DNA of 64,000 nucleotides from an uncultured bacterium (GTDB lineage: Bacteria; Chloroflexota; UBA5177; JANWHV01), in the NCBI GenBank assembly GCA_963827235.1, contig CAWHAE010000009.1, positions 544,001 through 608,000 on the forward strand, in the 5' to 3' direction. Under the pieces are notes generated by a model that saw only the letters and a list, made by a program, of their open reading frames with translations, ran no database searches and had not been told where the DNA came from. Below, one piece after another: positions 1-64,000 of this stretch; the stretch's first letter is position 1; each line of letters opens with the position of its first letter. A program made the translations under genes and the position numbers.

Positions 1-2
1 AG

Positions 3-1718
3 CGGGATCGCGAGACGCTGAAGGAGTATTTCGAGCGCGAGGTATTCCCGGTGCTGACGCCGCTGGCCTTCGACCCGGGGCACCCGTTTCCGCACATCTC
101 GAACCTCAGCCTGAACCTGGCCGTCACGGTGACCAACCCCGAGGAAGGCGAGCGTTTCGCGCGCGTGAAGATGCCCGACGTGCTGCCGCGGCTGGTGCCG
201 GTCCAGTCGCCGGGATCGGACAGCCTGCTGGTGGGAACGCCCAGGCAGCCGCAGAGCTTCGTCTGGCTGGAGCAGTTGATTGCCGCCAACCTGCAGAAGC
301 TGTTCCCGGGCCTCGAGGTAACGGAATCCTTTGCCTTCAGGGTGATCCGCGACGCCGACATCGAGATTCAGGAGGACGAGGCCGCGGACCTGTCGCGTAC
401 CATCGAGGCGAGCCTGCTCGAGCGGCGATTCGGCTCCGTAGTGCAGCTCACGGTCGACAGCAGGATGCCGCAGCGCCTGCGCAGCCTGCTGATGAGCAAT
501 CTGCAGATTGGCCCGGACGACGTCTATGCCGAAGAGTGCCCGCTGGGCCTCGTCGACCTGCGCCAGCTTCTGAAGATGGACCGGCCCGACCTCAAGGACG
601 CACCGTTCGCGCCGCGTGTGCCGGTCACCCTGCGTACCTCCGGCGAAGACTTCTTTGCCGTGCTGCGCGGCCAGGACGTGTTTCTGCATCACCCCTACGA
701 TTCCTTCACGCCGGTCATCGACTTCCTGCAGGCCGCGGCCCACGATCCCCAGGTGCTGGCGATCAAGCAAACCCTCTACCGCGTGGGAAGCCATGCGCCG
801 GTCGTCGCCGCCTTGATGGAGGCGGCGACGGAGGGCAAGCAGGTGGCCGTGCTTGTCGAGCTCAAGGCGCGCTGGGACGAGGAGAATAACCTCGAGTGGG
901 CGAGAGCGCTGGAGAAGGCGGGCGTGCACGTCGCCTACGGCATGCTGGGACTGAAGACACACGCCAAGATCGCCCTGGTGGTGCGCAAGGAGCCGGGTGG
1001 TATCCGGCGCTACGTGCACCTGGGAACCGGCAACTACAACGCCACCACGGCGCGTATCTACACGGACATGGGGCTGATGACCGCTCGACCGGAGATCGGG
1101 GCCGATGCCACGGAGCTGTTCAACTACCTGACCGGCTACTCGGTGCAATCGCGATTTCGCAAGCTGCTCGTGGGGCCGGTGAGCCTGCGGGCCAGTCTCC
1201 TCGAGCGCATCGAGCGCGAGATCGAAAGCCATGCCAGGACGGGAAACGGCCACTTGATCTTCAAGATGAACTCGCTGGTAGATCGCGCCATGATCAAGGC
1301 GATATACCGCGCCGCGCAGGCCGGGGTGCGCGTCGACCTGCTCATCCGCGGCGTGTGTTGCCTGCGTCCCGGTATTCCGGGCGTCAGCGCGGGCGTGCAC
1401 GTCACCAGTGTCGTGGGCAGATATCTCGAGCATAGTCGGGTCTACTACTTCCACAACGGCGGCAACGAAGAGATCTACCTGGGCAGTGCCGACCTTATGC
1501 CGCGCAACCTGGACCGCCGCGTTGAGGTGCTGTTCCCGATTGACGACCCCAGTCTGCGCGCCTATCTGCGCAACGACGTGCTCGAGGCATGCATGCGTGA
1601 TACGGTCAACGCCCGCGAATTGCGCGCCGACGGCACCTACATACGCGTGCGACCCGTTCCCGGCGAGCAACCGTTCGATAGCCAGGCTTACTTTATGCAG
1701 CAGGCGCGCACGCAGTAG
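3..1718 (+). CDS. ppk1: Polyphosphate kinase 1 (5' end outside window)
   Basis: Open frame from the window edge (..EVFPVLTPLAFDPGHPFPHISNLSLNL); motifs HHPYDSF, IKQTLYR, VELKARWDE, KTHAK, TGNYN, GSADLMPRNLDRRVE. Confidence 0.97.
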   Translation, partial: RDRETLKEYFEREVFPVLTPLAFDPGHPFPHISNLSLNLAVTVTNPEEGERFARVKMPDVLPRLVPVQSPGSDSLLVGTPRQPQSFVWLEQLIAANLQKLFPGLEVTESFAFRVIRDADIEIQEDEAADLSRTIEASLLERRFGSVVQLTVDSRMPQRLRSLLMSNLQIGPDDVYAEECPLGLVDLRQLLKMDRPDLKDAPFAPRVPVTLRTSGEDFFAVLRGQDVFLHHPYDSFTPVIDFLQAAAHDPQVLAIKQTLYRVGSHAPVVAALMEAATEGKQVAVLVELKARWDEENNLEWARALEKAGVHVAYGMLGLKTHAKIALVVRKEPGGIRRYVHLGTGNYNATTARIYTDMGLMTARPEIGADATELFNYLTGYSVQSRFRKLLVGPVSLRASLLERIEREIESHARTGNGHLIFKMNSLVDRAMIKAIYRAAQAGVRVDLLIRGVCCLRPGIPGVSAGVHVTSVVGRYLEHSRVYYFHNGGNEEIYLGSADLMPRNLDRRVEVLFPIDDPSLRAYLRNDVLEACMRDTVNARELRADGTYIRVRPVPGEQPFDSQAYFMQQARTQ

Positions 1719-1730
1719 GCCGGCACCGAA

Positions 1731-2894
1731 TCACGCGTGCACGAAGAAGGCGGCAGCCAGGATGGCGTAGACCGCCAGCAGCTGCGCCCCTTCCAGCCAG
1801 GTGCTCTCGCCATCGGCGATCAGCAGGTTTGCCAGGCTCACGGCGATGATCACGGCGGCGACTTCGAAGGTGTCGAAGAGCAGATCCAGCGGATGCCCGA
1901 TCAGGGAGCCGGTGATCACCAGCGCGGGCGCTACGAAGAGCGCGATCTGGGTCGCGCTGCCGAGCGCGATGGACAGCGCGAGATCCATTTGATCGTGAAT
2001 GGCTGCCGTCACCGCGCTAGTGTGTTCGGCCGCATTGCCGAGTAGCGCGATCAGAATCACGCCGACGAACATCTGGGTCCAGCCCAGATGCCCGGTCACG
2101 CCTTTGACGCCGTCGACCAGCAGCTCGGAGAGCACGGCCACGATCACCGTCGAGACGAGCAAAACGATCACGGCCCTGCGCATATTGACGCCGCCCTCTT
2201 GCAGCACCGACGATTGCTCTTCGGTATAGAGGTGCGCGTGCGTGCGCAGGGTGAAGAAGAGGCCCGCGGCATAGGCGGCAAGGAGCACAAAGGCGGTCAT
2301 CATGCTCAGATGGCTCAACGTGATATTGGAGACCGGCGACGTAGCCGCCAGCACCGCGGGAACGAGCAGGGCGCCGCCCGCCAGCGTCAACTGCGCCCCG
2401 GCGGCACTGGCAGCGGTGCGGTTGAAGTACTGCCGCTCACGCCTCCAGCCTCCGACCAGAAACGACAGGCCCAGCACGGCCAGGATGTTGCCCAGAATAG
2501 AGCCGACCAGGGACGCCTTGACCACTTCGTAGAGGCCGGCCTGAAGCGCGAAGATGCCGATGATCAGCTCCGTGGCATTGCCGAACGTCGCGTTCAGCAG
2601 TCCGCCGGCGGCAGGGCCGATACGGCTCGCCAATTCCTCTGTAGACAGGCCGATGTAGCGTGCCAGCGGCACGATGGCGAAGCCGCTGGTGAAGAACAGC
2701 AGGGCCGGGCTCCAGTGCAGGATCTCGGCCAGGATCGCCAGCGGCGCGCCGATCAGCAACACGTCGAGGGGGTGGAATGGCCACCGTCGTGCCGGTGGGG
2801 AAGGCGATGCTGCGGGAGGAGAGCTCCCTTGCTCCGGAGGCGCCACGTCCAAGCCGGCAATCCCTTCCCGGGCAGCGCATGCTGTGCCGAACAC
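1731..2894 (-). CDS. cax: Ca2+/H+ antiporter (CaCA/CAX family)
   Basis: Multi-TM protein with alpha-repeat motifs GGLLNATFGNATE and GNAAEH; start uncertain. Confidence 0.93.
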   Translation of the reverse strand: MFGTACAAREGIAGLDVAPPEQGSSPPAASPSPPARRWPFHPLDVLLIGAPLAILAEILHWSPALLFFTSGFAIVPLARYIGLSTEELASRIGPAAGGLLNATFGNATELIIGIFALQAGLYEVVKASLVGSILGNILAVLGLSFLVGGWRRERQYFNRTAASAAGAQLTLAGGALLVPAVLAATSPVSNITLSHLSMMTAFVLLAAYAAGLFFTLRTHAHLYTEEQSSVLQEGGVNMRRAVIVLLVSTVIVAVLSELLVDGVKGVTGHLGWTQMFVGVILIALLGNAAEHTSAVTAAIHDQMDLALSIALGSATQIALFVAPALVITGSLIGHPLDLLFDTFEVAAVIIAVSLANLLIADGESTWLEGAQLLAVYAILAAAFFVHA

Positions 2895-3027
2895 AGTCCG
2901 AAGGGAACTCTCTGCCTTGCTGCCCGGATCTAACTATAGGGGATCTGCCGCGATCCGGCCCATGCGCGCGGGCCGCGCTGCACACCATTCCGCGGCCGTG
3001 GGCCACGGCCCGCCAGGGTGCCGGGCG

Positions 3028-3055
3028 TTCTCACTGAAGCACGCGGTGCTATACT
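3028..3055 (+). promoter_or_regulatory. Putative sigma70-type promoter with extended -10 (TGC-TATACT)
   Basis: TTCTCA(3028-3033)-N16-TATACT(3050-3055) with TGn, upstream of the CDS at 3144. Confidence 0.5.
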
Positions 3056-3143
3056 CTGTCGCGAAGAAGAGCCGGCAAGGCGGTCTTCCCGGCGGGAGAA
3101 CTCGATCGGGAAGTGAGCGGAAGGACGTGGGCGGAACCAGGGC

Positions 3144-3845
3144 ATGATAGTGCTCGGCGATGTTCACGGCCGCTGGCATGACGTGGTCGGCCTGATCGTG
3201 CGTGCGGGGATCCGGGGTCGAGACATACTGCAGCTCGGCGATTTCGGCATCGGTTTTGCCCCGCCCGGACCGGAGGCGCGGTTGCTGGCTCTGCTGGACG
3301 ACGTGCTTGCGTCGCGCGGCTGCCGGCTCTGGGTCATACGCGGGAACCACGATCGACCCGATCGTTGGGCGCCGGAGGCGCCTCGGCCCTGGACCGCGAT
3401 TCATCTCGTGCCCGACTACACCGTGCTGCACTTGGAAGGTCAGGCCGTGCTGTGCGCCGGCGGGGCGGTCTCCGTCGATCGGCGCGCCCGTGTGGTCGGT
3501 GCCTACTGGCCGAATGAAGGCTTCGTCCTCGATGCCGAGCGGTTGGACCGGCTCGATCTCACGGGCCTGTCCATCGTGGCAACACATACGGCGCCGGAGG
3601 GTGCCCACCCTCGCGAGCTCGGTCCCCTGGTCGCTCACTTCGCCCGCAACGATCCCTCGCTGCTGGAGGAGCTGGCGGCGGAGCGGCGGGCCATGGCGGC
3701 CCTGGCAGCCTTGGTCGCCAAACGGGCCGTGCCCCGATTCTGGTGCTACGGGCACTTTCACGACCGCCGGATCGAGCAGATCGGCCCCACGTGCTATCTC
3801 CTGCTCGACGTGCTCGAGTTTGCCGAGGTGCCGCTCATCCGGTAG
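3144..3845 (+). CDS. Calcineurin-like metallophosphoesterase
   Basis: Motifs GDVHG, GDFG, RGNHD, THTAP, GHFH. Confidence 0.9.
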   Translation: MIVLGDVHGRWHDVVGLIVRAGIRGRDILQLGDFGIGFAPPGPEARLLALLDDVLASRGCRLWVIRGNHDRPDRWAPEAPRPWTAIHLVPDYTVLHLEGQAVLCAGGAVSVDRRARVVGAYWPNEGFVLDAERLDRLDLTGLSIVATHTAPEGAHPRELGPLVAHFARNDPSLLEELAAERRAMAALAALVAKRAVPRFWCYGHFHDRRIEQIGPTCYLLLDVLEFAEVPLIR

Positions 3846-4200
3846 CCGCGCCAGCCGGACGGACAGGAACGTCATGGGCCTGGAACAGTTTTGCCGCGCC
3901 GATCTGCGCACAAACCGGACGTCTCAGGCGCGGGTATGCCCTCACGGCACCAGTCCAGCAAGGCAGAGAATGCTGCATCAAGATCTGGCTCGATTGTTGC
4001 TCGAGAGCCCTGGTAGCCATGTGTAGTGCCGGCCTGATTCCAGCTTGCGTGGCTGACCCCGGGGCACTTGGCGACCCGTGCCGGCGCGTCGAGCCACCCG
4101 CGGGTGGCACAGCCGGACATTCGCCTGGCCGATTGGAGACGGCAAAGGCGGCCGCAGTGCTACGATACAGTAACGATCCACTATCGGGAAGGACGCCTGC

Positions 4201-5346
4201 ATGTCCGGGCACGAGCGCGGCAATCTGCTGCTCATCTCTGAAAGCTATAACAACGCCGCTATGTACTATGCCATCGGCTTCCTCTTCGGCGATGAGGTGA
4301 TGTACCTGCACCACGCAGCCGGGGAGACGCTGGTGTGCTCGAACTTCGAGCGCGACGAGGCGGCGCGCCGCAGCAAGATCCGCGATGTGCTGAGCCCGGA
4401 CGATCTCGGCTATTTGGAGCTTGCCCGCCGAGAGTCGGACCAGCACCGCGCGTATGCCGAGCTGGTGCTGCGCCTGCTGGAGCGTTACGGCGTCCACGAG
4501 GTCACCGTCGGTCCCGTAATCCCCCTGCACGTGGTCGACCATCTGCGTGCCCGCGGCGTCTCCGTCACCTGCGATCCCGCCGCCCTCGAGGGCGAGCGTT
4601 TGGTTAAGAGCGCGGACGAGATCGCCGCCGTGGAGACGGCACAGCGCGCCACCGAGCGCGCGATGGACAAAGCAATCGAGGTGGTGGCGGGCAGCGAGTC
4701 GCGAGACGGCGTGCTCGTTCACGAGGGCAGCCCGCTCACCTCTGAACGGCTCCGGGCGATCGTGGACGTTGTCCTGCTCGAGGAGGGCTGTTTCGGCGAA
4801 GGCACGATCATAGCCTGCGGCACCGACGGCGCCGCGCCGCACAACCGTGGGGCGGGTGCTCTGCGGCCCAATCAGCCGATCATCCTCGACCTGTTCCCGC
4901 GCCATCGCGAGCTCCGCTATTTCGCCGACATGACCCGCACCGTGAGCAAAGGAGATCCAGGGCCGGAGATCCGGCGCATGTACGACGTCACGCTTAGGGC
5001 GCAGGAGCTAGCCCTCGGCCTGATCCGGCCCGGCGCCAACGGCAGAGTGGTCTACGAAGCGGTGTGCAGGCACTATGAAGAGGCCGGCTATGCCACGTCG
5101 CTACGCGACGGCGCCTTCCCAGCCAAGGGCTTCATCCACGGCCTGGGTCACGGCGTAGGTCTGGAAATCCACGAGCGACCGAGCCTGAATCGAGTCGACT
5201 CTCCGCTCGAAGCCGGCCACGTGGTGACCGTCGAGCCGGGACTCTACGATCCACGCATCGGCGGCGTGCGCATTGAGGATCTGGTAGTCGTGACCGAGGA
5301 TGGCTGCCGCGATCTCACCCATGGCGAAAGGCGACTGGTGTACTGA
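4201..5346 (+). CDS. Xaa-Pro aminopeptidase/dipeptidase (M24B)
   Basis: DLFP..YFADMTRT, HGLGHGVGLEIHE, TVEPGLY, GGVRIEDLV. Confidence 0.93.
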   Translation: MSGHERGNLLLISESYNNAAMYYAIGFLFGDEVMYLHHAAGETLVCSNFERDEAARRSKIRDVLSPDDLGYLELARRESDQHRAYAELVLRLLERYGVHEVTVGPVIPLHVVDHLRARGVSVTCDPAALEGERLVKSADEIAAVETAQRATERAMDKAIEVVAGSESRDGVLVHEGSPLTSERLRAIVDVVLLEEGCFGEGTIIACGTDGAAPHNRGAGALRPNQPIILDLFPRHRELRYFADMTRTVSKGDPGPEIRRMYDVTLRAQELALGLIRPGANGRVVYEAVCRHYEEAGYATSLRDGAFPAKGFIHGLGHGVGLEIHERPSLNRVDSPLEAGHVVTVEPGLYDPRIGGVRIEDLVVVTEDGCRDLTHGERRLVY

Positions 5347-5348
5347 GC

Positions 5349-5921
5349 GTGCTGCGCAAGTTTCTCACCTTCTACTTCCGAAACATGCGCCGGGGGCCCG
5401 AGCCCCGGGTCAGCAACCGCTACGTGGCGGCTCACCTGGATCGCCAGGCTCTGCCGCGCACGGCACTGACGTTGTTGGCGCTGCTGTGCGTGCTCGTGCT
5501 GATCTTCTTCCTGCACGAGCTGGCGCCGCTGCTTATCATCATGTGCGTGCCGGTCTGCGCCGCCCCGGCCATGGCCTACGCGGCGTCCCCCCTAGGGTAT
5601 GCCATAGACAATCACGGGCTCTATGTAGAGCGGAAGGCGCTCAAGACGGTGAAGATCCCGCTCAGCCAGATCACCAAAGTGCGCTATCTTCCCCGGCCTG
5701 CCCTCCAGGGAGCTATACGGGTCTATGGCACGGGAGGGCTCTTCGGCTGGGCAGGGCGCTATCGCATTCCTAATCTGGGCACCGTGACCATGCACGCGAC
5801 CAATCTGGACCAGCTGATCATCATTCAGCGCCGCTATCGAAAGCCGATCGTGATCAGCCCTGCCGACTCGGAGGCGTTTCTCGCCGGCCTTCGGCAGCAG
5901 TACATGACGCTACAGGCCTGA
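5349..5921 (+). CDS. Membrane protein with bacterial PH-like domain
   Basis: Two N-terminal TM helices; R-x-x-G-T-G-G-L-F-G-W-x-G motif and C-terminal ISPAD typical of bPH_5-type proteins. Confidence 0.7.
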   Translation: MLRKFLTFYFRNMRRGPEPRVSNRYVAAHLDRQALPRTALTLLALLCVLVLIFFLHELAPLLIIMCVPVCAAPAMAYAASPLGYAIDNHGLYVERKALKTVKIPLSQITKVRYLPRPALQGAIRVYGTGGLFGWAGRYRIPNLGTVTMHATNLDQLIIIQRRYRKPIVISPADSEAFLAGLRQQYMTLQA

Positions 5922-6214
5922 GCGCAATCGGCAGGACCTCCAATACGGTGTCAGCACGGACCACGGTGGGTGCCGCGAACCTCTGTCGCATACTCCGGCA
6001 CGGGCGGCAGACGACGAATGCAGATCGCCCGACTGCCGTCAACGGGTGTCGCCGGCTCGACTGCGCCCGAGAAGCTGCATCGGCTGCTATCCCCTGTCTA
6101 CATTGCTCCGATACCGCAAGGAAGGTGCCGTGCTATACATCATCCGCCGGTGCGCGGTGGTAGGATTGTTGGGCTTGAATCGTGTGCTATGCCGTGCCGC
6201 GAGTGAGGTGCCGG

Positions 6215-7603
6215 ATGAGTCAAGTGGTGGTTGAACACAACCGGATCGCAGAGCCGTCGCCAGAGGATCAGGCGTACCAGCGCGACCTGGGCGATGGACT
6301 GCGCCTGCGCTGGTCCACGCCGGCTGACCTCGAACGTCTCGTCGCCCTCTACTCCAACGTCTTTCGCTCGAAGGAGGATTCACCTCCCAACGTCACGCTA
6401 GGGTATTGGGTGAGAGACATGGCCAGCGGGCGCCACCCCCGTATCACCGGATACGATTTTGCCCTGGTCGAGGACAGGAGGACGGGCAAGGTCGTCGCCG
6501 CGACCTGCCTGCTCGCCAATCAAGCGCGGTACGGGCATATCCGCTTCATGATGGGCAGACCTGAGATCGTGGCTACCGAGATTCCCTACCGTCATCGGTC
6601 CCTGCAGCGCGCGATCTTCGGCCTCATCCACGCGCGCAGCGCGGCTCGCGGGCACTTGGCACAGGGTATTACCGGCATTCCCAACTTCTACCGCCAATTC
6701 GGCTACGAATTCGCCATCCCGCTGGAGGACTCGCGACACGTTCACTTCTCCGCCCTTCCCTTGCCGAAAGCAGGGGAACCCACTTCCTACGCGCTTCGCC
6801 CTGCCGTGAAGGAGGATATCCCGCTGTTGCTCGCGCTGTCGGCGCGCGAGCAAGCGTGCTGGCAGATCGCGAGTGTGCTGGATGAAGCGGCGTGGCGCTG
6901 GATGGCCTTTGACTGCGATCCGGCGACGGGAAATCTCGGCGCGACCTACATGATCACCAGGGCTGCCGGCGGCGATACCATCGGCTACCTCATGCTCAGC
7001 CGCATTCGCAGCGGCGACTCGGCGGGCCTCTGGGGCATGGCAGTCAACGAGGGTCAATCTCTGGCCGAGGCTGCACCGCACGCCCTTCGCGCGGCGCGAG
7101 ACGTCGTGGCGACGTTTCCGTGCCGTCCCCAGGATGCGCCGCCTGCCACTCGTTTCAGGCTGGAGATGGGACCGGGGCACGCGATCTTCGATGCGCTCGG
7201 CCCCTACCTGGCACCGCAGAGCGGCGGCCGTTATGCCTGGTGGATGCGCATTCCGGATGTGCCCGCGTTCATCCGGCACATCGCGCCCGTGCTGGAGCAG
7301 CGCCTGGAGCACTCGGTCCTGGCCGGACGGAGCGGCGACTTCTGCATCGGCTTCTATCGCGGCGGGCTGCGTCTCTCCTTCGTGCAAGGCAAGCTGGTCA
7401 CCGTAGAGCCCTGGCAGAAACCCCTCTGGGGAGAATGCCAGGCGGCGTTCCCGCCGTTGATCTTCACGCAGCTTCTTCTGGGATACCGCAGCTTTGCCGA
7501 TCTGGCGTATGCGCACATCGACGTGCGGGCTGATGGAGTAGATCGGACCATGCTGGAAACGCTCTTCCCGCCCCGGCCGTCTTTTATGCTGCCGTTGGAT
7601 TAG
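6215..7603 (+). CDS. GNAT-family N-acetyltransferase (Eis-like multi-domain)
   Basis: PEIVAT..YRHRSLQR, GIPNFYRQFGYE, C-terminal SCP2-like region; ATG 6215 preceded by GAGGTG. Confidence 0.8.
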   Translation: MSQVVVEHNRIAEPSPEDQAYQRDLGDGLRLRWSTPADLERLVALYSNVFRSKEDSPPNVTLGYWVRDMASGRHPRITGYDFALVEDRRTGKVVAATCLLANQARYGHIRFMMGRPEIVATEIPYRHRSLQRAIFGLIHARSAARGHLAQGITGIPNFYRQFGYEFAIPLEDSRHVHFSALPLPKAGEPTSYALRPAVKEDIPLLLALSAREQACWQIASVLDEAAWRWMAFDCDPATGNLGATYMITRAAGGDTIGYLMLSRIRSGDSAGLWGMAVNEGQSLAEAAPHALRAARDVVATFPCRPQDAPPATRFRLEMGPGHAIFDALGPYLAPQSGGRYAWWMRIPDVPAFIRHIAPVLEQRLEHSVLAGRSGDFCIGFYRGGLRLSFVQGKLVTVEPWQKPLWGECQAAFPPLIFTQLLLGYRSFADLAYAHIDVRADGVDRTMLETLFPPRPSFMLPLD

Positions 7604-7607
7604 CGCG

Positions 7608-8819
7608 CTAGAGGCCGGTGCCGGTCAAGGCAAGCGCCAGCATGGCATTGCCGGCCAGGGCACGTTCCATCTGCTCGATGCTGATGCGCTCGTCCGCGAT
7701 GTGACAGTGCTCTTCCAGGCCGGGTCCATAGCCCACGGGCGGTATGCCCGCGTCATGCAGATGCCCTCCGTCGGTGGCGAAGGGCCAGAATCCGGCCGGC
7801 TCGCCACCCAGCGCTTCCTCCGCTTGTCGCACGACCCAGTGGTCCGGCGGCAGGGAGTAGGGACGGAAAATGGACGGCAGGTGCATGCTCATGCCCGCGT
7901 AGCTGAGCATGTCGTCGTGCTCGACGGCCACCGTGCCGCGGCTGCCCGGCAGCAACACCGCATCCAGACGCGTCTGAAGCTCTCGCACCATGGCCTCCGG
8001 CACCTCGCCGGGCACCGTGCGCCAATCCAGGTGGATGCTCACGCTCTCGGGTATGACGTTGATGCTCTCGTTATCGGAGCGGTAGACGGTAGGAGTGAGC
8101 GTTGCCGTCTTAAAATCGGTACGCGTGGCCATCGGCAGATCGCGCAGGGAGAGCAAGAACGCCGCGGCAACCGGGTGCGGATTGACGGCGCGATCTGGCG
8201 TGCTTGCATGTCCCGCCCGCCCGGTGATGGTCACGCGCAGTCCCGTGCGACCGCGGTGCCCGCGCTTGAGCAGGCAGTTGCTTGGCTCACCCACCACCGC
8301 GCAGTCTGCTGTGAGATGAGTCGCCAGGTGCTGCGTACCCAGGCCGCCGATTTCTTCCATCACCACGGCCGTGACGAACACGTCTCCGGCAGGGAGCATG
8401 CCCGCAGCGCGCAGGAGGGGCACGACATAGACCTGGCAGGCCAGCGGGCCTTTCATGTCGGTGGCGCCGCGTCCCCACAGATAGCCGCCGGCGATGTGGC
8501 CGGAAAACGGGTCGGCATGCCAATGCGCCCGATCCCCGGCCGAGACCATATCCATGTGCCCGTTGAACACAAGGCTCCGTCCTGAGCCGGAGCCTCGAAG
8601 GAAGCCAATCACGTTGCCGGCGGCGTCCACCTGCACGTCGTCGTAGGCCAGACTTTCCATCTCTTGCCTGAGCAACTGCGCGACCCGGCCCTCTTCACCG
8701 GGCATGCTGGGAGTCTGTACCAGCCGCGCGGCAAACTGAACCGCCGCATCACGCTGCGCTGCAGCGTGGTTGTGAATGCGTTGACGAGCCTCCAAGACCT
8801 GGCTTCCCTCTGGTCTCAT
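7608..8819 (-). CDS. M20 metallo-hydrolase (ArgE/DapE/YgeY-like)
   Basis: FNGHMD, GRGATDMKG, EEIG, GEPS, GH-x-S-x-P, TDG, H-x-x-DE motifs. Confidence 0.9.
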   Translation of the reverse strand: MRPEGSQVLEARQRIHNHAAAQRDAAVQFAARLVQTPSMPGEEGRVAQLLRQEMESLAYDDVQVDAAGNVIGFLRGSGSGRSLVFNGHMDMVSAGDRAHWHADPFSGHIAGGYLWGRGATDMKGPLACQVYVVPLLRAAGMLPAGDVFVTAVVMEEIGGLGTQHLATHLTADCAVVGEPSNCLLKRGHRGRTGLRVTITGRAGHASTPDRAVNPHPVAAAFLLSLRDLPMATRTDFKTATLTPTVYRSDNESINVIPESVSIHLDWRTVPGEVPEAMVRELQTRLDAVLLPGSRGTVAVEHDDMLSYAGMSMHLPSIFRPYSLPPDHWVVRQAEEALGGEPAGFWPFATDGGHLHDAGIPPVGYGPGLEEHCHIADERISIEQMERALAGNAMLALALTGTGL

Positions 8820-8939
8820 CTTTTATTGAGAGTATAGCGTGCCCACCCGGACCGTTCACCACCCGGAACGAGTTGGCAAGTGCTGCCCCTCAGATTTCCG
8901 CGGGCCAGGTGGCCAGGTGGCGAAGTAGCCAAATGGGCC

Positions 8940-8969
8940 TTGACATCACGGCCCGAGTCGGCCTATACT
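8940..8969 (+). promoter_or_regulatory. sigma70-type promoter upstream of the glpX remnant and rho
   Basis: TTGACA(8940-8945)-N18-TATACT(8964-8969). Confidence 0.7.
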
Positions 8970-9289
8970 CCATCATCCCATACGACTTCCTCGTTATCTC
9001 TTGCCCTGGGCGGCGAGTTTCCACGCGTCCGGACCGCATGGGGATGCCTGCATGCACTACGTCACTCCGGCTGCCGGCATGTGGTGCCTTTGGAGGTTGC
9101 TAGCTACTCAAATCCCATGGTGCTTTCGTCAAAGTCCTTGCCGGCATGGGTCTGCCTTGCTGCCGGTACGGCCGAGACGGCACGGCGCTGAGGAGTGCTG
9201 AGAACTTTATCCATGAGTGACCATCTCGATCATCTCCTCGAGCCAGAGCTCGTACGCTTGCCTCGAGCGACGGCGCCGGCTGCCGGATG

Positions 9290-9760
9290 GACTACGGTGC
9301 GAATTGGCGCGCGAATTGCCTGAAGCCGGGACAAAACCGCTGCTCATTTTGGATGGCGATATCTCAGGCGCCTCGACGGCGCCGATGGAAGACTATTTTC
9401 GTGTCTCTATGTTGATGGGAATTGGCGGGTCGCCCGTGATCGAGCTCGCGACATGTGCGCCGAAACGTTGGGAGTGAGTGAATGTCGATTGTGGCCAAGC
9501 AGTGAGGGGGAAGAAGCAGACAGCGCTGAATGCCGAACTAGACTTCCGCGAGTTTCCGCGCATTTTGACAACCGATGACCTCGAAAAGAATGACAATGTG
9601 TTCTTTACCGCAAGCGGCATCACATATGAAGGGCTATTTCGCGGCGTGCAGTAGACCGGTTATGGCGCGCGCACCCATAGCATCTCTATGCGGCAGCGAT
9701 CAGGCACGACGCGTTGGATTGAGGCGGTGCACCATTGGACGAGATTGACGGATATAGACT
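9290..9760 (+). pseudogene. glpX: Decayed class II fructose-1,6-bisphosphatase (C-terminal half)
   Basis: Translated fragments LILDGDISGA..MLMGIGGSP / ECRLWPS / [48 protein letters not shown] match the GlpX C-terminal half; two frameshifts (~9470, ~9510) and an in-frame TAG at 9652-9654; glpX-rho adjacency is a known gene order. Confidence 0.85.
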
Positions 9761-11294
9761 CAACGACCTGCCTTCCCCGAATCTCCAGGGATCGAGCGAA
9801 GGGAGGGAAATCGCAGAAACGAACGGCCACGCAACGCCGGTTGCCCTGGCAGAACCGCCGCGCGAGACGCTCGACATCGAGCCTGAGCCGGTGCTGCAGG
9901 ACCTGCTGTCCTGCCCACCGGCGGACCTGATCGTGACGGTTCCCGAGCCGGCCGAGATCGATCAGCAGGCTGCAGGCCTTGACCGCGACGCACGCGAGCA
10001 GGATCGCGGCTCCGCCGTTCCGGGCGGCAAGCGCGCGAACCTGGCCGAGCTGGAAGGGAAGACGCTTCACGAGCTGCGCGAGATGGCCAAGAGCCTGGAG
10101 GTGACCGGCTATACCGCCCTCAAGAAAGGCGATCTGATCTTCAGGCTTTTGCAGGCACAGACCGAACAGCAGGGAAATCTCTTCCGTGATGGCGTGCTCG
10201 ATATCGTGGAAGAAGGCTTCGGTTTCCTTCGCAAGGACCGCTATCTGCCCGGGAGCGACGACATCTACGTCTCCCTCTCTCAGATCCGTCGCTTTGGTCT
10301 GCGCACCGGAGACCGTGTCAGTGGTCAGGTGCGCGCGCCAAAAGAAAGCGAGAAGTACTACGGCCTGCTGCGCGTGGAGGCGGTCAACGGCGTGGACCCG
10401 GAGACGGCCAAACGCCGGCCTCATTTCGACCGCTTGACTCCCATCTACCCCAATCAGCAGCTCACGCTGGAAACCACGCCCGCCATCGTCGCCACGCGGC
10501 TGCTGGATATCGTGGCGCCTATTGGACGGGGCCAGCGCGGCATGATCGTCGCCCCCCCCAAAGCCGGCAAGACGATAATCCTCAAGCAGATAGCCAACGC
10601 CATCAACACGAACCATCCGGATGTGCACCTGATGGTCGTGCTGGTCGGAGAGCGCCCCGAGGAAGTCACCGACATGGAGCGCTCGGTCAAGTGCGCCGAG
10701 GTGCTCAGCGCGACGTTTGACGAGCAAGCCGATCATCACACCCGCGTGGCAGAGATGGCCCTGGAACGGGCCAAGCGCCTGGTGGAAAGCGGCAAAGACG
10801 TCGTCCTCTTGCTGGATAGCATTACGCGGCTCACCCGCGCCTACAACACGGCCATCCCCTCGAGTGGTCGCACGCTGTCCGGCGGTATCGACCCCAACGC
10901 GATCTTCCCGCCCAAACGCTTCTTCGGCGCAGCGCGCAAAATCGAAGGCGCCGGCAGCCTCACCATCATCGCCACCTGTCTGATCGAGACGGGTAGCCGC
11001 ATGGACGACGTGATCTACGAGGAGTTCAAGGGCACCGGCAACATGGAGGTGATTCTGGAGCGCAAGCTGGCGGAAAAGCGCGTCTTCCCCGCGGTAGACG
11101 TGCTGCGCTCGGGCACGCGTCACGAGGAGCTGCTGATGGACGAACAGACGCTTCAGCGCGTCTGGCTCATGCGCAGAATGGTCAATGCCCTGGGCGGTAC
11201 CGAGGGCACTGAGCTATTGCTCAATTACCTGGCGAAGACGGCGACCAACAGGGAGTTTCTTGCTTCTCTGCACAAGGGCGATGTGCAGCCCTAA
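9735..11294 (+). CDS. rho: Transcription termination factor Rho
   Basis: [60 protein letters not shown]; start (TTG 9735) uncertain. Confidence 0.98.
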
Positions 11295-11303
11295 GATCAA
11301 TCG

Positions 11304-11783
11304 TCACATATCCCTATACATCATTGGAGGCTCATCGACCAGGCTGAATTTCTCACCCTGCGCGTTACACTCGGTGCAGTGATCGGGAGGGTTGGCGCCA
11401 TACTGTTGGGCGCCGCAGACCGTGCAGGTCCAGCGTTGCGCTATGCGCTTGAGCAGATCCGTGCGGGTGACCAGACCCACCAGCTTCCCGGCCCGCACCA
11501 CGAGGACGCGGTGCATGCGCTTCAAGATATAGCCGACGTCCTCGAGATCGTAATCCGGCGAGACCGTGATCATCTGCGTGCTCATGATGTCGCCGACACT
11601 CCGGCCCTGCTTGCCGATCATGTCTGCGTCGCTCACGGTGCCCACGATATTTCCGTCGGCGGCGATCACCGGCAAGCACGCGAGGTGACGGCGCACCAGC
11701 TCGGCCGCTGCCGCTTCGACTGAGGTTTCGGGCGCCACGGTGATGACTTCCGGGGTCATGACATCTTGGGCAGTAAGGTTCAT
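11304..11783 (-). CDS. CBS-pair protein with C-terminal rubredoxin-like domain
   Basis: Two CBS repeats (AQDVMT..LPVI..IVGTVS; VGDIMS..LVGLVTRTDLL) followed by WTCTVCG...PPDHCTECNA. Confidence 0.85.
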   Translation of the reverse strand: MNLTAQDVMTPEVITVAPETSVEAAAAELVRRHLACLPVIAADGNIVGTVSDADMIGKQGRSVGDIMSTQMITVSPDYDLEDVGYILKRMHRVLVVRAGKLVGLVTRTDLLKRIAQRWTCTVCGAQQYGANPPDHCTECNAQGEKFSLVDEPPMMYRDM

Positions 11784-12020
11784 GGTTCCTCTACTTTATG
11801 CATACGGCGCATCACGCCTGGCGGGCTCCGGCCCCTGAGCAGGTGACGCCGGCACACCAGGCGATCGTGCCGCCAGCTCACTACGAGCAGGATACCGCAC
11901 TGGCGTGGCGCCGGAACGAGGGTAGGCGAGCGGGCGCGACGGGCTGATACTGCAGCCGTCTCAGACCGATACACTAAGTGATGAGGGCTTGCGCGAGTTT
12001 GCTATGAAGGAGCCAGCTGA

Positions 12021-13583
12021 TTGCGTATTTTTGATACCAGGAGTGCCCAGAAACTGGAGTTCGAGCCGGAGCACGACCCGGTTTTGATGTATATGTGCGG
12101 GCTGACGCCGAAGAATGAGCCGCATATCGGACACGCCAAGCTGTTTGTCACGGCTGACCTCATCCGCCGGCACCTGGAGTATCGGGGCTACAACGTGCGC
12201 TATATCCAGAACGTCACGGATATAGACGACAAGATCATCGCGCGTGCCCAAATGGAGGGGATATCTCCGGAGCAGGTGGCGGCCAAGTATAGCGCTTCCT
12301 ACTTCGCCAGCGTCGACGCCCTCTATTGCCGCCCCGCCGATCACTATCCGACCGTTACCACGACGATGCCAAAGATCATCGCCATGATCGAGGGTCTGGT
12401 AGCCAGCGGCCACGCGTACCGGGTGGGCGACGACGTGTACTTTCGCGTAGCCAGGTTTCCCGACTACGGAAAGCTCTCCAAGCGAAATACAGCGGTCGAC
12501 AACACCGTGGGTCGCGGCCTGCAGGCCCGCGGGAAGGAGGCCATACCCATCGCCGTGGACGGCGGCGGATCGGAGGAGGGTGAGCGCGGCAAGGAGGACC
12601 CGCGCGACTTTGCCCTCTGGAAGGCGGCCAAGCCGGGAGAGCCACAGTGGGAAAGCCCCTGGGGCTACGGTCGCCCCGGCTGGCATATCGAATGCTCGGC
12701 CATGGCAAGAGCGGAGCTTGCCGACAGGATCGACATCCATGGCGGCGGATCAGATCTCATCTTTCCGCACCATGAAAACGAGATTGCGCAGAGTGAGTCG
12801 TTTACAGGGAAGTCGCCCTTCGCCAAATACTGGGCGCATATCGGCGCCCTGATGGTCTATGTTACGGATGAGAATGGCGAGCAGGTCTTGCAGAAGATGT
12901 CGCATTCGCTCGGCAACTTCGTGGCGATCAAAGACATTCTCGCCCGCTATGAGCCGTCCGTGCTCCGGTTGTACCTCTTGTCTCAGCAGTACCGCTCTCC
13001 CGTGGCCTATACCGAGGACTCACTGGCGGAGATAGAAGTAGGTTGGGAACGCCTCTGCACCGCCACGAGGAATCTCGACCTGCTGCTGAGCTGGCAGCCG
13101 GTACGGGCGGTACAGCCGGATGAGCCGGTGGAGCTGGAGATGCGCAAGGAAACGCGCCAGCTCCTCAATCAGATCGATACGTCCGTTGAAGCGTTCCATG
13201 CCGGTATGGACGACGACTTCAACACTGCCCAGGCCATTGCCGCTCTCTATGACCTGGCAGGCCAGGTTAACCGGTATAAGGATTTCCTCCGCGATCCGAA
13301 GCTGGTGAACCCGACGGTCAAGGGCGCCCTCCTGCGCGCTTTGGAGGCGTTCAACACGATTATGGGCGTACTCGGGTTAGTGGTAGCGCCGGAAGGTCCG
13401 GCAGTCGAGTCCCCCGAATTCACCGCGAAGGTGGAGGGGATGATCGAGCGACGGCGTGAGCTGCGTGCAGCACGCGATTTTGCCGGTGCGGACGCCGTTC
13501 GCGATGAGCTCAAGGCGATGGGCGTGATTGTGGAAGATCACCCACAGGGCGTGCGCTGGCGAAGAGATCGGCACGCCAAGTAG
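12021..13583 (+). CDS. cysS: Cysteine--tRNA ligase
   Basis: HIGH, NVTDIDDKII, DFALWK, PGWHIECSAM, GGGSDLIFPHHENE, KMSHS, MDDDFNT, ADAVRDEL. Confidence 0.98.
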   Translation: MRIFDTRSAQKLEFEPEHDPVLMYMCGLTPKNEPHIGHAKLFVTADLIRRHLEYRGYNVRYIQNVTDIDDKIIARAQMEGISPEQVAAKYSASYFASVDALYCRPADHYPTVTTTMPKIIAMIEGLVASGHAYRVGDDVYFRVARFPDYGKLSKRNTAVDNTVGRGLQARGKEAIPIAVDGGGSEEGERGKEDPRDFALWKAAKPGEPQWESPWGYGRPGWHIECSAMARAELADRIDIHGGGSDLIFPHHENEIAQSESFTGKSPFAKYWAHIGALMVYVTDENGEQVLQKMSHSLGNFVAIKDILARYEPSVLRLYLLSQQYRSPVAYTEDSLAEIEVGWERLCTATRNLDLLLSWQPVRAVQPDEPVELEMRKETRQLLNQIDTSVEAFHAGMDDDFNTAQAIAALYDLAGQVNRYKDFLRDPKLVNPTVKGALLRALEAFNTIMGVLGLVVAPEGPAVESPEFTAKVEGMIERRRELRAARDFAGADAVRDELKAMGVIVEDHPQGVRWRRDRHAK

Positions 13584-13599
13584 GTCCGGCTGTTAGAGC

Positions 13600-13624
13600 C
13601 CGCCACGCACGAGCGTGGGCGGGT
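13600..13624 (+). terminator. GC-rich hairpin after cysS
   Basis: CCCGCCACGC-ACGA-GCGTGGGCGGG imperfect stem with no U-tract. Confidence 0.35.
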
Positions 13625-13749
13625 CGAGTTGATAGAACGAACTCCGCGTTCAGACGCGGAACCGGCGTGGGCTAGAAGCGCGCGCCACGCCGGATGTAAG
13701 TGCAGCCGTCTTTGTCGAGCATCTACGGCTGAGAGAATAGGCAGATTTC

Positions 13750-15549
13750 ATGGCACACGACGATACACGAGGACGCCGCGGCTTCGAGAGCCGTGGCAGG
13801 CAGGACGACCGCCCCTACGGTGGCTTCCAGAAGCGAGAACGAGATACGCGGCCCGGCCAGCCTAGCTTTGGCGGCGACCAGCGCGAGCGCACACCGTGGC
13901 GCGGCGAGAGGGGCAGCGGCGGGTCCGATACGCGGCCGGGCCGCTCCGCTCGGCCTCCATTCGCGCGCGAGACCCGCGAAGAAGGCTGGACGCCCTTTCA
14001 CGGCCGCGGCGAGCGCGACGGCGAGAGACGACCCAGCGATGATCGCGGCTTCCGTCCGGCGCCCGAGGGCGAGCGGCCGCCCTTCCGCGAGCAGCAGCGC
14101 TACAATGAGCGGCCGCCTTTCCGCTCCGATCGCCCCTCCTCCTTCGAGAACAGAGGAGACAACGATCGCCCATGGCAGAGAGAGCGTCGTGACGAAGGTC
14201 GCCCGAGCTTTGCCGATCGCGGTCAGAGCTCCGGTCGCAACGAACGACCAACCTACCGGCAGGGTCGTGGAGGCTATCGCCCATTCGACCAGGACCTTCC
14301 GCATAGCGAGCGCCCACAGTCTTCCTACCGCGGCGACCGACCCTTCCAGGGCCGTAGAGATGAGGGCGACCGCGGCTTTCGTCGCCCAGACGGCGACCGC
14401 CCGGCCTACCAGGACCGGCGTCCCTCCTATAGCAGTGACCGCCCCTTCGAGCGGCGCGAGGCAGACGGGGCGCCGTTTGCCGATGCCGGGCGCCCGCTCG
14501 GCACCGTCACCAGGGCAGGACGTAGCCCGGTCAGCCAGTTCGAGCGCATTCAGGCAGACGTCTACGGTCGCTGGCCCGTCCTGGAGTCCCTGCGGGCCGG
14601 CAATGTGGCCAAGATCTACATTGCAGCGGGTGTGAGAGATTCCGCCGACCACCTGCAAGAGATTCAGGCGATTGCCGCGGAAAAGCATGTCACCATCGTG
14701 CGCGTGGACCGCTTCGATCTGGACCGCGTGCTCGGTAACGTCAATCATCAGGGGATAGCCGCTGCTTGCCGCCCATACCAGTACACGGACTTTGAGGACA
14801 TCGTCGCGGCCGCCGGAAAGTCGGCGGAGAAGCCGCTGATCGTGCTCTTCGACGGCGTGCAGGATCCGCAGAACGTGGGCTCGATTCTTCGCACCGGCGA
14901 GGCGGTAGGTATCGACGGCGCCGTGCTGCCCAAGCACAACCAAGCGGCCGTCACCCCGGCGGTCGTTCGAGCCTCCGCGGGGGCGGTCGAGCACCTGCCG
15001 GTGGCCGAAGTGTCGAATCTACGCCAGAGCATTGCCACTCTCAAGGAGGCCGGCTACTGGATCGTCGGTCTCGACATGGAGGGAGGCACCGACTACGACA
15101 ACTTCGACGTCGATAGTGCGCTCGCCTTGATCGTGGGCGGCGAAGGGCGCGGCTTGAGCCGGATGATCTCGGAAGAATGCGACTACCTCGTGCGGCTGCC
15201 GATGCGCGGCAAGGTGGGCAGCCTCAATGCGTCGGTCGCCGCCGGCATCGTGCTCTACGAAATCGCTCGCCGGCGTGGTACAGCCGGACTACCGAAGAGC
15301 AAGCCGGCTGTCGAAGATAGCGTCGACGTCGTAGAGATTGTGGAAGCGCTTGCCGGCGAGGATCTCGATCTGCAAGAGGAGCTCGAGGCGGCCATCGACG
15401 CCGGCGACGCGGAAGGGACGGAGTCTCTCGTATTTGAGGAGATCTTCGAGGACGAATCCGACGAGGAACCTGACGTCCCCGGCGATGAGGTCCTCGAAGA
15501 CCAGGAGCAGGACGCTACGGACAGCGCCGAGGAGAACGACCAGCCCTGA
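13750..15549 (+). CDS. rlmB: 23S rRNA (Gm2251) 2'-O-methyltransferase RlmB (TrmH family) with long disordered N- and C-terminal extensions
   Basis: Core VYGRWPVLE..NHQGI..DGVQDPQNVGSILRT..SAGAVEH..GGEGRG..SLNASVA; conserved position after cysS. Confidence 0.93.
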   Translation: MAHDDTRGRRGFESRGRQDDRPYGGFQKRERDTRPGQPSFGGDQRERTPWRGERGSGGSDTRPGRSARPPFARETREEGWTPFHGRGERDGERRPSDDRGFRPAPEGERPPFREQQRYNERPPFRSDRPSSFENRGDNDRPWQRERRDEGRPSFADRGQSSGRNERPTYRQGRGGYRPFDQDLPHSERPQSSYRGDRPFQGRRDEGDRGFRRPDGDRPAYQDRRPSYSSDRPFERREADGAPFADAGRPLGTVTRAGRSPVSQFERIQADVYGRWPVLESLRAGNVAKIYIAAGVRDSADHLQEIQAIAAEKHVTIVRVDRFDLDRVLGNVNHQGIAAACRPYQYTDFEDIVAAAGKSAEKPLIVLFDGVQDPQNVGSILRTGEAVGIDGAVLPKHNQAAVTPAVVRASAGAVEHLPVAEVSNLRQSIATLKEAGYWIVGLDMEGGTDYDNFDVDSALALIVGGEGRGLSRMISEECDYLVRLPMRGKVGSLNASVAAGIVLYEIARRRGTAGLPKSKPAVEDSVDVVEIVEALAGEDLDLQEELEAAIDAGDAEGTESLVFEEIFEDESDEEPDVPGDEVLEDQEQDATDSAEENDQP

Positions 15550-15575
15550 CCGACCGGTCCACCGATTGGTTCAGC

Positions 15576-15618
15576 CAGCAGAGGGCATTCCATCTGGAAC
15601 GCCCTCTGCTGTTGTTGT
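15576..15618 (+). terminator. Intrinsic terminator-like hairpin after rlmB
   Basis: CAGCAGAGGGCATTCCA-TC-TGGAACGCCCTCTGCTG followed by TTGTTGT. Confidence 0.65.
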
Positions 15619-15657
15619 ATCGACGTACATACCGGCACAGCTAAACGAGGAGGAGTC

Positions 15658-16227
15658 GTGACGAGAGAAGAAGCACTGGCCATCGTGCGAGAGTACATCC
15701 AGAATGAGGGCCTGGTCCGGCATTGCCTGGCCGTCGAAGCGGCTATGCGGGCCTATGCCACGAAGTACGAGGAAGACGTGGAATCGTGGGGCCTGGCAGG
15801 ACTGCTTCATGACTTCGATTGGGAGATCCATCCGTCCGCCGAATCCCATCCTCATATGGGTGCGCCCATTCTGCGCGAGCGCGGAGTGCCGGAGCCGATC
15901 ATCCAGTGCATCCTCACCCATGCCGATTACCTGGGCTATCAGCGCGTTACCCCCATGGAAAAGACCCTCTCGGCGGTCGACGAGCTGACGGGCATGATCA
16001 CGGCTGCAGCCCTGGTCAGGCCGACCAAGTCTCTGCATGACATCGAGGCTCCAGCCGTGCGCAAGAAGATGAAGGACAAGGCCTTCGCACGCCAGGTCAA
16101 TCGTGAGGAGATCGCGCGGGGTGCCGAAGAGCTGGGCATCGGTCTGGATGAACACATCGCGTTCGTGATCCAGGCGATGCGGTCCATAGCACCCGAGCTC
16201 GGCCTGGACGGATCGCTCGCCGTCTGA
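15658..16227 (+). CDS. HD/HDIG-domain protein
   Basis: LVRHCLAVE, GLLHDFD, AVDELTG, KKMKDKAFA; RBS GAGGAGGAG. Confidence 0.88.
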   Translation: MTREEALAIVREYIQNEGLVRHCLAVEAAMRAYATKYEEDVESWGLAGLLHDFDWEIHPSAESHPHMGAPILRERGVPEPIIQCILTHADYLGYQRVTPMEKTLSAVDELTGMITAAALVRPTKSLHDIEAPAVRKKMKDKAFARQVNREEIARGAEELGIGLDEHIAFVIQAMRSIAPELGLDGSLAV

Positions 16228-16229
16228 TG

Positions 16230-16585
16230 TTATCCCCGTCCCTACCTCGTATACGATCTATATCCAAGATATGTATGTAAAGATCGCCGTAGTGGTAGTA
16301 GAGGCGGGGAGAGAGGGGATAAGTACCGTGTCTCCAGAGAGAGCGGCTAGGCCGGCGACTGGGAGGAACTGTGGAGGAGCTGCGGACGAGATCGGGAGGA
16401 GCTGCGGATAAACCCGGATACCTCCCGGCACAGCTCCCCCGTCCGTCCGATTCATCCAGAACTTTCCCCAGAGGCGATCGGAATCACCCCCGGATTTGTC
16501 CGCCGCGGAGGCAGGATATCCGCAGGGAAAGCCCGGCTTTTCCACACCTCCCAGACTGCTCATGCGTGCTCGAGATTGTGGACAA
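16230..16585. other. Candidate replication origin (oriC-like): DUE, DnaA-trios and DnaA-box arrays
   Basis: AT-rich 16250-16284 (26/35 AT); TAG-TGG-TAG-TAG 16290-16301; tandem box-like 9-mers 16305-16322; 11-bp phased boxes 16370-16411; opposite-orientation boxes 16452-16546; TTGTCCACA on minus at 16577-16585. Confidence 0.65.
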
Positions 16586-17231
16586 TCAGCTGCTGCCACC
16601 ACTCGTTGAGCAGAGCGCAGGAGGCAAGGGCCCTTCCCGTCTCGGCATCGCCGTTGCGCCCGTGGCCGAAGTCGTTGACGAGTGCAACGGTCCAGCGCGG
16701 ATAGGGGCGATCGACGAGCAGGACAGGAAGCTGGGGCTGCAGCGATCCCTCCTGGAGGACGCGGCAGTACCAGCCCGTGCGGCCGGTCCTCGCTACCCGT
16801 GCCGTCAGTCCCTCGATGCCCCAACGGCGCTCGATTTTCCAGCACGGGTAGCGAGGACCGGTAACCTGGACACGCGCTTCGCCGAGCGCGTAAACATCGC
16901 CAATGCAGGCCGTCTCCTCGGAGAGGTCGTCGAGAGTGAGATTTTCGGCGAAGCCGCCCGGCCCCATCTCGGGCCGCCGCAGCTCTTCCCGCCAGAGCGG
17001 ATAGTGTTTCGCCGCGTAGAGCAGCACAGCCTGATGCGGCCGGCCGTGATTCTTCGTATCGGCCTGTACGTTGCCTTCCAGGTGCGTCGTGTAGAGCCAG
17101 CGTGGCCGCGGATCGGGCGTGCGAAAGAACGACGAGATCCACGGGCGGCCAGATTCCTCGGCGGCTGCCTGCTCGCCGTACTGCCGGGGCGCCCCTACCT
17201 GGAGGGCACTAATCACTCCTAGCTGCTGCAT
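16560..17231 (-). CDS. MOSC domain protein (YiiM-like, with 3-alpha domain)
   Basis: QADTKNHG, GFAENLT, PRYPCWK, TGWYCRVL. Confidence 0.9.
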   Translation of the reverse strand: MQQLGVISALQVGAPRQYGEQAAAEESGRPWISSFFRTPDPRPRWLYTTHLEGNVQADTKNHGRPHQAVLLYAAKHYPLWREELRRPEMGPGGFAENLTLDDLSEETACIGDVYALGEARVQVTGPRYPCWKIERRWGIEGLTARVARTGRTGWYCRVLQEGSLQPQLPVLLVDRPYPRWTVALVNDFGHGRNGDAETGRALASCALLNEWWQQLIVHNLEHA

Positions 17232-17257
17232 GTATGCTCCTCGTGGGCGAACGCGCG

Positions 17258-18439
17258 CTATCCTTCCTTGGTCGGAGGCACCGCTACCCAGCGCTCCTCG
17301 CGCGCGCTGCGCAGCAGGCTGTCGGCGATCACGTTCTCGCGATGGCCCGCGGCAAAGGTCGGGAAGTTCGGCTGGCGTCCGGAGGCGTAGCCACCGGCGC
17401 GGATGAACTCGAAGATAGCCCGCTGAATGGCCGTGTGAGAATCGGCAAACCCCTCGTCATGGCCGGCGGGGTAGCGGGCGACGGACTGTGCCGCCGGCTC
17501 GAGCAGGGCCGGATCCTTGATCAACACGCCATTGGCTCGCTCGCGGTAGCCGAGCCACAGCTCGTTCGGGCGCTCGGCGTCCCAGGCCAGAGATCCGCGA
17601 GAGCCATTGACCTCGATTGCCAGGTGGTTCTTGCGCCCCGCGGCCACCTGTGAGACCTGCATCGTGCCGTGGGCGCCACGGTCGAGCCGCAGCAGTACGG
17701 AGGCAGCGTCCTCGGTATCCATGGTTACCGGAGTGCGCTCTACGTCGGCCGTAGCGAAAGCCTGGACCGGTTTCGACGGCTTCTGGCGTACCGGAATGAA
17801 GGTGGCGAAGTCGGACATCACGCGCGTCACCGCCTGGCCGGTCAGAAACTGAGCGACGTCGAGCCAGTGCGATCCGATATCGCCCACCGCGCGGAGCATA
17901 CCTCCCTGGGCGCTTTCGACGCGCCAGTTGTAGTCGGTGTCCAGGAGCAGCCAGTCCTGCCAGTATCCGCCATGGACGCTGTACACGGTGCCGAGATCGC
18001 CTCGCTGAATCAGAGCGCGGGCATGCTGGACAAGGGGGTAGAAGCGAACGTTGAAGAGCACGGCATGGACGAGCCCGCTGGCTTCGGCCAGGGCAAGCAG
18101 CTCGGCGGATTCCGTGCTGTTCATGCCCAGCGGCTTGTCGCACACCACGTGCTTGCCCGCCGCCAGCGCGGCCTTGGCGGCCGGGTAATGCGTGGCGTTG
18201 GGTGAGGCGATGTCTATCACGTCGACGTCCGGGTCGGCAATCATCTCGAGGTAGTTCCCGTAGGCACGGGGCACGAACAGATCCGCGGCCTTGCGGACGG
18301 CCGATTCCTGCGACGAGCCGGCCAGGGCGACGATCTCCACGAAACCGAGACGCCGCATCGACTCGATATGAGCAGGACCGATGAAGCCTGCGCCTATGAT
18401 GCCGACGCGAATGGGGAGCCGAGAAGCACTGGCTGCCAT
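17258..18439 (-). CDS. Gfo/Idh/MocA oxidoreductase
   Basis: GIIGAGFIG, SPNATH, CDKPL, DIGSHW; ATG 18439 with GGAGG RBS preferred over the ORF-track start. Confidence 0.9.
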   Translation of the reverse strand: MAASASRLPIRVGIIGAGFIGPAHIESMRRLGFVEIVALAGSSQESAVRKAADLFVPRAYGNYLEMIADPDVDVIDIASPNATHYPAAKAALAAGKHVVCDKPLGMNSTESAELLALAEASGLVHAVLFNVRFYPLVQHARALIQRGDLGTVYSVHGGYWQDWLLLDTDYNWRVESAQGGMLRAVGDIGSHWLDVAQFLTGQAVTRVMSDFATFIPVRQKPSKPVQAFATADVERTPVTMDTEDAASVLLRLDRGAHGTMQVSQVAAGRKNHLAIEVNGSRGSLAWDAERPNELWLGYRERANGVLIKDPALLEPAAQSVARYPAGHDEGFADSHTAIQRAIFEFIRAGGYASGRQPNFPTFAAGHRENVIADSLLRSAREERWVAVPPTKEG

Positions 18440-18687
18440 AGAAGTACCTCCAGGGGAGACACAACAATTACTCATGCGGGACCGTCTGTGCTTCAACGTA
18501 GCAAAATACGCCGCACTGATGCACGGTGCAGGTACCGCCCCCGCCTCCCCAGGAGGGTGCATCGCGTACCATGAGTTGTGTTCTGTGCGCTCTGCGCGTC
18601 CGCATCCGGTACGCTCAGATAAGTCTCCAGGAGACGGCGCGAGCAGGGAGACGATAGAGGTATTGGGTCGGTGAGAAATGCAATCCG

Positions 18688-20133
18688 GTGACTGAGCCCC
18701 TTTTTGCCGGCGTCGACCTCGGCACGGCGAGGGTGAAAGTAGGTATCTTCGACGCCGCGGGCAGGCAGCACGCACTGCGCATTCTGCCGCACGCGGGACT
18801 GCTGACGGCGGAGCGCGGCGAAGTCGTGCAAGATGCCGCGCTGTGGTGGCGCGCCGTCTGCAAGGCCTTGCGGGCGGTCTGCGCCGAGGTCGACCTGGCG
18901 GCGATCAAGGCAATCGCGGTCAGCGGGCAGGGCCCCACGCTGGTCACTACCGATGCCCGGCTCCATCCACGCGGCCCGGCGCTCACCTGGATGGACAAGG
19001 ATAGCGCGAGCGAGGAAGCCGCGCTGCTGGGCAAGCAAATCGGCCGCGCGGTCGACCCGGGCCATCTCATTGCCAAGGCGCTGTACCTCAATCGCGTCGA
19101 TCCGGACCCGCATCGCTGCTGGTATTTCCAAGCCTGGGACTATATCGGCGCGCGGCTGTGCGGGGTGCCGCATGCTTCGGCCGCCTGGTTTGACGACGAG
19201 CTGAGCGCCTCCGGATTGCCGCGCGATCAGTTCCCACCGTACGTGCCGCCGGGAAGCGTGATCGGCGCCGTGAGCGACGAAGCGTCGGACGTCTGCGGCA
19301 TGCCGCCGGGGATACCCGTGGTGTCGGGCACCAACGATAGCATTGCCTCCTGTATCGGCAGCGGCCTCACGGAGAGAGGCGATGCGGTGATTCTCGGCGG
19401 CACCTCGGGCGGCTTCGTGCTCTGCTGGGATTCGGTGCCGGGGGCCTGGGCGCCGCCGCCCAACACCTACCCGGAGCCGCCGGGGCGCCGCTATCTCGGC
19501 GCGACCATTTCGTCCAGCGGCCTGGCCCTGGATTGGCTGGCCTCGATCCTTGGCGCTCACGACCTGGAGACGCTGCTCGTGCATGCCGCGGACGTGCCCG
19601 CGGGGAGCGACGGTCTCCTGCTCCTGCCCTACATTGCCGGCCTCTTTCTGCCGTATACCACCGACGAGCGGGCGCCGCTCGCGGACCCCTGGGCCCGCGG
19701 CGTGTTCTTCGGCCTGCGGGCGGCCCACGGGAGATCGCACCTGGTGCGCGCGGTGCTGGAGGGAGTCGCCCTGGCCATACGCCAGGTACGCGACGTGACC
19801 GTCGCCCAGGGCGGAGAGTGCACGGCCACGCTGACCGTGGGCGGGCAGGCGCATAGCAGGCTCTGGAACGAGATCAAGGCAGCAGTGCTGGGCGTTCCCT
19901 TGCTGGTGCCCGAAGTGATCGAAGCCGGCGCCCTCGGCTCGGCCTGCCTGGCAGCCACGGGAAGCGGCTACTATCCCGACGTGTGGACGGCCGCGCGGCA
20001 CATGGTGCACGTGGCCGTCAGGCTGGAGCCCGACCCCACAATGCAGGAGCGGTACGATCGCCTCTACAGAGACGTCTTCCTACCCCTCTACCCGCGCGTG
20101 AGAGACCTATTCCCTCGCCATAGCGCTCTATAG
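18688..20133 (+). CDS. FGGY-family carbohydrate kinase (xylulokinase-like)
   Basis: GVDLGT, SGQG, WMD, GTND, GGTSG, ERAP, RAVLEGV, GGQA. Confidence 0.88.
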   Translation: MTEPLFAGVDLGTARVKVGIFDAAGRQHALRILPHAGLLTAERGEVVQDAALWWRAVCKALRAVCAEVDLAAIKAIAVSGQGPTLVTTDARLHPRGPALTWMDKDSASEEAALLGKQIGRAVDPGHLIAKALYLNRVDPDPHRCWYFQAWDYIGARLCGVPHASAAWFDDELSASGLPRDQFPPYVPPGSVIGAVSDEASDVCGMPPGIPVVSGTNDSIASCIGSGLTERGDAVILGGTSGGFVLCWDSVPGAWAPPPNTYPEPPGRRYLGATISSSGLALDWLASILGAHDLETLLVHAADVPAGSDGLLLLPYIAGLFLPYTTDERAPLADPWARGVFFGLRAAHGRSHLVRAVLEGVALAIRQVRDVTVAQGGECTATLTVGGQAHSRLWNEIKAAVLGVPLLVPEVIEAGALGSACLAATGSGYYPDVWTAARHMVHVAVRLEPDPTMQERYDRLYRDVFLPLYPRVRDLFPRHSAL

Positions 20134-20153
20134 AACAGAGACGGGCAACCGCG

Positions 20154-20765
20154 TCAGAAGATGCCCAGCCAGCGCCGGCGGCCGCGGCTTTGCTCAGCCT
20201 GGCTTGCCTGTTGCGCCTCGGCCATGTAGCGGGCAAGCGCTACGGCTTCCTCGTGCTGCTTGAGTGACTGCGCATGCATTTCCTCAATGCGGCACTGCAG
20301 CGTGTCGATACGCTGCTCAAGGTGAAGCACGCGCGACTCGCGTTCCTCCAGACGGGTGCGATACTGGTCGGCGAGATCGTGCCACTCGTCGGCCGCCTGG
20401 CTGAGCGGGGCCAGCAGTGCCTGGAGCTGGTCGCTGAGCACCAGCGACGTGCTCTGATCGTTCGCCACCATCAGCTCGTGGCTCAGGTCAGAGGTATCCT
20501 TCTTCTGCTCCACGGCGTGCGCGCCCTGCGCCAGCCGCTCCTTGATCTCGCTGTAGGGAAGGTGATTGACGCGAAGGTCCCGCACAGTGCGTAGCACCCG
20601 CATGTCGTCTTCGGTGAAGAATCGAGGCTTGCCCGGCTCAGGATTGGCGGAGCTACCGAGATACTCCTTGAACTCTTCAACCCAGCTTCGCAGAGTATTG
20701 CTGTTCTTGTCCTGCAAGCCAAGCTGTGCCGAGGCCTCGCCGATTCGATAAAGGACTGGCTCCAT
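20154..20765 (-). CDS. MerR-type HTH plus coiled-coil protein with basic-hydrophobic C-terminal tail (RacA-like architecture)
   Basis: YRIGEASAQLG..TLRSW..RFFTEDDMRVL HTH; heptad-rich C-terminal half; ends in RGRRRWLGIF. Confidence 0.75.
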   Translation of the reverse strand: MEPVLYRIGEASAQLGLQDKNSNTLRSWVEEFKEYLGSSANPEPGKPRFFTEDDMRVLRTVRDLRVNHLPYSEIKERLAQGAHAVEQKKDTSDLSHELMVANDQSTSLVLSDQLQALLAPLSQAADEWHDLADQYRTRLEERESRVLHLEQRIDTLQCRIEEMHAQSLKQHEEAVALARYMAEAQQASQAEQSRGRRRWLGIF

Positions 20766-20801
20766 GTGCCTGACTATCCCCTCGCTTCCTGTACCTCAGC
20801 G

Positions 20802-20810
20802 AGTATAGCA
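20802..20810 (-). promoter_or_regulatory. Extended -10 promoter (TGC-TATACT) of the MerR-HTH gene
   Basis: AGTATAGCA on plus = TGCTATACT on minus, about 37 nt upstream of the ATG. Confidence 0.55.
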
Positions 20811-21015
20811 TAGGCGGCTATAGGTAGGGGTAGAATGCCTACCCTAGGGTGCGCAGAGCTGCTCCACCAGCGGCTTGGCAGCGCCATGGGCCAAATACAG
20901 CCGGCCCAGCCCTCATGCTCCTGCGAGCCCGCGGCGCGGAGCATGCCAAGTCCACCCCTGAAAGGACCGTGGCGACTGCCCCGTGGCCGCGCGCCGGCAC
21001 GCGAAGGGGCGTATA

Positions 21016-21031
21016 CGTTTCACGTGGAACG
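21016..21031. promoter_or_regulatory. parS-like site
   Basis: CGTTTCACGTGGAACG matches the core of the parS consensus TGTTNCACGTGAAACA; intergenic; palindrome extends to TACGTTTCACGTGGAACGTA. Confidence 0.75.
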
Positions 21032-21131
21032 TAGAGCACCCCAGGAGGCGAGTCACGTTGTACTATTGGAGGTGACCAAGCGTCATGATATAGTTGATGC
21101 GATTCTCATGCACGTGGCAGAAGGAGGGCTC

Positions 21132-21590
21132 ATGGCTGCCCGTATCCTCGTGGTCGACGACGACGAGCTGATTTGCGATCTGGTAAGTGAGACCCTGAAC
21201 TTCGAGGGCTACGACGTCGAGGCCGCATACAGTGGCGAGCAAGCTCTCAAGCGGCTGGAGACGAGCAAGCCGGATCTGATACTGCTGGATATCATGATGT
21301 CCGGCATCGACGGCTTTGAAGTCTGCCGCAGGGTGCTGAACAACGAGGCGACCAGGTACATCCCAATCATCTTCCTGACTGCAAAGGGCCAGTTCGAGGA
21401 TGAGCTGCGTGGCTATGAAGAGGGCGCCTTCGACTACATTACGAAGCCGTTCCATCCCCTGAGCCTGGCACCGACCATCAGGGAGACACTGGAGGCGCAG
21501 GGACAAAGCGAGCTGGAAGGAAAGCGGCAGAACAGAATCGAGAAGTTGCGCAGCCTGCTCAATCTGCGAGGCAGCACCGAAGCCAGCTAG
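21132..21590 (+). CDS. Single-domain response regulator
   Basis: ILVVDDD, PDLILLDIMM, IIFLTA, DYITKPF; RBS AAGGAGG before ATG 21132. Confidence 0.92.
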   Translation: MAARILVVDDDELICDLVSETLNFEGYDVEAAYSGEQALKRLETSKPDLILLDIMMSGIDGFEVCRRVLNNEATRYIPIIFLTAKGQFEDELRGYEEGAFDYITKPFHPLSLAPTIRETLEAQGQSELEGKRQNRIEKLRSLLNLRGSTEAS

Positions 21591-21711
21591 ACCGCCGGTT
21601 TCGCATCGGCGGCGAGCCCGATCTGCCCTGCTGGGTACGGCTTGAGCGGAGTCCAGGAGAACGCCTTCAGTACACGGTGGTCCTTGCCGCCGCAGCGGGG
21701 AGTGGGGAAAC

Positions 21712-22992
21712 ATGGCCGCTATAGCGCCTGAAGAACTTCAGGAAATGATTCCGCCTCGTGTCAACTCGATCGAGGATACCGGGATCGACAGCAGCTTCAT
21801 CTCCGAATTGCTGCTCAAGCACATCTACTATGGCGGCGTTGTCGCCGGCGCGACCGTGGCCGCCAACATGTGCCTGCCCTTCTACCAGGTGGTCGAGACG
21901 CTGCTCGAGAGCCTCAAGACGCAGAACTACATCGAGGTACGCGGCAGCGCCGGCGTGCTCTCCACCACCTACCGCTACGCGCTGACCGATAAGGGACAGA
22001 ACAAGGTCAAGGAAGCGTTCGAGCGCAATACCTACGCCGGCCCGTGCCCTGTCACCCTGCAGGACTACACGTTCGCGGTGAAGCGGCAATCCATCCGCAA
22101 CGTGCTGATCACTCGCGAGCAGCTGGCGGTCGCGTTCAGCGGGCTGGTATTCAGCCAGGACACGCTCGATCAGATCGGCCCGGCAATCAACTCCGGCCGC
22201 TCCATCTTCCTTTTCGGCCCTCCCGGCAACGGGAAGACGACCATCGCCGAGGTGTCGGCTACGCTGCTCGGCGGCAACATCTACGTACCGTACGCGGTCC
22301 TGGTAGAGGGCCAGATCATCCGCGTATTCGACGAGGCGCACCACCATCGGGTAGGGGATACCGATCCGGAGCTGGTGGATCAGCGGTGGGTCTTCTCCCG
22401 GCGGCCCGTCGTGGTGGTGGGCGGCGAGCTCACGCTCAATGAGCTGGACCTGCAGCTATCCGAGGAAAGCAGGGTCTACGAAGCGCCTCTGCAGATGAAG
22501 GCGAATGCCGGCATGTTCTTGATCGACGACTTTGGGCGGCAGCAGATCTCTCCTCGCGCCCTGCTCAACCGGTGGATCATTCCGCTGGAGCGCCGCGTGG
22601 ACTACCTGACGCTGATCACTGGCAACAAGCTGCAGATCCCCTTCGACGAGCTGCTCATCTTCTCTACCAACCTGGACCCCAAGGACCTGATGGACGACGC
22701 GTTCCTGCGCCGCATTCGCTACAAGATCCACATCGTGCCGCCCACGATCGACGAGTTTCGCGAGATCTTCAAGCGCACCTGCGCGCAGCGCAGCATCGAG
22801 TACAACGAAGCGGCGCTCGGCTACATCTACAACGAATACTACGTGAAGCTCGGCATGCAGCTCCGGTCCTGCCATCCACGGGACCTGCTCGATCAGCTCA
22901 TGGACATCGCCCGCTACCTGCGCGTGAAGCCTATGCTGGCCAAAGAGCTTATCGACCTTGCCTGCAAGAGCTACTTCGTCAAGCTCGGATAG
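21712..22992 (+). CDS. AAA+ ATPase of unknown function
   Basis: Walker A GPPGNGKT, Walker B-like FLIDDFGRQ, STNL..DDAFLRRI. Confidence 0.85.
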   Translation: MAAIAPEELQEMIPPRVNSIEDTGIDSSFISELLLKHIYYGGVVAGATVAANMCLPFYQVVETLLESLKTQNYIEVRGSAGVLSTTYRYALTDKGQNKVKEAFERNTYAGPCPVTLQDYTFAVKRQSIRNVLITREQLAVAFSGLVFSQDTLDQIGPAINSGRSIFLFGPPGNGKTTIAEVSATLLGGNIYVPYAVLVEGQIIRVFDEAHHHRVGDTDPELVDQRWVFSRRPVVVVGGELTLNELDLQLSEESRVYEAPLQMKANAGMFLIDDFGRQQISPRALLNRWIIPLERRVDYLTLITGNKLQIPFDELLIFSTNLDPKDLMDDAFLRRIRYKIHIVPPTIDEFREIFKRTCAQRSIEYNEAALGYIYNEYYVKLGMQLRSCHPRDLLDQLMDIARYLRVKPMLAKELIDLACKSYFVKLG

Positions 22993-23036
22993 AGCATGGA
23001 GCAGCGCCTCTCGAGCGCTGCGGCCCGGCTGGTGTG

Positions 23037-24335
23037 CTACACGGTGGGAAGCCCCAGCCGCCGGTAGGCCTCGTCGATGTGCTCCAGGTGGTACTGCACG
23101 TCGAACAGCGCGTCGAGCTCCGGCTCATCCAGGTGCTCGGTAATCTCGGGGTCGTCCCGCAGCAGCTGGCGGAAGCTGAGCTCCTCGTCCCAGGCTCGTA
23201 AGGCGTGCCGCTGCACGAGCTTATAGGCCTCCTGCCGGCTCACGCCGTGCTCGATCAGGGCCAGCAGCACGCGCTGCGAGAAGATGAGCCCGCCCGACGA
23301 GTTCAGATTGTGCCGCATGCGCTCCGCGTCGACGCGCAACGCCGAGATCACACCGCGCAGCACATCCAGCATGTAGTCCGTGACCAGGCAGACATCCGGG
23401 AAGATCACTCGCTCGGCCGAGGAGTGACTGATATCGCGTTCGTGCCAGAGCGTCACGTTCTCCAGCGCCGTCAGGGCGTAACCGCGCACGAGCCGGGCCA
23501 TGCCGCTGACGCGCTCGCAGAGGATGGGGTTGCGCTTGTGGGGCATGGCCGACGATCCCTGCTGCCCCTCGGCGAACGGCTCGGCGGCCTCCCTGACCTC
23601 CGTGCGCTGCAGATGGCGGATCTCGGTAGCCATGTTGTCGAGCGCGGAGGCCAGCACCGCCAGCACGCAGAGGAAGTTGGCGTGACGATCCCGGCCCACG
23701 ATCTGGGTGCCTACCGGCAGCGTGCGCAGACCGAGGGCGGCCAGGGCCTGCTCCTCCACCGAGGGCGGCACGTTCGCGTGAGTACCCACGGCCCCGGCGA
23801 GCTTGCCCACTCGCAGCTCGTCGATCGCCGCCGAGAGCCGCTGCCTGGCATTGCGCAGCGCATCGACCCAGACGAGCAGCTTGAAGCCAAAGGTCGTCGG
23901 CTCCGCGTGGATGCCGTGCGTGCGCCCGATCATCACCGTGCGGCGATGCGCCAGCGCCTGCGTGGTGATCGCTTCCTCGAGCGCGTCGATATCCCGTGCG
24001 AGCAGCTCGCCCGCCTGCACGATCTGCAGGGCGAGCGCGGTATCTACCACGTCCGAGCTGGTCAAGCCGAGGTGGATGAAGCGCGCCTCGTCGCCGATGC
24101 TCTCGCCGACCGCGCGCAAAAAGGCGATCACGTCGTGCCCGGTCTCCTGCTCGATGGTGTGCATGCGCGCGAGATCGAGGCGAGCGCGCCGGATCTCCGG
24201 GAGGGCTTCCTCGGGAATGGCACCCTGCTCTGCCCATGCTTCGCAGACGGCGATTTCCACTCGCAGCCACTGGTCGTACTTTGCCTGCTCCGACCAGATT
24301 GCGGCCATCTCAGGGCGGCTGTAGCGCTCGATCAC
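23037..24335 (-). CDS. purB: Adenylosuccinate lyase
   Basis: MIERY, HLGLTSSD, GRTHGIHAEPTTFG, GSSAMPHKRNP, WHERDISHSS. Confidence 0.98.
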   Translation of the reverse strand: MIERYSRPEMAAIWSEQAKYDQWLRVEIAVCEAWAEQGAIPEEALPEIRRARLDLARMHTIEQETGHDVIAFLRAVGESIGDEARFIHLGLTSSDVVDTALALQIVQAGELLARDIDALEEAITTQALAHRRTVMIGRTHGIHAEPTTFGFKLLVWVDALRNARQRLSAAIDELRVGKLAGAVGTHANVPPSVEEQALAALGLRTLPVGTQIVGRDRHANFLCVLAVLASALDNMATEIRHLQRTEVREAAEPFAEGQQGSSAMPHKRNPILCERVSGMARLVRGYALTALENVTLWHERDISHSSAERVIFPDVCLVTDYMLDVLRGVISALRVDAERMRHNLNSSGGLIFSQRVLLALIEHGVSRQEAYKLVQRHALRAWDEELSFRQLLRDDPEITEHLDEPELDALFDVQYHLEHIDEAYRRLGLPTV

Positions 24336-24440
24336 GGTGGCTCCTCACGTAGTAGTGCGCGAAATACCTTCTATAACTTCACCATCGAGTGTAATACCAA
24401 TCTCCGACTCAGGCAGCACGATCCGTGTACGGCGCCACGC

Positions 24441-24469
24441 TTGACAGTCGCTCGGCAACAGTATAGGAT
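24441..24469 (+). promoter_or_regulatory. sigma70-type promoter
   Basis: TTGACA-N17-TAGGAT. Confidence 0.7.
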
Positions 24470-24509
24470 GACGTAGAGTAGTTTACATCGCAGACCAGTC
24501 TGCAGAGGA

Positions 24510-24641
24510 TTGCATGCACGTGTACCACTGATCATCCTGCCGCCCTTTGCTCTGCTCCTGGCCGCCGCCGGCATTCAGGAGCACCAGCAGTTTGGGCGGC
24601 TGGCCGACCAGTTGCGCGCACGCGGCGGAGTTGGGACATGA
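24510..24641 (+). CDS. Small (~43 aa) single-TM ORF or remnant, coupled to the downstream regulator
   Basis: VPLIILPPFALLLAAAGIQEHQQFGRL...; its TGA overlaps the ATG of the next gene (ATGA); start uncertain. Confidence 0.4.
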   Translation: MHARVPLIILPPFALLLAAAGIQEHQQFGRLADQLRARGGVGT

Positions 24642-25042
24642 GCGACGACGAGGCGTCCGGCGCCGAAGCCGCCGCGGCCACGGAGGGCCCGCTGCGCGAT
24701 CTGCTCGCGCTGGATCGCATCGTGCACGAGCCGGCGCGCCTGATCATCCTGGCCGTGCTGGCCAATGCCGAGGAGGTAGATTTCGCCTTTCTGCAGACGG
24801 CGAGCGGCCTCACCAAGGGCAATCTGAGCCGGCACGCCGCGAAGCTGGAGGAGGCCGGCTACATCGAGATCCGCAAGTACTTCAAGGGCAAGATTCCCGC
24901 TACGGGCTATCGCATCACGCCGCCCGGCAAGTCCGCCTTCGCTACGTATTGGGGGCAGATGCGCACCATCCAGCAGAGCGTGGCGCACGAGACGGCGCAA
25001 CCCGCCGCGCTGCCCCTGGCTGCCCCACTACCCGCGCATTGA
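24638..25042 (+). CDS. Winged-helix transcriptional regulator (HTH_34, ArsR/MarR-like)
   Basis: LDRIVHEPARL..DFAFL..LTKGNLSRH..LEEAGYI..T.Y.IT. Confidence 0.88.
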   Translation: MSDDEASGAEAAAATEGPLRDLLALDRIVHEPARLIILAVLANAEEVDFAFLQTASGLTKGNLSRHAAKLEEAGYIEIRKYFKGKIPATGYRITPPGKSAFATYWGQMRTIQQSVAHETAQPAALPLAAPLPAH

Positions 25043-25083
25043 GCTTCTCTTACCGCCTACCTCACTGCCAAAGGATACAGACG

Positions 25084-26595
25084 ATGAAGCTAGCTCCCCG
25101 CTATCGGCGTGCCGTGCGGCTCCTTGCCGCCGTGGTGCTGGTGTTCTCCGGCACGCTGGCCGGCCGCTCGGCGCAGGCGGCCGCGATCACACCCGAAGCT
25201 GCCCTGGTGCGCGTGCTCACCGTGACGCCGATACAGGCCGGCTGGTTTGCCCCTTCGTTCCTGGCGCAGGTAAGCCTGGCGCAGATACGGCAGGCCACGG
25301 CCAGTATTCTGACCGACCTGGGACCCTACAAGAGCGTGTCGGCGGAGACAAACGGCAGCTACCTTATCCGGTTCGCGCGCGGTACGGCGACCGCGCAGAT
25401 CCACCTGGACGGCGAGTCGCGTATCGATGAGCTGCTGATCAACAATATCCACCTGACCGGCGCGCCGCCCTCTACCGCGATCGGTCCGAAAGCGGCGCTG
25501 GCCCGCCTCTTCACCTCGGTGCTTATTCTGCCGACGTGGTTCGCGCCGGCGTTCCTGGCGCAAGCCAGCGTGGATCAGGTCAGGCAGGCGATTGCGCAGG
25601 TCGAGGCGGCCTACGGGCCATACCAGGGTATCGACTCCCTCACCGCGGGGGCCTATCGGGTCCGCTTCAAGTACGGCATCGCCACGGTAGCGCTGCATCT
25701 CGACGCCGCGCATCGTATCGACGGCCTTGTCTTCACCGGACTACAGTATTCTCCGCTCACGCGAGCGGCCGCCCTCGCGGCGTTTCAGCATCTGCCCGGG
25801 CACGTCAGCCTGCTGGCGCTGAAAAACGGCGGCGCGCAACTGGAGCTCAACGCCGATTCTCCGCTGGCGGTGGCCTCGGCGTTCAAGCTGGCGGTGATGG
25901 CGGCCCTGCAGCAGCAGGTGGCTGCCCATCGCCTGTCGTGGAACCAAAAGATCACCCTGCTGGCGAGCGACAAGAGCCTGCCGAGCGGCGTGCTGCAGAC
26001 GCATGCCACCGGCTCTACCTATACCCTCACCGAGGTAGCAGGCTACATGATCTCGATCAGCGACAATACGGCAGCCAACATGTTGATCCGCGTGGTTGGG
26101 CGGGCCGCGATCGATACGCTCATTCCCGTGGCCGATCAGCCGATTCTCACCACGCGTGAGGTCTTTATTCTCAAGGATCCGGCCAACAGCGCGCTGCGCA
26201 CGCGATACCTGGCCGCCGGGACCGCGGCAGCACGGCTGAAGCTGTTGCCGCAGGTTGACCGCCTGCCGCTGCCTCCGGTCACCATATTCGCCGGGGGGAA
26301 TCCGATCTCGCCGGCGATCGAGTGGTTTTTCAGCACCAGGCAGCTCTGCTCCCTGATCGGCAAGGTCGCCATGCTCCCCGAGCTGAGCATCAACCCGGGC
26401 GTGGCGACGCCGGGGGATTGGAAGCATATCGCCTACAAGGGCGGATCGGATAGGGGCGTCATCAACCTGACGACCGAGGTCACGGCGAAGAGCGGGGCGA
26501 CGTATTGCGTCTCGGCCACCTGGAACGACACCGCTGCCCTGAACGAGCCGTATTTCGAGGCACTCTATGCCAATATCCTGAAGTCGTTCCACTGA
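25084..26595 (+). CDS. Secreted class A beta-lactamase-like serine hydrolase with two N-terminal repeat domains (Cpe/ORF12-like)
   Basis: Signal peptide ending AQA; duplicated W-F-A-P-x-F-L-A-Q domain; SxxK (SAFK), SDN, KGG motifs. Confidence 0.82.
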   Translation: MKLAPRYRRAVRLLAAVVLVFSGTLAGRSAQAAAITPEAALVRVLTVTPIQAGWFAPSFLAQVSLAQIRQATASILTDLGPYKSVSAETNGSYLIRFARGTATAQIHLDGESRIDELLINNIHLTGAPPSTAIGPKAALARLFTSVLILPTWFAPAFLAQASVDQVRQAIAQVEAAYGPYQGIDSLTAGAYRVRFKYGIATVALHLDAAHRIDGLVFTGLQYSPLTRAAALAAFQHLPGHVSLLALKNGGAQLELNADSPLAVASAFKLAVMAALQQQVAAHRLSWNQKITLLASDKSLPSGVLQTHATGSTYTLTEVAGYMISISDNTAANMLIRVVGRAAIDTLIPVADQPILTTREVFILKDPANSALRTRYLAAGTAAARLKLLPQVDRLPLPPVTIFAGGNPISPAIEWFFSTRQLCSLIGKVAMLPELSINPGVATPGDWKHIAYKGGSDRGVINLTTEVTAKSGATYCVSATWNDTAALNEPYFEALYANILKSFH

Positions 26596-26687
26596 GCGCG
26601 GCGCCAGGGCGCGAACGGCAGGGCGCAACGGAAAGCCATGGAGGGCTGTTCCTGCCGCGAGAGCAGTCGCCGCGGCCTACCCCGCGT

Positions 26688-27572
26688 TCAGTCGGCCGGC
26701 TCGTCGTCCTCGCGGCTGCCTCGCAGGAATTCCTCGACCTCCGAGACGATAGACTCCGCGTTGGGAAGGCTCTCGGTGCGAGTCTCCTTGTCGTACCGGC
26801 GCTCGTACTCGTCGACCTGCTGCTGCAGCTCGGCGTCCGATTCCACCAGACGATCCAGCAGCGCGTCGACCTTGTCGGACTGCTCCCGCAGCTCCCGCAG
26901 ATCGATGTCCAGGTGCAACAGTCCAAGCACCGTCTCCAGGAGAGCCAGGGTCACGCGCGGGCTCCAGCCGATCTGCGCGTAGGCAGGCACGTGCCCCCAA
27001 AAGCTGGCGGCCGGCACGCGCTGGCCCCGGCAGGCCTGCAACAGGGCGGTATGCACGCTGCTTGGGCCCTCGTAGTGGATCAGCGCCAGGCCGAGGTGGG
27101 CGAGCGTGCGCTGCAGCCCTCCCTGAGCGACCGCCATGGAGACACGCGGGCGCCGCGTGTGCGGCACGCCATCGAACATGCTGCCGAAGCTGTAGACGGC
27201 CTCGACCTCGTACTGCCGCACCAGCTCCATGATCGCGGTCGTGTAGGCGGTCCAGCGAAGATCGGGCTCCGCGGCCTCCAGGAGGAGCAGATCCCTGCCG
27301 CCCTCCTGGGGATTGTGCCAGGCGTACAGCGTCGTGCCCGGATACTGCAGCGAGCGCAGCACGCCGCCCACCAGCACCACTCGCGGGCGCGTGCTTGCCA
27401 GGTCGTAGTAGTCGTCCGCGCGGATGCTGCCGATGCGTCCGGCATGCAACGTGTCGCGCAGGAACCCCACCACGCGGCTCGACGCCTCCATGGCGTCGCA
27501 CCAGCCGGTGAAGCTCGCCAGCAGGACGGGTCGTTTGACCGACGGCTCGAGGTCCAGAATGAGATCGCTCAT
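26688..27572 (-). CDS. PAC2 family protein
   Basis: FTGWCDA, DDYYDL..RP, EPDLRW, VPHTR, YEGP, W.HVPAY; ATG overlaps the ispG stop. Confidence 0.85.
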   Translation of the reverse strand: MSDLILDLEPSVKRPVLLASFTGWCDAMEASSRVVGFLRDTLHAGRIGSIRADDYYDLASTRPRVVLVGGVLRSLQYPGTTLYAWHNPQEGGRDLLLLEAAEPDLRWTAYTTAIMELVRQYEVEAVYSFGSMFDGVPHTRRPRVSMAVAQGGLQRTLAHLGLALIHYEGPSSVHTALLQACRGQRVPAASFWGHVPAYAQIGWSPRVTLALLETVLGLLHLDIDLRELREQSDKVDALLDRLVESDAELQQQVDEYERRYDKETRTESLPNAESIVSEVEEFLRGSREDDEPAD

Positions 27573-29626
27573 TCGTCCGCCGGGTGTGGCTCGGCCCAGC
27601 GCCCATGCGCGCGGATCAGGTCGATCAGCCGCTGGTCGGCTTCTGCCTCGGGCACTCCCCGCTCCATGCATTCTTTGCCGACGTAGAGGTTCACGTGGCC
27701 GGGGCTGCCGCCCATGTAGCCGAAGTCGGCGTCGGCCATCTCGCCCGGTCCGTTGACCACGCAGCCCATGACGGCGATCTTCACGCCCTGCAGGTGCGAC
27801 GTGCGCGCCTTGATGCGGTCGGTCGTCGTCTGCAAATCGAAGAGGGTTCTTCCGCACGAGGGGCAGGCGACATAGTCGGTTCTCGTCAAGCGGGCCCCGG
27901 CACCCTGTAGCAGGTCGAACGCCAGGGGAACCGACCCGGCCTGCACGAGGTCGCCGATGCCGTCGCAGAGCAGCGAGCCGAGAGTGGCCGCGCCGGCGAG
28001 CAGCGGGTCCCCTTCGGTAGGTGCCTGCAGGGCAAGCGGGCAGTGCACGTCCGCGAGAGCCAGGCGCATTGCCAGCAGTCGCGTGGCGTGCACGACGGTG
28101 GCAGGCTCCGTCGCGCGCAGACCGGCGATCACATTGGGTTGGCCGGCAGCCACGCAGTCGGCGACCAGCCCGGCCGCCACGGCGGCAGCGACGCCGGCCG
28201 CGTCCCGCACGTCGACCTGCAGCCAGAGGGCCACACCCCCGGCGGCACTCCGGCGCGCCAGATCGACCGCCGCCGCCGCGCCGTCCGCCCGTTCGTCGAC
28301 GCTCAGGCGCACGGCCTGTACCATCGCCAGCGCCTCGCGCAGCAGACCGGCGTCACCGGATGCGGCGACAAGGGCGCGCGGCGCCGGTTCCTCGCCCTTC
28401 CAGGAGAGGGCTGCCAGCCGCTCCAGGTCCTCCCGATCGGCCAGATCCACGATCATGAGCTCGGGCCGCTGCGCCTTCAAGCCTCGGCTCGCCCGCGCGG
28501 GAAGCGCCGGGGCGTTCCGATCGGGCACCTGTCCGGCCACGGCAATCGTGGCATCGCCACCCACTGTCACGCCGCCGAGTGTGACGGCTTGTGACCTGCG
28601 CCGCCGGTAATGGAACGGATCCCAGGGCAGATCCACGTCCTGCGTACTGGAAAGCGGCGCCCCGTCGCTCCGCGCGGCTGCCGTACCGGCGCTCAACTCG
28701 GCAAGAGGCCGGGCGCAGAGGGCGGCGATCCGCCGCGCTACCGGGATCTCCGCTTCCGGCTCCTCGGCCAGGGAGACGCGGATGGTATCGCCAAGCCCAT
28801 CGAGCAGCAGGCTGCCGATGCCCGTGGCGGACTTGACGCGCGCGTCGTCGCCGTTTCCGGCCTCCGTCACGCCCAGGTGGAGCGGGTAGTCCATGCCCTC
28901 GGCATTCATGCGCGCTACCAGGAGCCGGTAGGCGGCAATCATCACCTTGGGGTTCGACGCCTTCATGGACAGAATGATCTGGTGGAAATCCAGCCTCTCG
29001 CAGATGCGCACGAATTCCAGCGCCGATTCCACCATGCCTTCCGGCGTATCGCCAAAGCGATTCATCACCCGATCGCTGAGCGAGCCGTGGTTGGTGCCGA
29101 TGCGCAGCGCCACGCCGCGCTCCTTGCAGGCCTGGACGACCGGGATGAAGCGCGCTGCTACCCGTTCCAGCTCCGCCGCGTACTCGTCGTCGCTGTATTC
29201 GCGCACCGCGAAACGCCGCGAATCGGCGAAGTTGCCGGGATTCACGCGCACCTTATCCGCGTGCTCAGCCGCGGCCAGAGCGACGGCAGGCGCGAAGTGG
29301 ATGTCCGCTACCAGGGGAGTGGTGATGCCGCGGGCACGCAGCCGTGCGCGTACCTCGCCGATAGCCCGGGCGTCGGCGAGCGTGGGTGCCGTAATGCGCA
29401 CGATCTCGCAGCCGGCCTCGACGAGTCGTACCGCCTGCGCCGTGGTGGCGTCCACGTCCTGCGTGCGCGTCGTGGTCATGGATTGCACGCGGATAGGGTT
29501 GCCGCCGCCCACGCCCACGTTGCCGACCATCACCTCGCGGGTGCGCCGGCGGAACGGGCGGAACGGATCGCGCACGTAGGCCGGTCCGTTATCGAGAAGA
29601 GGCGCCGCGGGGGAAGGAGAGATCAT
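27569..29626 (-). CDS. ispG: (E)-4-hydroxy-3-methylbut-2-enyl-diphosphate synthase, long three-domain form
   Basis: IRVQSMT, ADIHF, RVNPGN, RIGTNHGSLS, HLGVTEAG, GDTIRVSL, C-terminal CPSCGRT..MGCVVNGPGE; ~685 aa with a central insert. Confidence 0.96.
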   Translation of the reverse strand: MISPSPAAPLLDNGPAYVRDPFRPFRRRTREVMVGNVGVGGGNPIRVQSMTTTRTQDVDATTAQAVRLVEAGCEIVRITAPTLADARAIGEVRARLRARGITTPLVADIHFAPAVALAAAEHADKVRVNPGNFADSRRFAVREYSDDEYAAELERVAARFIPVVQACKERGVALRIGTNHGSLSDRVMNRFGDTPEGMVESALEFVRICERLDFHQIILSMKASNPKVMIAAYRLLVARMNAEGMDYPLHLGVTEAGNGDDARVKSATGIGSLLLDGLGDTIRVSLAEEPEAEIPVARRIAALCARPLAELSAGTAAARSDGAPLSSTQDVDLPWDPFHYRRRRSQAVTLGGVTVGGDATIAVAGQVPDRNAPALPARASRGLKAQRPELMIVDLADREDLERLAALSWKGEEPAPRALVAASGDAGLLREALAMVQAVRLSVDERADGAAAAVDLARRSAAGGVALWLQVDVRDAAGVAAAVAAGLVADCVAAGQPNVIAGLRATEPATVVHATRLLAMRLALADVHCPLALQAPTEGDPLLAGAATLGSLLCDGIGDLVQAGSVPLAFDLLQGAGARLTRTDYVACPSCGRTLFDLQTTTDRIKARTSHLQGVKIAVMGCVVNGPGEMADADFGYMGGSPGHVNLYVGKECMERGVPEAEADQRLIDLIRAHGRWAEPHPADE

Positions 29627-29670
29627 AGAAGGGGACTCCTTTCTTGAGTGTAGCACGTGCTTCGCCACAC

Positions 29671-30654
29671 TCAGTCGGGCGCGCCGAGCAGCGCTGCCCC
29701 GACGATGCCGGCATTATCGGCCAGCTTGGCGCGCACGATCTTGACTTTGTTCCTGGCCACGGTCATCGAATCGTCGAGCGCCTTCTCGGCAGCCACCTTG
29801 AAATAGAGGTCGACGGCGCTGACCAGGCCGCCGCCGAGGATGATGCGGGGCGGATTGTAGAAGTTGATGATGGCGGTGAGTCCGGCGGCCAGGTAGTGCG
29901 CGCCTTCGGTGACTGCTTCGACGGCGAGGTCGTCTCCCTCCTCGATCGCCTGTGCGATGGCCTGCGAGCGGATCATGCCGGCGAGGGGAACGTGGGGGAG
30001 GGGATTGGGCAGGCCGGCCCGCAACGACGTGCGCCGGCCGCGCAAGATCTCTTCCACGATCACGCGGGTGATGGCTGCACGGGAGGCGTAGGCCTCCAGA
30101 TGCCCCCGGCCGCCGCAGCTGCACACGCGCCCACCGTAGGCGATCACAGCATGGCCGATCTCGCCGGCGGAGTGGGAGGCGCCGGTAAGGTAGCGCCCCT
30201 CGTGAATGATGCCGCTGCCGATCCCGGTACCGATGAACACGCAGACGAACGTGTCCTGCCCCTTGCCGGCGCCGAAGCGCTGTTCGCCCAGGGTCGCCAC
30301 TTCCAGATCGTTGCCGATAGCCATGCGCAGCTTCAGCTCCTTGCCCAGCCATTCTGCCAGCGGCACGTTGACGACGCCGGCCAGGTTCGGACTGCCGAGC
30401 AGCACTCCGCGCTCGCGATCGATCACGCCGGTAATGCCGACGCCGCCGCAGTCCACCTCGATGCCCTTCTTGGCGCTCTGCGCCTGGGTCAGGGCATCCT
30501 GCCCGGCGTCGACGATGCGCTTGATCAGGTCCTCGGTGCCTCCGGTATGCTTCGTCCTCTTCTTCGCCGTGGAGACCGGGACGCCCGTGGTGAGATCGAT
30601 AACGCCTGCCAGGATCTTCGTGCCGCCGACGTCGATGCCCAGTGCATATGGCAA
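29671..30654 (-). CDS. ROK family sugar kinase (glucokinase-like)
   Basis: GIDVGGTK, IGND, GTGIGSG, GEIGH, CSCG..GHLEAYAS; TTG 30654 after GGAAGGA chosen as start. Confidence 0.9.
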   Translation of the reverse strand: MPYALGIDVGGTKILAGVIDLTTGVPVSTAKKRTKHTGGTEDLIKRIVDAGQDALTQAQSAKKGIEVDCGGVGITGVIDRERGVLLGSPNLAGVVNVPLAEWLGKELKLRMAIGNDLEVATLGEQRFGAGKGQDTFVCVFIGTGIGSGIIHEGRYLTGASHSAGEIGHAVIAYGGRVCSCGGRGHLEAYASRAAITRVIVEEILRGRRTSLRAGLPNPLPHVPLAGMIRSQAIAQAIEEGDDLAVEAVTEGAHYLAAGLTAIINFYNPPRIILGGGLVSAVDLYFKVAAEKALDDSMTVARNKVKIVRAKLADNAGIVGAALLGAPD

Positions 30655-30834
30655 GGTGCTGGTCCTTCCCGCCCATCGTGACGATCGTGTAGAGGAGTCC
30701 GCGCACGCGGTCTCCCAACTCATGATCGCACACATCGCGCTGCCTGCACACAGCACGGGGCGTGCGATCGCGGTTGACGACCGCTGCCCGGCACTGTACT
30801 ACTTGAATACTTACAACGAGGAGAAAGTGCGATC

Positions 30835-31113
30835 ATGCCCCGAGTAGCCGTTCAAGACAACAGCCGGATTTCCCTGCGCATCCGGCCTGAAGACAAAGCC
30901 GTATTGCTCCGTGCAGCAGCGCTGCAGCACACCGACCTGACGGAGTTCGTCGTCAGGCATGCCTTGCGTGCCGCCACGGATGTCATCGTGGAAGCCGAGC
31001 ATCTGCAGCTCTCCGAGCGAGACAGCCTGCGGGTGCTCGATCTACTCGAGAACCCGCCACCACCAAACGCCAGGCTGCTGGCCCCCGCGCACGCGTTGCC
31101 GCGGCAACCGTGA
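30835..31113 (+). CDS. DUF1778 RHH antitoxin (TacA/AtaR-like)
   Basis: RISLRI..KAVLLRAAAL..LTEFV..LSERD..LLENPP.PN. Confidence 0.9.
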   Translation: MPRVAVQDNSRISLRIRPEDKAVLLRAAALQHTDLTEFVVRHALRAATDVIVEAEHLQLSERDSLRVLDLLENPPPPNARLLAPAHALPRQP

Positions 31114-31637
31114 GCGTTCCGGCGTGGCATGAAGAGCCGATCAGCAAGCGACATGATCGGGAAGCATTCGACTGCGGCGAACCAGCGCTCCACGAGTTCC
31201 TGCGCCGTCATGCCCGCCGGAACCACGAGCTGGGGGGCGCAAAGACGTTTCTCGCCGTTGGCGATGTGGAGAGCCACGCCATTCTCGGCTTCTACAGCCT
31301 GTGTCCTGCGTCGATTGACTATGCCCGCACGCCGCAGCTCGTACGGCGTGGGCTGGCGCGCTACGACGTGCCCGCGTTTCGCCTGGTACGGCTCGCCGTG
31401 GACCGCAGAGTTCAGGGGCACGGTCTTGGCGGACAGCTCCTGCTGGCGGCTGGACAGCGCTGCCTGCGCGTCTCCGAGGAAGTAGGGGGCGTCACGCTGC
31501 TCGTCGACGCCAAGAACGCCCGAGTAGCAGCCTGGTATGCCGGCTACGGCGCCGAGCCGCTGGCAGACGCGCCGCTGTCGCTGGTGCTACCCCCGCGCAC
31601 GATCGAGGCAGCGTTGAGCGCGGCGGGAAAGCTGTGA
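31110..31637 (+). CDS. GNAT toxin (TacT/AtaT-like)
   Basis: HDREAFDCGE..L.EFL, GFYSL, RLAVD..QG.GLG, VDAK; overlaps the antitoxin stop (GTGA). Confidence 0.9.
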   Translation: MSVPAWHEEPISKRHDREAFDCGEPALHEFLRRHARRNHELGGAKTFLAVGDVESHAILGFYSLCPASIDYARTPQLVRRGLARYDVPAFRLVRLAVDRRVQGHGLGGQLLLAAGQRCLRVSEEVGGVTLLVDAKNARVAAWYAGYGAEPLADAPLSLVLPPRTIEAALSAAGKL

Positions 31638-31662
31638 GAATCAGCCGGCACAGAAGCAGAGG

Positions 31663-31736
31663 TAGCGCATAGGGGATTCGAACCCCTGATCTCTGCCTTG
31701 AGAGGGCAGCGTCCTAGGCCGCTAGACGAATGCGCC
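31663..31736 (-). tRNA. tRNA-Glu (anticodon CTC)
   Basis: Minus strand GGCGCATTCGTCTAGCGGCCTAGGACGCTGCCCTCTCAAGGCAGAGATCAGGGGTTCGAATCCCCTATGCGCTA; cloverleaf with CTGCC/GGCAG anticodon stem and TTCGAAT T-loop; CCA not fully encoded (CCT). Confidence 0.97.
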
Positions 31737-31759
31737 GAGCAGTGCGGCAGTACCCCGCT

Positions 31760-31768
31760 AGTATAGCA
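31760..31768 (-). promoter_or_regulatory. Extended -10 promoter of tRNA-Glu
   Basis: TGCTATACT on minus, 24 nt upstream of the tRNA 5' end. Confidence 0.6.
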
Positions 31769-31842
31769 GATGGCAGGGACAGGGACGAACCTCCAGCTGG
31801 AGGCTCTGTGGAGGCTCCCTATAGAGAACCGAGCCTGCGCGA

Positions 31843-34800
31843 CTAGAGGCCCAGAGCCGCCGCGACCGGGTAGGTGCCCTGGTCGGCGGTGACGACCTTG
31901 TAGCCGTTCTGGTTGGACAGGGACAGAGCGACGAAGGCCTCGCTCGAGCCGCTATAGCTGGGCACGACCTGGAAGATGCCGCCGACGGCACCCGACAGCG
32001 ACGCCGCATCAGTATTCACGTTGACCGTGGTGATGCTGTTGGCGGCGACGGTGTAGGACTTGACGACGGTCTTGCTGGCGGAGGCGAAGATGCCCCGGAC
32101 CGTGATGGTCGTGGTGCCAGGATTGTACAGGTAGACGGTCTGGCTGACCGTGGAGGTGCCGTTGGTGAGATCCAGGTAGGGGAAGGCCACTTCGGTGAGA
32201 CCGGCCGGCGCGCCGGACGGATTCTCAGCCGCGTACGTGCCGCCACTGGCCGGGTTGCCACCGTAGTAGGTCGGCCGCTCGACGAAGATCGGGCGGTCGG
32301 AGGTGACGACGGTGGAGAAGACACCGGACTGGGTCTGCACGACGTCGTTGACCGCGATGGACTCGCGGGAGGCGGCGTCGACCTGCACCTGCTGGGAATT
32401 GATCGGATTGCCGCTGGCGTCGAGGAAGAAGACGGTCACCGTGGCGCTGGCGCTCCCTGCGGAGGCCGGGTTGATGATGTCGACTTCGGAGACGTCAGAG
32501 CCGGTGCCGGCGGTGCCACCGCTGCTGGGCCAGGTGCCCGTGTCGGCGGCGAAGATGTACTGGAGGTTGGTGGAGGAAGCGGCAGGCTTGGTGGAAGCAC
32601 CATACTTGCCGGAACCGATGCCGTCCCCGTAGTACTCCACGCGCTCGGCAGCGACCGGCACGTTGCTGGAGAGGGAGAGACCGAACTCGGAGAAGCCCTT
32701 GCTCACGAGGTCCTTGCGAATCGGCTCAGTGAGGCGGGAGTTGGCCGGGACGCTGAGCGAGATGGGCGTGACCGTGGGCGCGGCGGTGGAGCTGACCACC
32801 GTCTGGGGCAGCACGTTGACCGTGATGGTGGCCGCGGTGCTGTTCGGGTTGAGGATGGTCAGGTACTCCTCGTTGGTGAGCATGATGTCACCGGAGGCGA
32901 GGTAGTAGCTGAAGGGGCCGGTGGCGCCCAGGTTGAGCTGCTGGCCGAGGCTGCTGGAGCTGTCCAGAGCGGTACCGGCGGCGGTGGTGCGGGCGATGAT
33001 GCGGGTGGCGGCGAGCGGAGCAGGAGAGCTCACCTCGGCGGCCACGGAGACACCGTTGCCCACGTCCTTGTTGACCGATTCCTCGACGACCGAGTCGGCA
33101 CCGATGGAGCCGGCCACGGTGGAGACCGTGCTGGCAGCAGCCGGCGTGCTCGACGAAGTAGGTCACGGTATAGGTGGTGGCGTAGTTGTTGGCGTTGAGG
33201 ATAGACAGCGTCTCCGCGAAGTTGGCCCCGCGCCACCGGAAGTCTGGCCCGTGTAGCCTTCCGCGAAGTAGATGCTCGAGGCGCCGGCGACCGGTCCACC
33301 GGCCGCGATGGTGAACGGTACGGCACCCACGCGACCGGTCGTGGTGCCCCTGGCCGCCAGGTTGTACCGGCCGCCGGCAATCAGCGCGCCCGTGGCGGAC
33401 TTGATCGTGAAGATGCCGAAGATGGCACCGTTCGAGTCGGCGGTGAACACCTGGGCGGTGCCGGGCACATCCATGCCGGCTAGACCGGAGGAGGTGTACT
33501 GCAGGCTCACGCTGACCGACTCACCGGGACCGAAGTCGGTGCCGCTGATCACCGTGGTACCGCCGACCGGCGCCGCGCTCAGCGAGCTGGTGAAGGTGGC
33601 CGGGGTGGAGTTGACCACCGTGAGATTGCAGACGCGCTGTTGCTGAGCACTGCCGCCGCCCGCCACGTAGGCGGTGACGGCGAGCGTGTAGCCGCCGGGG
33701 GCAGTGCCGGGCGGGACCGTGAAGGTGGCGGTCAGGTTGCCGCCGGCGTCGACCGTCACGGCTATGGGACCCAGGGGCGCGGGCGCAAAGCCGATCGCCA
33801 TGCTGTTGCTGCCGCTGGCGCCCTGGGGGGCAACGGCGAACTGGGTGCCAGTGAGGATGACCACCTGGCCGGGTACGAGGTTCGACGCCGGGCAGCTCAA
33901 TACGCCGCCGGCGCTCGTGCCGGCAACGACCTCCACCGGCGCCAGGTTGCTCGACATGCCGCCGGCATAGACGTAGTAGCCGGAGGGCAGCGCGAGGGCG
34001 TTCGGAGCGGTGCCGGCCGGTCCGGAGAGGTTGCCCTGGCCGTCGGCGTACAGCGTGCCGGCCTGGAGCGACGACCCGGCAGAGGACGGGCTCTGAGTGG
34101 ACCGGTAGTAGAAATTCACCGCCTCTCCGGCCCAGAAACCGTGACCGGCGAGGGCGAGACCGGCTCCGTTGTCCAGGACGGTCGCCGTGATCACCGGCCT
34201 GGAGATGGTGAAGGCTGCCGTCTGTGACATCGCTCCGTCGGGCCCCGTGCCGCTTACGTCGACCGTCAGGCTGCCCGCCGGCTGCAGTCCGCAGGCGCTG
34301 GGCACGGTGAAGCTGCCGCGCGCCGTGCCGGCCGTGTCTATCTGGACAGTGGGAAGCGAGACGAGGCGCTGGTGTCCGGCGACGAGAGGGCCGGTGGCCG
34401 TGCCGTCCGTCGTGCCGTCGTCGCAGGAACCGCCGGTGAGGGAGACGTGCACGTAGTTGCTCGCGGTGGCGCTGCTGGGCGTGTAGCCGGTAGCAGTGAA
34501 GCTCACGGTCTGGCTCACCACGGCCTGATCCAGGATGTAGCTGCCGCCGGGCAGGGAGGTGGAAAGCACCAGCTTGCCGCTGCTGGCGGCAGAGCCGATG
34601 GTCACGCTGCCGAGAGCGCCCTCGTTCAGGCGTTCGCCGGTGCCGGGCGTCGCCGCTGACGGCGCCCAGTCCTCGGCCAGGATGTGCGCCGCACCGGAAG
34701 CGACGTTGCCGTTCAGGACCGCCCCGGCATCGGTGAAGCCGCCGTCGCCGTCTGTTGCCGCGTCGCCCAGGTAACAGGCGCCGGCAGCAACGCCGCTTGG

Positions 34801-36021
34801 CGGCGGCGGCGTGATCTGCCCGACGTATTCGGTCGTCGCGTAAGTATCGGGCGTGGAGGAGGTGGCGCTTGCTGCCTCGTGCGAGCCGGGCTGCACCTGG
34901 CAAGCTCCGCTGCCGCTCTCGTCGATGGCCCAGAAGTCGACGGTTGCATTGGCGGCAAAGCCGGAGCCGCTGACCAATACGGTGCCGCTGGGGCCGGCGA
35001 TGCCGTCGCCGACCACGGTGATAGACGACACGGTGTGGTCGAGCTTCACGCCGGCCGCCGCCAGCACGGTCGGCTTGACGGCAGAGCTGCTGACCACGGC
35101 GACGATGGTGTAGATCTGGTCGAAGAGCGCACCGGAGCTGACGACGTCCGAGCCCGGCGAGGCAAGCTGCAGGCGCGCGTCGAGGTAGCCGCCGGCGCTG
35201 GGCGCCACGCAGGCCGGCTGCAGGCCGGCGCTGGTCAGTGTACAGTTGCTGCCGTTCGAGCTCGCCGGCGGCACCACCTGCAGCGGTATGGCGGTGAGGG
35301 CCCCTCCGGCTCCCAGCCCGTAGTCGCCGGCGCCGGCAACGGGAGGCGTGCTCGTCGCGCCAAACGCACGCGGGTCCTGGGCGAAGTTCATGAGATCGAA
35401 GCTGATCGGGTCGCCGGCATAGTTGCCGGACACGCTGAAGGAGACGTTGAACTGGCCGCCCAGCGGGATCACCCCGCCGTTGCTCACGGTGAGCGAGCTG
35501 GTCGCCGCGACGGCGCCCACCGTAAAGGTGGCGCCGGCCGTCGTGGCGCTGCCGCCGTCGTACGCGGTCACCCTGTAGACGCCGGGCGCGGCAGTGGACG
35601 GCAGCGTGAACGTCTGCGCGGGTAGCTGTCCGCCCGCACCGATGGTGGACGAGGCAACGGCAACCACCATGGCGTTCTGCAGGAAGCAGGTCGTGCCCGA
35701 CAGGCAGATAGCAGGATTCTCGACGTTGTCGCCCTGTGCGAACACGGCGCTCGTTCCCACGTGGGAGCCGGCATTCGACGGATTGGGCGCGTTCAGGCTG
35801 ATGGTGACCAAGCTGGAGCTCGACGACGAATAGGTGAAGCCGCTGCCGTCGACCGTGAGCGTGCCGCCGGGCGCCACCGTCGCGGGAGAAAGACTGATCG
35901 ACGGCACAGCCGCGGCGCCGGCCGCGGGCACGGAGCCGATCAGCGCCAGGAGTTGCACGACAACTACGAGCAGCCCGATACACAGCACGGCAACCCACCG
36001 CCGGGCCGAGATCGCGAGCAT
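31843..36021 (-). CDS. Large secreted Thr/Ser/Gly-rich surface protein A (Ig-like repeats plus C-terminal YFAEGYTG/DUF5719-like domains), interrupted by two compensating indels
   Basis: ORFs 33163-36021 and 31843-33117 are in the same frame; comparison with paralog B shows a -1 at ~33226-33229 and a +1 at ~33141; N-terminal signal peptide; would be 1392 aa if restored. Confidence 0.8.
31866..33280. repeat. ~1.4-kb direct repeat, copy 1 (3' end of surface protein A)
   Basis: Nearly identical to 36293-37707 (offset 4427). Confidence 0.95.
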
Positions 36022-36181
36022 GCTATCCCCCTCCGCTCACAGCTCACCATCTACTCTACCAGAGAGCGGGCACGGCAAGCCATGGATGCGTGCGCAACCC
36101 GCCTAACCTGCCTCGTGGCCTCCGCGTGGTACCTCCAGCTGCGAGGATGGCAGGGGCGGGGGACTGCAGCCTCCAGTACAG

Positions 36182-36251
36182 ACCGAGGCCCCGACCAGGA
36201 TTGCTCCCGGTCGGGGCCTCGGTGGGAAGCGGCGGTTAGCCGCCGCTTCCC
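36182..36251 (-). terminator. Tandem GC hairpins after surface protein B
   Basis: ACCGAGGCCCCGACC..GGTCGGGGCCTCGGT and GGGAAGCGGCGG..CCGCCGCTTCCC directly after the stop codon. Confidence 0.65.
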
Positions 36252-36269
36252 GGGACCGAGCCTACGCGA

Positions 36270-39200
36270 TTACAGGCCGAGAGAGGCCGCGATCGGGTAG
36301 GTGCCCTGGTCACCAGTGACGACCTTGTAGCCGTTCTGGTTGGACAGGGACAGAGCGACGAAGGCCTCGCTCGAGCCGCTATAGCTGGGCACGACCTGGA
36401 AGATGCCGCCGACGGCACCCGACAGCGACGCCGCATCAGTATTCACGTTGACCGTGGTGATGCTGTTGGCGGCGACGGTGTAGGACTTGACGACGGTCTT
36501 GCTGGCGGAGGCGAAGATGCCCCGGACCGTGATGGTCGTGGTGCCAGGATTGTACAGGTAGACGGTCTGGCTGACCGTGGAGGTGCCGTTGGTGAGATCC
36601 AGGTAGGGGAAGGCCACTTCGGTGAGACCGGCCGGCGCGCCGGACGGATTCTCAGTCGCGTATGTGCCGCCACTGGCCGGGTTGCCACCGTAGTAGGTCG
36701 GCCGCTCGACGAAGATCGGGCGGTCGGAGGTGACGACGGTGGAGAAGACACCGGACTGGGTCTGCACGACGTCGTTGACCGCGATGGACTCGCGGGAGGC
36801 GGCGTCGACCTGCACCTGCTGGGAATTGATCGGATTGCCGCTGGCGTCGAGGAAGAAGACGGTCACCGTGGCGCTGGCGCTCCCTGCGGAGGCCGGGTTG
36901 ATGATGTCGACTTCGGAGACGTCAGAGCCGGTGCCGGCGGTGCCACCGCTGCTGGGCCAGGTGCCCGTGTCGGCGGCAAAGATGTACTGGAGGTTGGTGG
37001 AGGAAGCGGCAGGCTTGGTGGAAGCACCATACTTGCCGGAACCGATGCCGTCCCCGTAGTACTCCACGCGCTCGGCAGCGACCGGCACGTTGCTGGAGAG
37101 GGAGAGACCGAACTCGGAGAAGCCCTTGCTCACGAGGTCCTTGCGAATCGGCTCAGTGAGGCGGGAGTTAGCCGGGACGCTGAGCGAGATGGGCGTGACC
37201 GTGGGCGCGGCGGTGGAGCTGACCACCGTCTGGGGCAGCACGTTGACCGTGATGGTGGCCGCGGTGCTGTTCGGGTTGAGGATGGTCAGATACTCCTCGT
37301 TGGTGAGCATGATGTCACCGGAGGCGAAGTAGTAGCTGAAGGGGCCGGTGGCGCCCAGGTTGAGCTGCTGGCCGAGGCTGCTGGAGCTGTCCAGAGCGGT
37401 ACCGGCGGCGGTGGTGCGGGCGATGATGCGGGTGGCGGCGAGCGGAGCAGGAGAGCTCACCTCGGCGGCCACGGAGACACCGTTGCCCACGTCCTTGTTG
37501 ACCGATTCCTCGACGACCGAGTCGGCACCGATGGAGCCGGTCACGGTGGAGACCGTGCTGGCAGAAGCGGCGTGCTCGACGAAGTAGGTCACGGTGTAGG
37601 TGGTGGTGTAGTTATTGGCGTTGAGGATGGACAGCGTCTCCGCGAAGTTGGCACCCGCGCCGCCAGAAGTCTGGCCCGTGTAGCCTTCCGCGAAGTAGAT
37701 GCTCGAGCTCACGCCGGTCGGGCTGGTGGCCGTCACGATGAACGGGTTAACCGATCCGCTCAGCGAGGAGGCACCGGTGGCCACGAGGACGTAGGTGCCG
37801 GGTACCAGCGCGCTGGCGGTGGACTTCACCGTGTAGGTCGTGCTGATCGCACCGGTCGCGCTGGCGGTGGTCGTCTGGGCAGTGCCGGGGACGGCGCTGC
37901 CGGCGAGGCCGCTGGCGCTGTAATCGATGGCGATCGTCACGGTCTCATTCGGAGCGAAGCCGCTGCCGGTGACCGCGGTGGTGTTGCCGAGCGCTACCGT
38001 GCTCGGGTTGGCGCTCAGCGACACGACCGTACCGGTCACGACGTTGACGGTGAGGAAGCGCTGCTGTTGCGTCGACACGCCGGGCACGTAGGCGTTGGCG
38101 GTCAGCGTGTAGGTGCCGGAGATCGTGCCGGTGGGCACGGTGAACGTGGCCGACATGTTGCCGGCTGCGTCGACCGTCATCGGCACAGCCGAGACCACCG
38201 TGGGCGAGAAGTTGATGCCCAGCGTGTTGGTGCTGCCGCCGGTCGGCGGGGCCAGGAACTGGGTACCGGTCACGGTGACCGTCTCGCCGGGTACCAGGGT
38301 CGGCAGCGGGGTGATGTTGCCGCCCACGCTATAGCCGACGGCCGCGGTGGCCGTAAAGCCACTGCTCGTGCCGCTGGCCTCGATGTAGTAGTAGCCGGTG
38401 CTCAGGCCGCTGGGCGCGGCGGCGGTGCCGGTGATGGTACCGTCTGCACCCGCGGTGACCACGGACAGAGCCGTGCCGGCCGTACCGGTGGAGACCGTGG
38501 AGAACAGCTGCAGGACCACCGTCTCGCCGGCCTCGAAGCCCGTGCCGGTGAAGGTGATCGTGGTGCCGTTCGTGTTAGCGGTGATGGTCGTGCTGGGGAT
38601 GGTGATCGTCGCCGTCAGGCTCTGCGAGGAGCCGGAAGCGGCGGTGCCGGTCAGGGTCAGCGTTACGCTGGTGCCGCCCACCAGGCTACAGCCCGTCGGT
38701 ACGGTGAACGAGCCGTGCACCGTGCCGGTGGTGTCGATCAGCGTCTGCCCGAGCGGATAGCTCGAGAGACCGCAGAGCGTGCCGCCGGTGAGGGTGGCGT
38801 AAACCGGCGAGGTAGCGGTGCTGGCCAGGAAGCCGGTCGCCGTGTACGTCACCGTCTGGTCGACCGCCGGTGTGGTGGTCGAGAGGGTGAAGGCGCCGGT
38901 CGAGGTCGCGGTGGAGCTCACGAGCACGGACGTGTAGGCCGACTCGTTGATCCGATGGCCCACTTCCGCGGTGCCGGTGGCGCCGAGATCGATGGCCAGG
39001 ATCTTGCCGCCGCTGTAGCCGTTGTTCGTGGTGCTCGAGGGCAGGGTCAGGCTAACGCCCGAGAAGGTGCCGCCCGGCGTGCCGTTGGTCGTGGGACCAT
39101 CGGACGCAGTCGCGGAGCCCAGGAAGCAGACAGCCGCGTCGCCCTCGTAAGAGATATCGGCGCTGGAAATGGTCGTGCCCGTAAGGGCGCCTCCGGCCGT

Positions 39201-41330
39201 GGAGTATACGGGCGACAGACAATCTGTGTACCCGGTGCCGCCGCCGCCGAGCTGATCCACGAAGTAGAACAGGACGGTAGAGCCGGCGCTCCAGTTGTAG
39301 CCGGAGACGGACACCGTGGAGCCCACGGCGACCAGTGTGCTGCTCACGTTCACGGTAGAGAGCGTATGGTCGATCTTGATGCCGTTCTCCGCGGCAGTCG
39401 AGCCGACCGTGGTCGTCGTGGTGCCCGTCAGCGGGCTGCCGGCGTCGCTCACCGCAGACAGCACGTCAGTAGTGGGCGTACCAGTGAAGCTCACCACGTA
39501 GGTGACCGGCGAAACGCCGGCAGTCACGGTCGCGGTGCCGCCGCCGCCGATGGCAGCGAGGAGGTTGTTGAGGTCGGTCGCAACCGTCGTGGTCGACGCA
39601 TTGTACGCCACGCCGGAGACAGTGACCTTGGAGCCGCCGGTCGGCGTGATCGAGATGTCATACGTGCCGCCGGTCGCGTTGATGGTCACGGGGTATCCGG
39701 TGGCTGTCGTCGTTGTCGCCGTGCCCACGGGGATATTCGGCACCAATGCGGCGGTGGTGCTGCTGGCACCGGCCGTCGTGGCGGCCGCGTCTCCAGCGGT
39801 ACCCGTGCCGATCATGGTAAAGATGTACGGCGACGCGACTGTGCCGGCCCCGGTCACGCTGAGGTCGGTGCCGGTCACAATAGCGTTAGTAGCGCCGGCC
39901 GAGGCTCGGAGCGAGGCCTGTATGGTCGCCGCCGAGGTGCCGAGGGGGATGGCGGTGTCGACGATCGCATTACCCTGCCCGGCAGTGGTGTTGCTGATCG
40001 TAATGTCGAAGTCACCGCTGCCGGCGTTGATGACCACGGAGGCAGGGCTGGCCCCACCGGCCGGGGTGACGGTCACGCCGGCTGCGAGCGGAACCGTCCC
40101 GTCGGATGCTGCCGTCAGCACGTCCGTGGCGTCGGCCGTGGTGCCTGTGCCGACGAACGTGACATTGTAGGTAACCGGGGCGGTGCCGGCGGTGACGGTG
40201 ACGTCAGTGCCGGTGCCCAGTGCCTTGGTCGTGCCGGCAAGGCCCTGCAGATCCGTTTGCACTGTGCCGAACGCCGTGCCGACCGGGATACCCGCGGTGG
40301 TCACGGCGGTGCCGTTGGTGCCGGAGATCGTCAGGTCAAAGTCGCCGGTCTTGGCGTTGACGGTGACGGGGTACGTGGTGCTCGTGGTCGACGAGGTTAC
40401 CGCGCCGACGGTGATCGAGCCGCCGGTCACGCTGGTGGCATACTGCGCCACGACCGCGTACACCTGGTCATAGAACAAGCTGGACAGCAGTGGCAGCGCG
40501 GTGCCGGTCGGGGAAGCCAGCATGAGCGTGGCGTTCACCGCCGTGGACGAAGCGCCAAGCTGACAGGTATTGTTGGTCAGCGTAGCGCTGCTGCCGCAGC
40601 TGACAATCAGAAGCGGTTCCTTTGCCAGCGTCGCGGCAGCGCCTGTCGGCGTGCCGGTGCTCTGGCCGAGTCCGCTGGCCACGGTCGCGCTGGCAGTGCC
40701 GGCGCCGGCCGTCATGGCGAAGTTCTCCAGCGCGAAGGTCACGGCGGTGCCCGCCGTGAAGCCGCTATAGAAGGCGCTGAATTCCTGGCCGAGCGACAGG
40801 CTCTGGGAGCCGGTGCTGCCGTTGATCGCCAGCCCGTTGTTGCCGCTCGTCACGGTGAAATGGGTCGTGCCGTAGTCGCCGGTCGCGGCGGGGCCAGCGG
40901 CACTGACGCCGTAGATGCCCGGAACGGCGGTCGTCGGGATGGTGAAGTCGGAGTCCGTCAGGCTGCCGCTGCTATTGGCGACGACAGTTTCCTGCAAGAC
41001 GTTGGCATAGCCCGCGGGCAGGTAGCCCAGATATCCGGCGCCGTACTCCGCGGTGTCGCCGTTGTGGGCGGCATCGATGGTGCTGTAATGGTTCGTAGCG
41101 GAGGCGCCGTAGGGCGCGTTCACCGTGATGGTGATGGACTCGCCCGACGAGGCCCCGGAGACGGTCACCGAGAGGGTGCCGCCGGCTGCCACCGACGACG
41201 TCGCGGTGACGCTGAAGGTGAGGGAGGCGTGCGCCGAAGGCGTGGCCCCCATCAGCCCGGTCAGCTGCGCCGCGAAGAGCGTCGGCACCAGGGCCAGAGC
41301 AAGAAGACTCTTGCGATGGGTCTTCAACAT
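36270..41330 (-). CDS. Large secreted Thr/Ser/Gly-rich surface protein B (S-layer-like candidate, 1686 aa)
   Basis: ATG 41330 with GGAG RBS; signal peptide MLKTHRKSLLALALVP..AHA; repeated G.GF..GE.V Ig-like motifs; C-terminal YFAEGYTG domains. Confidence 0.88.
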   Translation of the reverse strand: MLKTHRKSLLALALVPTLFAAQLTGLMGATPSAHASLTFSVTATSSVAAGGTLSVTVSGASSGESITITVNAPYGASATNHYSTIDAAHNGDTAEYGAGYLGYLPAGYANVLQETVVANSSGSLTDSDFTIPTTAVPGIYGVSAAGPAATGDYGTTHFTVTSGNNGLAINGSTGSQSLSLGQEFSAFYSGFTAGTAVTFALENFAMTAGAGTASATVASGLGQSTGTPTGAAATLAKEPLLIVSCGSSATLTNNTCQLGASSTAVNATLMLASPTGTALPLLSSLFYDQVYAVVAQYATSVTGGSITVGAVTSSTTSTTYPVTVNAKTGDFDLTISGTNGTAVTTAGIPVGTAFGTVQTDLQGLAGTTKALGTGTDVTVTAGTAPVTYNVTFVGTGTTADATDVLTAASDGTVPLAAGVTVTPAGGASPASVVINAGSGDFDITISNTTAGQGNAIVDTAIPLGTSAATIQASLRASAGATNAIVTGTDLSVTGAGTVASPYIFTMIGTGTAGDAAATTAGASSTTAALVPNIPVGTATTTTATGYPVTINATGGTYDISITPTGGSKVTVSGVAYNASTTTVATDLNNLLAAIGGGGTATVTAGVSPVTYVVSFTGTPTTDVLSAVSDAGSPLTGTTTTTVGSTAAENGIKIDHTLSTVNVSSTLVAVGSTVSVSGYNWSAGSTVLFYFVDQLGGGGTGYTDCLSPVYSTAGGALTGTTISSADISYEGDAAVCFLGSATASDGPTTNGTPGGTFSGVSLTLPSSTTNNGYSGGKILAIDLGATGTAEVGHRINESAYTSVLVSSTATSTGAFTLSTTTPAVDQTVTYTATGFLASTATSPVYATLTGGTLCGLSSYPLGQTLIDTTGTVHGSFTVPTGCSLVGGTSVTLTLTGTAASGSSQSLTATITIPSTTITANTNGTTITFTGTGFEAGETVVLQLFSTVSTGTAGTALSVVTAGADGTITGTAAAPSGLSTGYYYIEASGTSSGFTATAAVGYSVGGNITPLPTLVPGETVTVTGTQFLAPPTGGSTNTLGINFSPTVVSAVPMTVDAAGNMSATFTVPTGTISGTYTLTANAYVPGVSTQQQRFLTVNVVTGTVVSLSANPSTVALGNTTAVTGSGFAPNETVTIAIDYSASGLAGSAVPGTAQTTTASATGAISTTYTVKSTASALVPGTYVLVATGASSLSGSVNPFIVTATSPTGVSSSIYFAEGYTGQTSGGAGANFAETLSILNANNYTTTYTVTYFVEHAASASTVSTVTGSIGADSVVEESVNKDVGNGVSVAAEVSSPAPLAATRIIARTTAAGTALDSSSSLGQQLNLGATGPFSYYFASGDIMLTNEEYLTILNPNSTAATITVNVLPQTVVSSTAAPTVTPISLSVPANSRLTEPIRKDLVSKGFSEFGLSLSSNVPVAAERVEYYGDGIGSGKYGASTKPAASSTNLQYIFAADTGTWPSSGGTAGTGSDVSEVDIINPASAGSASATVTVFFLDASGNPINSQQVQVDAASRESIAVNDVVQTQSGVFSTVVTSDRPIFVERPTYYGGNPASGGTYATENPSGAPAGLTEVAFPYLDLTNGTSTVSQTVYLYNPGTTTITVRGIFASASKTVVKSYTVAANSITTVNVNTDAASLSGAVGGIFQVVPSYSGSSEAFVALSLSNQNGYKVVTGDQGTYPIAASLGL
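36293..37707. repeat. ~1.4-kb direct repeat, copy 2 (3' end of surface protein B)
   Basis: Nearly identical to 31866-33280. Confidence 0.95.
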
Positions 41331-42242
41331 GCTTATCTCCAAATGAATAGGTGGTTCGGGAGCCGGACACTCATTGTCTTTCGACCTGTGCGATGTCACC
41401 ATCGGATGAGTATCCGGATTCTGGCGTCTCTGCCGTGGGCGATGCCGGCTGCCGTGCGGCCCGGTTGGAAGGACACTGGACCAGAGGCCCTGCACGGCCC
41501 CGCGCACTCTCCGGCGCGCCAGGGGATCATGGACGAACGTAGCTCACTCGGTGTGTAACCCCGGGAAACGAACCGCTCAGAGCATTGACTCGTACCGAGC
41601 CTGCGCGGCCCTTCAATCCGGAGCTACCTTCATCACCCCCTTTCCCACGTGGAATACTCTCGCGCAGTCATGGTGGGCGCCTCGCCCGTTCGGTCCTCCT
41701 CCGGTCTCTCCCGTTTCTTGCCGGCACGGGCATGCAATCCCGGCCAAATCAGGGCTGAATCGGGTTCCACCGGACAGTCTAGCATCTTGCATGTCGCGGT
41801 GCCCGCCGAATGTGGCCACCGGCGGCTCCATTTGTGTAATGCGCCGGGCGGCAAAAGGATACGCCCGCAGAGCGCGTTTACAATCAATTTACAGATGACA
41901 GTTTGATGATCCTTATATATAGGGGCACATATAGGGGCGACTTTTGGGAGGGGGCGAGATGTTGTGGAGGCCCGTCCAGGCAAAGCGGGGACAAGCCCGT
42001 AACGTTGAGGGCCCTTGAAGCGTTACACTTACGGAGCAGGCAGTATGCTTCGCCCTGCCTCTTGTACTGTTGTCTCCTGGAGATGCCTTGCCCGGCTGCT
42101 GTGGCTGATCCACGACGAGGCGCGGCCCCGGGGGAGCTTACAGGTACAGTTGGCGAGGCGATAGTTACGAGGGGTTGTCTCGCGGTGGAGGCGACCGCCG
42201 GCCAGGCCGTCACGAACCGCGACGAGGCCCTGAAGGAAAGGT

Positions 42243-45225
42243 GTGAATACCAGCATGTGGGTACGACGTATTAAGCGCAATGTGTCACTCGTTGCGCTGC
42301 TCATGTTGATCGCGGTGCTGGTGCCGGCGGCGATGCGTGGCGGCGTCGCACATGCCACGGCGACGGGTACCGTGAGCGTCTCTCCTTCGACCGTCGTGCC
42401 GGGCGGTACGATCTACCTGACCGCCAGCGGCAGCGGCTTCCAGGCGTTCCAGCAGGTCAGCGTCTACATCTCGCCCACCGTCACGGGCCTCGGCCCCTAC
42501 GCTCTGTGGACGACCGATGCCAGCGGTAACCTCAGCATCCCTTCCTATCCCATTTTGATCCCGGGCAACGCCACGTACGGGACTTACAGCGTCAATGTGA
42601 ACGTGGTCAGCAGCAGCTCGAGCTACAGCGCCTACGTCTACACGACCTTCGTGGTCGGTACCTCTACCGGGACCGCGATCGCGATCAGCCCGACTTCGGT
42701 GGTGCCCGGGCAGCCGTTCACGGTGAGCGGATCGGGGTGGACGGGCTCCGGCCTGAAAGTCACCATATCGTTCCCCACGCTGACCTCGATCGGGACCTCG
42801 ATCGTCACGGAGACACAGTCGGGCACGTTCACATCACCCTACATCTACGTGCCGGTCAGCACGTCCGCGGGAACCTACACCGTCCAGGCGACCGAGAACT
42901 ACGTGCCGAGCGGCGGCGTGGCGAAGTCGGCTACCGGCGTGATTACCGTCTCCGGCACCACCGGCACGTCGTCGGTCACCTTGAATCCCCTGGGCACGAC
43001 CACGACCGTCACGGCCGTGCCCGGCGGCACGATCAGCGTCACCGGTCTCGGCTTCCTGGGCCTCGGCTACGTCACGCTCATCTGCTCGTCGCTGGGGATC
43101 AGCTCATCGGTGACCGACAACGGCGGCACCTTCTACACGACGCTGACCGTTCCCACCACGGCCGCGATCGGTACCTACGTGCTGACGGCCACCGAGGTGG
43201 GCGGCACGAGGGTCGCCTACGCGACCATCCAGGTATCGTCGACCACCTCGACGAGCGGCACCACGCTCACCACCACGCCGACGACGGCGCTGCCTGGGGC
43301 GTCCGTGGTGCTGTCGGGCTACGGCTACACGGCGGGTGCCGCGGTCACGATCAGCGGGCTCGGCAGCACCTTCACGACATATGCCCTGTCGAGCGGCTAC
43401 ATCAGCACGTCGATCTCGGTGCCCTCCACGGAGCCGTACGCAAGCTACCTGATCACGGCTCAGGACGTCTATGGGCACGTGGCAACCGCGTACCTGACCG
43501 TCGGCACGGCCGACACCGTCTCCGTCAGTCCCACCTCGGGGGTCGCCGGTACCTCCGTCACCGTCACCGGCACGGGGTTCACGTCCGGAGAGCTGGTGAC
43601 CTTCGGTCTGGCCACCGGCACCACCACCTCGACGTACATCTCGGGCACGACCGTGTCCTTCACTGCCAGCGGCGGCACTATCAGCGGCACCTATACGGTA
43701 CCCAGCACCCAGGCCGCCGGCACCTACGAGCTGCTCGCCTACGGCAACAGCAGCGGCAGTGTGGCCTACGCAACCTTTACCGTCACCGGGGTGGCGGCGA
43801 CGGCCACCAACACGGTGCCTCCCACGGCCACGCCGTTCCCCACCTCCACGCCCGGCTTCGTGCCCTTCCCCACGCGGATAGCGGTGCCCACGCAGGCCAC
43901 GGGCCCGCTGGCCACGATCTCGACCGCCGCGACCACCACGTACTTCGCCGACGGCTATACGGGAACGGCGGCCACGAACGGCAAGGCGACCTTCACCGAG
44001 AAGCTCTACCTGTTCAATCCCGGCTCCGTGTCGTCCAACGTCACCACCACCTACTACGTGTCCAGCACGAACAACACGCATACCACGGTGGTCAAGCAGG
44101 ACACGGTGGCGGCGGGCGCCACGACGGTGCGCGACGTGAACGGCGACGTGGGCACCGACAAGAACGTGAGCATCGTGGTGCAGGCCTCGGCGGCGCTCTC
44201 CCCCGAGGTGGTGATCAGCCGCGTCACGCCGTCCGGCGCCACGCTCGATACGGCGAGCGACCAGGGCACGACCGCGCTCGGCCAGACCTGGTACCTGGCC
44301 GAGGGCTACACGGGTGCCAGCCTGCAGGAGTATCTCACGATCTTCAACCCGGGCAATGCCGACGCGCACACGCAGGTGCAGTACCTGCCGAGCGATACGG
44401 CGGCACCGGCCGCCAAGGCCTACACGGTGCCGGCCAATAGCCAGCTCACCGTCAACGTGCGCTCCGACTACAACGCCCTGGTCAAGCACGGATCGCGCAA
44501 TATCGGCATCAGCATCAGCTCGGACCAGCCGGTGAGCGTCGATCGCTCCATGTACTGGGGCGACGGCTCGGGATCCGGGAAGTACGGCTCGTCGATCGGC
44601 TCCGGCATCAGCGCCGGCCAATCCACGCAGTACTTCTCCTACCTGCCGGCCGCGAACGGATCGCAGTCGTTCGTGACCGTGCTCAATCCGAACGGCAGCG
44701 CGGCCACCACGACGCTGACCCTGCGTGACGCATTCGGGGCGCTGCTTCTGGCGGCACCGGCGACCATCGGCTCCGGCCAGCGCCACACCTTTGCCATTCC
44801 CACGCCTGGTGGCGGGGAACATAGGCATCCTGTCCGGCACGCTGGTGTCCAGCCAGCCGGTAGTGGCCGAGGCCAGCGTCTACTTCGGCGGCTCGCCGAA
44901 CGTGGGCAGCCACCCCGGCGTGGTCATGCACGGCACGGCAGGCGCCTCCACGGGCACCGAGGCGGACGTCTCCGCGGCAGGCGCGCAGCTCCGCGTCATC
45001 AACGTCTCCGGCGCGGCTATCCGCGTACAGGTGCTCAGCCAGGGAGCCGGCTCGCCGTCGACGCTCTTTGACGCGACGGTGGCCAACCGGGCGGCGGCCA
45101 CCATCCAGATCCCGTCCGGCGTCGACGCACGCAGCGTCGTGGTGCTGGGCAGCGGCGCCTTCTCCGCCACCCTGGTCAACGGCGGCGTGGGCATGCCCAC
45201 CGCCTGGGGCGGCGGGCTGAACTAG
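42243..45225 (+). CDS. Secreted Thr/Ser-rich surface protein C with Ig-like repeats, Pro/Thr linker and YFADGYTG/WYLAEGYTG domains; +1 frameshift near 44804
   Basis: Signal peptide ending AHA; the reading frame continues in ORF 44725-45225 (LVAGNIGILSGTLVSSQPVVAE). Confidence 0.83.
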
Positions 45226-45248
45226 GGGCGAGCAGGGCCCTCGATCGC

Positions 45249-45285
45249 AAGGCCGCTCTCCGGAGCCACCGGGGAGCGGCCTTCT
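45249..45285 (+). terminator. Terminator-like hairpin after surface protein C
   Basis: AAGGCCGCTCTCCGG-AGCCA-CCGGGGAGCGGCCTT. Confidence 0.65.
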
Positions 45286-45417
45286 CGATCTCGCGGATGT
45301 TGCCATGACGCGCCAAAGCCCGGGCGGATAGATGGGAGCGGGCACGGGCGGAGTGCCGCGGGCGCCTGGTCGCGGTCGACCGGGGAATGGACCAAAGGTG
45401 CGGGCACGGTAGCCGGC

Positions 45418-45474
45418 ATAGCGTGCGACTGCGGGGATAGCGTGCGACTGGGGGCAGAGCCTGCGACTGCGGGC
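45418..45474. repeat. Three tandem 19-bp repeats
   Basis: ATAGCGTGCGACTGCGGGG / ATAGCGTGCGACTGGGGGC / AGAGCCTGCGACTGCGGGC. Confidence 0.85.
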
Positions 45475-46299
45475 GCATGGCAGCAGACCGGGGCACTGCG
45501 GTGCCGGAGGTGCGCAAAGCACACCGCACAGGCTTATCCGTGCTACGATTGCGGTGGTCCCTTGCGGTATTCTCGCCGTAGGAGGGACGAAACGTAGTAT
45601 CGCGCTCGGTACGCCACCACAGTCGTGCAACTGTGGTAGAGCGCGCGCGCTGCGTCGCGGCGGTGAGTCGGGACGCTCGCTTGCAATCCACGCTACCCTG
45701 CGCGGTTGGTTGCGGCAGCCACACCGATTGTAGGCGGCAGTCCGTTGTTCCAGGAGCATGGATGGCCCTGCACCACGTGAACTTCCATACGGCGCGAAAC
45801 CAGCCGGTGTTCGAGTGCGCGGCATACGATACCATGATGCGGACGACTATCAAGGCGGTGTTGCGCGAGCGCCGCATCCTGTGCCTCGCCTGGGAGCTGA
45901 TGCCGACACATCTCCATGCGATCCTCGTTGATTTTGCCGACTTCCCACGCGGGGCAATCCTGAAGCACCTGAAGGGTGACACGTCGAGGGCCTTCTTCCG
46001 CGCCTTTCCCGAGTTGCGTGCTAACCTAATGGGAGGGCATCTGTGGGCGAAGGGTTACTGGTCGACGCGCATTACCACCCACGCCCAGTTCTGCGCGACG
46101 CTGGAGTACGTGCGTAACAACCGGGCGCATGAAGGCCTGGAGCCGCCAGCGCCACTTCAACCTTTCGGCATGGATGGACCCCTGACCGCGGCTCCAACCG
46201 CGCAACCCACGGCAACGTAAGGCCGATCCGGCACTGCAGTCGCACGCTGTCCCCGGCACCGCAGTGCCCCCGTCTGCTGCCATGTGCCCGCAGTCGCAG
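45461..46299. mobile_element. Y1 HUH transposase-like gene bracketed by 47-bp inverted repeats (RAYT/REP-like or IS200-derived element)
   Basis: 45461-45507 and 46253-46299 are reverse complements with 2 mismatches and enclose the HUH ORF. Confidence 0.7.
45762..46220 (+). CDS. Y1 HUH nuclease/transposase (IS200 TnpA/RAYT superfamily)
   Basis: MPTHLH (HUH), LKGDTSR..FPEL, LWAKGY, catalytic EYVRNN; RBS AGGAG. Confidence 0.88.
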   Translation: MALHHVNFHTARNQPVFECAAYDTMMRTTIKAVLRERRILCLAWELMPTHLHAILVDFADFPRGAILKHLKGDTSRAFFRAFPELRANLMGGHLWAKGYWSTRITTHAQFCATLEYVRNNRAHEGLEPPAPLQPFGMDGPLTAAPTAQPTAT

Positions 46300-46374
46300 A
46301 CATCGGGCCCCCCGCCTCCGGCCCCCCAAACCGGGTGATAGCCGGAACATTTCATATGGTCCACGATGTGAGGC

Positions 46375-47145
46375 ATGAACGACGTACTTCGAGACCTTGA
46401 AACCGCCAAGGCTCCTCGAGCAGACAGCCTCACAGATCTGATCATGGAGCATACAGAATTTTTCGCGACTCTTTCACATGAGCTTCGTACGCCGCTGGCC
46501 ACCGTCAAGGGATTCGGCCAGAGCTTGCTGGACCATTGGGATCAATTGCCGGACGAGCGCAAGCGACAGCACGTCGAGTCTATGCTGCGCTCGGCCCTGC
46601 GCCTGGAACGGCTGGTCGGCGACATCTCCCTCTCCGCTAACCTGGTCGACGGGGTCGCCCTCAGCCCCGCCTCAGTGATCGTGGACGACGTGGTCGCCCA
46701 GGGCGTTCACGAGGCGAGCACGCTCTATCCCGGCCGGGTGTTTCACTTCCGGCCCTCGGGCTCGGGTCAGCAGGTGTGGGCCGATCGCGAGCGACTGCTC
46801 CAGGTGCTGGTGAATCTGCTGGACAACGCCGCGAAGTACTCGCCGGCCGATCAGCCCGTCAACGTGTGCTGGGCGGCCCACGGCTCTCACGTGCAAACCG
46901 AGGTTCGCGATGCCGGCCTCAGCCTCACGCGCGAGGATCGAGAAGCGCTCTTCGTCCAGCGCGGCCGTCTCCACGCCGCCAATCGGGCGGCCGGCGCCCC
47001 TTGCGGCTCCGGCCTCGGCCTCTACATCTGCAAGGGTCTGGTAGAGGCGATGCACGGCTCGATCGGCACCCGGCCCGGCGACGACGGCCTGGGTAACGTG
47101 TTCTGGTTCACGCTTCCTGCCGAGGACGTAGCCGTCGCCAGCTAG
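46375..47145 (+). CDS. Histidine kinase lacking a sensor domain
   Basis: SHELRTPL H-box, QVLVNLLDNAAKYS N-box, GSGLGLYI G2-box, FWFTLP. Confidence 0.88.
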   Translation: MNDVLRDLETAKAPRADSLTDLIMEHTEFFATLSHELRTPLATVKGFGQSLLDHWDQLPDERKRQHVESMLRSALRLERLVGDISLSANLVDGVALSPASVIVDDVVAQGVHEASTLYPGRVFHFRPSGSGQQVWADRERLLQVLVNLLDNAAKYSPADQPVNVCWAAHGSHVQTEVRDAGLSLTREDREALFVQRGRLHAANRAAGAPCGSGLGLYICKGLVEAMHGSIGTRPGDDGLGNVFWFTLPAEDVAVAS

Positions 47146-47181
47146 CGTGTTGACACTCGGCGGGACCGGCCCTACCATTTC

Positions 47182-49719
47182 TTGGTGTTCCACTCCCGGC
47201 CTCCGGATTCCCGTGTCTCGCGCTTATGGCCGACCAGGTTCCCAGGCCGTACCTGGTGGCCGCCTCTGCTGTTGCTCCTGCTCCCCATCCTCCTGTTTCG
47301 CCAGGGGTTGGGGACGGGCACGCCGCCGTTCGGCGGCGACGTGCTGGTGCTCAACTATCCCCTGCTGGCACTGGTCAAGCGGCAGCTGCTGCACGGCCTG
47401 CTGCCGCTCTGGAACACGTGGGCGGGTGGAGGCTACCCGCTGGTGCCGTTCAGCGGCCTGATCGCCTATCCGCTCATCTGGCCGCTCGCCTTCCTGGACG
47501 TGCGCGACGCCATCACGGTGATGGACATGGCACACATGGCGATCGCCGGCATCGGCGTCTATCTGCTGTGCGGCATCACGGAGGCGGGACGGGTGGGCCG
47601 CGCGATCGGCGCCCTGGCCTTCGCCCTCTCCGGCTTCATGATCGCGCACGTGTATGCCGGCCATCTGCTGGAAATGGGCGTGATCGCCTGGATGCCCTGG
47701 GTGTTCTTTACCGCCCATCGCCTGATCGATCGGCCCGCCTGGCCCCGTGCGCTGGCACTCGGCGCGGCGCTCGGCATGCAGGTGCTGGCCAACGGCCTCG
47801 GCTTCCTTGTGTTCACCGCCTACCCGGTCGGCATCCTGCTGGCGATCGGCGCCGGAACGGCGATCCGCCGCCGGGGCCGGGCGGCCTCGCGCCTGGTCGC
47901 GCTCATCGCCCTGAGCGGCCTGGTCGGCGCCGGATTGTCGGGCGTGGTACTGCTGCCGTTCGCGCAGTCGCTGGGTTGGAGCGTGCGATCGGGCGGACTC
48001 GACTTCGCCGGCGCCACGCAGATCTCGCTGCCGCCCGCGGCCCTGCTGATGCTCTTCTCGCCCGACGCCGTGGGTACCGGCCCCGACAATACCTACTGGC
48101 TCAACCAGTTCAGCCAGGGCTACTGGCACGAGTTCGCCCTGTACGTGGGGCTGTTGCCGCTGCTGGCGGCGATTGCCGCCGCCGTCTACTGCCGGTCTCG
48201 CCCGCACGTATCCTTCTACGCCTGGCTGACACTGGCCGGCCTGGTGCTCGCCTTCGGCAGCTACACGCCCGCCTACGGGTTCGTCTTTCACCTGCCCTTC
48301 GTCAGCCTGGTGCGCGTGCCCGCCCGCTGGCTGCTGCTGTGCATGCTCGGCCTCTCCGTGCTTGCCGCTCCGGGCGTGGATTGGCTGCTGCAGCAGCGCC
48401 GGGGAGCGCGCGCGTTGTTGCAGGCGCTGCGCCGGCCGCTGGCCGGGTGCGCGGCGCTGATCGCCGTCCTGGTGGCCGGCGTGCAGGTGGAATACATGCG
48501 GGCGGGAAACATCGACCTGCAGCCGCAGTTCTTCGCCACCCTGTTTCCCGCGGCCGGCCGGCTGCTCCTGTTCGCCGGCATCCTGGCCCTCATACTGGCT
48601 TGTAACGCGGATCGCCTGATCCGGCCCTCCGCCACCGCCGGGCTGCTGCTGGCCTTCACCGTTCTCGACCTCTGGACGGCGGAGAGCGGATCGATCCTGT
48701 TCGTCGATCCGTCGCACGTTCTACCAGCCCACGGCGATAAGCGCCCTGGTGCACGAGGACCCGTCGAGCTACCGGGTGCTCACGCTGCCGGCCGGAGCCG
48801 TTCCCCGCACCATGCCGTATCGCCAGGGCATGGTGAGCGGCGATATCTACGACGCCGAGGACTTCGCGCCCATCACCATGAGCGGCTACTGGACCGTCAC
48901 CCATCCCAAGAATCCGGCCCATCCAATCTCGAACGCCAATGCTCGTGACTTGATCACCTGCTACGATCAGCGCTTCGCCAGCCTGCTCGAGCATCACCGA
49001 GGTCGTCACCGCCTCGCCCTTCTCCAGCGATCGCCTGTGCCAGACGCCCAATGTCGGCATGCCGCGCCTCTCCCTGCGCTCGGCCGTGGTCACGGAGAGC
49101 TGGACGGAGCAAAACGGCACGAGCTGGAATCCCACCTGGTTCCAGGCCATCGCCTACGTATATCGCGAATACCGCCGCCCTGCCGCGAGCCTTCCTTATG
49201 CCGGCGGGTCGGGCCGTGGCCCAGGCGCCGGCCTCGGCGCAGCTGGCGGCGGTGGAGGCCCCTGGCTTCGACGGCGCCCGGCACCTGATCTACGATCCCG
49301 GCGTGCGGCCGGTGCCCCTGGGTCTGGACGGCCTGCAGAACGCCTGGGCCGCCGCGCTCAAGCCCGCCACACTGCCGCTTCCCGCCAATCTCCCGGCCGG
49401 CCAGGCCCGCGTGATTGCCGATGACGGCAACAGCGTGCAGGTGGCGCTGAACGCGAGCCGGGCATCGTTCCTGGTGCTCGACGACACGTACTATCCCGGC
49501 TGGCAGGTATGGATCGACGGCAGGCGCGCCGACGTCCACCAGGCGGACTACGTGTTGCGCACGGTGGCCGTGCCGGCAGGCAAGCACGTGGTAGTGTTCG
49601 TCTACGCGCCGCTCTCCTACCTGGCCGGGCTGCTCTGCACCTGCGGCACGGCGCTACTGGTCGCCGGCGCCGCCCTCTTCCTGCTCCTGAAGCACCGCGG
49701 CGCGCCGCCTCGAGCTTGA
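47182..49719 (+). CDS. YfhO-like polytopic membrane protein (putative GT-C glycosyltransferase), split by three +1 frameshifts
   Basis: PLWN..GGGYP, multi-TM region, YVG..P, RVPARW; continues through ORFs 48749, 49059 and 49051 to LPRAF..LVLDDTYYPGW..VPAGKH.V.F.Y; shifts near 48715, 48990 and 49167. Confidence 0.78.
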
Positions 49720-50757
49720 CGACTTCCTGCCGCGGACGGCCCCCGGCTTCGCTGCCTCCTCGTTCTCAGACTCGACGTCCTGCATGCCCGCGGGCAGCGC
49801 CGTCTCCTGAAGATCGCGCGCTTCTTCCACGGCGCCCAGGCAGAGCAAGGCCGCCGCCCGCATGCGCAGAGCTTCCTGCTCGGGCTTACCTTCCGGCGTC
49901 TCCAGGATGGCCGGGATGCCGGCCAGGCCCGGGTGGGTCAGCCAGGCGCCCAGTCCGGCGTAGCCGATGTTGCCCTGACCGAGGTGCGTGTGCTGATCGC
50001 GGTGGCTTTCCAGGGCCATCGGCGAGTCGTTCACGTGCAGGACTCGTACCAGCGAGATACCCACGGTGCGATCTATCGCCTCTACGGCGCGCTCGACTCC
50101 CTCGGCCGTGCTGATGTCGTGGCCGGCGCCCCACAGATGCGCGGTATCGATGCAGACTGCGATCCGCGGATGGGCAATGTCGCGCACCAGCGCGGCCAGG
50201 GCCTGCAGGCTGCCGGCCATGGAGTTTCCCGAGCCTACATTGTTCTCCAGCAAGAGATAGGGCCCATCCGGCATGCCATCGAAGGCGCCGTGTACGGCTT
50301 CCACGATACGGGCGACGCCTGCCTCGTGCCCCGATCCCTTGTGGCTGCCGAGATGCACGATCACGTGCGGCGAGCCAAGCTCGATGGCGCGAGAGAGGGA
50401 GTTGCGCACGGCCTGGCGCGAGCTGGCATAGATCGGCTCTTCCGGCGAGGCGAGATTGATCAGGTAGGGCGCGTGGATGGCCAGCGGCCGCACGCCGGCA
50501 TCGGCCCAGGCGGCGCGCATGGCCGAGGCCCGGTCCACCGGCAGCGGCACGTGCCGCCAGCCCTTGGGATTGCCGGGAAAGATCTGTGCCGCGGTGCAGC
50601 CGAGCCTCACGGCCAGGGCGATGGTCTGCTCCATGCCCGGTCCCGTGCCCAGGTGCCGGCCGAGCGGCCTCGACAGCGGGGGAAGCGGTGCTGCTTCGAC
50701 CGGGTTGCCGGGATCAAGGCTCGGGCCGGGTATGGCCTGCTGCGGATCGGTCTCCAT
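49654..50757 (-). CDS. nfo: Endonuclease IV
   Basis: QIF..NP.GW, HAPYLINLAS, HLGS, LLEN, CIDTAH, HVNDS..DQH, ILETP. Confidence 0.93.
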   Translation of the reverse strand: METDPQQAIPGPSLDPGNPVEAAPLPPLSRPLGRHLGTGPGMEQTIALAVRLGCTAAQIFPGNPKGWRHVPLPVDRASAMRAAWADAGVRPLAIHAPYLINLASPEEPIYASSRQAVRNSLSRAIELGSPHVIVHLGSHKGSGHEAGVARIVEAVHGAFDGMPDGPYLLLENNVGSGNSMAGSLQALAALVRDIAHPRIAVCIDTAHLWGAGHDISTAEGVERAVEAIDRTVGISLVRVLHVNDSPMALESHRDQHTHLGQGNIGYAGLGAWLTHPGLAGIPAILETPEGKPEQEALRMRAAALLCLGAVEEARDLQETALPAGMQDVESENEEAAKPGAVRGRKSSSSRRRAAVLQEQEEGGAGDQ

Positions 50758-50799
50758 GTGGCTCCCTCCGACACAGATGCCCCCTTTCGATGGGAGGCA

Positions 50800-51312
50800 C
50801 TACGGACTGATAAGCTGTCTGATCGTGGCCATCGGCAGGAAGAGCCGATGCGGGTTATCGGCGAACGAGGTGAGTCCGAATTGCTCGTACCAGCCTTGCG
50901 CCCAATCATGCTTCGCCTCGACGACCACCGCTATCGCAGCAACCTCCTCGGTAGCCCGAAGGCTGCGTTCGAGCGAGTTCATCAGCAGGCGCCTGCCAAG
51001 CCCGCGGCCGGCGAAGCGGGTGTCTACCGCGAGCCGACCGATGAGCACGGCCGGCAGGCGGTTGTAGTGCGGTAGCCTGCGCGTGAATGACTCGGGCAGC
51101 TCGGCAGGCACGAGAGCATACATGCTCAACGTGTAGAAGCCGGCAACCGTATCGGCATTCGCCTCGGAGAGGACAAACACGGCCGCCACCCTGCGCCGCT
51201 GTTCCTGGGCTGCCTGCTGCCGCAGATACTGGTCGAGAGCCGGCTCGCCGCAGGAGAAGCCCGCCCGATTGTGCCGGGTCGCCAGCGCCTCGACGGTGAA
51301 TGACTCAGCCAC
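50800..51312 (-). CDS. GNAT toxin (TacT/AtaT-like), second module
   Basis: HNRAGFSCGE..LDQYL, GFYTL, IGRLAVD..GRGLG, VEAK. Confidence 0.9.
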   Translation of the reverse strand: MAESFTVEALATRHNRAGFSCGEPALDQYLRQQAAQEQRRRVAAVFVLSEANADTVAGFYTLSMYALVPAELPESFTRRLPHYNRLPAVLIGRLAVDTRFAGRGLGRRLLMNSLERSLRATEEVAAIAVVVEAKHDWAQGWYEQFGLTSFADNPHRLFLPMATIRQLISP

Positions 51313-51318
51313 GTACGG

Positions 51319-51627
51319 CTAGCCGCCCAGCGTCTCCCGGTAGCCCTGCCACGCCGCACGCAGTTGCGCGTTTGGGGCAGGTGGATTGAGCAGTGCCTCG
51401 ATAAGCTGCACGCTCTCGCTTGCCGTAAGCATGATGACCTCGCGCTCCTGGATCGCTTGCTCCGCCGCGGGCTGCACATGTGCCAGCACGTACTCGGAGA
51501 CGGAGCGGCCCTCCAGCGCTGCCGCGCGTTCGATCAGCTTCTTCTGGCCCATGGTGGCCCGGATGTCCAGGCGCGCCCGCTTCTGCTCGCCCGGGCTACC
51601 GCCTCGTAGACCCTGTGTTTGAGCCAT
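51319..51627 (-). CDS. DUF1778 antitoxin, second module
   Basis: KRARLDIR..KKLIERAAAL..SVSEYV..LLNPPAPN. Confidence 0.9.
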   Translation of the reverse strand: MAQTQGLRGGSPGEQKRARLDIRATMGQKKLIERAAALEGRSVSEYVLAHVQPAAEQAIQEREVIMLTASESVQLIEALLNPPAPNAQLRAAWQGYRETLGG

Positions 51628-51651
51628 GCACTGTTCTCCTCACTTCCGAAG

Positions 51652-51672
51652 TGTACACCTGTTTGGTGTACA
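51652..51672. promoter_or_regulatory. Putative TA operator palindrome
   Basis: TGTACACC-TGTTT-GGTGTACA about 25 nt upstream of the antitoxin start. Confidence 0.65.
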
Positions 51673-51736
51673 TTCCAACGGTCCCGGCAGCCCTCTGCGG
51701 CCTGAGTCAATATCAAGCGTCCGAGGGCGCGGAAAA

Positions 51737-52342
51737 TCAGCCGGGAAGCGAGGCGGGCACGCTGGTCCGATCGTAGATCTCGTCCACGCCGAGATGGGCG
51801 CCGATGCTGGCGAACTCGACTTCCTCGGCCGATCCATAGGTGCGAAACAGGACCCAGTCGGCCGGGGTACGCCGGTGAACCTCGACCGCCCGTTCACGCA
51901 TATTGACGAGCACATATTCCTGCATCGTGGGGCAATCGCGATAGTAGCCGAACTTCGCGCCCCGATCGCGGCCTTCCGTGCTCTCTGACAGGATTTCCAT
52001 GGCCAGCCGCGGCGACGAGATCTCCGTCTCCTCGTAAATCGGTGCGTCGCACTCCTCGCAGGTGACCACGACGTCGGGGTAGACGAACCGGCTTGCCGAG
52101 AGGCGTGACGCTATATCGGAGTTGTAGACGGTGCAAGGGCCTCCTCGAAGCATGGCTCGAAGCGCGCTGGCCACGTTCAGGGCGATGGTGGCGTGAGCAC
52201 GACTGCCACCGGCCATCAGGTAGAGCTGCCCGTCGATATACTCGTGCTTGGCGTCACTCGCCCGCTCGAGCGCCCGCCATTCTTCGACGGTGACGTAGTG
52301 TGATGTGCGTTGTGCTACCACGGAAGTCTCCTTGCCCCTCAT
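51737..52342 (-). CDS. Uma2 family endonuclease-like protein
   Basis: KHEYIDG..MAGGS..H, YPDVVV.C, EILSEST..D...K...Y, EYVLV; start uncertain. Confidence 0.9.
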   Translation of the reverse strand: MRGKETSVVAQRTSHYVTVEEWRALERASDAKHEYIDGQLYLMAGGSRAHATIALNVASALRAMLRGGPCTVYNSDIASRLSASRFVYPDVVVTCEECDAPIYEETEISSPRLAMEILSESTEGRDRGAKFGYYRDCPTMQEYVLVNMRERAVEVHRRTPADWVLFRTYGSAEEVEFASIGAHLGVDEIYDRTSVPASLPG

Positions 52343-52543
52343 AGTACGTCATTGCGAGGCGGCGGGGCCGCACGGATACGGCCAACCAAGAAATGTGGCC
52401 CGATTACTCTGCCTGCAAGACATCCGCCGCTCTGCTCGACGCTGCCCAAGGCGGCGTACCAGGCACTTTCCCGGCAGGTGGTGCACGGTCCAGGGCCGAG
52501 GAATCTGCCCCTACAGCGGCATCATCGAAAACGACAAGGGGGG

Positions 52544-53110
52544 CTAGCGGGCGGCATAGAGACGGGCGCGGACGCGCTGGTAGAGCAGCTCGTCGACCAG
52601 AATCCAGCCCCAGGACGGCTTGACCTGCGGCCGCTTGAGCGGTGTGACTACCAGCAAGGCAGGCGACAGGCGGCTCAGGGCGTAGCAGAGGGACGGGAGG
52701 CGCGACTCCTCCAGCAGGTGGAGAGCAAAGCTGCAGACGATCAGGCTGAACTGCTGCCCGGCCAGGCTGCCCCAGGCGATGTTCTCGAAGCTCAGCGACA
52801 GAGCGGGCGTGCCCGTGCGCGCCAGGTACGCGTCGCCGGTAAAGGGGTCCACACCTTCCACGGCGGCGCCGAGCTCGCGCAGGGCCATCGTCACCTCGCC
52901 GCTGCCGCAGGCAAGGTCGAGCACGCGGCTGAGATCGAGCGGCCAGGCGGCCGCTGCCTGGGCCAGGATCGCCTGCACGATGTGCTCGTGCGGGTTCCGG
53001 TAGTCGCCGCCGTGCCGCCGGTAGAACTCTTCCGGCCCCTCGCGCACGTAGGCCGCGCGGATGGCGGCCTCGCCCCTGGCGGTGCCCCGGCCGGTCAGGT
53101 CTCGCGGCAT
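52544..53110 (-). CDS. Class I SAM-dependent methyltransferase
   Basis: VLDLACGSGE, GVDP, CSFALHL. Confidence 0.82.
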   Translation of the reverse strand: MPRDLTGRGTARGEAAIRAAYVREGPEEFYRRHGGDYRNPHEHIVQAILAQAAAAWPLDLSRVLDLACGSGEVTMALRELGAAVEGVDPFTGDAYLARTGTPALSLSFENIAWGSLAGQQFSLIVCSFALHLLEESRLPSLCYALSRLSPALLVVTPLKRPQVKPSWGWILVDELLYQRVRARLYAAR

Positions 53111-53186
53111 GAGCGGCGGACGACGTGTGGTTCCGGAGGCTGGATGGCGTTCATGCCCTCTATGGTACGGCTTGCGGCGGGAACTC

Positions 53187-53678
53187 TCAGTCAGGGACGC
53201 CGATTGCCTGCTGTATCTCCTGGTGCTGATGCCTGGCAGCCAGGTGCGTCAGCGTCCAAGTCAGGCGCGCGTTGACCACGTAGTTCCAGATCGTGCCGGC
53301 ACCGATCGCGATCAGGTTGGCGATCAGGTAGTGGATGCCGAGGCCGAGCGTCAACACCGCCAGCATGCCCAGCGAGATGAGCGCGCCGCCGCCGGCAATG
53401 AGGTTGTAGCGAAACATGCGCGCTACCCATCCGTGCGGCGATGTCACGTCGCGAAACGTCCAGCGATCGTTGAGGGCGAAATTGCTCAGGATCGCCGTCT
53501 CGGTGGCGATCACGGCGGCTGCCATGTGATTCCATCCCCCATGCGCCACCAGCAGATAGAGGATAACCATGTTCACCACGGCACCGATGCCGCCGACCAC
53601 GCCGAAACGCAGGAAGCGATGCGCGTGCGCGAGCAGCGTGGGGGGGAGGATTGCCGTGACAGCTTTCCGCCCGATCAT
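53187..53678 (-). CDS. GtrA family membrane protein (putative lipid-linked sugar flippase)
   Basis: FLRFGVVG, NFALNDRWTF, WNYVVN; four TM helices. Confidence 0.85.
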   Translation of the reverse strand: MIGRKAVTAILPPTLLAHAHRFLRFGVVGGIGAVVNMVILYLLVAHGGWNHMAAAVIATETAILSNFALNDRWTFRDVTSPHGWVARMFRYNLIAGGGALISLGMLAVLTLGLGIHYLIANLIAIGAGTIWNYVVNARLTWTLTHLAARHQHQEIQQAIGVPD

Positions 53679-54039
53679 ACCGGCAACCCTTGATCCTGCG
53701 CGGCGGAACCGTCCCATCGACGGCACGAAGGTTTGGCACTCTCGTGTGAAGACACGATCTCTCCTTTTGGTCAGACAGATACGCAATCCGCAAACGCGAC
53801 GGCGGCCACGCCTCGACCGAGAGGCACGGACGCGTTGCGTCAACCGGCCCACGGGGGACAAGATGACCTGGGCAGGGCGCTGATCCCTGGCAGCGGGGCC
53901 TGGCTGCCGGCACCCTTGCCGCACGCAGGTAAACGTAACGCGTACGCGGAGCGCGCGCAAACTCAGCCAGAGCTTGACTTCCCGCGTTCCGCCCAGGATG
54001 TCGACGAATAGCTACCATAGTGCTGGGAGATTCACCACT

Positions 54040-54597
54040 ATGCTGACCGATCTGGTGGTGCACGGCGCTACCTTGCGCCTGCTGCACGGCAACATCGTGG
54101 ACGTCCAGGCGGATGCCATCGTCAACGCCGCCAACAGCGGCCTGGCCGGCGGCGGCGGCGTTGACGGCGCCATCCATCGTGCCGGCGGCCCATCGATCAT
54201 GGCCGAATGCCGCCGCATCGGACGCTGTCCCCCGGGAAGCGCCGTGATCACCGGCGCCGGCGTGCTGCACGCGCGCCACGTGATCCACGCCGTGGCGCCG
54301 TTCTACGATGGCGGCAGGAGCGGCGAGGCAGCGCTGCTCCGCGGTGCCTACGCGGCGAGCCTGACCCTGGCCGCCGAACACGGGCTGCAGAGCATCGCCT
54401 TTCCCGCCCTCGGCACCGGGGCCTACCGCTATCCCATGCGCGAGGCGGCAGGCATTGCCCTGGAGACTATTGCCGGGCACCTGCGGGGCGAGACGTCGCT
54501 CCGCGCGGTCACCATCGTGCTGTTCGCCTTGCCGGACCTCACCATTCACGCCGAGGCGCTGGAACGGCTGGCCCAATCCCTGAGCAACGCCGGGTAG
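54040..54597 (+). CDS. Macrodomain protein (O-acetyl-ADP-ribose deacetylase, YmdB-like)
   Basis: DAIVNAANSGLAGGGGVDGAIH, VIHAVAP, SIAFPALGTGAY. Confidence 0.93.
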   Translation: MLTDLVVHGATLRLLHGNIVDVQADAIVNAANSGLAGGGGVDGAIHRAGGPSIMAECRRIGRCPPGSAVITGAGVLHARHVIHAVAPFYDGGRSGEAALLRGAYAASLTLAAEHGLQSIAFPALGTGAYRYPMREAAGIALETIAGHLRGETSLRAVTIVLFALPDLTIHAEALERLAQSLSNAG

Positions 54598-55781
54598 ACC
54601 GGCTCGCTGCAGATTCGCTCCAGTACGGCGAAGCGATCGTCGCCCCGCAGCAGCGGCTCCACGAGCATGCGCCCATAGGTGTAGGTGAAGGTATAGGTGC
54701 GCCAGAGCGGCGAGCCGATGAATTCCAGGGCCTTGCTCGCCTCCCTCGGCGAAAGCAGGGCCCAGCGCTGCAGGTAGGCCGACACCTCATCCACGCTCCG
54801 TCCCTGCTCGTGCAGCAGGATGGCGGCATTGCCGCGCACGCTGCGCGCGTGCCACATGGCCCGCTTGACGGCCAGGGCCTGCTCGATATCCATGTCGATG
54901 TCCAGCCCGGGCAGCAAGTGCTCGGCGGTCCAGGCCAGCTCCGCGTCGTGCGGAAAGACCGTCGCGCAGGCAGCAGTCGCGATGCCCTCGGAGATCACGC
55001 ACTCGGGAGTGTTGATCAGCTGCACCGCGTACTCGGCGTGCCCATCGCGCAGGTACTGCCGCGTCTCGCGCAGGGCATGCTCGGTGTGGTGGCCCGGATA
55101 TCCTTCGTGTGCCATGAGGTCGGCGAGGGTGTGTACGTGCACGGGAAGATCGGTATTGAGCTCGACGCGGGACCGCGCGTTGCCGAGGTACCAGTTGTAG
55201 CCGCTCCAGGGCTGGTTCCGTACCAGCGTCACCTCGATGCTCTCACCGGCGGGCAACGCGACGTGCTCGGCCGTGCGCGCTCTCAGATGCGCGGCGACAC
55301 GGGTCAACAGATCCGGCAACTTCTCCGGCGCAACCTCCAGCCGGCGGCGGTACTCGGCCAGGCGCTCGGGGAGCGGATCGCCGCCGGGAAGCGCGCGCTC
55401 GAGGGCCTCGTGTGCGCGCGCGAATTGCTCCTCCGGCACCATCTCGACCTGGAGGTCGAAAAGCAGGCGCGCCTGTTCCCGCAGGCTCATAGTCGCTCCC
55501 TGCAACAGCCTCGTGCTTGCTTGCAGAGCCACGACCTGGCGGCTCAGATAGTCCTGGCGGTGCTGTGCGTACCCCATGGCGGGCAACCGGTCCAGCAGCT
55601 CCGCGGCCGCCCGCTCGAGATCGGCCGCGCTCGGCTCCGGCTCGCGCAGCACGGCGTCACGCCAGTCCTCGGGCCCGGTCCAGGCGTCGACCGTGCCGGG
55701 AGCCAGGCGGTCGAGCCGCAAGGAGAGGCGCGCGTATTCCCCTGTCCACTCGTCGAACAATCCGCCGCGGTCTTCGGCCAT
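54546..55781 (-). CDS. DUF885-like putative zinc metallopeptidase
   Basis: AHEGYPGHH and ISEG motifs, YTFTY. Confidence 0.72.
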   Translation of the reverse strand: MAEDRGGLFDEWTGEYARLSLRLDRLAPGTVDAWTGPEDWRDAVLREPEPSAADLERAAAELLDRLPAMGYAQHRQDYLSRQVVALQASTRLLQGATMSLREQARLLFDLQVEMVPEEQFARAHEALERALPGGDPLPERLAEYRRRLEVAPEKLPDLLTRVAAHLRARTAEHVALPAGESIEVTLVRNQPWSGYNWYLGNARSRVELNTDLPVHVHTLADLMAHEGYPGHHTEHALRETRQYLRDGHAEYAVQLINTPECVISEGIATAACATVFPHDAELAWTAEHLLPGLDIDMDIEQALAVKRAMWHARSVRGNAAILLHEQGRSVDEVSAYLQRWALLSPREASKALEFIGSPLWRTYTFTYTYGRMLVEPLLRGDDRFAVLERICSEPVYPALLRDWASRSSASA

Positions 55782-56028
55782 CGATCACACCTGCTCTCGC
55801 TGCGCGTGAGGCACTGCCAACATCTCTCTGGCGTCAATGTTACCAGTCCCCGGCCGTATAGCCGGATATAGCCTCCCATCAAGAGAAGGCCCTATACTCA
55901 AACAGGCAATTTCCTCAAACCTGTGACTGGCCGGATCCCGACACCGCGGTGCCCCGCCGGCTGCCATGCACTCGCACTCGCAGGTCGACATTCATTTCCG
56001 CGTGAAGCGGGGCAAAGGTTCATCATCG

Positions 56029-57969
<1,941 letters not shown>

Positions 57970-57990
57970 CCGGCCGCGGCGCGGCAGGGC

Positions 57991-58042
57991 GATTATACAC
58001 TGCCGCATTACGCATCTGTGCGTAATGCGGCAGTGTATAATC
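57991..58042. repeat. Inverted repeat with perfect 24-bp arms and a TATAAT on each strand
   Basis: GATTATACACTGCCGCATTACGCA-TCTG-TGCGTAATGCGGCAGTGTATAATC. Confidence 0.95.
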
Positions 58043-58060
58043 AGGGGCGGAGGTGCGGAG

Positions 58061-59209
58061 ATGGCCGGAAATCCCTTCCGCTATGGCGACGTTGCGACCG
58101 GCGACTACTTCACGAACCGGCACCGCGAGCTCGACGAGGTGATCGCCGACATCACCTCGGGCCAGAACATCGTGATCATCTCCCCTCGCCGCTATGGCAA
58201 GACCTCGCTCATGTTCGAGGCCATCCGGCGATTGCGCGGGCAGAAGGTGCTGGTAGCCTACCTCGACCTGTTTCGCGCTCCCACCAAGGAACGGTTTGCC
58301 GATCTGCTGGCCTCCGCCGTCTTCAGCGGCCTGATCAACCCCGTCGAGCGCGTGTTGAAGGATGCAATCGGCTTCTTCCAGCGGCTGCCAATCCAGCCGA
58401 AAGTGAGCATAGATCCCACCGGCATGCCGGCGTTTGAGTTCTCCGCCGGACAGCGCTCACGCGATATCGACCAGGCAATCGAGGCGCTTCTGGCACTGCC
58501 GGGCCGCCTCGCCGCGGAACGGCACCGCGCGGTAGCCGTCGTCTTCGACGAGTTTCAGGAAATTCTCTCTATCGATCCGCGCCTGCCGGGCGTCATGCGC
58601 GCCGTCTTCCAGACCCAGGGGGACGTCGCGCACGTCTTCCTCGGCAGCAAGCGCCATCTGATGCAGGACGTGTTTGCCGGCCAGCATCAGCCACTCTACA
58701 AGATGGCCAAGCCCATCAGCCTCAGGCCCATCGAGCCCGACGCCTTCGCGTCGTTCATCCGCGCGCGCTTCTCAGAAACGCTCGTGCCGATCGACGAGGC
58801 GGCGATCCGGCGCGTGCTGGCGATAACCGGCGGGCACCCACACGACACGCAGGAGCTCTGCTACTTCCTGTGGTCGCTGGCTCAAGGCGGTCACCCGTCT
58901 TCTGCCGTGAGAGAGGAGGTCGTCGACGCGGCGCTTGCCCAGGTTCTCGACGCGGAGAGCGCGCACTACACGACGGTGTGGGAGGCGCTTTCCGCGCACC
59001 AGCGCCTGGTCCTGCTCGCTCTCGCCGCCGAATCCGGCCCGGCTTTCAGCGAGAGCTACCGTCGCCGGCATCGATTGGGCGCGGCCTCGTCGATGCAGCG
59101 ATCGCTGGCGCGTCTTGTGGAGCGCGAACTGATCGATCGGTCGGCGTCGGGGGAATACGTGGTGGCCGATGTGTTCTTTCGCGAGTGGATCAGGGCTCGG
59201 GCGGGCTGA
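58061..59209 (+). CDS. P-loop ATPase (archaeal-ATPase/ATPase_2-like) with probable C-terminal winged helix
   Basis: NPF.YG..F.NR..E, SPRRYGKTSL, VFDEFQ, FLGS, TGGHP; C-terminal HTH-like segment and FFREW. Confidence 0.85.
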   Translation: MAGNPFRYGDVATGDYFTNRHRELDEVIADITSGQNIVIISPRRYGKTSLMFEAIRRLRGQKVLVAYLDLFRAPTKERFADLLASAVFSGLINPVERVLKDAIGFFQRLPIQPKVSIDPTGMPAFEFSAGQRSRDIDQAIEALLALPGRLAAERHRAVAVVFDEFQEILSIDPRLPGVMRAVFQTQGDVAHVFLGSKRHLMQDVFAGQHQPLYKMAKPISLRPIEPDAFASFIRARFSETLVPIDEAAIRRVLAITGGHPHDTQELCYFLWSLAQGGHPSSAVREEVVDAALAQVLDAESAHYTTVWEALSAHQRLVLLALAAESGPAFSESYRRRHRLGAASSMQRSLARLVERELIDRSASGEYVVADVFFREWIRARAG

Positions 59210-59313
59210 GCACAGTCGGGCCCGAGTCTCCTCTCCACGGCTGTATGCTGATACGCATAGGAGGTCTCGACGATGGCCATTGCCGCCTATTTTTATCCGA
59301 TGGAAGCGTAGCC

Positions 59314-59874
59314 ATGGAACGGCCGGATCTGCCGCAGCTCAGCTTCGACGAGTACTACATGGGCCTCGCCATCGCCGTCAGGCGGCGCGCGAACTGCGTG
59401 GGTACCCGGGTCGGGGCCATCCTCGTCAAGAACAATCGCGTGCGGGCGACCGGCTACAACGGCGTGCCCGAGCACATGACGAACTGCGTGGAAGGCGGCT
59501 GCGAGCGCTGCTCCAATCGGGAGAAGTATGGCGGCGGCGAAGCGTACGATCTCTGCATCTGCGTGCACGCCGAACAGAACGCGCTGATGGTCGCCGCGCG
59601 CTACGGCATCGCGGTAAACGGCGCTCTCATCTATACCACGGTGCGGCCGTGCTTCGGCTGCACCAAGGAGCTGCTACAGGCCGGCGTGGTAGGCGTGCGC
59701 TACCTCTATGATTGGAAGCCGCGGCCCGAGGCCGAGGGCGCCTACCGCCTGATTCAGGGCCGCTTCGGCGAGGGGATCAAGCGCGTGATCGTTCCCGACC
59801 CGGACGAAGCCTGGGCCATGCCGCCTCGGTCGCGCGAGCTGCCCGCGGGCGGGCAGGAACCGGCGATGAACTGA
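59314..59874 (+). CDS. dCMP deaminase family protein (ComEB-like)
   Basis: RANC..VGA, TGYNG, HAEQNA, PCFGC. Confidence 0.9.
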   Translation: MERPDLPQLSFDEYYMGLAIAVRRRANCVGTRVGAILVKNNRVRATGYNGVPEHMTNCVEGGCERCSNREKYGGGEAYDLCICVHAEQNALMVAARYGIAVNGALIYTTVRPCFGCTKELLQAGVVGVRYLYDWKPRPEAEGAYRLIQGRFGEGIKRVIVPDPDEAWAMPPRSRELPAGGQEPAMN

Positions 59875-59913
59875 GGGCCCCGCCCTGCCCGCACGCAGCG
59901 GCCGGCGACGCGC

Positions 59914-60900
59914 TCAGTGCCCGGCAAGCGAGGCGACGGCCTGGCCGATCGCCTGCAGGGTCGCCTGATCCAGGGTGATCTCCGCCGCCTTCACGTTCTC
60001 GTCGATCTGCTCGGGGCGAGAGGCGCCGATGATGGCACTGCTCACGCCGTGCTGGCGCAGCACCCAGGCCAGGGCAAGCTGGCTCATGGTGATGCCCAGC
60101 CCCTCGGCGATCGGGCGCAGGCGGTCGACCGCCTGCAGCACCTCCTCCTGCAGGAAGCGGCCCAGGAACTGCGACGCTTCGCCGCCGATCGCGGCACGCG
60201 ACCCGGCAGGCGGCGGCTGGCCGGGCCGGTACTTGCCGGTCAGCACACCCTGGGCGAGAGGCGAGAAGACGATCTGGCCGATGCCTTCGCGCTCGCACAG
60301 CGGGAGCACTTCCTTTTCTATGTATGTCTCCAGGATGCTGTAGCGCGGCTGATTGGAGGCGATCTGGTCCATGTTGTGCCCGCGCGCGAAGGACACGGCG
60401 CTGCCTATCTGCTCCGCCGTCCACTCGCTGACCCCGGCATAGAGGATCTTGCCCTGGCTGATCAGGTCGTCGAGCGCCCGCAGCGTCTCCTCCAGCGGCG
60501 TCTCTACATCGTAGCGGTGGCACTGGTAGATATCGATATAGTCCACGCCCAGGCGCCGCAAGGAGGCGTGCGCCTGCTCCATGATGTGCTTGCGCGAGAG
60601 TCCATGGTCATTTGGGCCCTCGCCCATGTTGAAGAACACCTTGGTGGCCAGCACGTACGACGAGCGCGGGTAGTCGTGCAGGGCGCGACCCAGCACTTCC
60701 TCGGCGCCGCCGCGCCGGTAGGCGTTCGCGGTGTCGAAGAGATTGATGCCGCGGTCGAAGGCATGCTTGACGCACGCGATGGCCGTCTGATCCTCTACGT
60801 AGCCGCCATGGGTGAGCCAGTTTCCCAGCGCGATGGCGCTGACCTTCATACCCGTCTTGCCCAGCCGTCGATACTGCATCTGCTCTCTCCTGCTCGCCAC
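59914..60900 (-). CDS. Aldo/keto reductase (Kv-beta-like)
   Basis: YRRLG..G.KVS, FDTANAY, ATKV, GLSRKHI, DIYQCHR, SPLAQG.LTGKY; start may be the downstream ATG. Confidence 0.93.
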   Translation of the reverse strand: MASRREQMQYRRLGKTGMKVSAIALGNWLTHGGYVEDQTAIACVKHAFDRGINLFDTANAYRRGGAEEVLGRALHDYPRSSYVLATKVFFNMGEGPNDHGLSRKHIMEQAHASLRRLGVDYIDIYQCHRYDVETPLEETLRALDDLISQGKILYAGVSEWTAEQIGSAVSFARGHNMDQIASNQPRYSILETYIEKEVLPLCEREGIGQIVFSPLAQGVLTGKYRPGQPPPAGSRAAIGGEASQFLGRFLQEEVLQAVDRLRPIAEGLGITMSQLALAWVLRQHGVSSAIIGASRPEQIDENVKAAEITLDQATLQAIGQAVASLAGH

Positions 60901-61176
60901 GGATTGCCGTCCGGCGCCAATGCCGTGGCAGAGGCCGCGTGAGAATCCGGCCCCGCCCGGGCTTGCGCCGGCATCCGCCGACCTCCAGAAGCATACCGCG
61001 TCCCGCCGGCTCGTCTGAAGATACCCTGATTACTGCGTCGCCCCGTCGCTCGCGCGCTGCTATCATGGGCTGTACGTAGGACAGATGACCTGGACTTGAT
61101 GCCGGCACGGCACCATGCGGGCCACCTGCGTGTTGAGCGCTTATGCCTGCGCCCGTCGATGCACTGATGCAGGCCC

Positions 61177-62295
61177 GTGACCGGGGTGGGAATGACGACG
61201 AACGAGGCCGGCCCGGCCGCGGAGGGGTGGGATACGACTGAGCGCGCGGCCGGCAGCTCTTCCGCGTCTGAGCCGGCGGTGCTGGTGCGCGACGTGTGCA
61301 AGGTGTATCGCGTGCCGGAGCGCGAGGCCGGGTTCGGGGCATCGCTGCGCAGTCTCTTCCACCGCACGTTTCGCGAAGTGCGCGCGGTCGACGGCATCAG
61401 CTTCACTGTGTCGCGCGGCGAGGTGGTCGGCTTTCTGGGCCCAAACGGCGCCGGCAAGACGACCACGCTCAAGATGCTCTCCGGACTGCTCTATCCCTCC
61501 TCGGGAGAGGTGCAAGTGCTTGGGTTCCGGCCGTTCCGGCGCGAGCACGCCTTTCTGCGCCGCATCACCATGGTGATGGGCAACAAGTCGCAGCTTCAGT
61601 GGGATCTCCCGGCGGCCGACTTCTTCCAGATCAACCGAACGCTCTACCGCCTCTCGGACCAGGCATTCGGAGAGGCGCTGAGCGAGCTGGTCGACTTGCT
61701 GGATCTCGGCTCGCTGCTCAAGAAGCAGGTGCGCTCGCTGAGCTTGGGCGAGCGCATGAAGTGCGAGCTTGCCGCCGCGCTGCTCTACAGGCCCGAGGTG
61801 CTGTTTCTGGACGAGCCGACTCTTGGCCTGGACGTGACCATGCAGTCGCGCATCCGGCGCTTCGTCGCGGAATACAATGCGCGCACGGGCGCAACCGTCC
61901 TGCTCACCAGTCACTACATGGCGGACGTGACGGCGCTCTGCAAGCGCGTGATTGTGATTCACCACGGCAAGCTGCTCTACGATGGCCCGCTGGACGATCT
62001 GGCGAGCCGTATCGCGCCGTTCAAGCTGCTGCGGATCGATATCGAGCGCGAGGACGGCATTCACGCTCCCGAGCAGTACGGCGAAGTGGAGAGCCTGGAA
62101 GACGGCAAGCTGACCCTGCGGGTGCCGCGCGAGGACGCGCCGGCAATCACCGCCCGCCTGCTGGCAGACCTTCCGGTGGTCGATCTCACGGTCGAAGATC
62201 CGCCGATCGAGAGCGTGATCGCGGAAGTCTTCCGGAGTGCGCCCGGCAGCACCCTGGCAGAATCCGTATCCATGCAGGAGGCCTCGGGTTCGTGA
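61177..62295 (+). CDS. ABC transporter ATP-binding protein
   Basis: GPNGAGKT, LSLGERM, FLDEPTLGLD, TSHYM; start uncertain. Confidence 0.93.
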   Translation: MTGVGMTTNEAGPAAEGWDTTERAAGSSSASEPAVLVRDVCKVYRVPEREAGFGASLRSLFHRTFREVRAVDGISFTVSRGEVVGFLGPNGAGKTTTLKMLSGLLYPSSGEVQVLGFRPFRREHAFLRRITMVMGNKSQLQWDLPAADFFQINRTLYRLSDQAFGEALSELVDLLDLGSLLKKQVRSLSLGERMKCELAAALLYRPEVLFLDEPTLGLDVTMQSRIRRFVAEYNARTGATVLLTSHYMADVTALCKRVIVIHHGKLLYDGPLDDLASRIAPFKLLRIDIEREDGIHAPEQYGEVESLEDGKLTLRVPREDAPAITARLLADLPVVDLTVEDPPIESVIAEVFRSAPGSTLAESVSMQEASGS

Positions 62296-63080
62296 TCGCT
62301 GCACTGCGTATCTATCTGGCCCTGTCCTGGTCGGAGTTCGTGGCCTATCGCGTGGTATTCTTCCTCTACGCGCTGTGGGCTATCTTCCCTCCCCTGATCT
62401 ACCTGGCAGTCTGGGCGACGATCGCCAGCTCGACCCCAATCGGCTCCTTCACGGCGGGCGATTTCGTGGCCTACTATCTGGTGTTCATGATCGTCAACCA
62501 CCTGACCGGATCCATCGAGATCCACACCGTCGAGTGGGAGATTCGCCAGGGCACGATCTCGTCGCGCCTGCTGTTGCCGGTCCACCCGGCGATCCGGCCG
62601 CTGGCCAGCAACCTGTGCTTCAAGGGCATGGGGCTCTTCGTCGTGGTACCGGGCGTGTTGCTGCTGGCCCTCGTGTTTCATCCGCAGTTTCACACCGATG
62701 CGCCGAATGTGCTGCTGGCCGTGCCTGCAACGATGGGCGCTGCCGCTCTGCAATTCCTGCTCGGGTTTACCATTGCCATCCTGGCTTTCTGGATCACGCG
62801 TGCCGACGCGGTGAATCAGCTGCACGAGACGCTGCTCTTCATCCTCTCCGGCCAGCTTGCTCCCCTCGCTCTCCTGCCCGGCGCATTGCGCGCGCTTGCC
62901 ACCGCGCTGCCGTACCGCTATATGCTCTCCTTCCCGGTTGAAGTAGCAACGGGCAGCCTCTCGGCGAGCGCCACGGTGCTTGGCTTTTCCCTGCAGGCGG
63001 CTTGGCTCGTGGCGGGCTGGAGCCTGTTCCGCCTCGTCTGGGCACGCGGCGTGCGCCACTACTCCGCGGTAGGCGGCTAG
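62292..63080 (+). CDS. ABC-2 family permease (DUF990-type)
   Basis: GTG overlaps the upstream stop; six TM; EIRQGTI..LL.P, SGQLAPL..LP. Confidence 0.85.
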   Translation: MIAALRIYLALSWSEFVAYRVVFFLYALWAIFPPLIYLAVWATIASSTPIGSFTAGDFVAYYLVFMIVNHLTGSIEIHTVEWEIRQGTISSRLLLPVHPAIRPLASNLCFKGMGLFVVVPGVLLLALVFHPQFHTDAPNVLLAVPATMGAAALQFLLGFTIAILAFWITRADAVNQLHETLLFILSGQLAPLALLPGALRALATALPYRYMLSFPVEVATGSLSASATVLGFSLQAAWLVAGWSLFRLVWARGVRHYSAVGG

Positions 63081-63082
63081 TC

Positions 63083-63889
63083 ATGTGGGGATCGGTGCGG
63101 TTGTATGCCGCCATCTTCGCCGTGTATGTGCGGGCCTCGCTGCAAAACGAGCTGGCCTACCGCGCGAATTTCGTCGTGAACATCGGCCTGGCGCTGGTCG
63201 GCCTGGCCAACGCCTTGATCGGAGTGTCCGTGATCTTCTCCCATACCACGACGCTGAGCGGCTGGACCTTCGCCGAGACTCTCGTCTTGCTCAGCGTTTA
63301 CACCATCGTCAACGGGCTGCTCAACGTCTTCGTGGCGCCGAATCTCGATCAGTTGAGCGAGAGCATTCGCCAGGGCACGCTGGACTTCACGCTGCTCAAG
63401 CCGGCCAGCAGCCAGTTCCTGGTCAGCTTCCAGCGTTGCCTGATCTGGGGGCTGACCGACGTCGTGCTCGGCGCCGGCCTGCTGGTGTATAGCTTGACCA
63501 GGCTATCGGGCGAAGGCGGATTAGGCGCCGGCCGGCTGGCCCTGTTTGCTCTCACCCTGGCGGCAGGAGTGGTCGTGCTGTACTGCCTGTGGACCATGTT
63601 GGCCACCTTCGCCTTCTGGTTCGTACGCATCGACAACATGACCACCCTGCTGCACACGTTCTTCGGCATGGGCCGGTTCCCGGTCGACGCCTACCCGCTA
63701 TGGCTGCGCCGCGTGCTCACGTTCGTGATACCGGTGGCGTTGATTACCACCGTGCCGGCGGAGGCGCTGAGCGGGCGGCTGGCGCCTATCGTCCCGTGTG
63801 TCTCGACGGCGGCCGCCGTGATCATGGTCTGGCTGAGCACCCGGCTCTGGCGGCTCGGTCTTCGCCAGTACACCAGCGCGTCGAGCTAA
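63083..63889 (+). CDS. ABC-2 family permease (DUF990-type), second subunit
   Basis: YRANF, GWTF.E, IRQGTLDF.LLKP, RFP...YP, YTSASS. Confidence 0.88.
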   Translation: MWGSVRLYAAIFAVYVRASLQNELAYRANFVVNIGLALVGLANALIGVSVIFSHTTTLSGWTFAETLVLLSVYTIVNGLLNVFVAPNLDQLSESIRQGTLDFTLLKPASSQFLVSFQRCLIWGLTDVVLGAGLLVYSLTRLSGEGGLGAGRLALFALTLAAGVVVLYCLWTMLATFAFWFVRIDNMTTLLHTFFGMGRFPVDAYPLWLRRVLTFVIPVALITTVPAEALSGRLAPIVPCVSTAAAVIMVWLSTRLWRLGLRQYTSASS

Positions 63890-64000
63890 TGCCGGACCAG
63901 GGCGCTTCGAGTCCCAGAGCGGATGGCGCCGGCAGGCCCGGGACCGCCGGGCTCGTGGCTGCCCGGCAGGGGCCGGCGCACCTGTCAGAGAACTGACACC

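Follow-up and report, generated by a model that had tools for sequence, protein, structure and literature searches.

A conserved candidate replication origin located away from dnaA in an uncultured genus of Chloroflexota

Results

The window analysed here is a stretch of 64,000 nt on contig C9 of the genome of an uncultured member of the Chloroflexota (G000; 8.0 Mb in 21 contigs, 95.9% completeness, 65% GC). Within it, an intergenic gap of 332 bp and 59% GC (positions 16228-16559) hosts a candidate origin element, which falls at 560.2-560.6 kb of the contig. The element had been predicted to sit between convergent genes, and this placement was borne out. On the left, a plus-strand gene for a 189-aa HDIG/HD-domain protein (15658..16227; Pfam HD, NCBIfam HDIG) runs up to the gap; on the right, a minus-strand MOSC gene ends at 16560 and is accompanied by a gene for a GFO/IDH/MocA oxidoreductase (16560..18775, Pfam). 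For comparison, six distinct element sequences were aligned, namely those of G000, of four congeneric genomes (G001-G004) and of one metagenome contig (L094). In all four congeners the element comes after an orthologue of the HD gene (72-86% identity), and an HD gene of 75% identity lies upstream of it in L094, making this gene the conserved left neighbour. The MOSC and oxidoreductase genes represent a G000-specific insertion of about 2.1 kb between the element and an FGGY kinase gene, which in G001 (86% identical orthologue), G003 and G004 comes directly after the element. Despite this insertion, the element of G000 is intact and still beside the HD gene. No gene starts adjoining it in G000; since both flanking genes end there, promoter control of a neighbour offers no explanation for its presence. 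More distant genes, namely rho, cysS and rlmB on the left (plus strand) and purB and ispG on the right (minus strand), are all directed toward the element. The original prediction had counted this arrangement against an origin, yet the objection is weak because G000 displays zero gene co-orientation bias genome-wide.

The gap is rich in 9-mers resembling DnaA boxes, with mismatches counted against TTATCCACA for the plus-strand reading or TGTGGATAA for the opposite orientation. All 9-mers of the original prediction, together with its trios and AT-rich stretch, were recovered at their positions. The boxes are indeed relaxed, carrying 1-4 mismatches, and no perfect TTATCCACA occurs in the G000 element; in most of them the seventh consensus position is occupied by G or C (TTATCCCCA or TTATCCGCA types). 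The leftmost box, TTATCCCCG (16230..16238, plus strand, 2 mismatches), comes right after the HD stop codon and is weakly conserved, with 1/9 columns invariant among the six sequences. Two co-oriented boxes stand in tandem at 16305..16322 on the minus strand, where they read TTATCCCCT-CTCTCCCCG. The weak partner, CGGGGAGAG at 16305, has 4 mismatches and the strong partner, AGGGGATAA at 16314, has 2, with 5/9 and 7/9 invariant columns respectively. The GTGGA of the weak box is kept in relatives, and at the place equivalent to the strong box G001 and G002 carry TGGGGATAA, a 1-mismatch form.

Further to the right, four co-oriented minus-strand boxes follow one another in 11-bp phase at 16370..16411: TGTGGAGGA (16370, 2 mismatches), TGCGGACGA (16381, 3 mismatches), TCGGGAGGA (16392, 4 mismatches) and TGCGGATAA (16403, 1 mismatch). 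The phasing was also recovered independently, as a direct-repeat family with spacings of 11 and 11. Relatives likewise carry close same-direction arrays with spacings of 9-11, and both a CTGTGGA and a TGGGGATAA-type box of the phased array are kept in 6/6 sequences. Facing this array, as predicted, is an opposed set of five plus-strand boxes at 16452..16546, consisting of TCATCCAGA (16452, 2 mismatches), CTTTCCCCA (16462, 3 mismatches), TTGTCCGCC (16496, 3 mismatches), ATATCCGCA (16516, 2 mismatches) and TTTTCCACA (16538, 1 mismatch). The last two of these have 7/9 and 6/9 invariant columns among the six sequences and are perfect TTATCCACA in G002, G003 and G004. One additional minus-strand box, TGTGGACAA (16577..16585, 1 mismatch), lies within the 3' end of the MOSC gene. 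It is specific to G000, the MOSC gene being absent there in relatives, and is possibly a chance occurrence.

On the left of the tandem pair, the best 35-mer of the gap (16250..16284) contains 26/35 A+T and forms a candidate DNA-unwinding element (DUE). Such 35-mers, with at least 26 A+T, occupy 910 of 7,984,468 genome positions. The A+T content of the 45 nt to the left of the trios amounts to 51-71% in 6/6 sequences, while the letters themselves drift. Between this stretch and the boxes lies a plus-strand run resembling DnaA-trios, TAG TGG TAG TAG (16290..16301), in which the two box-proximal trios follow the consensus and the third has a central G. Among the six sequences, 9/12 columns of the run are invariant. 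Counted from the boxes, the order is TAG TAG TGG TAG in G000-G002, TAG TAG CCG in G003 and G004, and TAG TAG TCG TAG in L094. The motif GTAGTGGTAGTAG has a single occurrence in the G000 genome, and CGTAGTAG is retained in 6/6 sequences. A G-rich spacer, AGG (16302..16304), separates the trios from the tandem boxes. Two further conserved motifs were noted: an 18-mer at the left edge of the AT-rich stretch (CTACCTCGTATACGATCT, 16242..16259), identical in G000, G001 and G002 and with its CTACC kept in G003 and G004, and a CCAGAG motif (16334..16339) located 11 bp right of the strong box, with 5/6 positions invariant in the six sequences.

These features go beyond what chance would produce. The count of boxes (at most 2 mismatches) per 400 bp is 8 at the element and 10 at 133.5 kb of contig C19, compared with a maximum of at most 5 on each of the six other contigs listed, placing the element second in box density among the listed contigs of the 8.0-Mb genome. 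We then searched for the composite layout, defined as a box (at most 2 mismatches) followed by CTACTA within 16 nt. Out of 21 such genome sites, the element alone has an AT-rich stretch (26/35 vs at most 21 elsewhere) and it alone has 10 boxes within +/-400 bp (others at most 3). Conservation points the same way. The pattern GTAGTAG-N8-16-GGATAA is present at the same locus in 5/5 genus genomes plus L094, and box and trio columns are invariant in 56/120 cases vs 22/206 for other columns (Fisher p = 8e-13; six distinct sequences), the sequences being otherwise 42-61% identical. Recurrence of the box and trio layout in relatives, which had been suggested as a check, was thus observed in every congener.

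Beyond the genus the signal fades. Among HD-gene loci in genome contigs, 1/80 carried the element (L011, identical to G003, with three boxes of at most 1 mismatch) and four others of the 80 had two boxes of at most 1 mismatch downstream; among HD-gene loci in metagenome contigs, only 1/80 was a close relative (L094). In sister families, a box cluster was found in 0/5 HD loci (5 genomes), and 5 trmD loci had at most two boxes of at most 1 mismatch, in one locus only. That the element goes undetected at the HD gene outside the genus was counted against the origin reading. A sequence-only covariance model of the element core, searched against 21 class genomes, gave scores of 85-92 bits in the five genus genomes and one weak match outside the genus, in G009 (24.6 bits, E = 5e-5). 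The latter has a different gene context and shares CTACCTCGT and CCAGAG with the element, with TTTCGAC-type repeats replacing canonical boxes; we treat this sequence match as a possible lead and not as evidence. The remaining matches (E 0.05-0.7) were dismissed as coding sequence.

The original prediction described a full basal-unwinding layout. The basal unwinding system (BUS) is that of Bacillus subtilis oriC, reportedly described by Richardson in 2016 and 2019. As set out in Pelliciari 2021 (PMC8287927), the BUS search rule calls for a box no more than 2 mismatches away from TTATCCACA, allows an adjacent second box (up to 4 mismatches), lets 0-16 bp separate the box from the first trio (commonest 13) and demands at least three consecutive A-centred trios, (.A.){3,}. 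In B. subtilis, according to excerpts of Pelliciari 2023 (PMC10721633), trios 1-3 cannot be dispensed with, and G in the central position functions poorly. The element agrees with this scheme in its strong box (AGGGGATAA, 2 mismatches), in the second box abutting it (CGGGGAGAG, 4 mismatches), in a spacing from last trio to strong box of 12 bp in G000 and 11-13 bp in G001-G004, close to the mode of 13 in the published excerpt, and in the AT-rich sequence beyond the trios (26/35 A+T at 16250-16284). It departs from the scheme in the trios themselves: 6/6 sequences have two consecutive A-centred trios followed by a third with central G or C, and no register or spacer of 0-16 in G000 yields three. 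The order of box, spacer, trio and AT-rich sequence is real, and the word "full" overstates it, with two A-centred trios vs three required.

Taken as a comparison of sequences, the element resembles the B. subtilis BUS in its two adjacent co-oriented boxes, short G/C-rich gap, box-proximal 5'-TAG-3' trios and AT-rich stretch, and differs in having two A-centred trios, in placing the weak box nearest the trios and in not lying between dnaA and dnaN. Similarly, the order of boxes, GC cluster, CTA-type run and DUE is that of C. difficile, and the orientation agrees. Escherichia coli oriC has closely phased low-affinity sites between stronger anchor boxes, to which the arrangement in the element can be likened. 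Like E. coli oriC (NC_000913.3), the element is away from dnaA and flanked by unrelated genes, and in both a TGTGGATAA-reading box comes next after the AT-rich end, with the box at the far end lying opposite and reading TTATCCACA. In contrast to E. coli oriC, where the neighbours are mnmG and mioC, those of the element are the HDIG and FGGY kinase genes; the element also differs in its 4 GATC sites in the 332-bp gap and in its boxes with G or C at the seventh position.

No dnaA gene is present in the 64,000-nt window, as had been predicted. Members of the dnaA family were located on C16 (621k), C12 (11k) and C19, and dnaN on C16 (168k). Two of the DnaA paralogues are full-length and 60% identical to each other, and one or two further paralogues lack the N-terminal domain while keeping the ATPase and DNA-binding domains. 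A mixed bin as the source of two dnaA genes was rejected: cysS and rlmB have no second match, and the other match of rho is 52% identical. Within several kb of the full-length dnaA genes no box of at most 1 mismatch was found, except one inside the C12 gene, and in both neighbourhoods the boxes (at most 2 mismatches) number 3 or fewer per 400 bp and A+T does not exceed 21-23/35. There is likewise no box cluster near dnaN. In Ktedonobacteria, of the same phylum, excerpts of PMC13289182 describe DnaA-dependent chromosomes with origins predicted via skew extrema and Ori-Finder; compared with what these excerpts describe, the dnaA, dnaN and parB homologues of G000 all lie away from the element. 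Full-text literature searches on Chloroflexota origins and on dnaA paralogues in Chloroflexi or Anaerolineae turned up no description of this origin or of its accompanying paralogues; the supplementary per-phylum BUS predictions of PMC8287927 may include Chloroflexota.

Three or more separately conserved box clusters occur in the genus, namely the element, one at the 3' end of trmD and an array before a truncated dnaA paralogue. The trmD cluster consists of three boxes in the orientation > < <. We rejected it as an origin: G000 and G001 alone have its AT-rich part and NAN run, which are absent from G002-G004, and in G000 the skew is positive on both of its sides.

To assess replication polarity, the strand skew of G000 was corrected for the coding-strand effect. 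Among the large contigs, C9 alone then switches from minus to plus, and its trough is the sole clear V-shaped one in the assembly. On C9 the cumulative skew is lowest at 451 kb, and a two-level fit places its best change point at 569.6 kb; the bootstrap 95% interval of the trough, 378-748 kb, includes the element at 560 kb with a resolution of about 370 kb. Strong skew in a local giant-gene island, at 32-42 kb of the window, probably accounts for the change point at 569.6 kb. No skew switch was found at the dnaA gene of C16. A dif-like site is located at C14:92306, where the raw skew goes from plus to minus, and weakly supports this polarity. In G001, 800 kb around the homologous site were analysed. 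The best single change point is at 449 kb, 11 kb from the site, while the left flank is near zero and the far-left part (38-238 kb) is positive, which is the wrong sign. Many rearrangements separate G001 from G000, and the G001 skew is ambiguous because of them. Strand skew of octamers (trained on C16 and C18) was at noise level, the best abs(z) being 4.8 out of tens of thousands of words.

Discussion

On balance, we regard the element as the probable oriC of the chromosome in this genus of Chloroflexota, located away from both full-length dnaA genes. Favoring the originally proposed chromosomal origin are the unique and conserved layout, the lack of any better cluster at dnaA or dnaN and a skew trough on C9 that spans the site; weighing against it are the shortage of A-centred trios, the coarseness of that trough, the ambiguity of G001 and the cluster on C19 as a partial rival. 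We infer that DnaA binding, unwinding and replication start take place at the element. DnaA would occupy the stronger boxes at the ends of the opposed arrays (16403 and 16314; 16516 and 16538) and would then fill the phased low-affinity sites between them. From the tandem pair (16305-16322), a filament of ATP-DnaA could extend onto the strand carrying the 5'-TAG-3' trios (16290-16301) and open the adjacent AT-rich stretch (~16250-16284) for helicase loading.

The element may instead bind DnaA without being an origin, either for titration or nucleotide-state control of the datA/DARS type or as a DnaA-controlled regulatory region, the true origin then lying at another place or being missing from the assembly; this reading we hold to be rather unlikely. 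The genus keeps at least three box clusters, and thus not all of them can be origins; the strict trio rule finds one trio too few; in relatives, the right-hand boxes sit just upstream of the FGGY kinase start; and an assembly in 21 contigs at 95.9% completeness means that the origin could fall at a contig break. On the other hand, a conserved AT-rich stretch with trios 11-13 bp from tandem boxes is unexpected of a titration site, the composite layout occurs nowhere else in the G000 genome, and no gene of G000 starts beside the element. The datA and DARS loci of E. coli are DnaA-box clusters away from dnaA that are not known to carry an unwinding element or trios. Unlike them, the element has both an AT-rich stretch and trios, both conserved, and the three-box cluster at the 3' end of trmD is closer in kind to datA/DARS than the element is.

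A true origin in the cluster before the truncated dnaA paralogue (C19:133.55-133.84k), which would preserve the ancestral layout of boxes next to a dnaA-family gene and leave the element as an accessory DnaA site, strikes us as distinctly unlikely. This cluster has the top box density (10 boxes of at most 2 mismatches per 400 bp), three of its boxes have at most 1 mismatch, two being perfect, and G001, G003 and G004 retain it in front of the orthologous gene. Its boxes, however, all point in the same direction and end ~90 nt before the start codon, as in an autoregulated promoter, and it has neither an AT-rich stretch (maximum 21-22/35 in three relatives) nor a trio run. The corrected skew of G001 is negative for 125 kb left of the corresponding cluster and mixed to positive on its right, with a cumulative minimum at 943-968 kb vs the cluster at 918.9 kb, a local trough that is 25-50 kb off; this trough coincides with a synteny break, not with the cluster, and contig C19 of G000 presents no skew switch at 133 kb. 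The truncated paralogue itself was not found in G002 (83% complete) with the query used.

That the element is unrelated to DnaA, being a small RNA gene, the array of another protein or a chance product of a G-rich spacer, is highly improbable. In favor of this reading, most 9-mers of the element are 2-4 positions off consensus, G-rich repeats such as the mraZ operator likewise score as boxes, and CCAGAG and the 18-mer are conserved without explanation; against it, the same positions hold perfect or 1-mismatch TTATCCACA or TGGGGATAA in relatives, conservation is concentrated on the box columns, Rfam 15 gave no match at gathering score in the gap (the only match with E<=1 being a microRNA model, 28 vs a 60-bit cut-off), the consensus fold of the six sequences lends an RNA no support (-6 kcal/mol, covariation -0.36, 6 pairs, almost all invariant), and a promoter and terminator scan found no promoter-like site in the gap and its sole terminator-like hairpin outside it.

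Many phyla have known examples of origins remote from dnaA and of predicted unwinding modules, and by itself the element is a fairly ordinary type of origin. If the origin reading is right, this uncultured genus gains a concrete, conserved oriC whose position could not be guessed from dnaA, dnaN or parB, and annotation that looks for the origin beside dnaA would miss it. Two consensus trios plus a trio with central G or C, recurring in six sequences, offer a natural test of the minimal trio number. Similarly, the DnaA paralogues and extra box clusters could be used to ask how one chromosome is shared among several proteins of the DnaA family. One speculative answer, which we think unlikely, is a multi-member DnaA initiation system uncoupled from the origin and made up of the two full-length paralogues, the one or two truncated ones and the three conserved box clusters, with only one paralogue reading the G/C-shifted, phased low-affinity boxes and the two-trio module and the truncated form acting as a built-in competitor or filament cap. 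If true, this would represent a new regulatory logic for bacterial initiation.

Finally, a parS-like palindrome, CGTTTCACGTGGAACG (21016..21031), lies to the right of the element at a distance of 4.5 kb and precedes a response-regulator promoter. No parB gene is present on contig C9, and no canonical box clusters were found within 10 kb of parS in eight sister-family genomes. Matches to the parS-like core number only 3 in G000, the C9 site among them, and the two better parS-like sites are on other contigs, with a parB gene 10 kb away from one of them. The copy on C9 could instead serve as an operator for a transcription factor. The form found near the element, 4.5 kb away in G000 and 2.9 kb in G001, is GTTTCACGTGGAAC, and the class-typical form in other families is GTTTCACGTGAAAC. 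In G001, the identical 16-mer stands on the right of the element as a conserved island.

Anatomy and conservation of the candidate origin

The source assembly (G000) comprises 7,984,468 bases in 21 contigs, with an estimated completeness of 95.9% and contamination of 9.06%. The element occupies a 332-bp gap (window 16228-16559, 59% GC) between a plus-strand HDIG/HD-domain gene ending at 16227 and a minus-strand MOSC-domain gene ending at 16560. Re-reading the sequence confirmed where the original prediction had placed all 9-mers resembling DnaA boxes, the run of TAG-type trinucleotides (trios) and the AT-rich stretch, and the 11-bp phasing of the array at 16370-16411 emerged blind, as one family of direct repeats spaced by 11 and 11. 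Two conserved stretches are explained by neither DnaA boxes nor trios, namely an 18-mer at the edge of the AT-rich stretch (16242-16259) and CCAGAG (16334-16339), which has 5/6 positions invariant among six sequences.

When the DNA of the gap was searched against 41 genomes, G000 and 40 relatives, it returned two relatives, G001 (71% over 346 nt) and G002 (80% over 98 nt), and one additional 27-nt match that is chance-like. Conservation of the layout in relatives had been proposed as a check, and GTAGTAG-N8-16-GGATAA is found downstream of the orthologous HD gene in all five genomes of the genus (G000-G004). The pattern has one more match in G000, on contig C14, and outside the genus its matches resemble those of reversed-pattern controls. 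The same layout is present in L094, a metagenome contig of a close relative with a 75% identical HD protein. Since a further sequence from a named collection (L011) is identical to G003, six distinct sequences were compared, with pairwise identities of 42-61% except for G003 and G004 (84%). Among box and trio columns, as defined on G000, 56/120 were invariant vs 22/206 in the rest of the gap (Fisher odds ratio 7.3, p = 8e-13, a value that overstates the case because neither columns nor sequences are independent). Common to all six are CGTAGTAG, the weak-box GTGGA, the strong-box GGATAA, CCAGAG (at 5/6 positions), CTGTGGA, a TGGGGATAA-type box and two right-hand boxes, the latter being perfect TTATCCACA in G002, G003 and G004. 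Despite sequence drift, the 45 nt left of the trios retain 51-71% A+T. In G001, G003 and G004 the gene after the element is a plus-strand FGGY-family kinase, whose G001 orthologue is 86% identical to window 18688-20133. In G000, approximately 2.1 kb carrying the MOSC gene and a GFO/IDH/MocA oxidoreductase, both on the minus strand, are inserted right after the last box, and despite this insertion the element is whole and still beside the HD gene.

A weak match to the origin-core model (E = 5e-5) was also noted in a sister-family genome (G009:C30, locus L233, 1440-1700). Convergent HAD-hydrolase and NHL-repeat genes flank the 424-bp gap that contains it. The match shares CTACCTCGT and CCAGAG, with TTTCGAC-type repeats in place of canonical boxes.

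Rarity in the genome and comparison with known origins

The features of the element exceed chance. Across G000, matches to the box number 9 without mismatch, 405 with one and 7,461 with two mismatches, and 35-mers with at least 26 A+T occur at 910 of 7.98 million positions. A box with at most two mismatches is followed by CTACTA within 16 nt at 21 sites. The element is the only one of them with an adjacent AT stretch of 26 (at most 21 for the others), and it has 10 boxes within +/-400 bp (at most 3 for the others). Its 13-mer GTAGTGGTAGTAG has a single occurrence in the G000 genome. Counted per 400 bp, boxes with at most two mismatches number 8 at the element, 10 at C19:133.5k and at most 5 on the other six contigs listed.

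The element belongs to an already known kind. The search rule for a basal unwinding system (BUS) requires a box with at most 2 mismatches, which a second one (at most 4) may accompany, then 0-16 bp of spacer (most often 13) and three or more NAN trios (PMC8287927). The full basal-unwinding layout originally proposed holds for the boxes (2 and 4 mismatches) and the spacer (11-13 bp) and fails for the trios: all six sequences read TAG TAG and then TGG, TCG or CCG, so that three NAN trios are absent. In B. subtilis, according to PMC10721633, trios 1-3 are essential, and cytosine substitutes for the central adenine better than guanine or thymine because the amino group of that adenine is read; the same paper allows that BUS architecture could differ between bacteria. 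The order of boxes, GC cluster, CTA-type run and DUE in the description of C. difficile (PMC7561715) matches the orientation of the element. Similarly, the annotated E. coli oriC agrees in orientation, with the AT-rich end followed by a TGTGGATAA-reading box and TTATCCACA at the far end. On the other hand, the genus departs from the arrangement described for Ktedonobacteria origins in PMC13289182.

The dnaA family and other DnaA-box clusters

Two full-length dnaA genes, 60% identical, are present in G000 (C16:620708-622144 and C12:10537-12000), both encoding DnaA_N, ATPase and C-terminal DNA-binding domains. Two paralogues (C19:133907-134965 and C12:1629226-1630284), each of 352 residues and 51% identical to each other, lack the first of these domains and retain the other two. 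A mixed bin as the source of several dnaA genes was rejected, as cysS and rlmB have no second match in G000 and the sole other rho match covers part of the length at 52% identity. In our class comparison set of 21 species genomes from three families, at least two DnaA-domain matches (E <= 1e-20) were found in 19/21, or 18/20 without G018, a genome flagged as unpublished that was counted in class tallies only and on which no specific claim depends.

The proposed check for a better origin next to dnaA yielded no box cluster at either full-length dnaA gene or at dnaN (C16:168k). These neighborhoods contain at most 3 boxes of at most two mismatches per 400 bp, their A+T reaches at most 21-23/35, and no box with at most one mismatch lies within several kb except one inside the C12 gene. 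Together with the anatomy, uniqueness and conservation of the element, this is best explained if the element is the oriC of the genus, a reading we hold to be reasonably probable; DnaA would then bind and unwind the site, and replication would start there.

The main rival places the origin at cluster C (C19:133550-133840), 60-350 nt upstream of the truncated paralogue on C19. Its boxes, all co-oriented and mostly strong, are the most numerous and best in G000, and the cluster is conserved upstream of the truncated paralogue in G001, G003 and G004 (in G002 the gene was not found with the query used). In G001 the skew has a local trough 25-50 kb away from the cluster, at a synteny break, and no skew switch is seen at the cluster in G000. 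It is also devoid of a trio run and of an AT-rich stretch (at most 21-22/35 in three relatives), and we interpret the cluster as an autoregulated promoter or a titration array. A further array precedes the second truncated paralogue (C12:1628970-1629110), with co-oriented, mostly strong boxes, three of which have at most one mismatch. Cluster B (C9:1138040-1138110) is a three-box core (> < <) at the 3' end of trmD, as is its counterpart in G001 (C8:206890-206970). The core is kept in 5/5 genus genomes and its AT-rich part in G000 and G001 only; in G000 both of its flanks show positive corrected skew, and in G003 and G004 it lies 4-5 kb from cluster C and likewise from the truncated paralogue. 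Cluster B resembles a DARS-type site. The more unusual side of the biology of the locus lies in the set of DnaA paralogues and the additional clusters, covered here as a survey.

Three phased GGGGATAA-type repeats before mraZ (G000 C9:1189530-1189570, G001 C8:808300-808340) are also picked up as DnaA boxes. Presumably they make up the operator of MraZ, and they call for caution in box-density scans of G000.

Strand skew

The raw GC skew of G000 is weak. Genes were called crudely (longest ORFs scored by codon usage) and the coding-strand effect was subtracted from third-position G-C skew. On C9 the corrected skew is negative over the first ~450 kb, close to zero from there to ~800 kb and positive in the remainder. 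The cumulative minimum at 451 kb has a bootstrap 95% interval of 378-748 kb, so the suggested GC-skew check includes the element (560.2-560.6 kb) but within a broad interval. The best two-level change point falls at 569.6 kb, a position to which a locally strongly skewed island of giant repeated genes (window 32-42 kb) probably contributed. In this block (31843-41507) the genes are on the minus strand and very large (the longest 1745 aa), with internal and tandem duplication (98.6% protein identity between 31843-33117 and ~36273-37544), and its GC skew of 0.13-0.16 distorts local skew analysis. Corrected skew is negative throughout C16 (1.22 Mb, dnaA mid-contig) and C18. The polarity, with a G-rich leading strand, is weakly supported by an intergenic dif-like site at C14:92306, two mismatches from the dif core, where the raw GC skew of C14 turns from plus to minus.

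The genes rho, cysS and rlmB (left, plus) and purB and ispG (right, minus) are directed at the element, as stated in the original prediction. The objection drawn from this has little force because the genome is without gene co-orientation bias, the plus-strand gene fraction being 0.46-0.53 on all large contigs, those of one skew sign included. The RlmB-type methyltransferase (13750-15549, 599 aa) has known domains only from residue ~270, and its long N-terminal extension matches nothing in Pfam or NCBIfam.

The skew analysis was repeated in G001, using 800 kb of contig C8 that surround the homologous site (438.1 kb). Here a single change point fits best at 449 kb; skew is near zero at 313-438 kb, strongly negative in a 50-kb island (263-313 kb) and positive at 38-238 kb, the wrong sign for a left arm. 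Protein synteny shows collinearity between G001 420-631 kb and G000 C9 543-830 kb. Directly left of the site, the two genomes carry a 105-kb block in opposite orientations, and parts of the G000 right arm are found on the G001 left. Because of these rearrangements skew is unreliable around the site in G001, and the replicate counts neither for nor against the element as origin.

parS-like sites

The pattern GTTTCAYGTGRAAC was matched in 15/21 class genomes (14/20 without G018), with none for the reversed control, and sister families carry the perfect palindrome GTTTCACGTGAAAC. Eight sister-family genomes showed no canonical box cluster at 10 kb or less from parS. The three matches in G000 are at C10:142500, at C12:344643, 10 kb from a parB homologue, and at C9:565017. 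The last, CGTTTCACGTGGAACG (window 21016-21031), lies 4.5 kb right of the element, and the identical 16-mer is found 2.9 kb right of the element in G001, as a sharp conserved island amid otherwise unalignable DNA. Located ~25 nt upstream of a response-regulator gene's conserved promoter-like block, it could serve as a centromere near the origin or be nothing more than an operator, and we therefore give it small weight. The response-regulator ORF itself (20835-21590) is probably annotated too long: its receiver domain begins at residue ~100-104 and conservation with G001 starts near a later ATG (~21133); with that start, ~370 bp would separate the gene from its divergent MerR-family neighbor.
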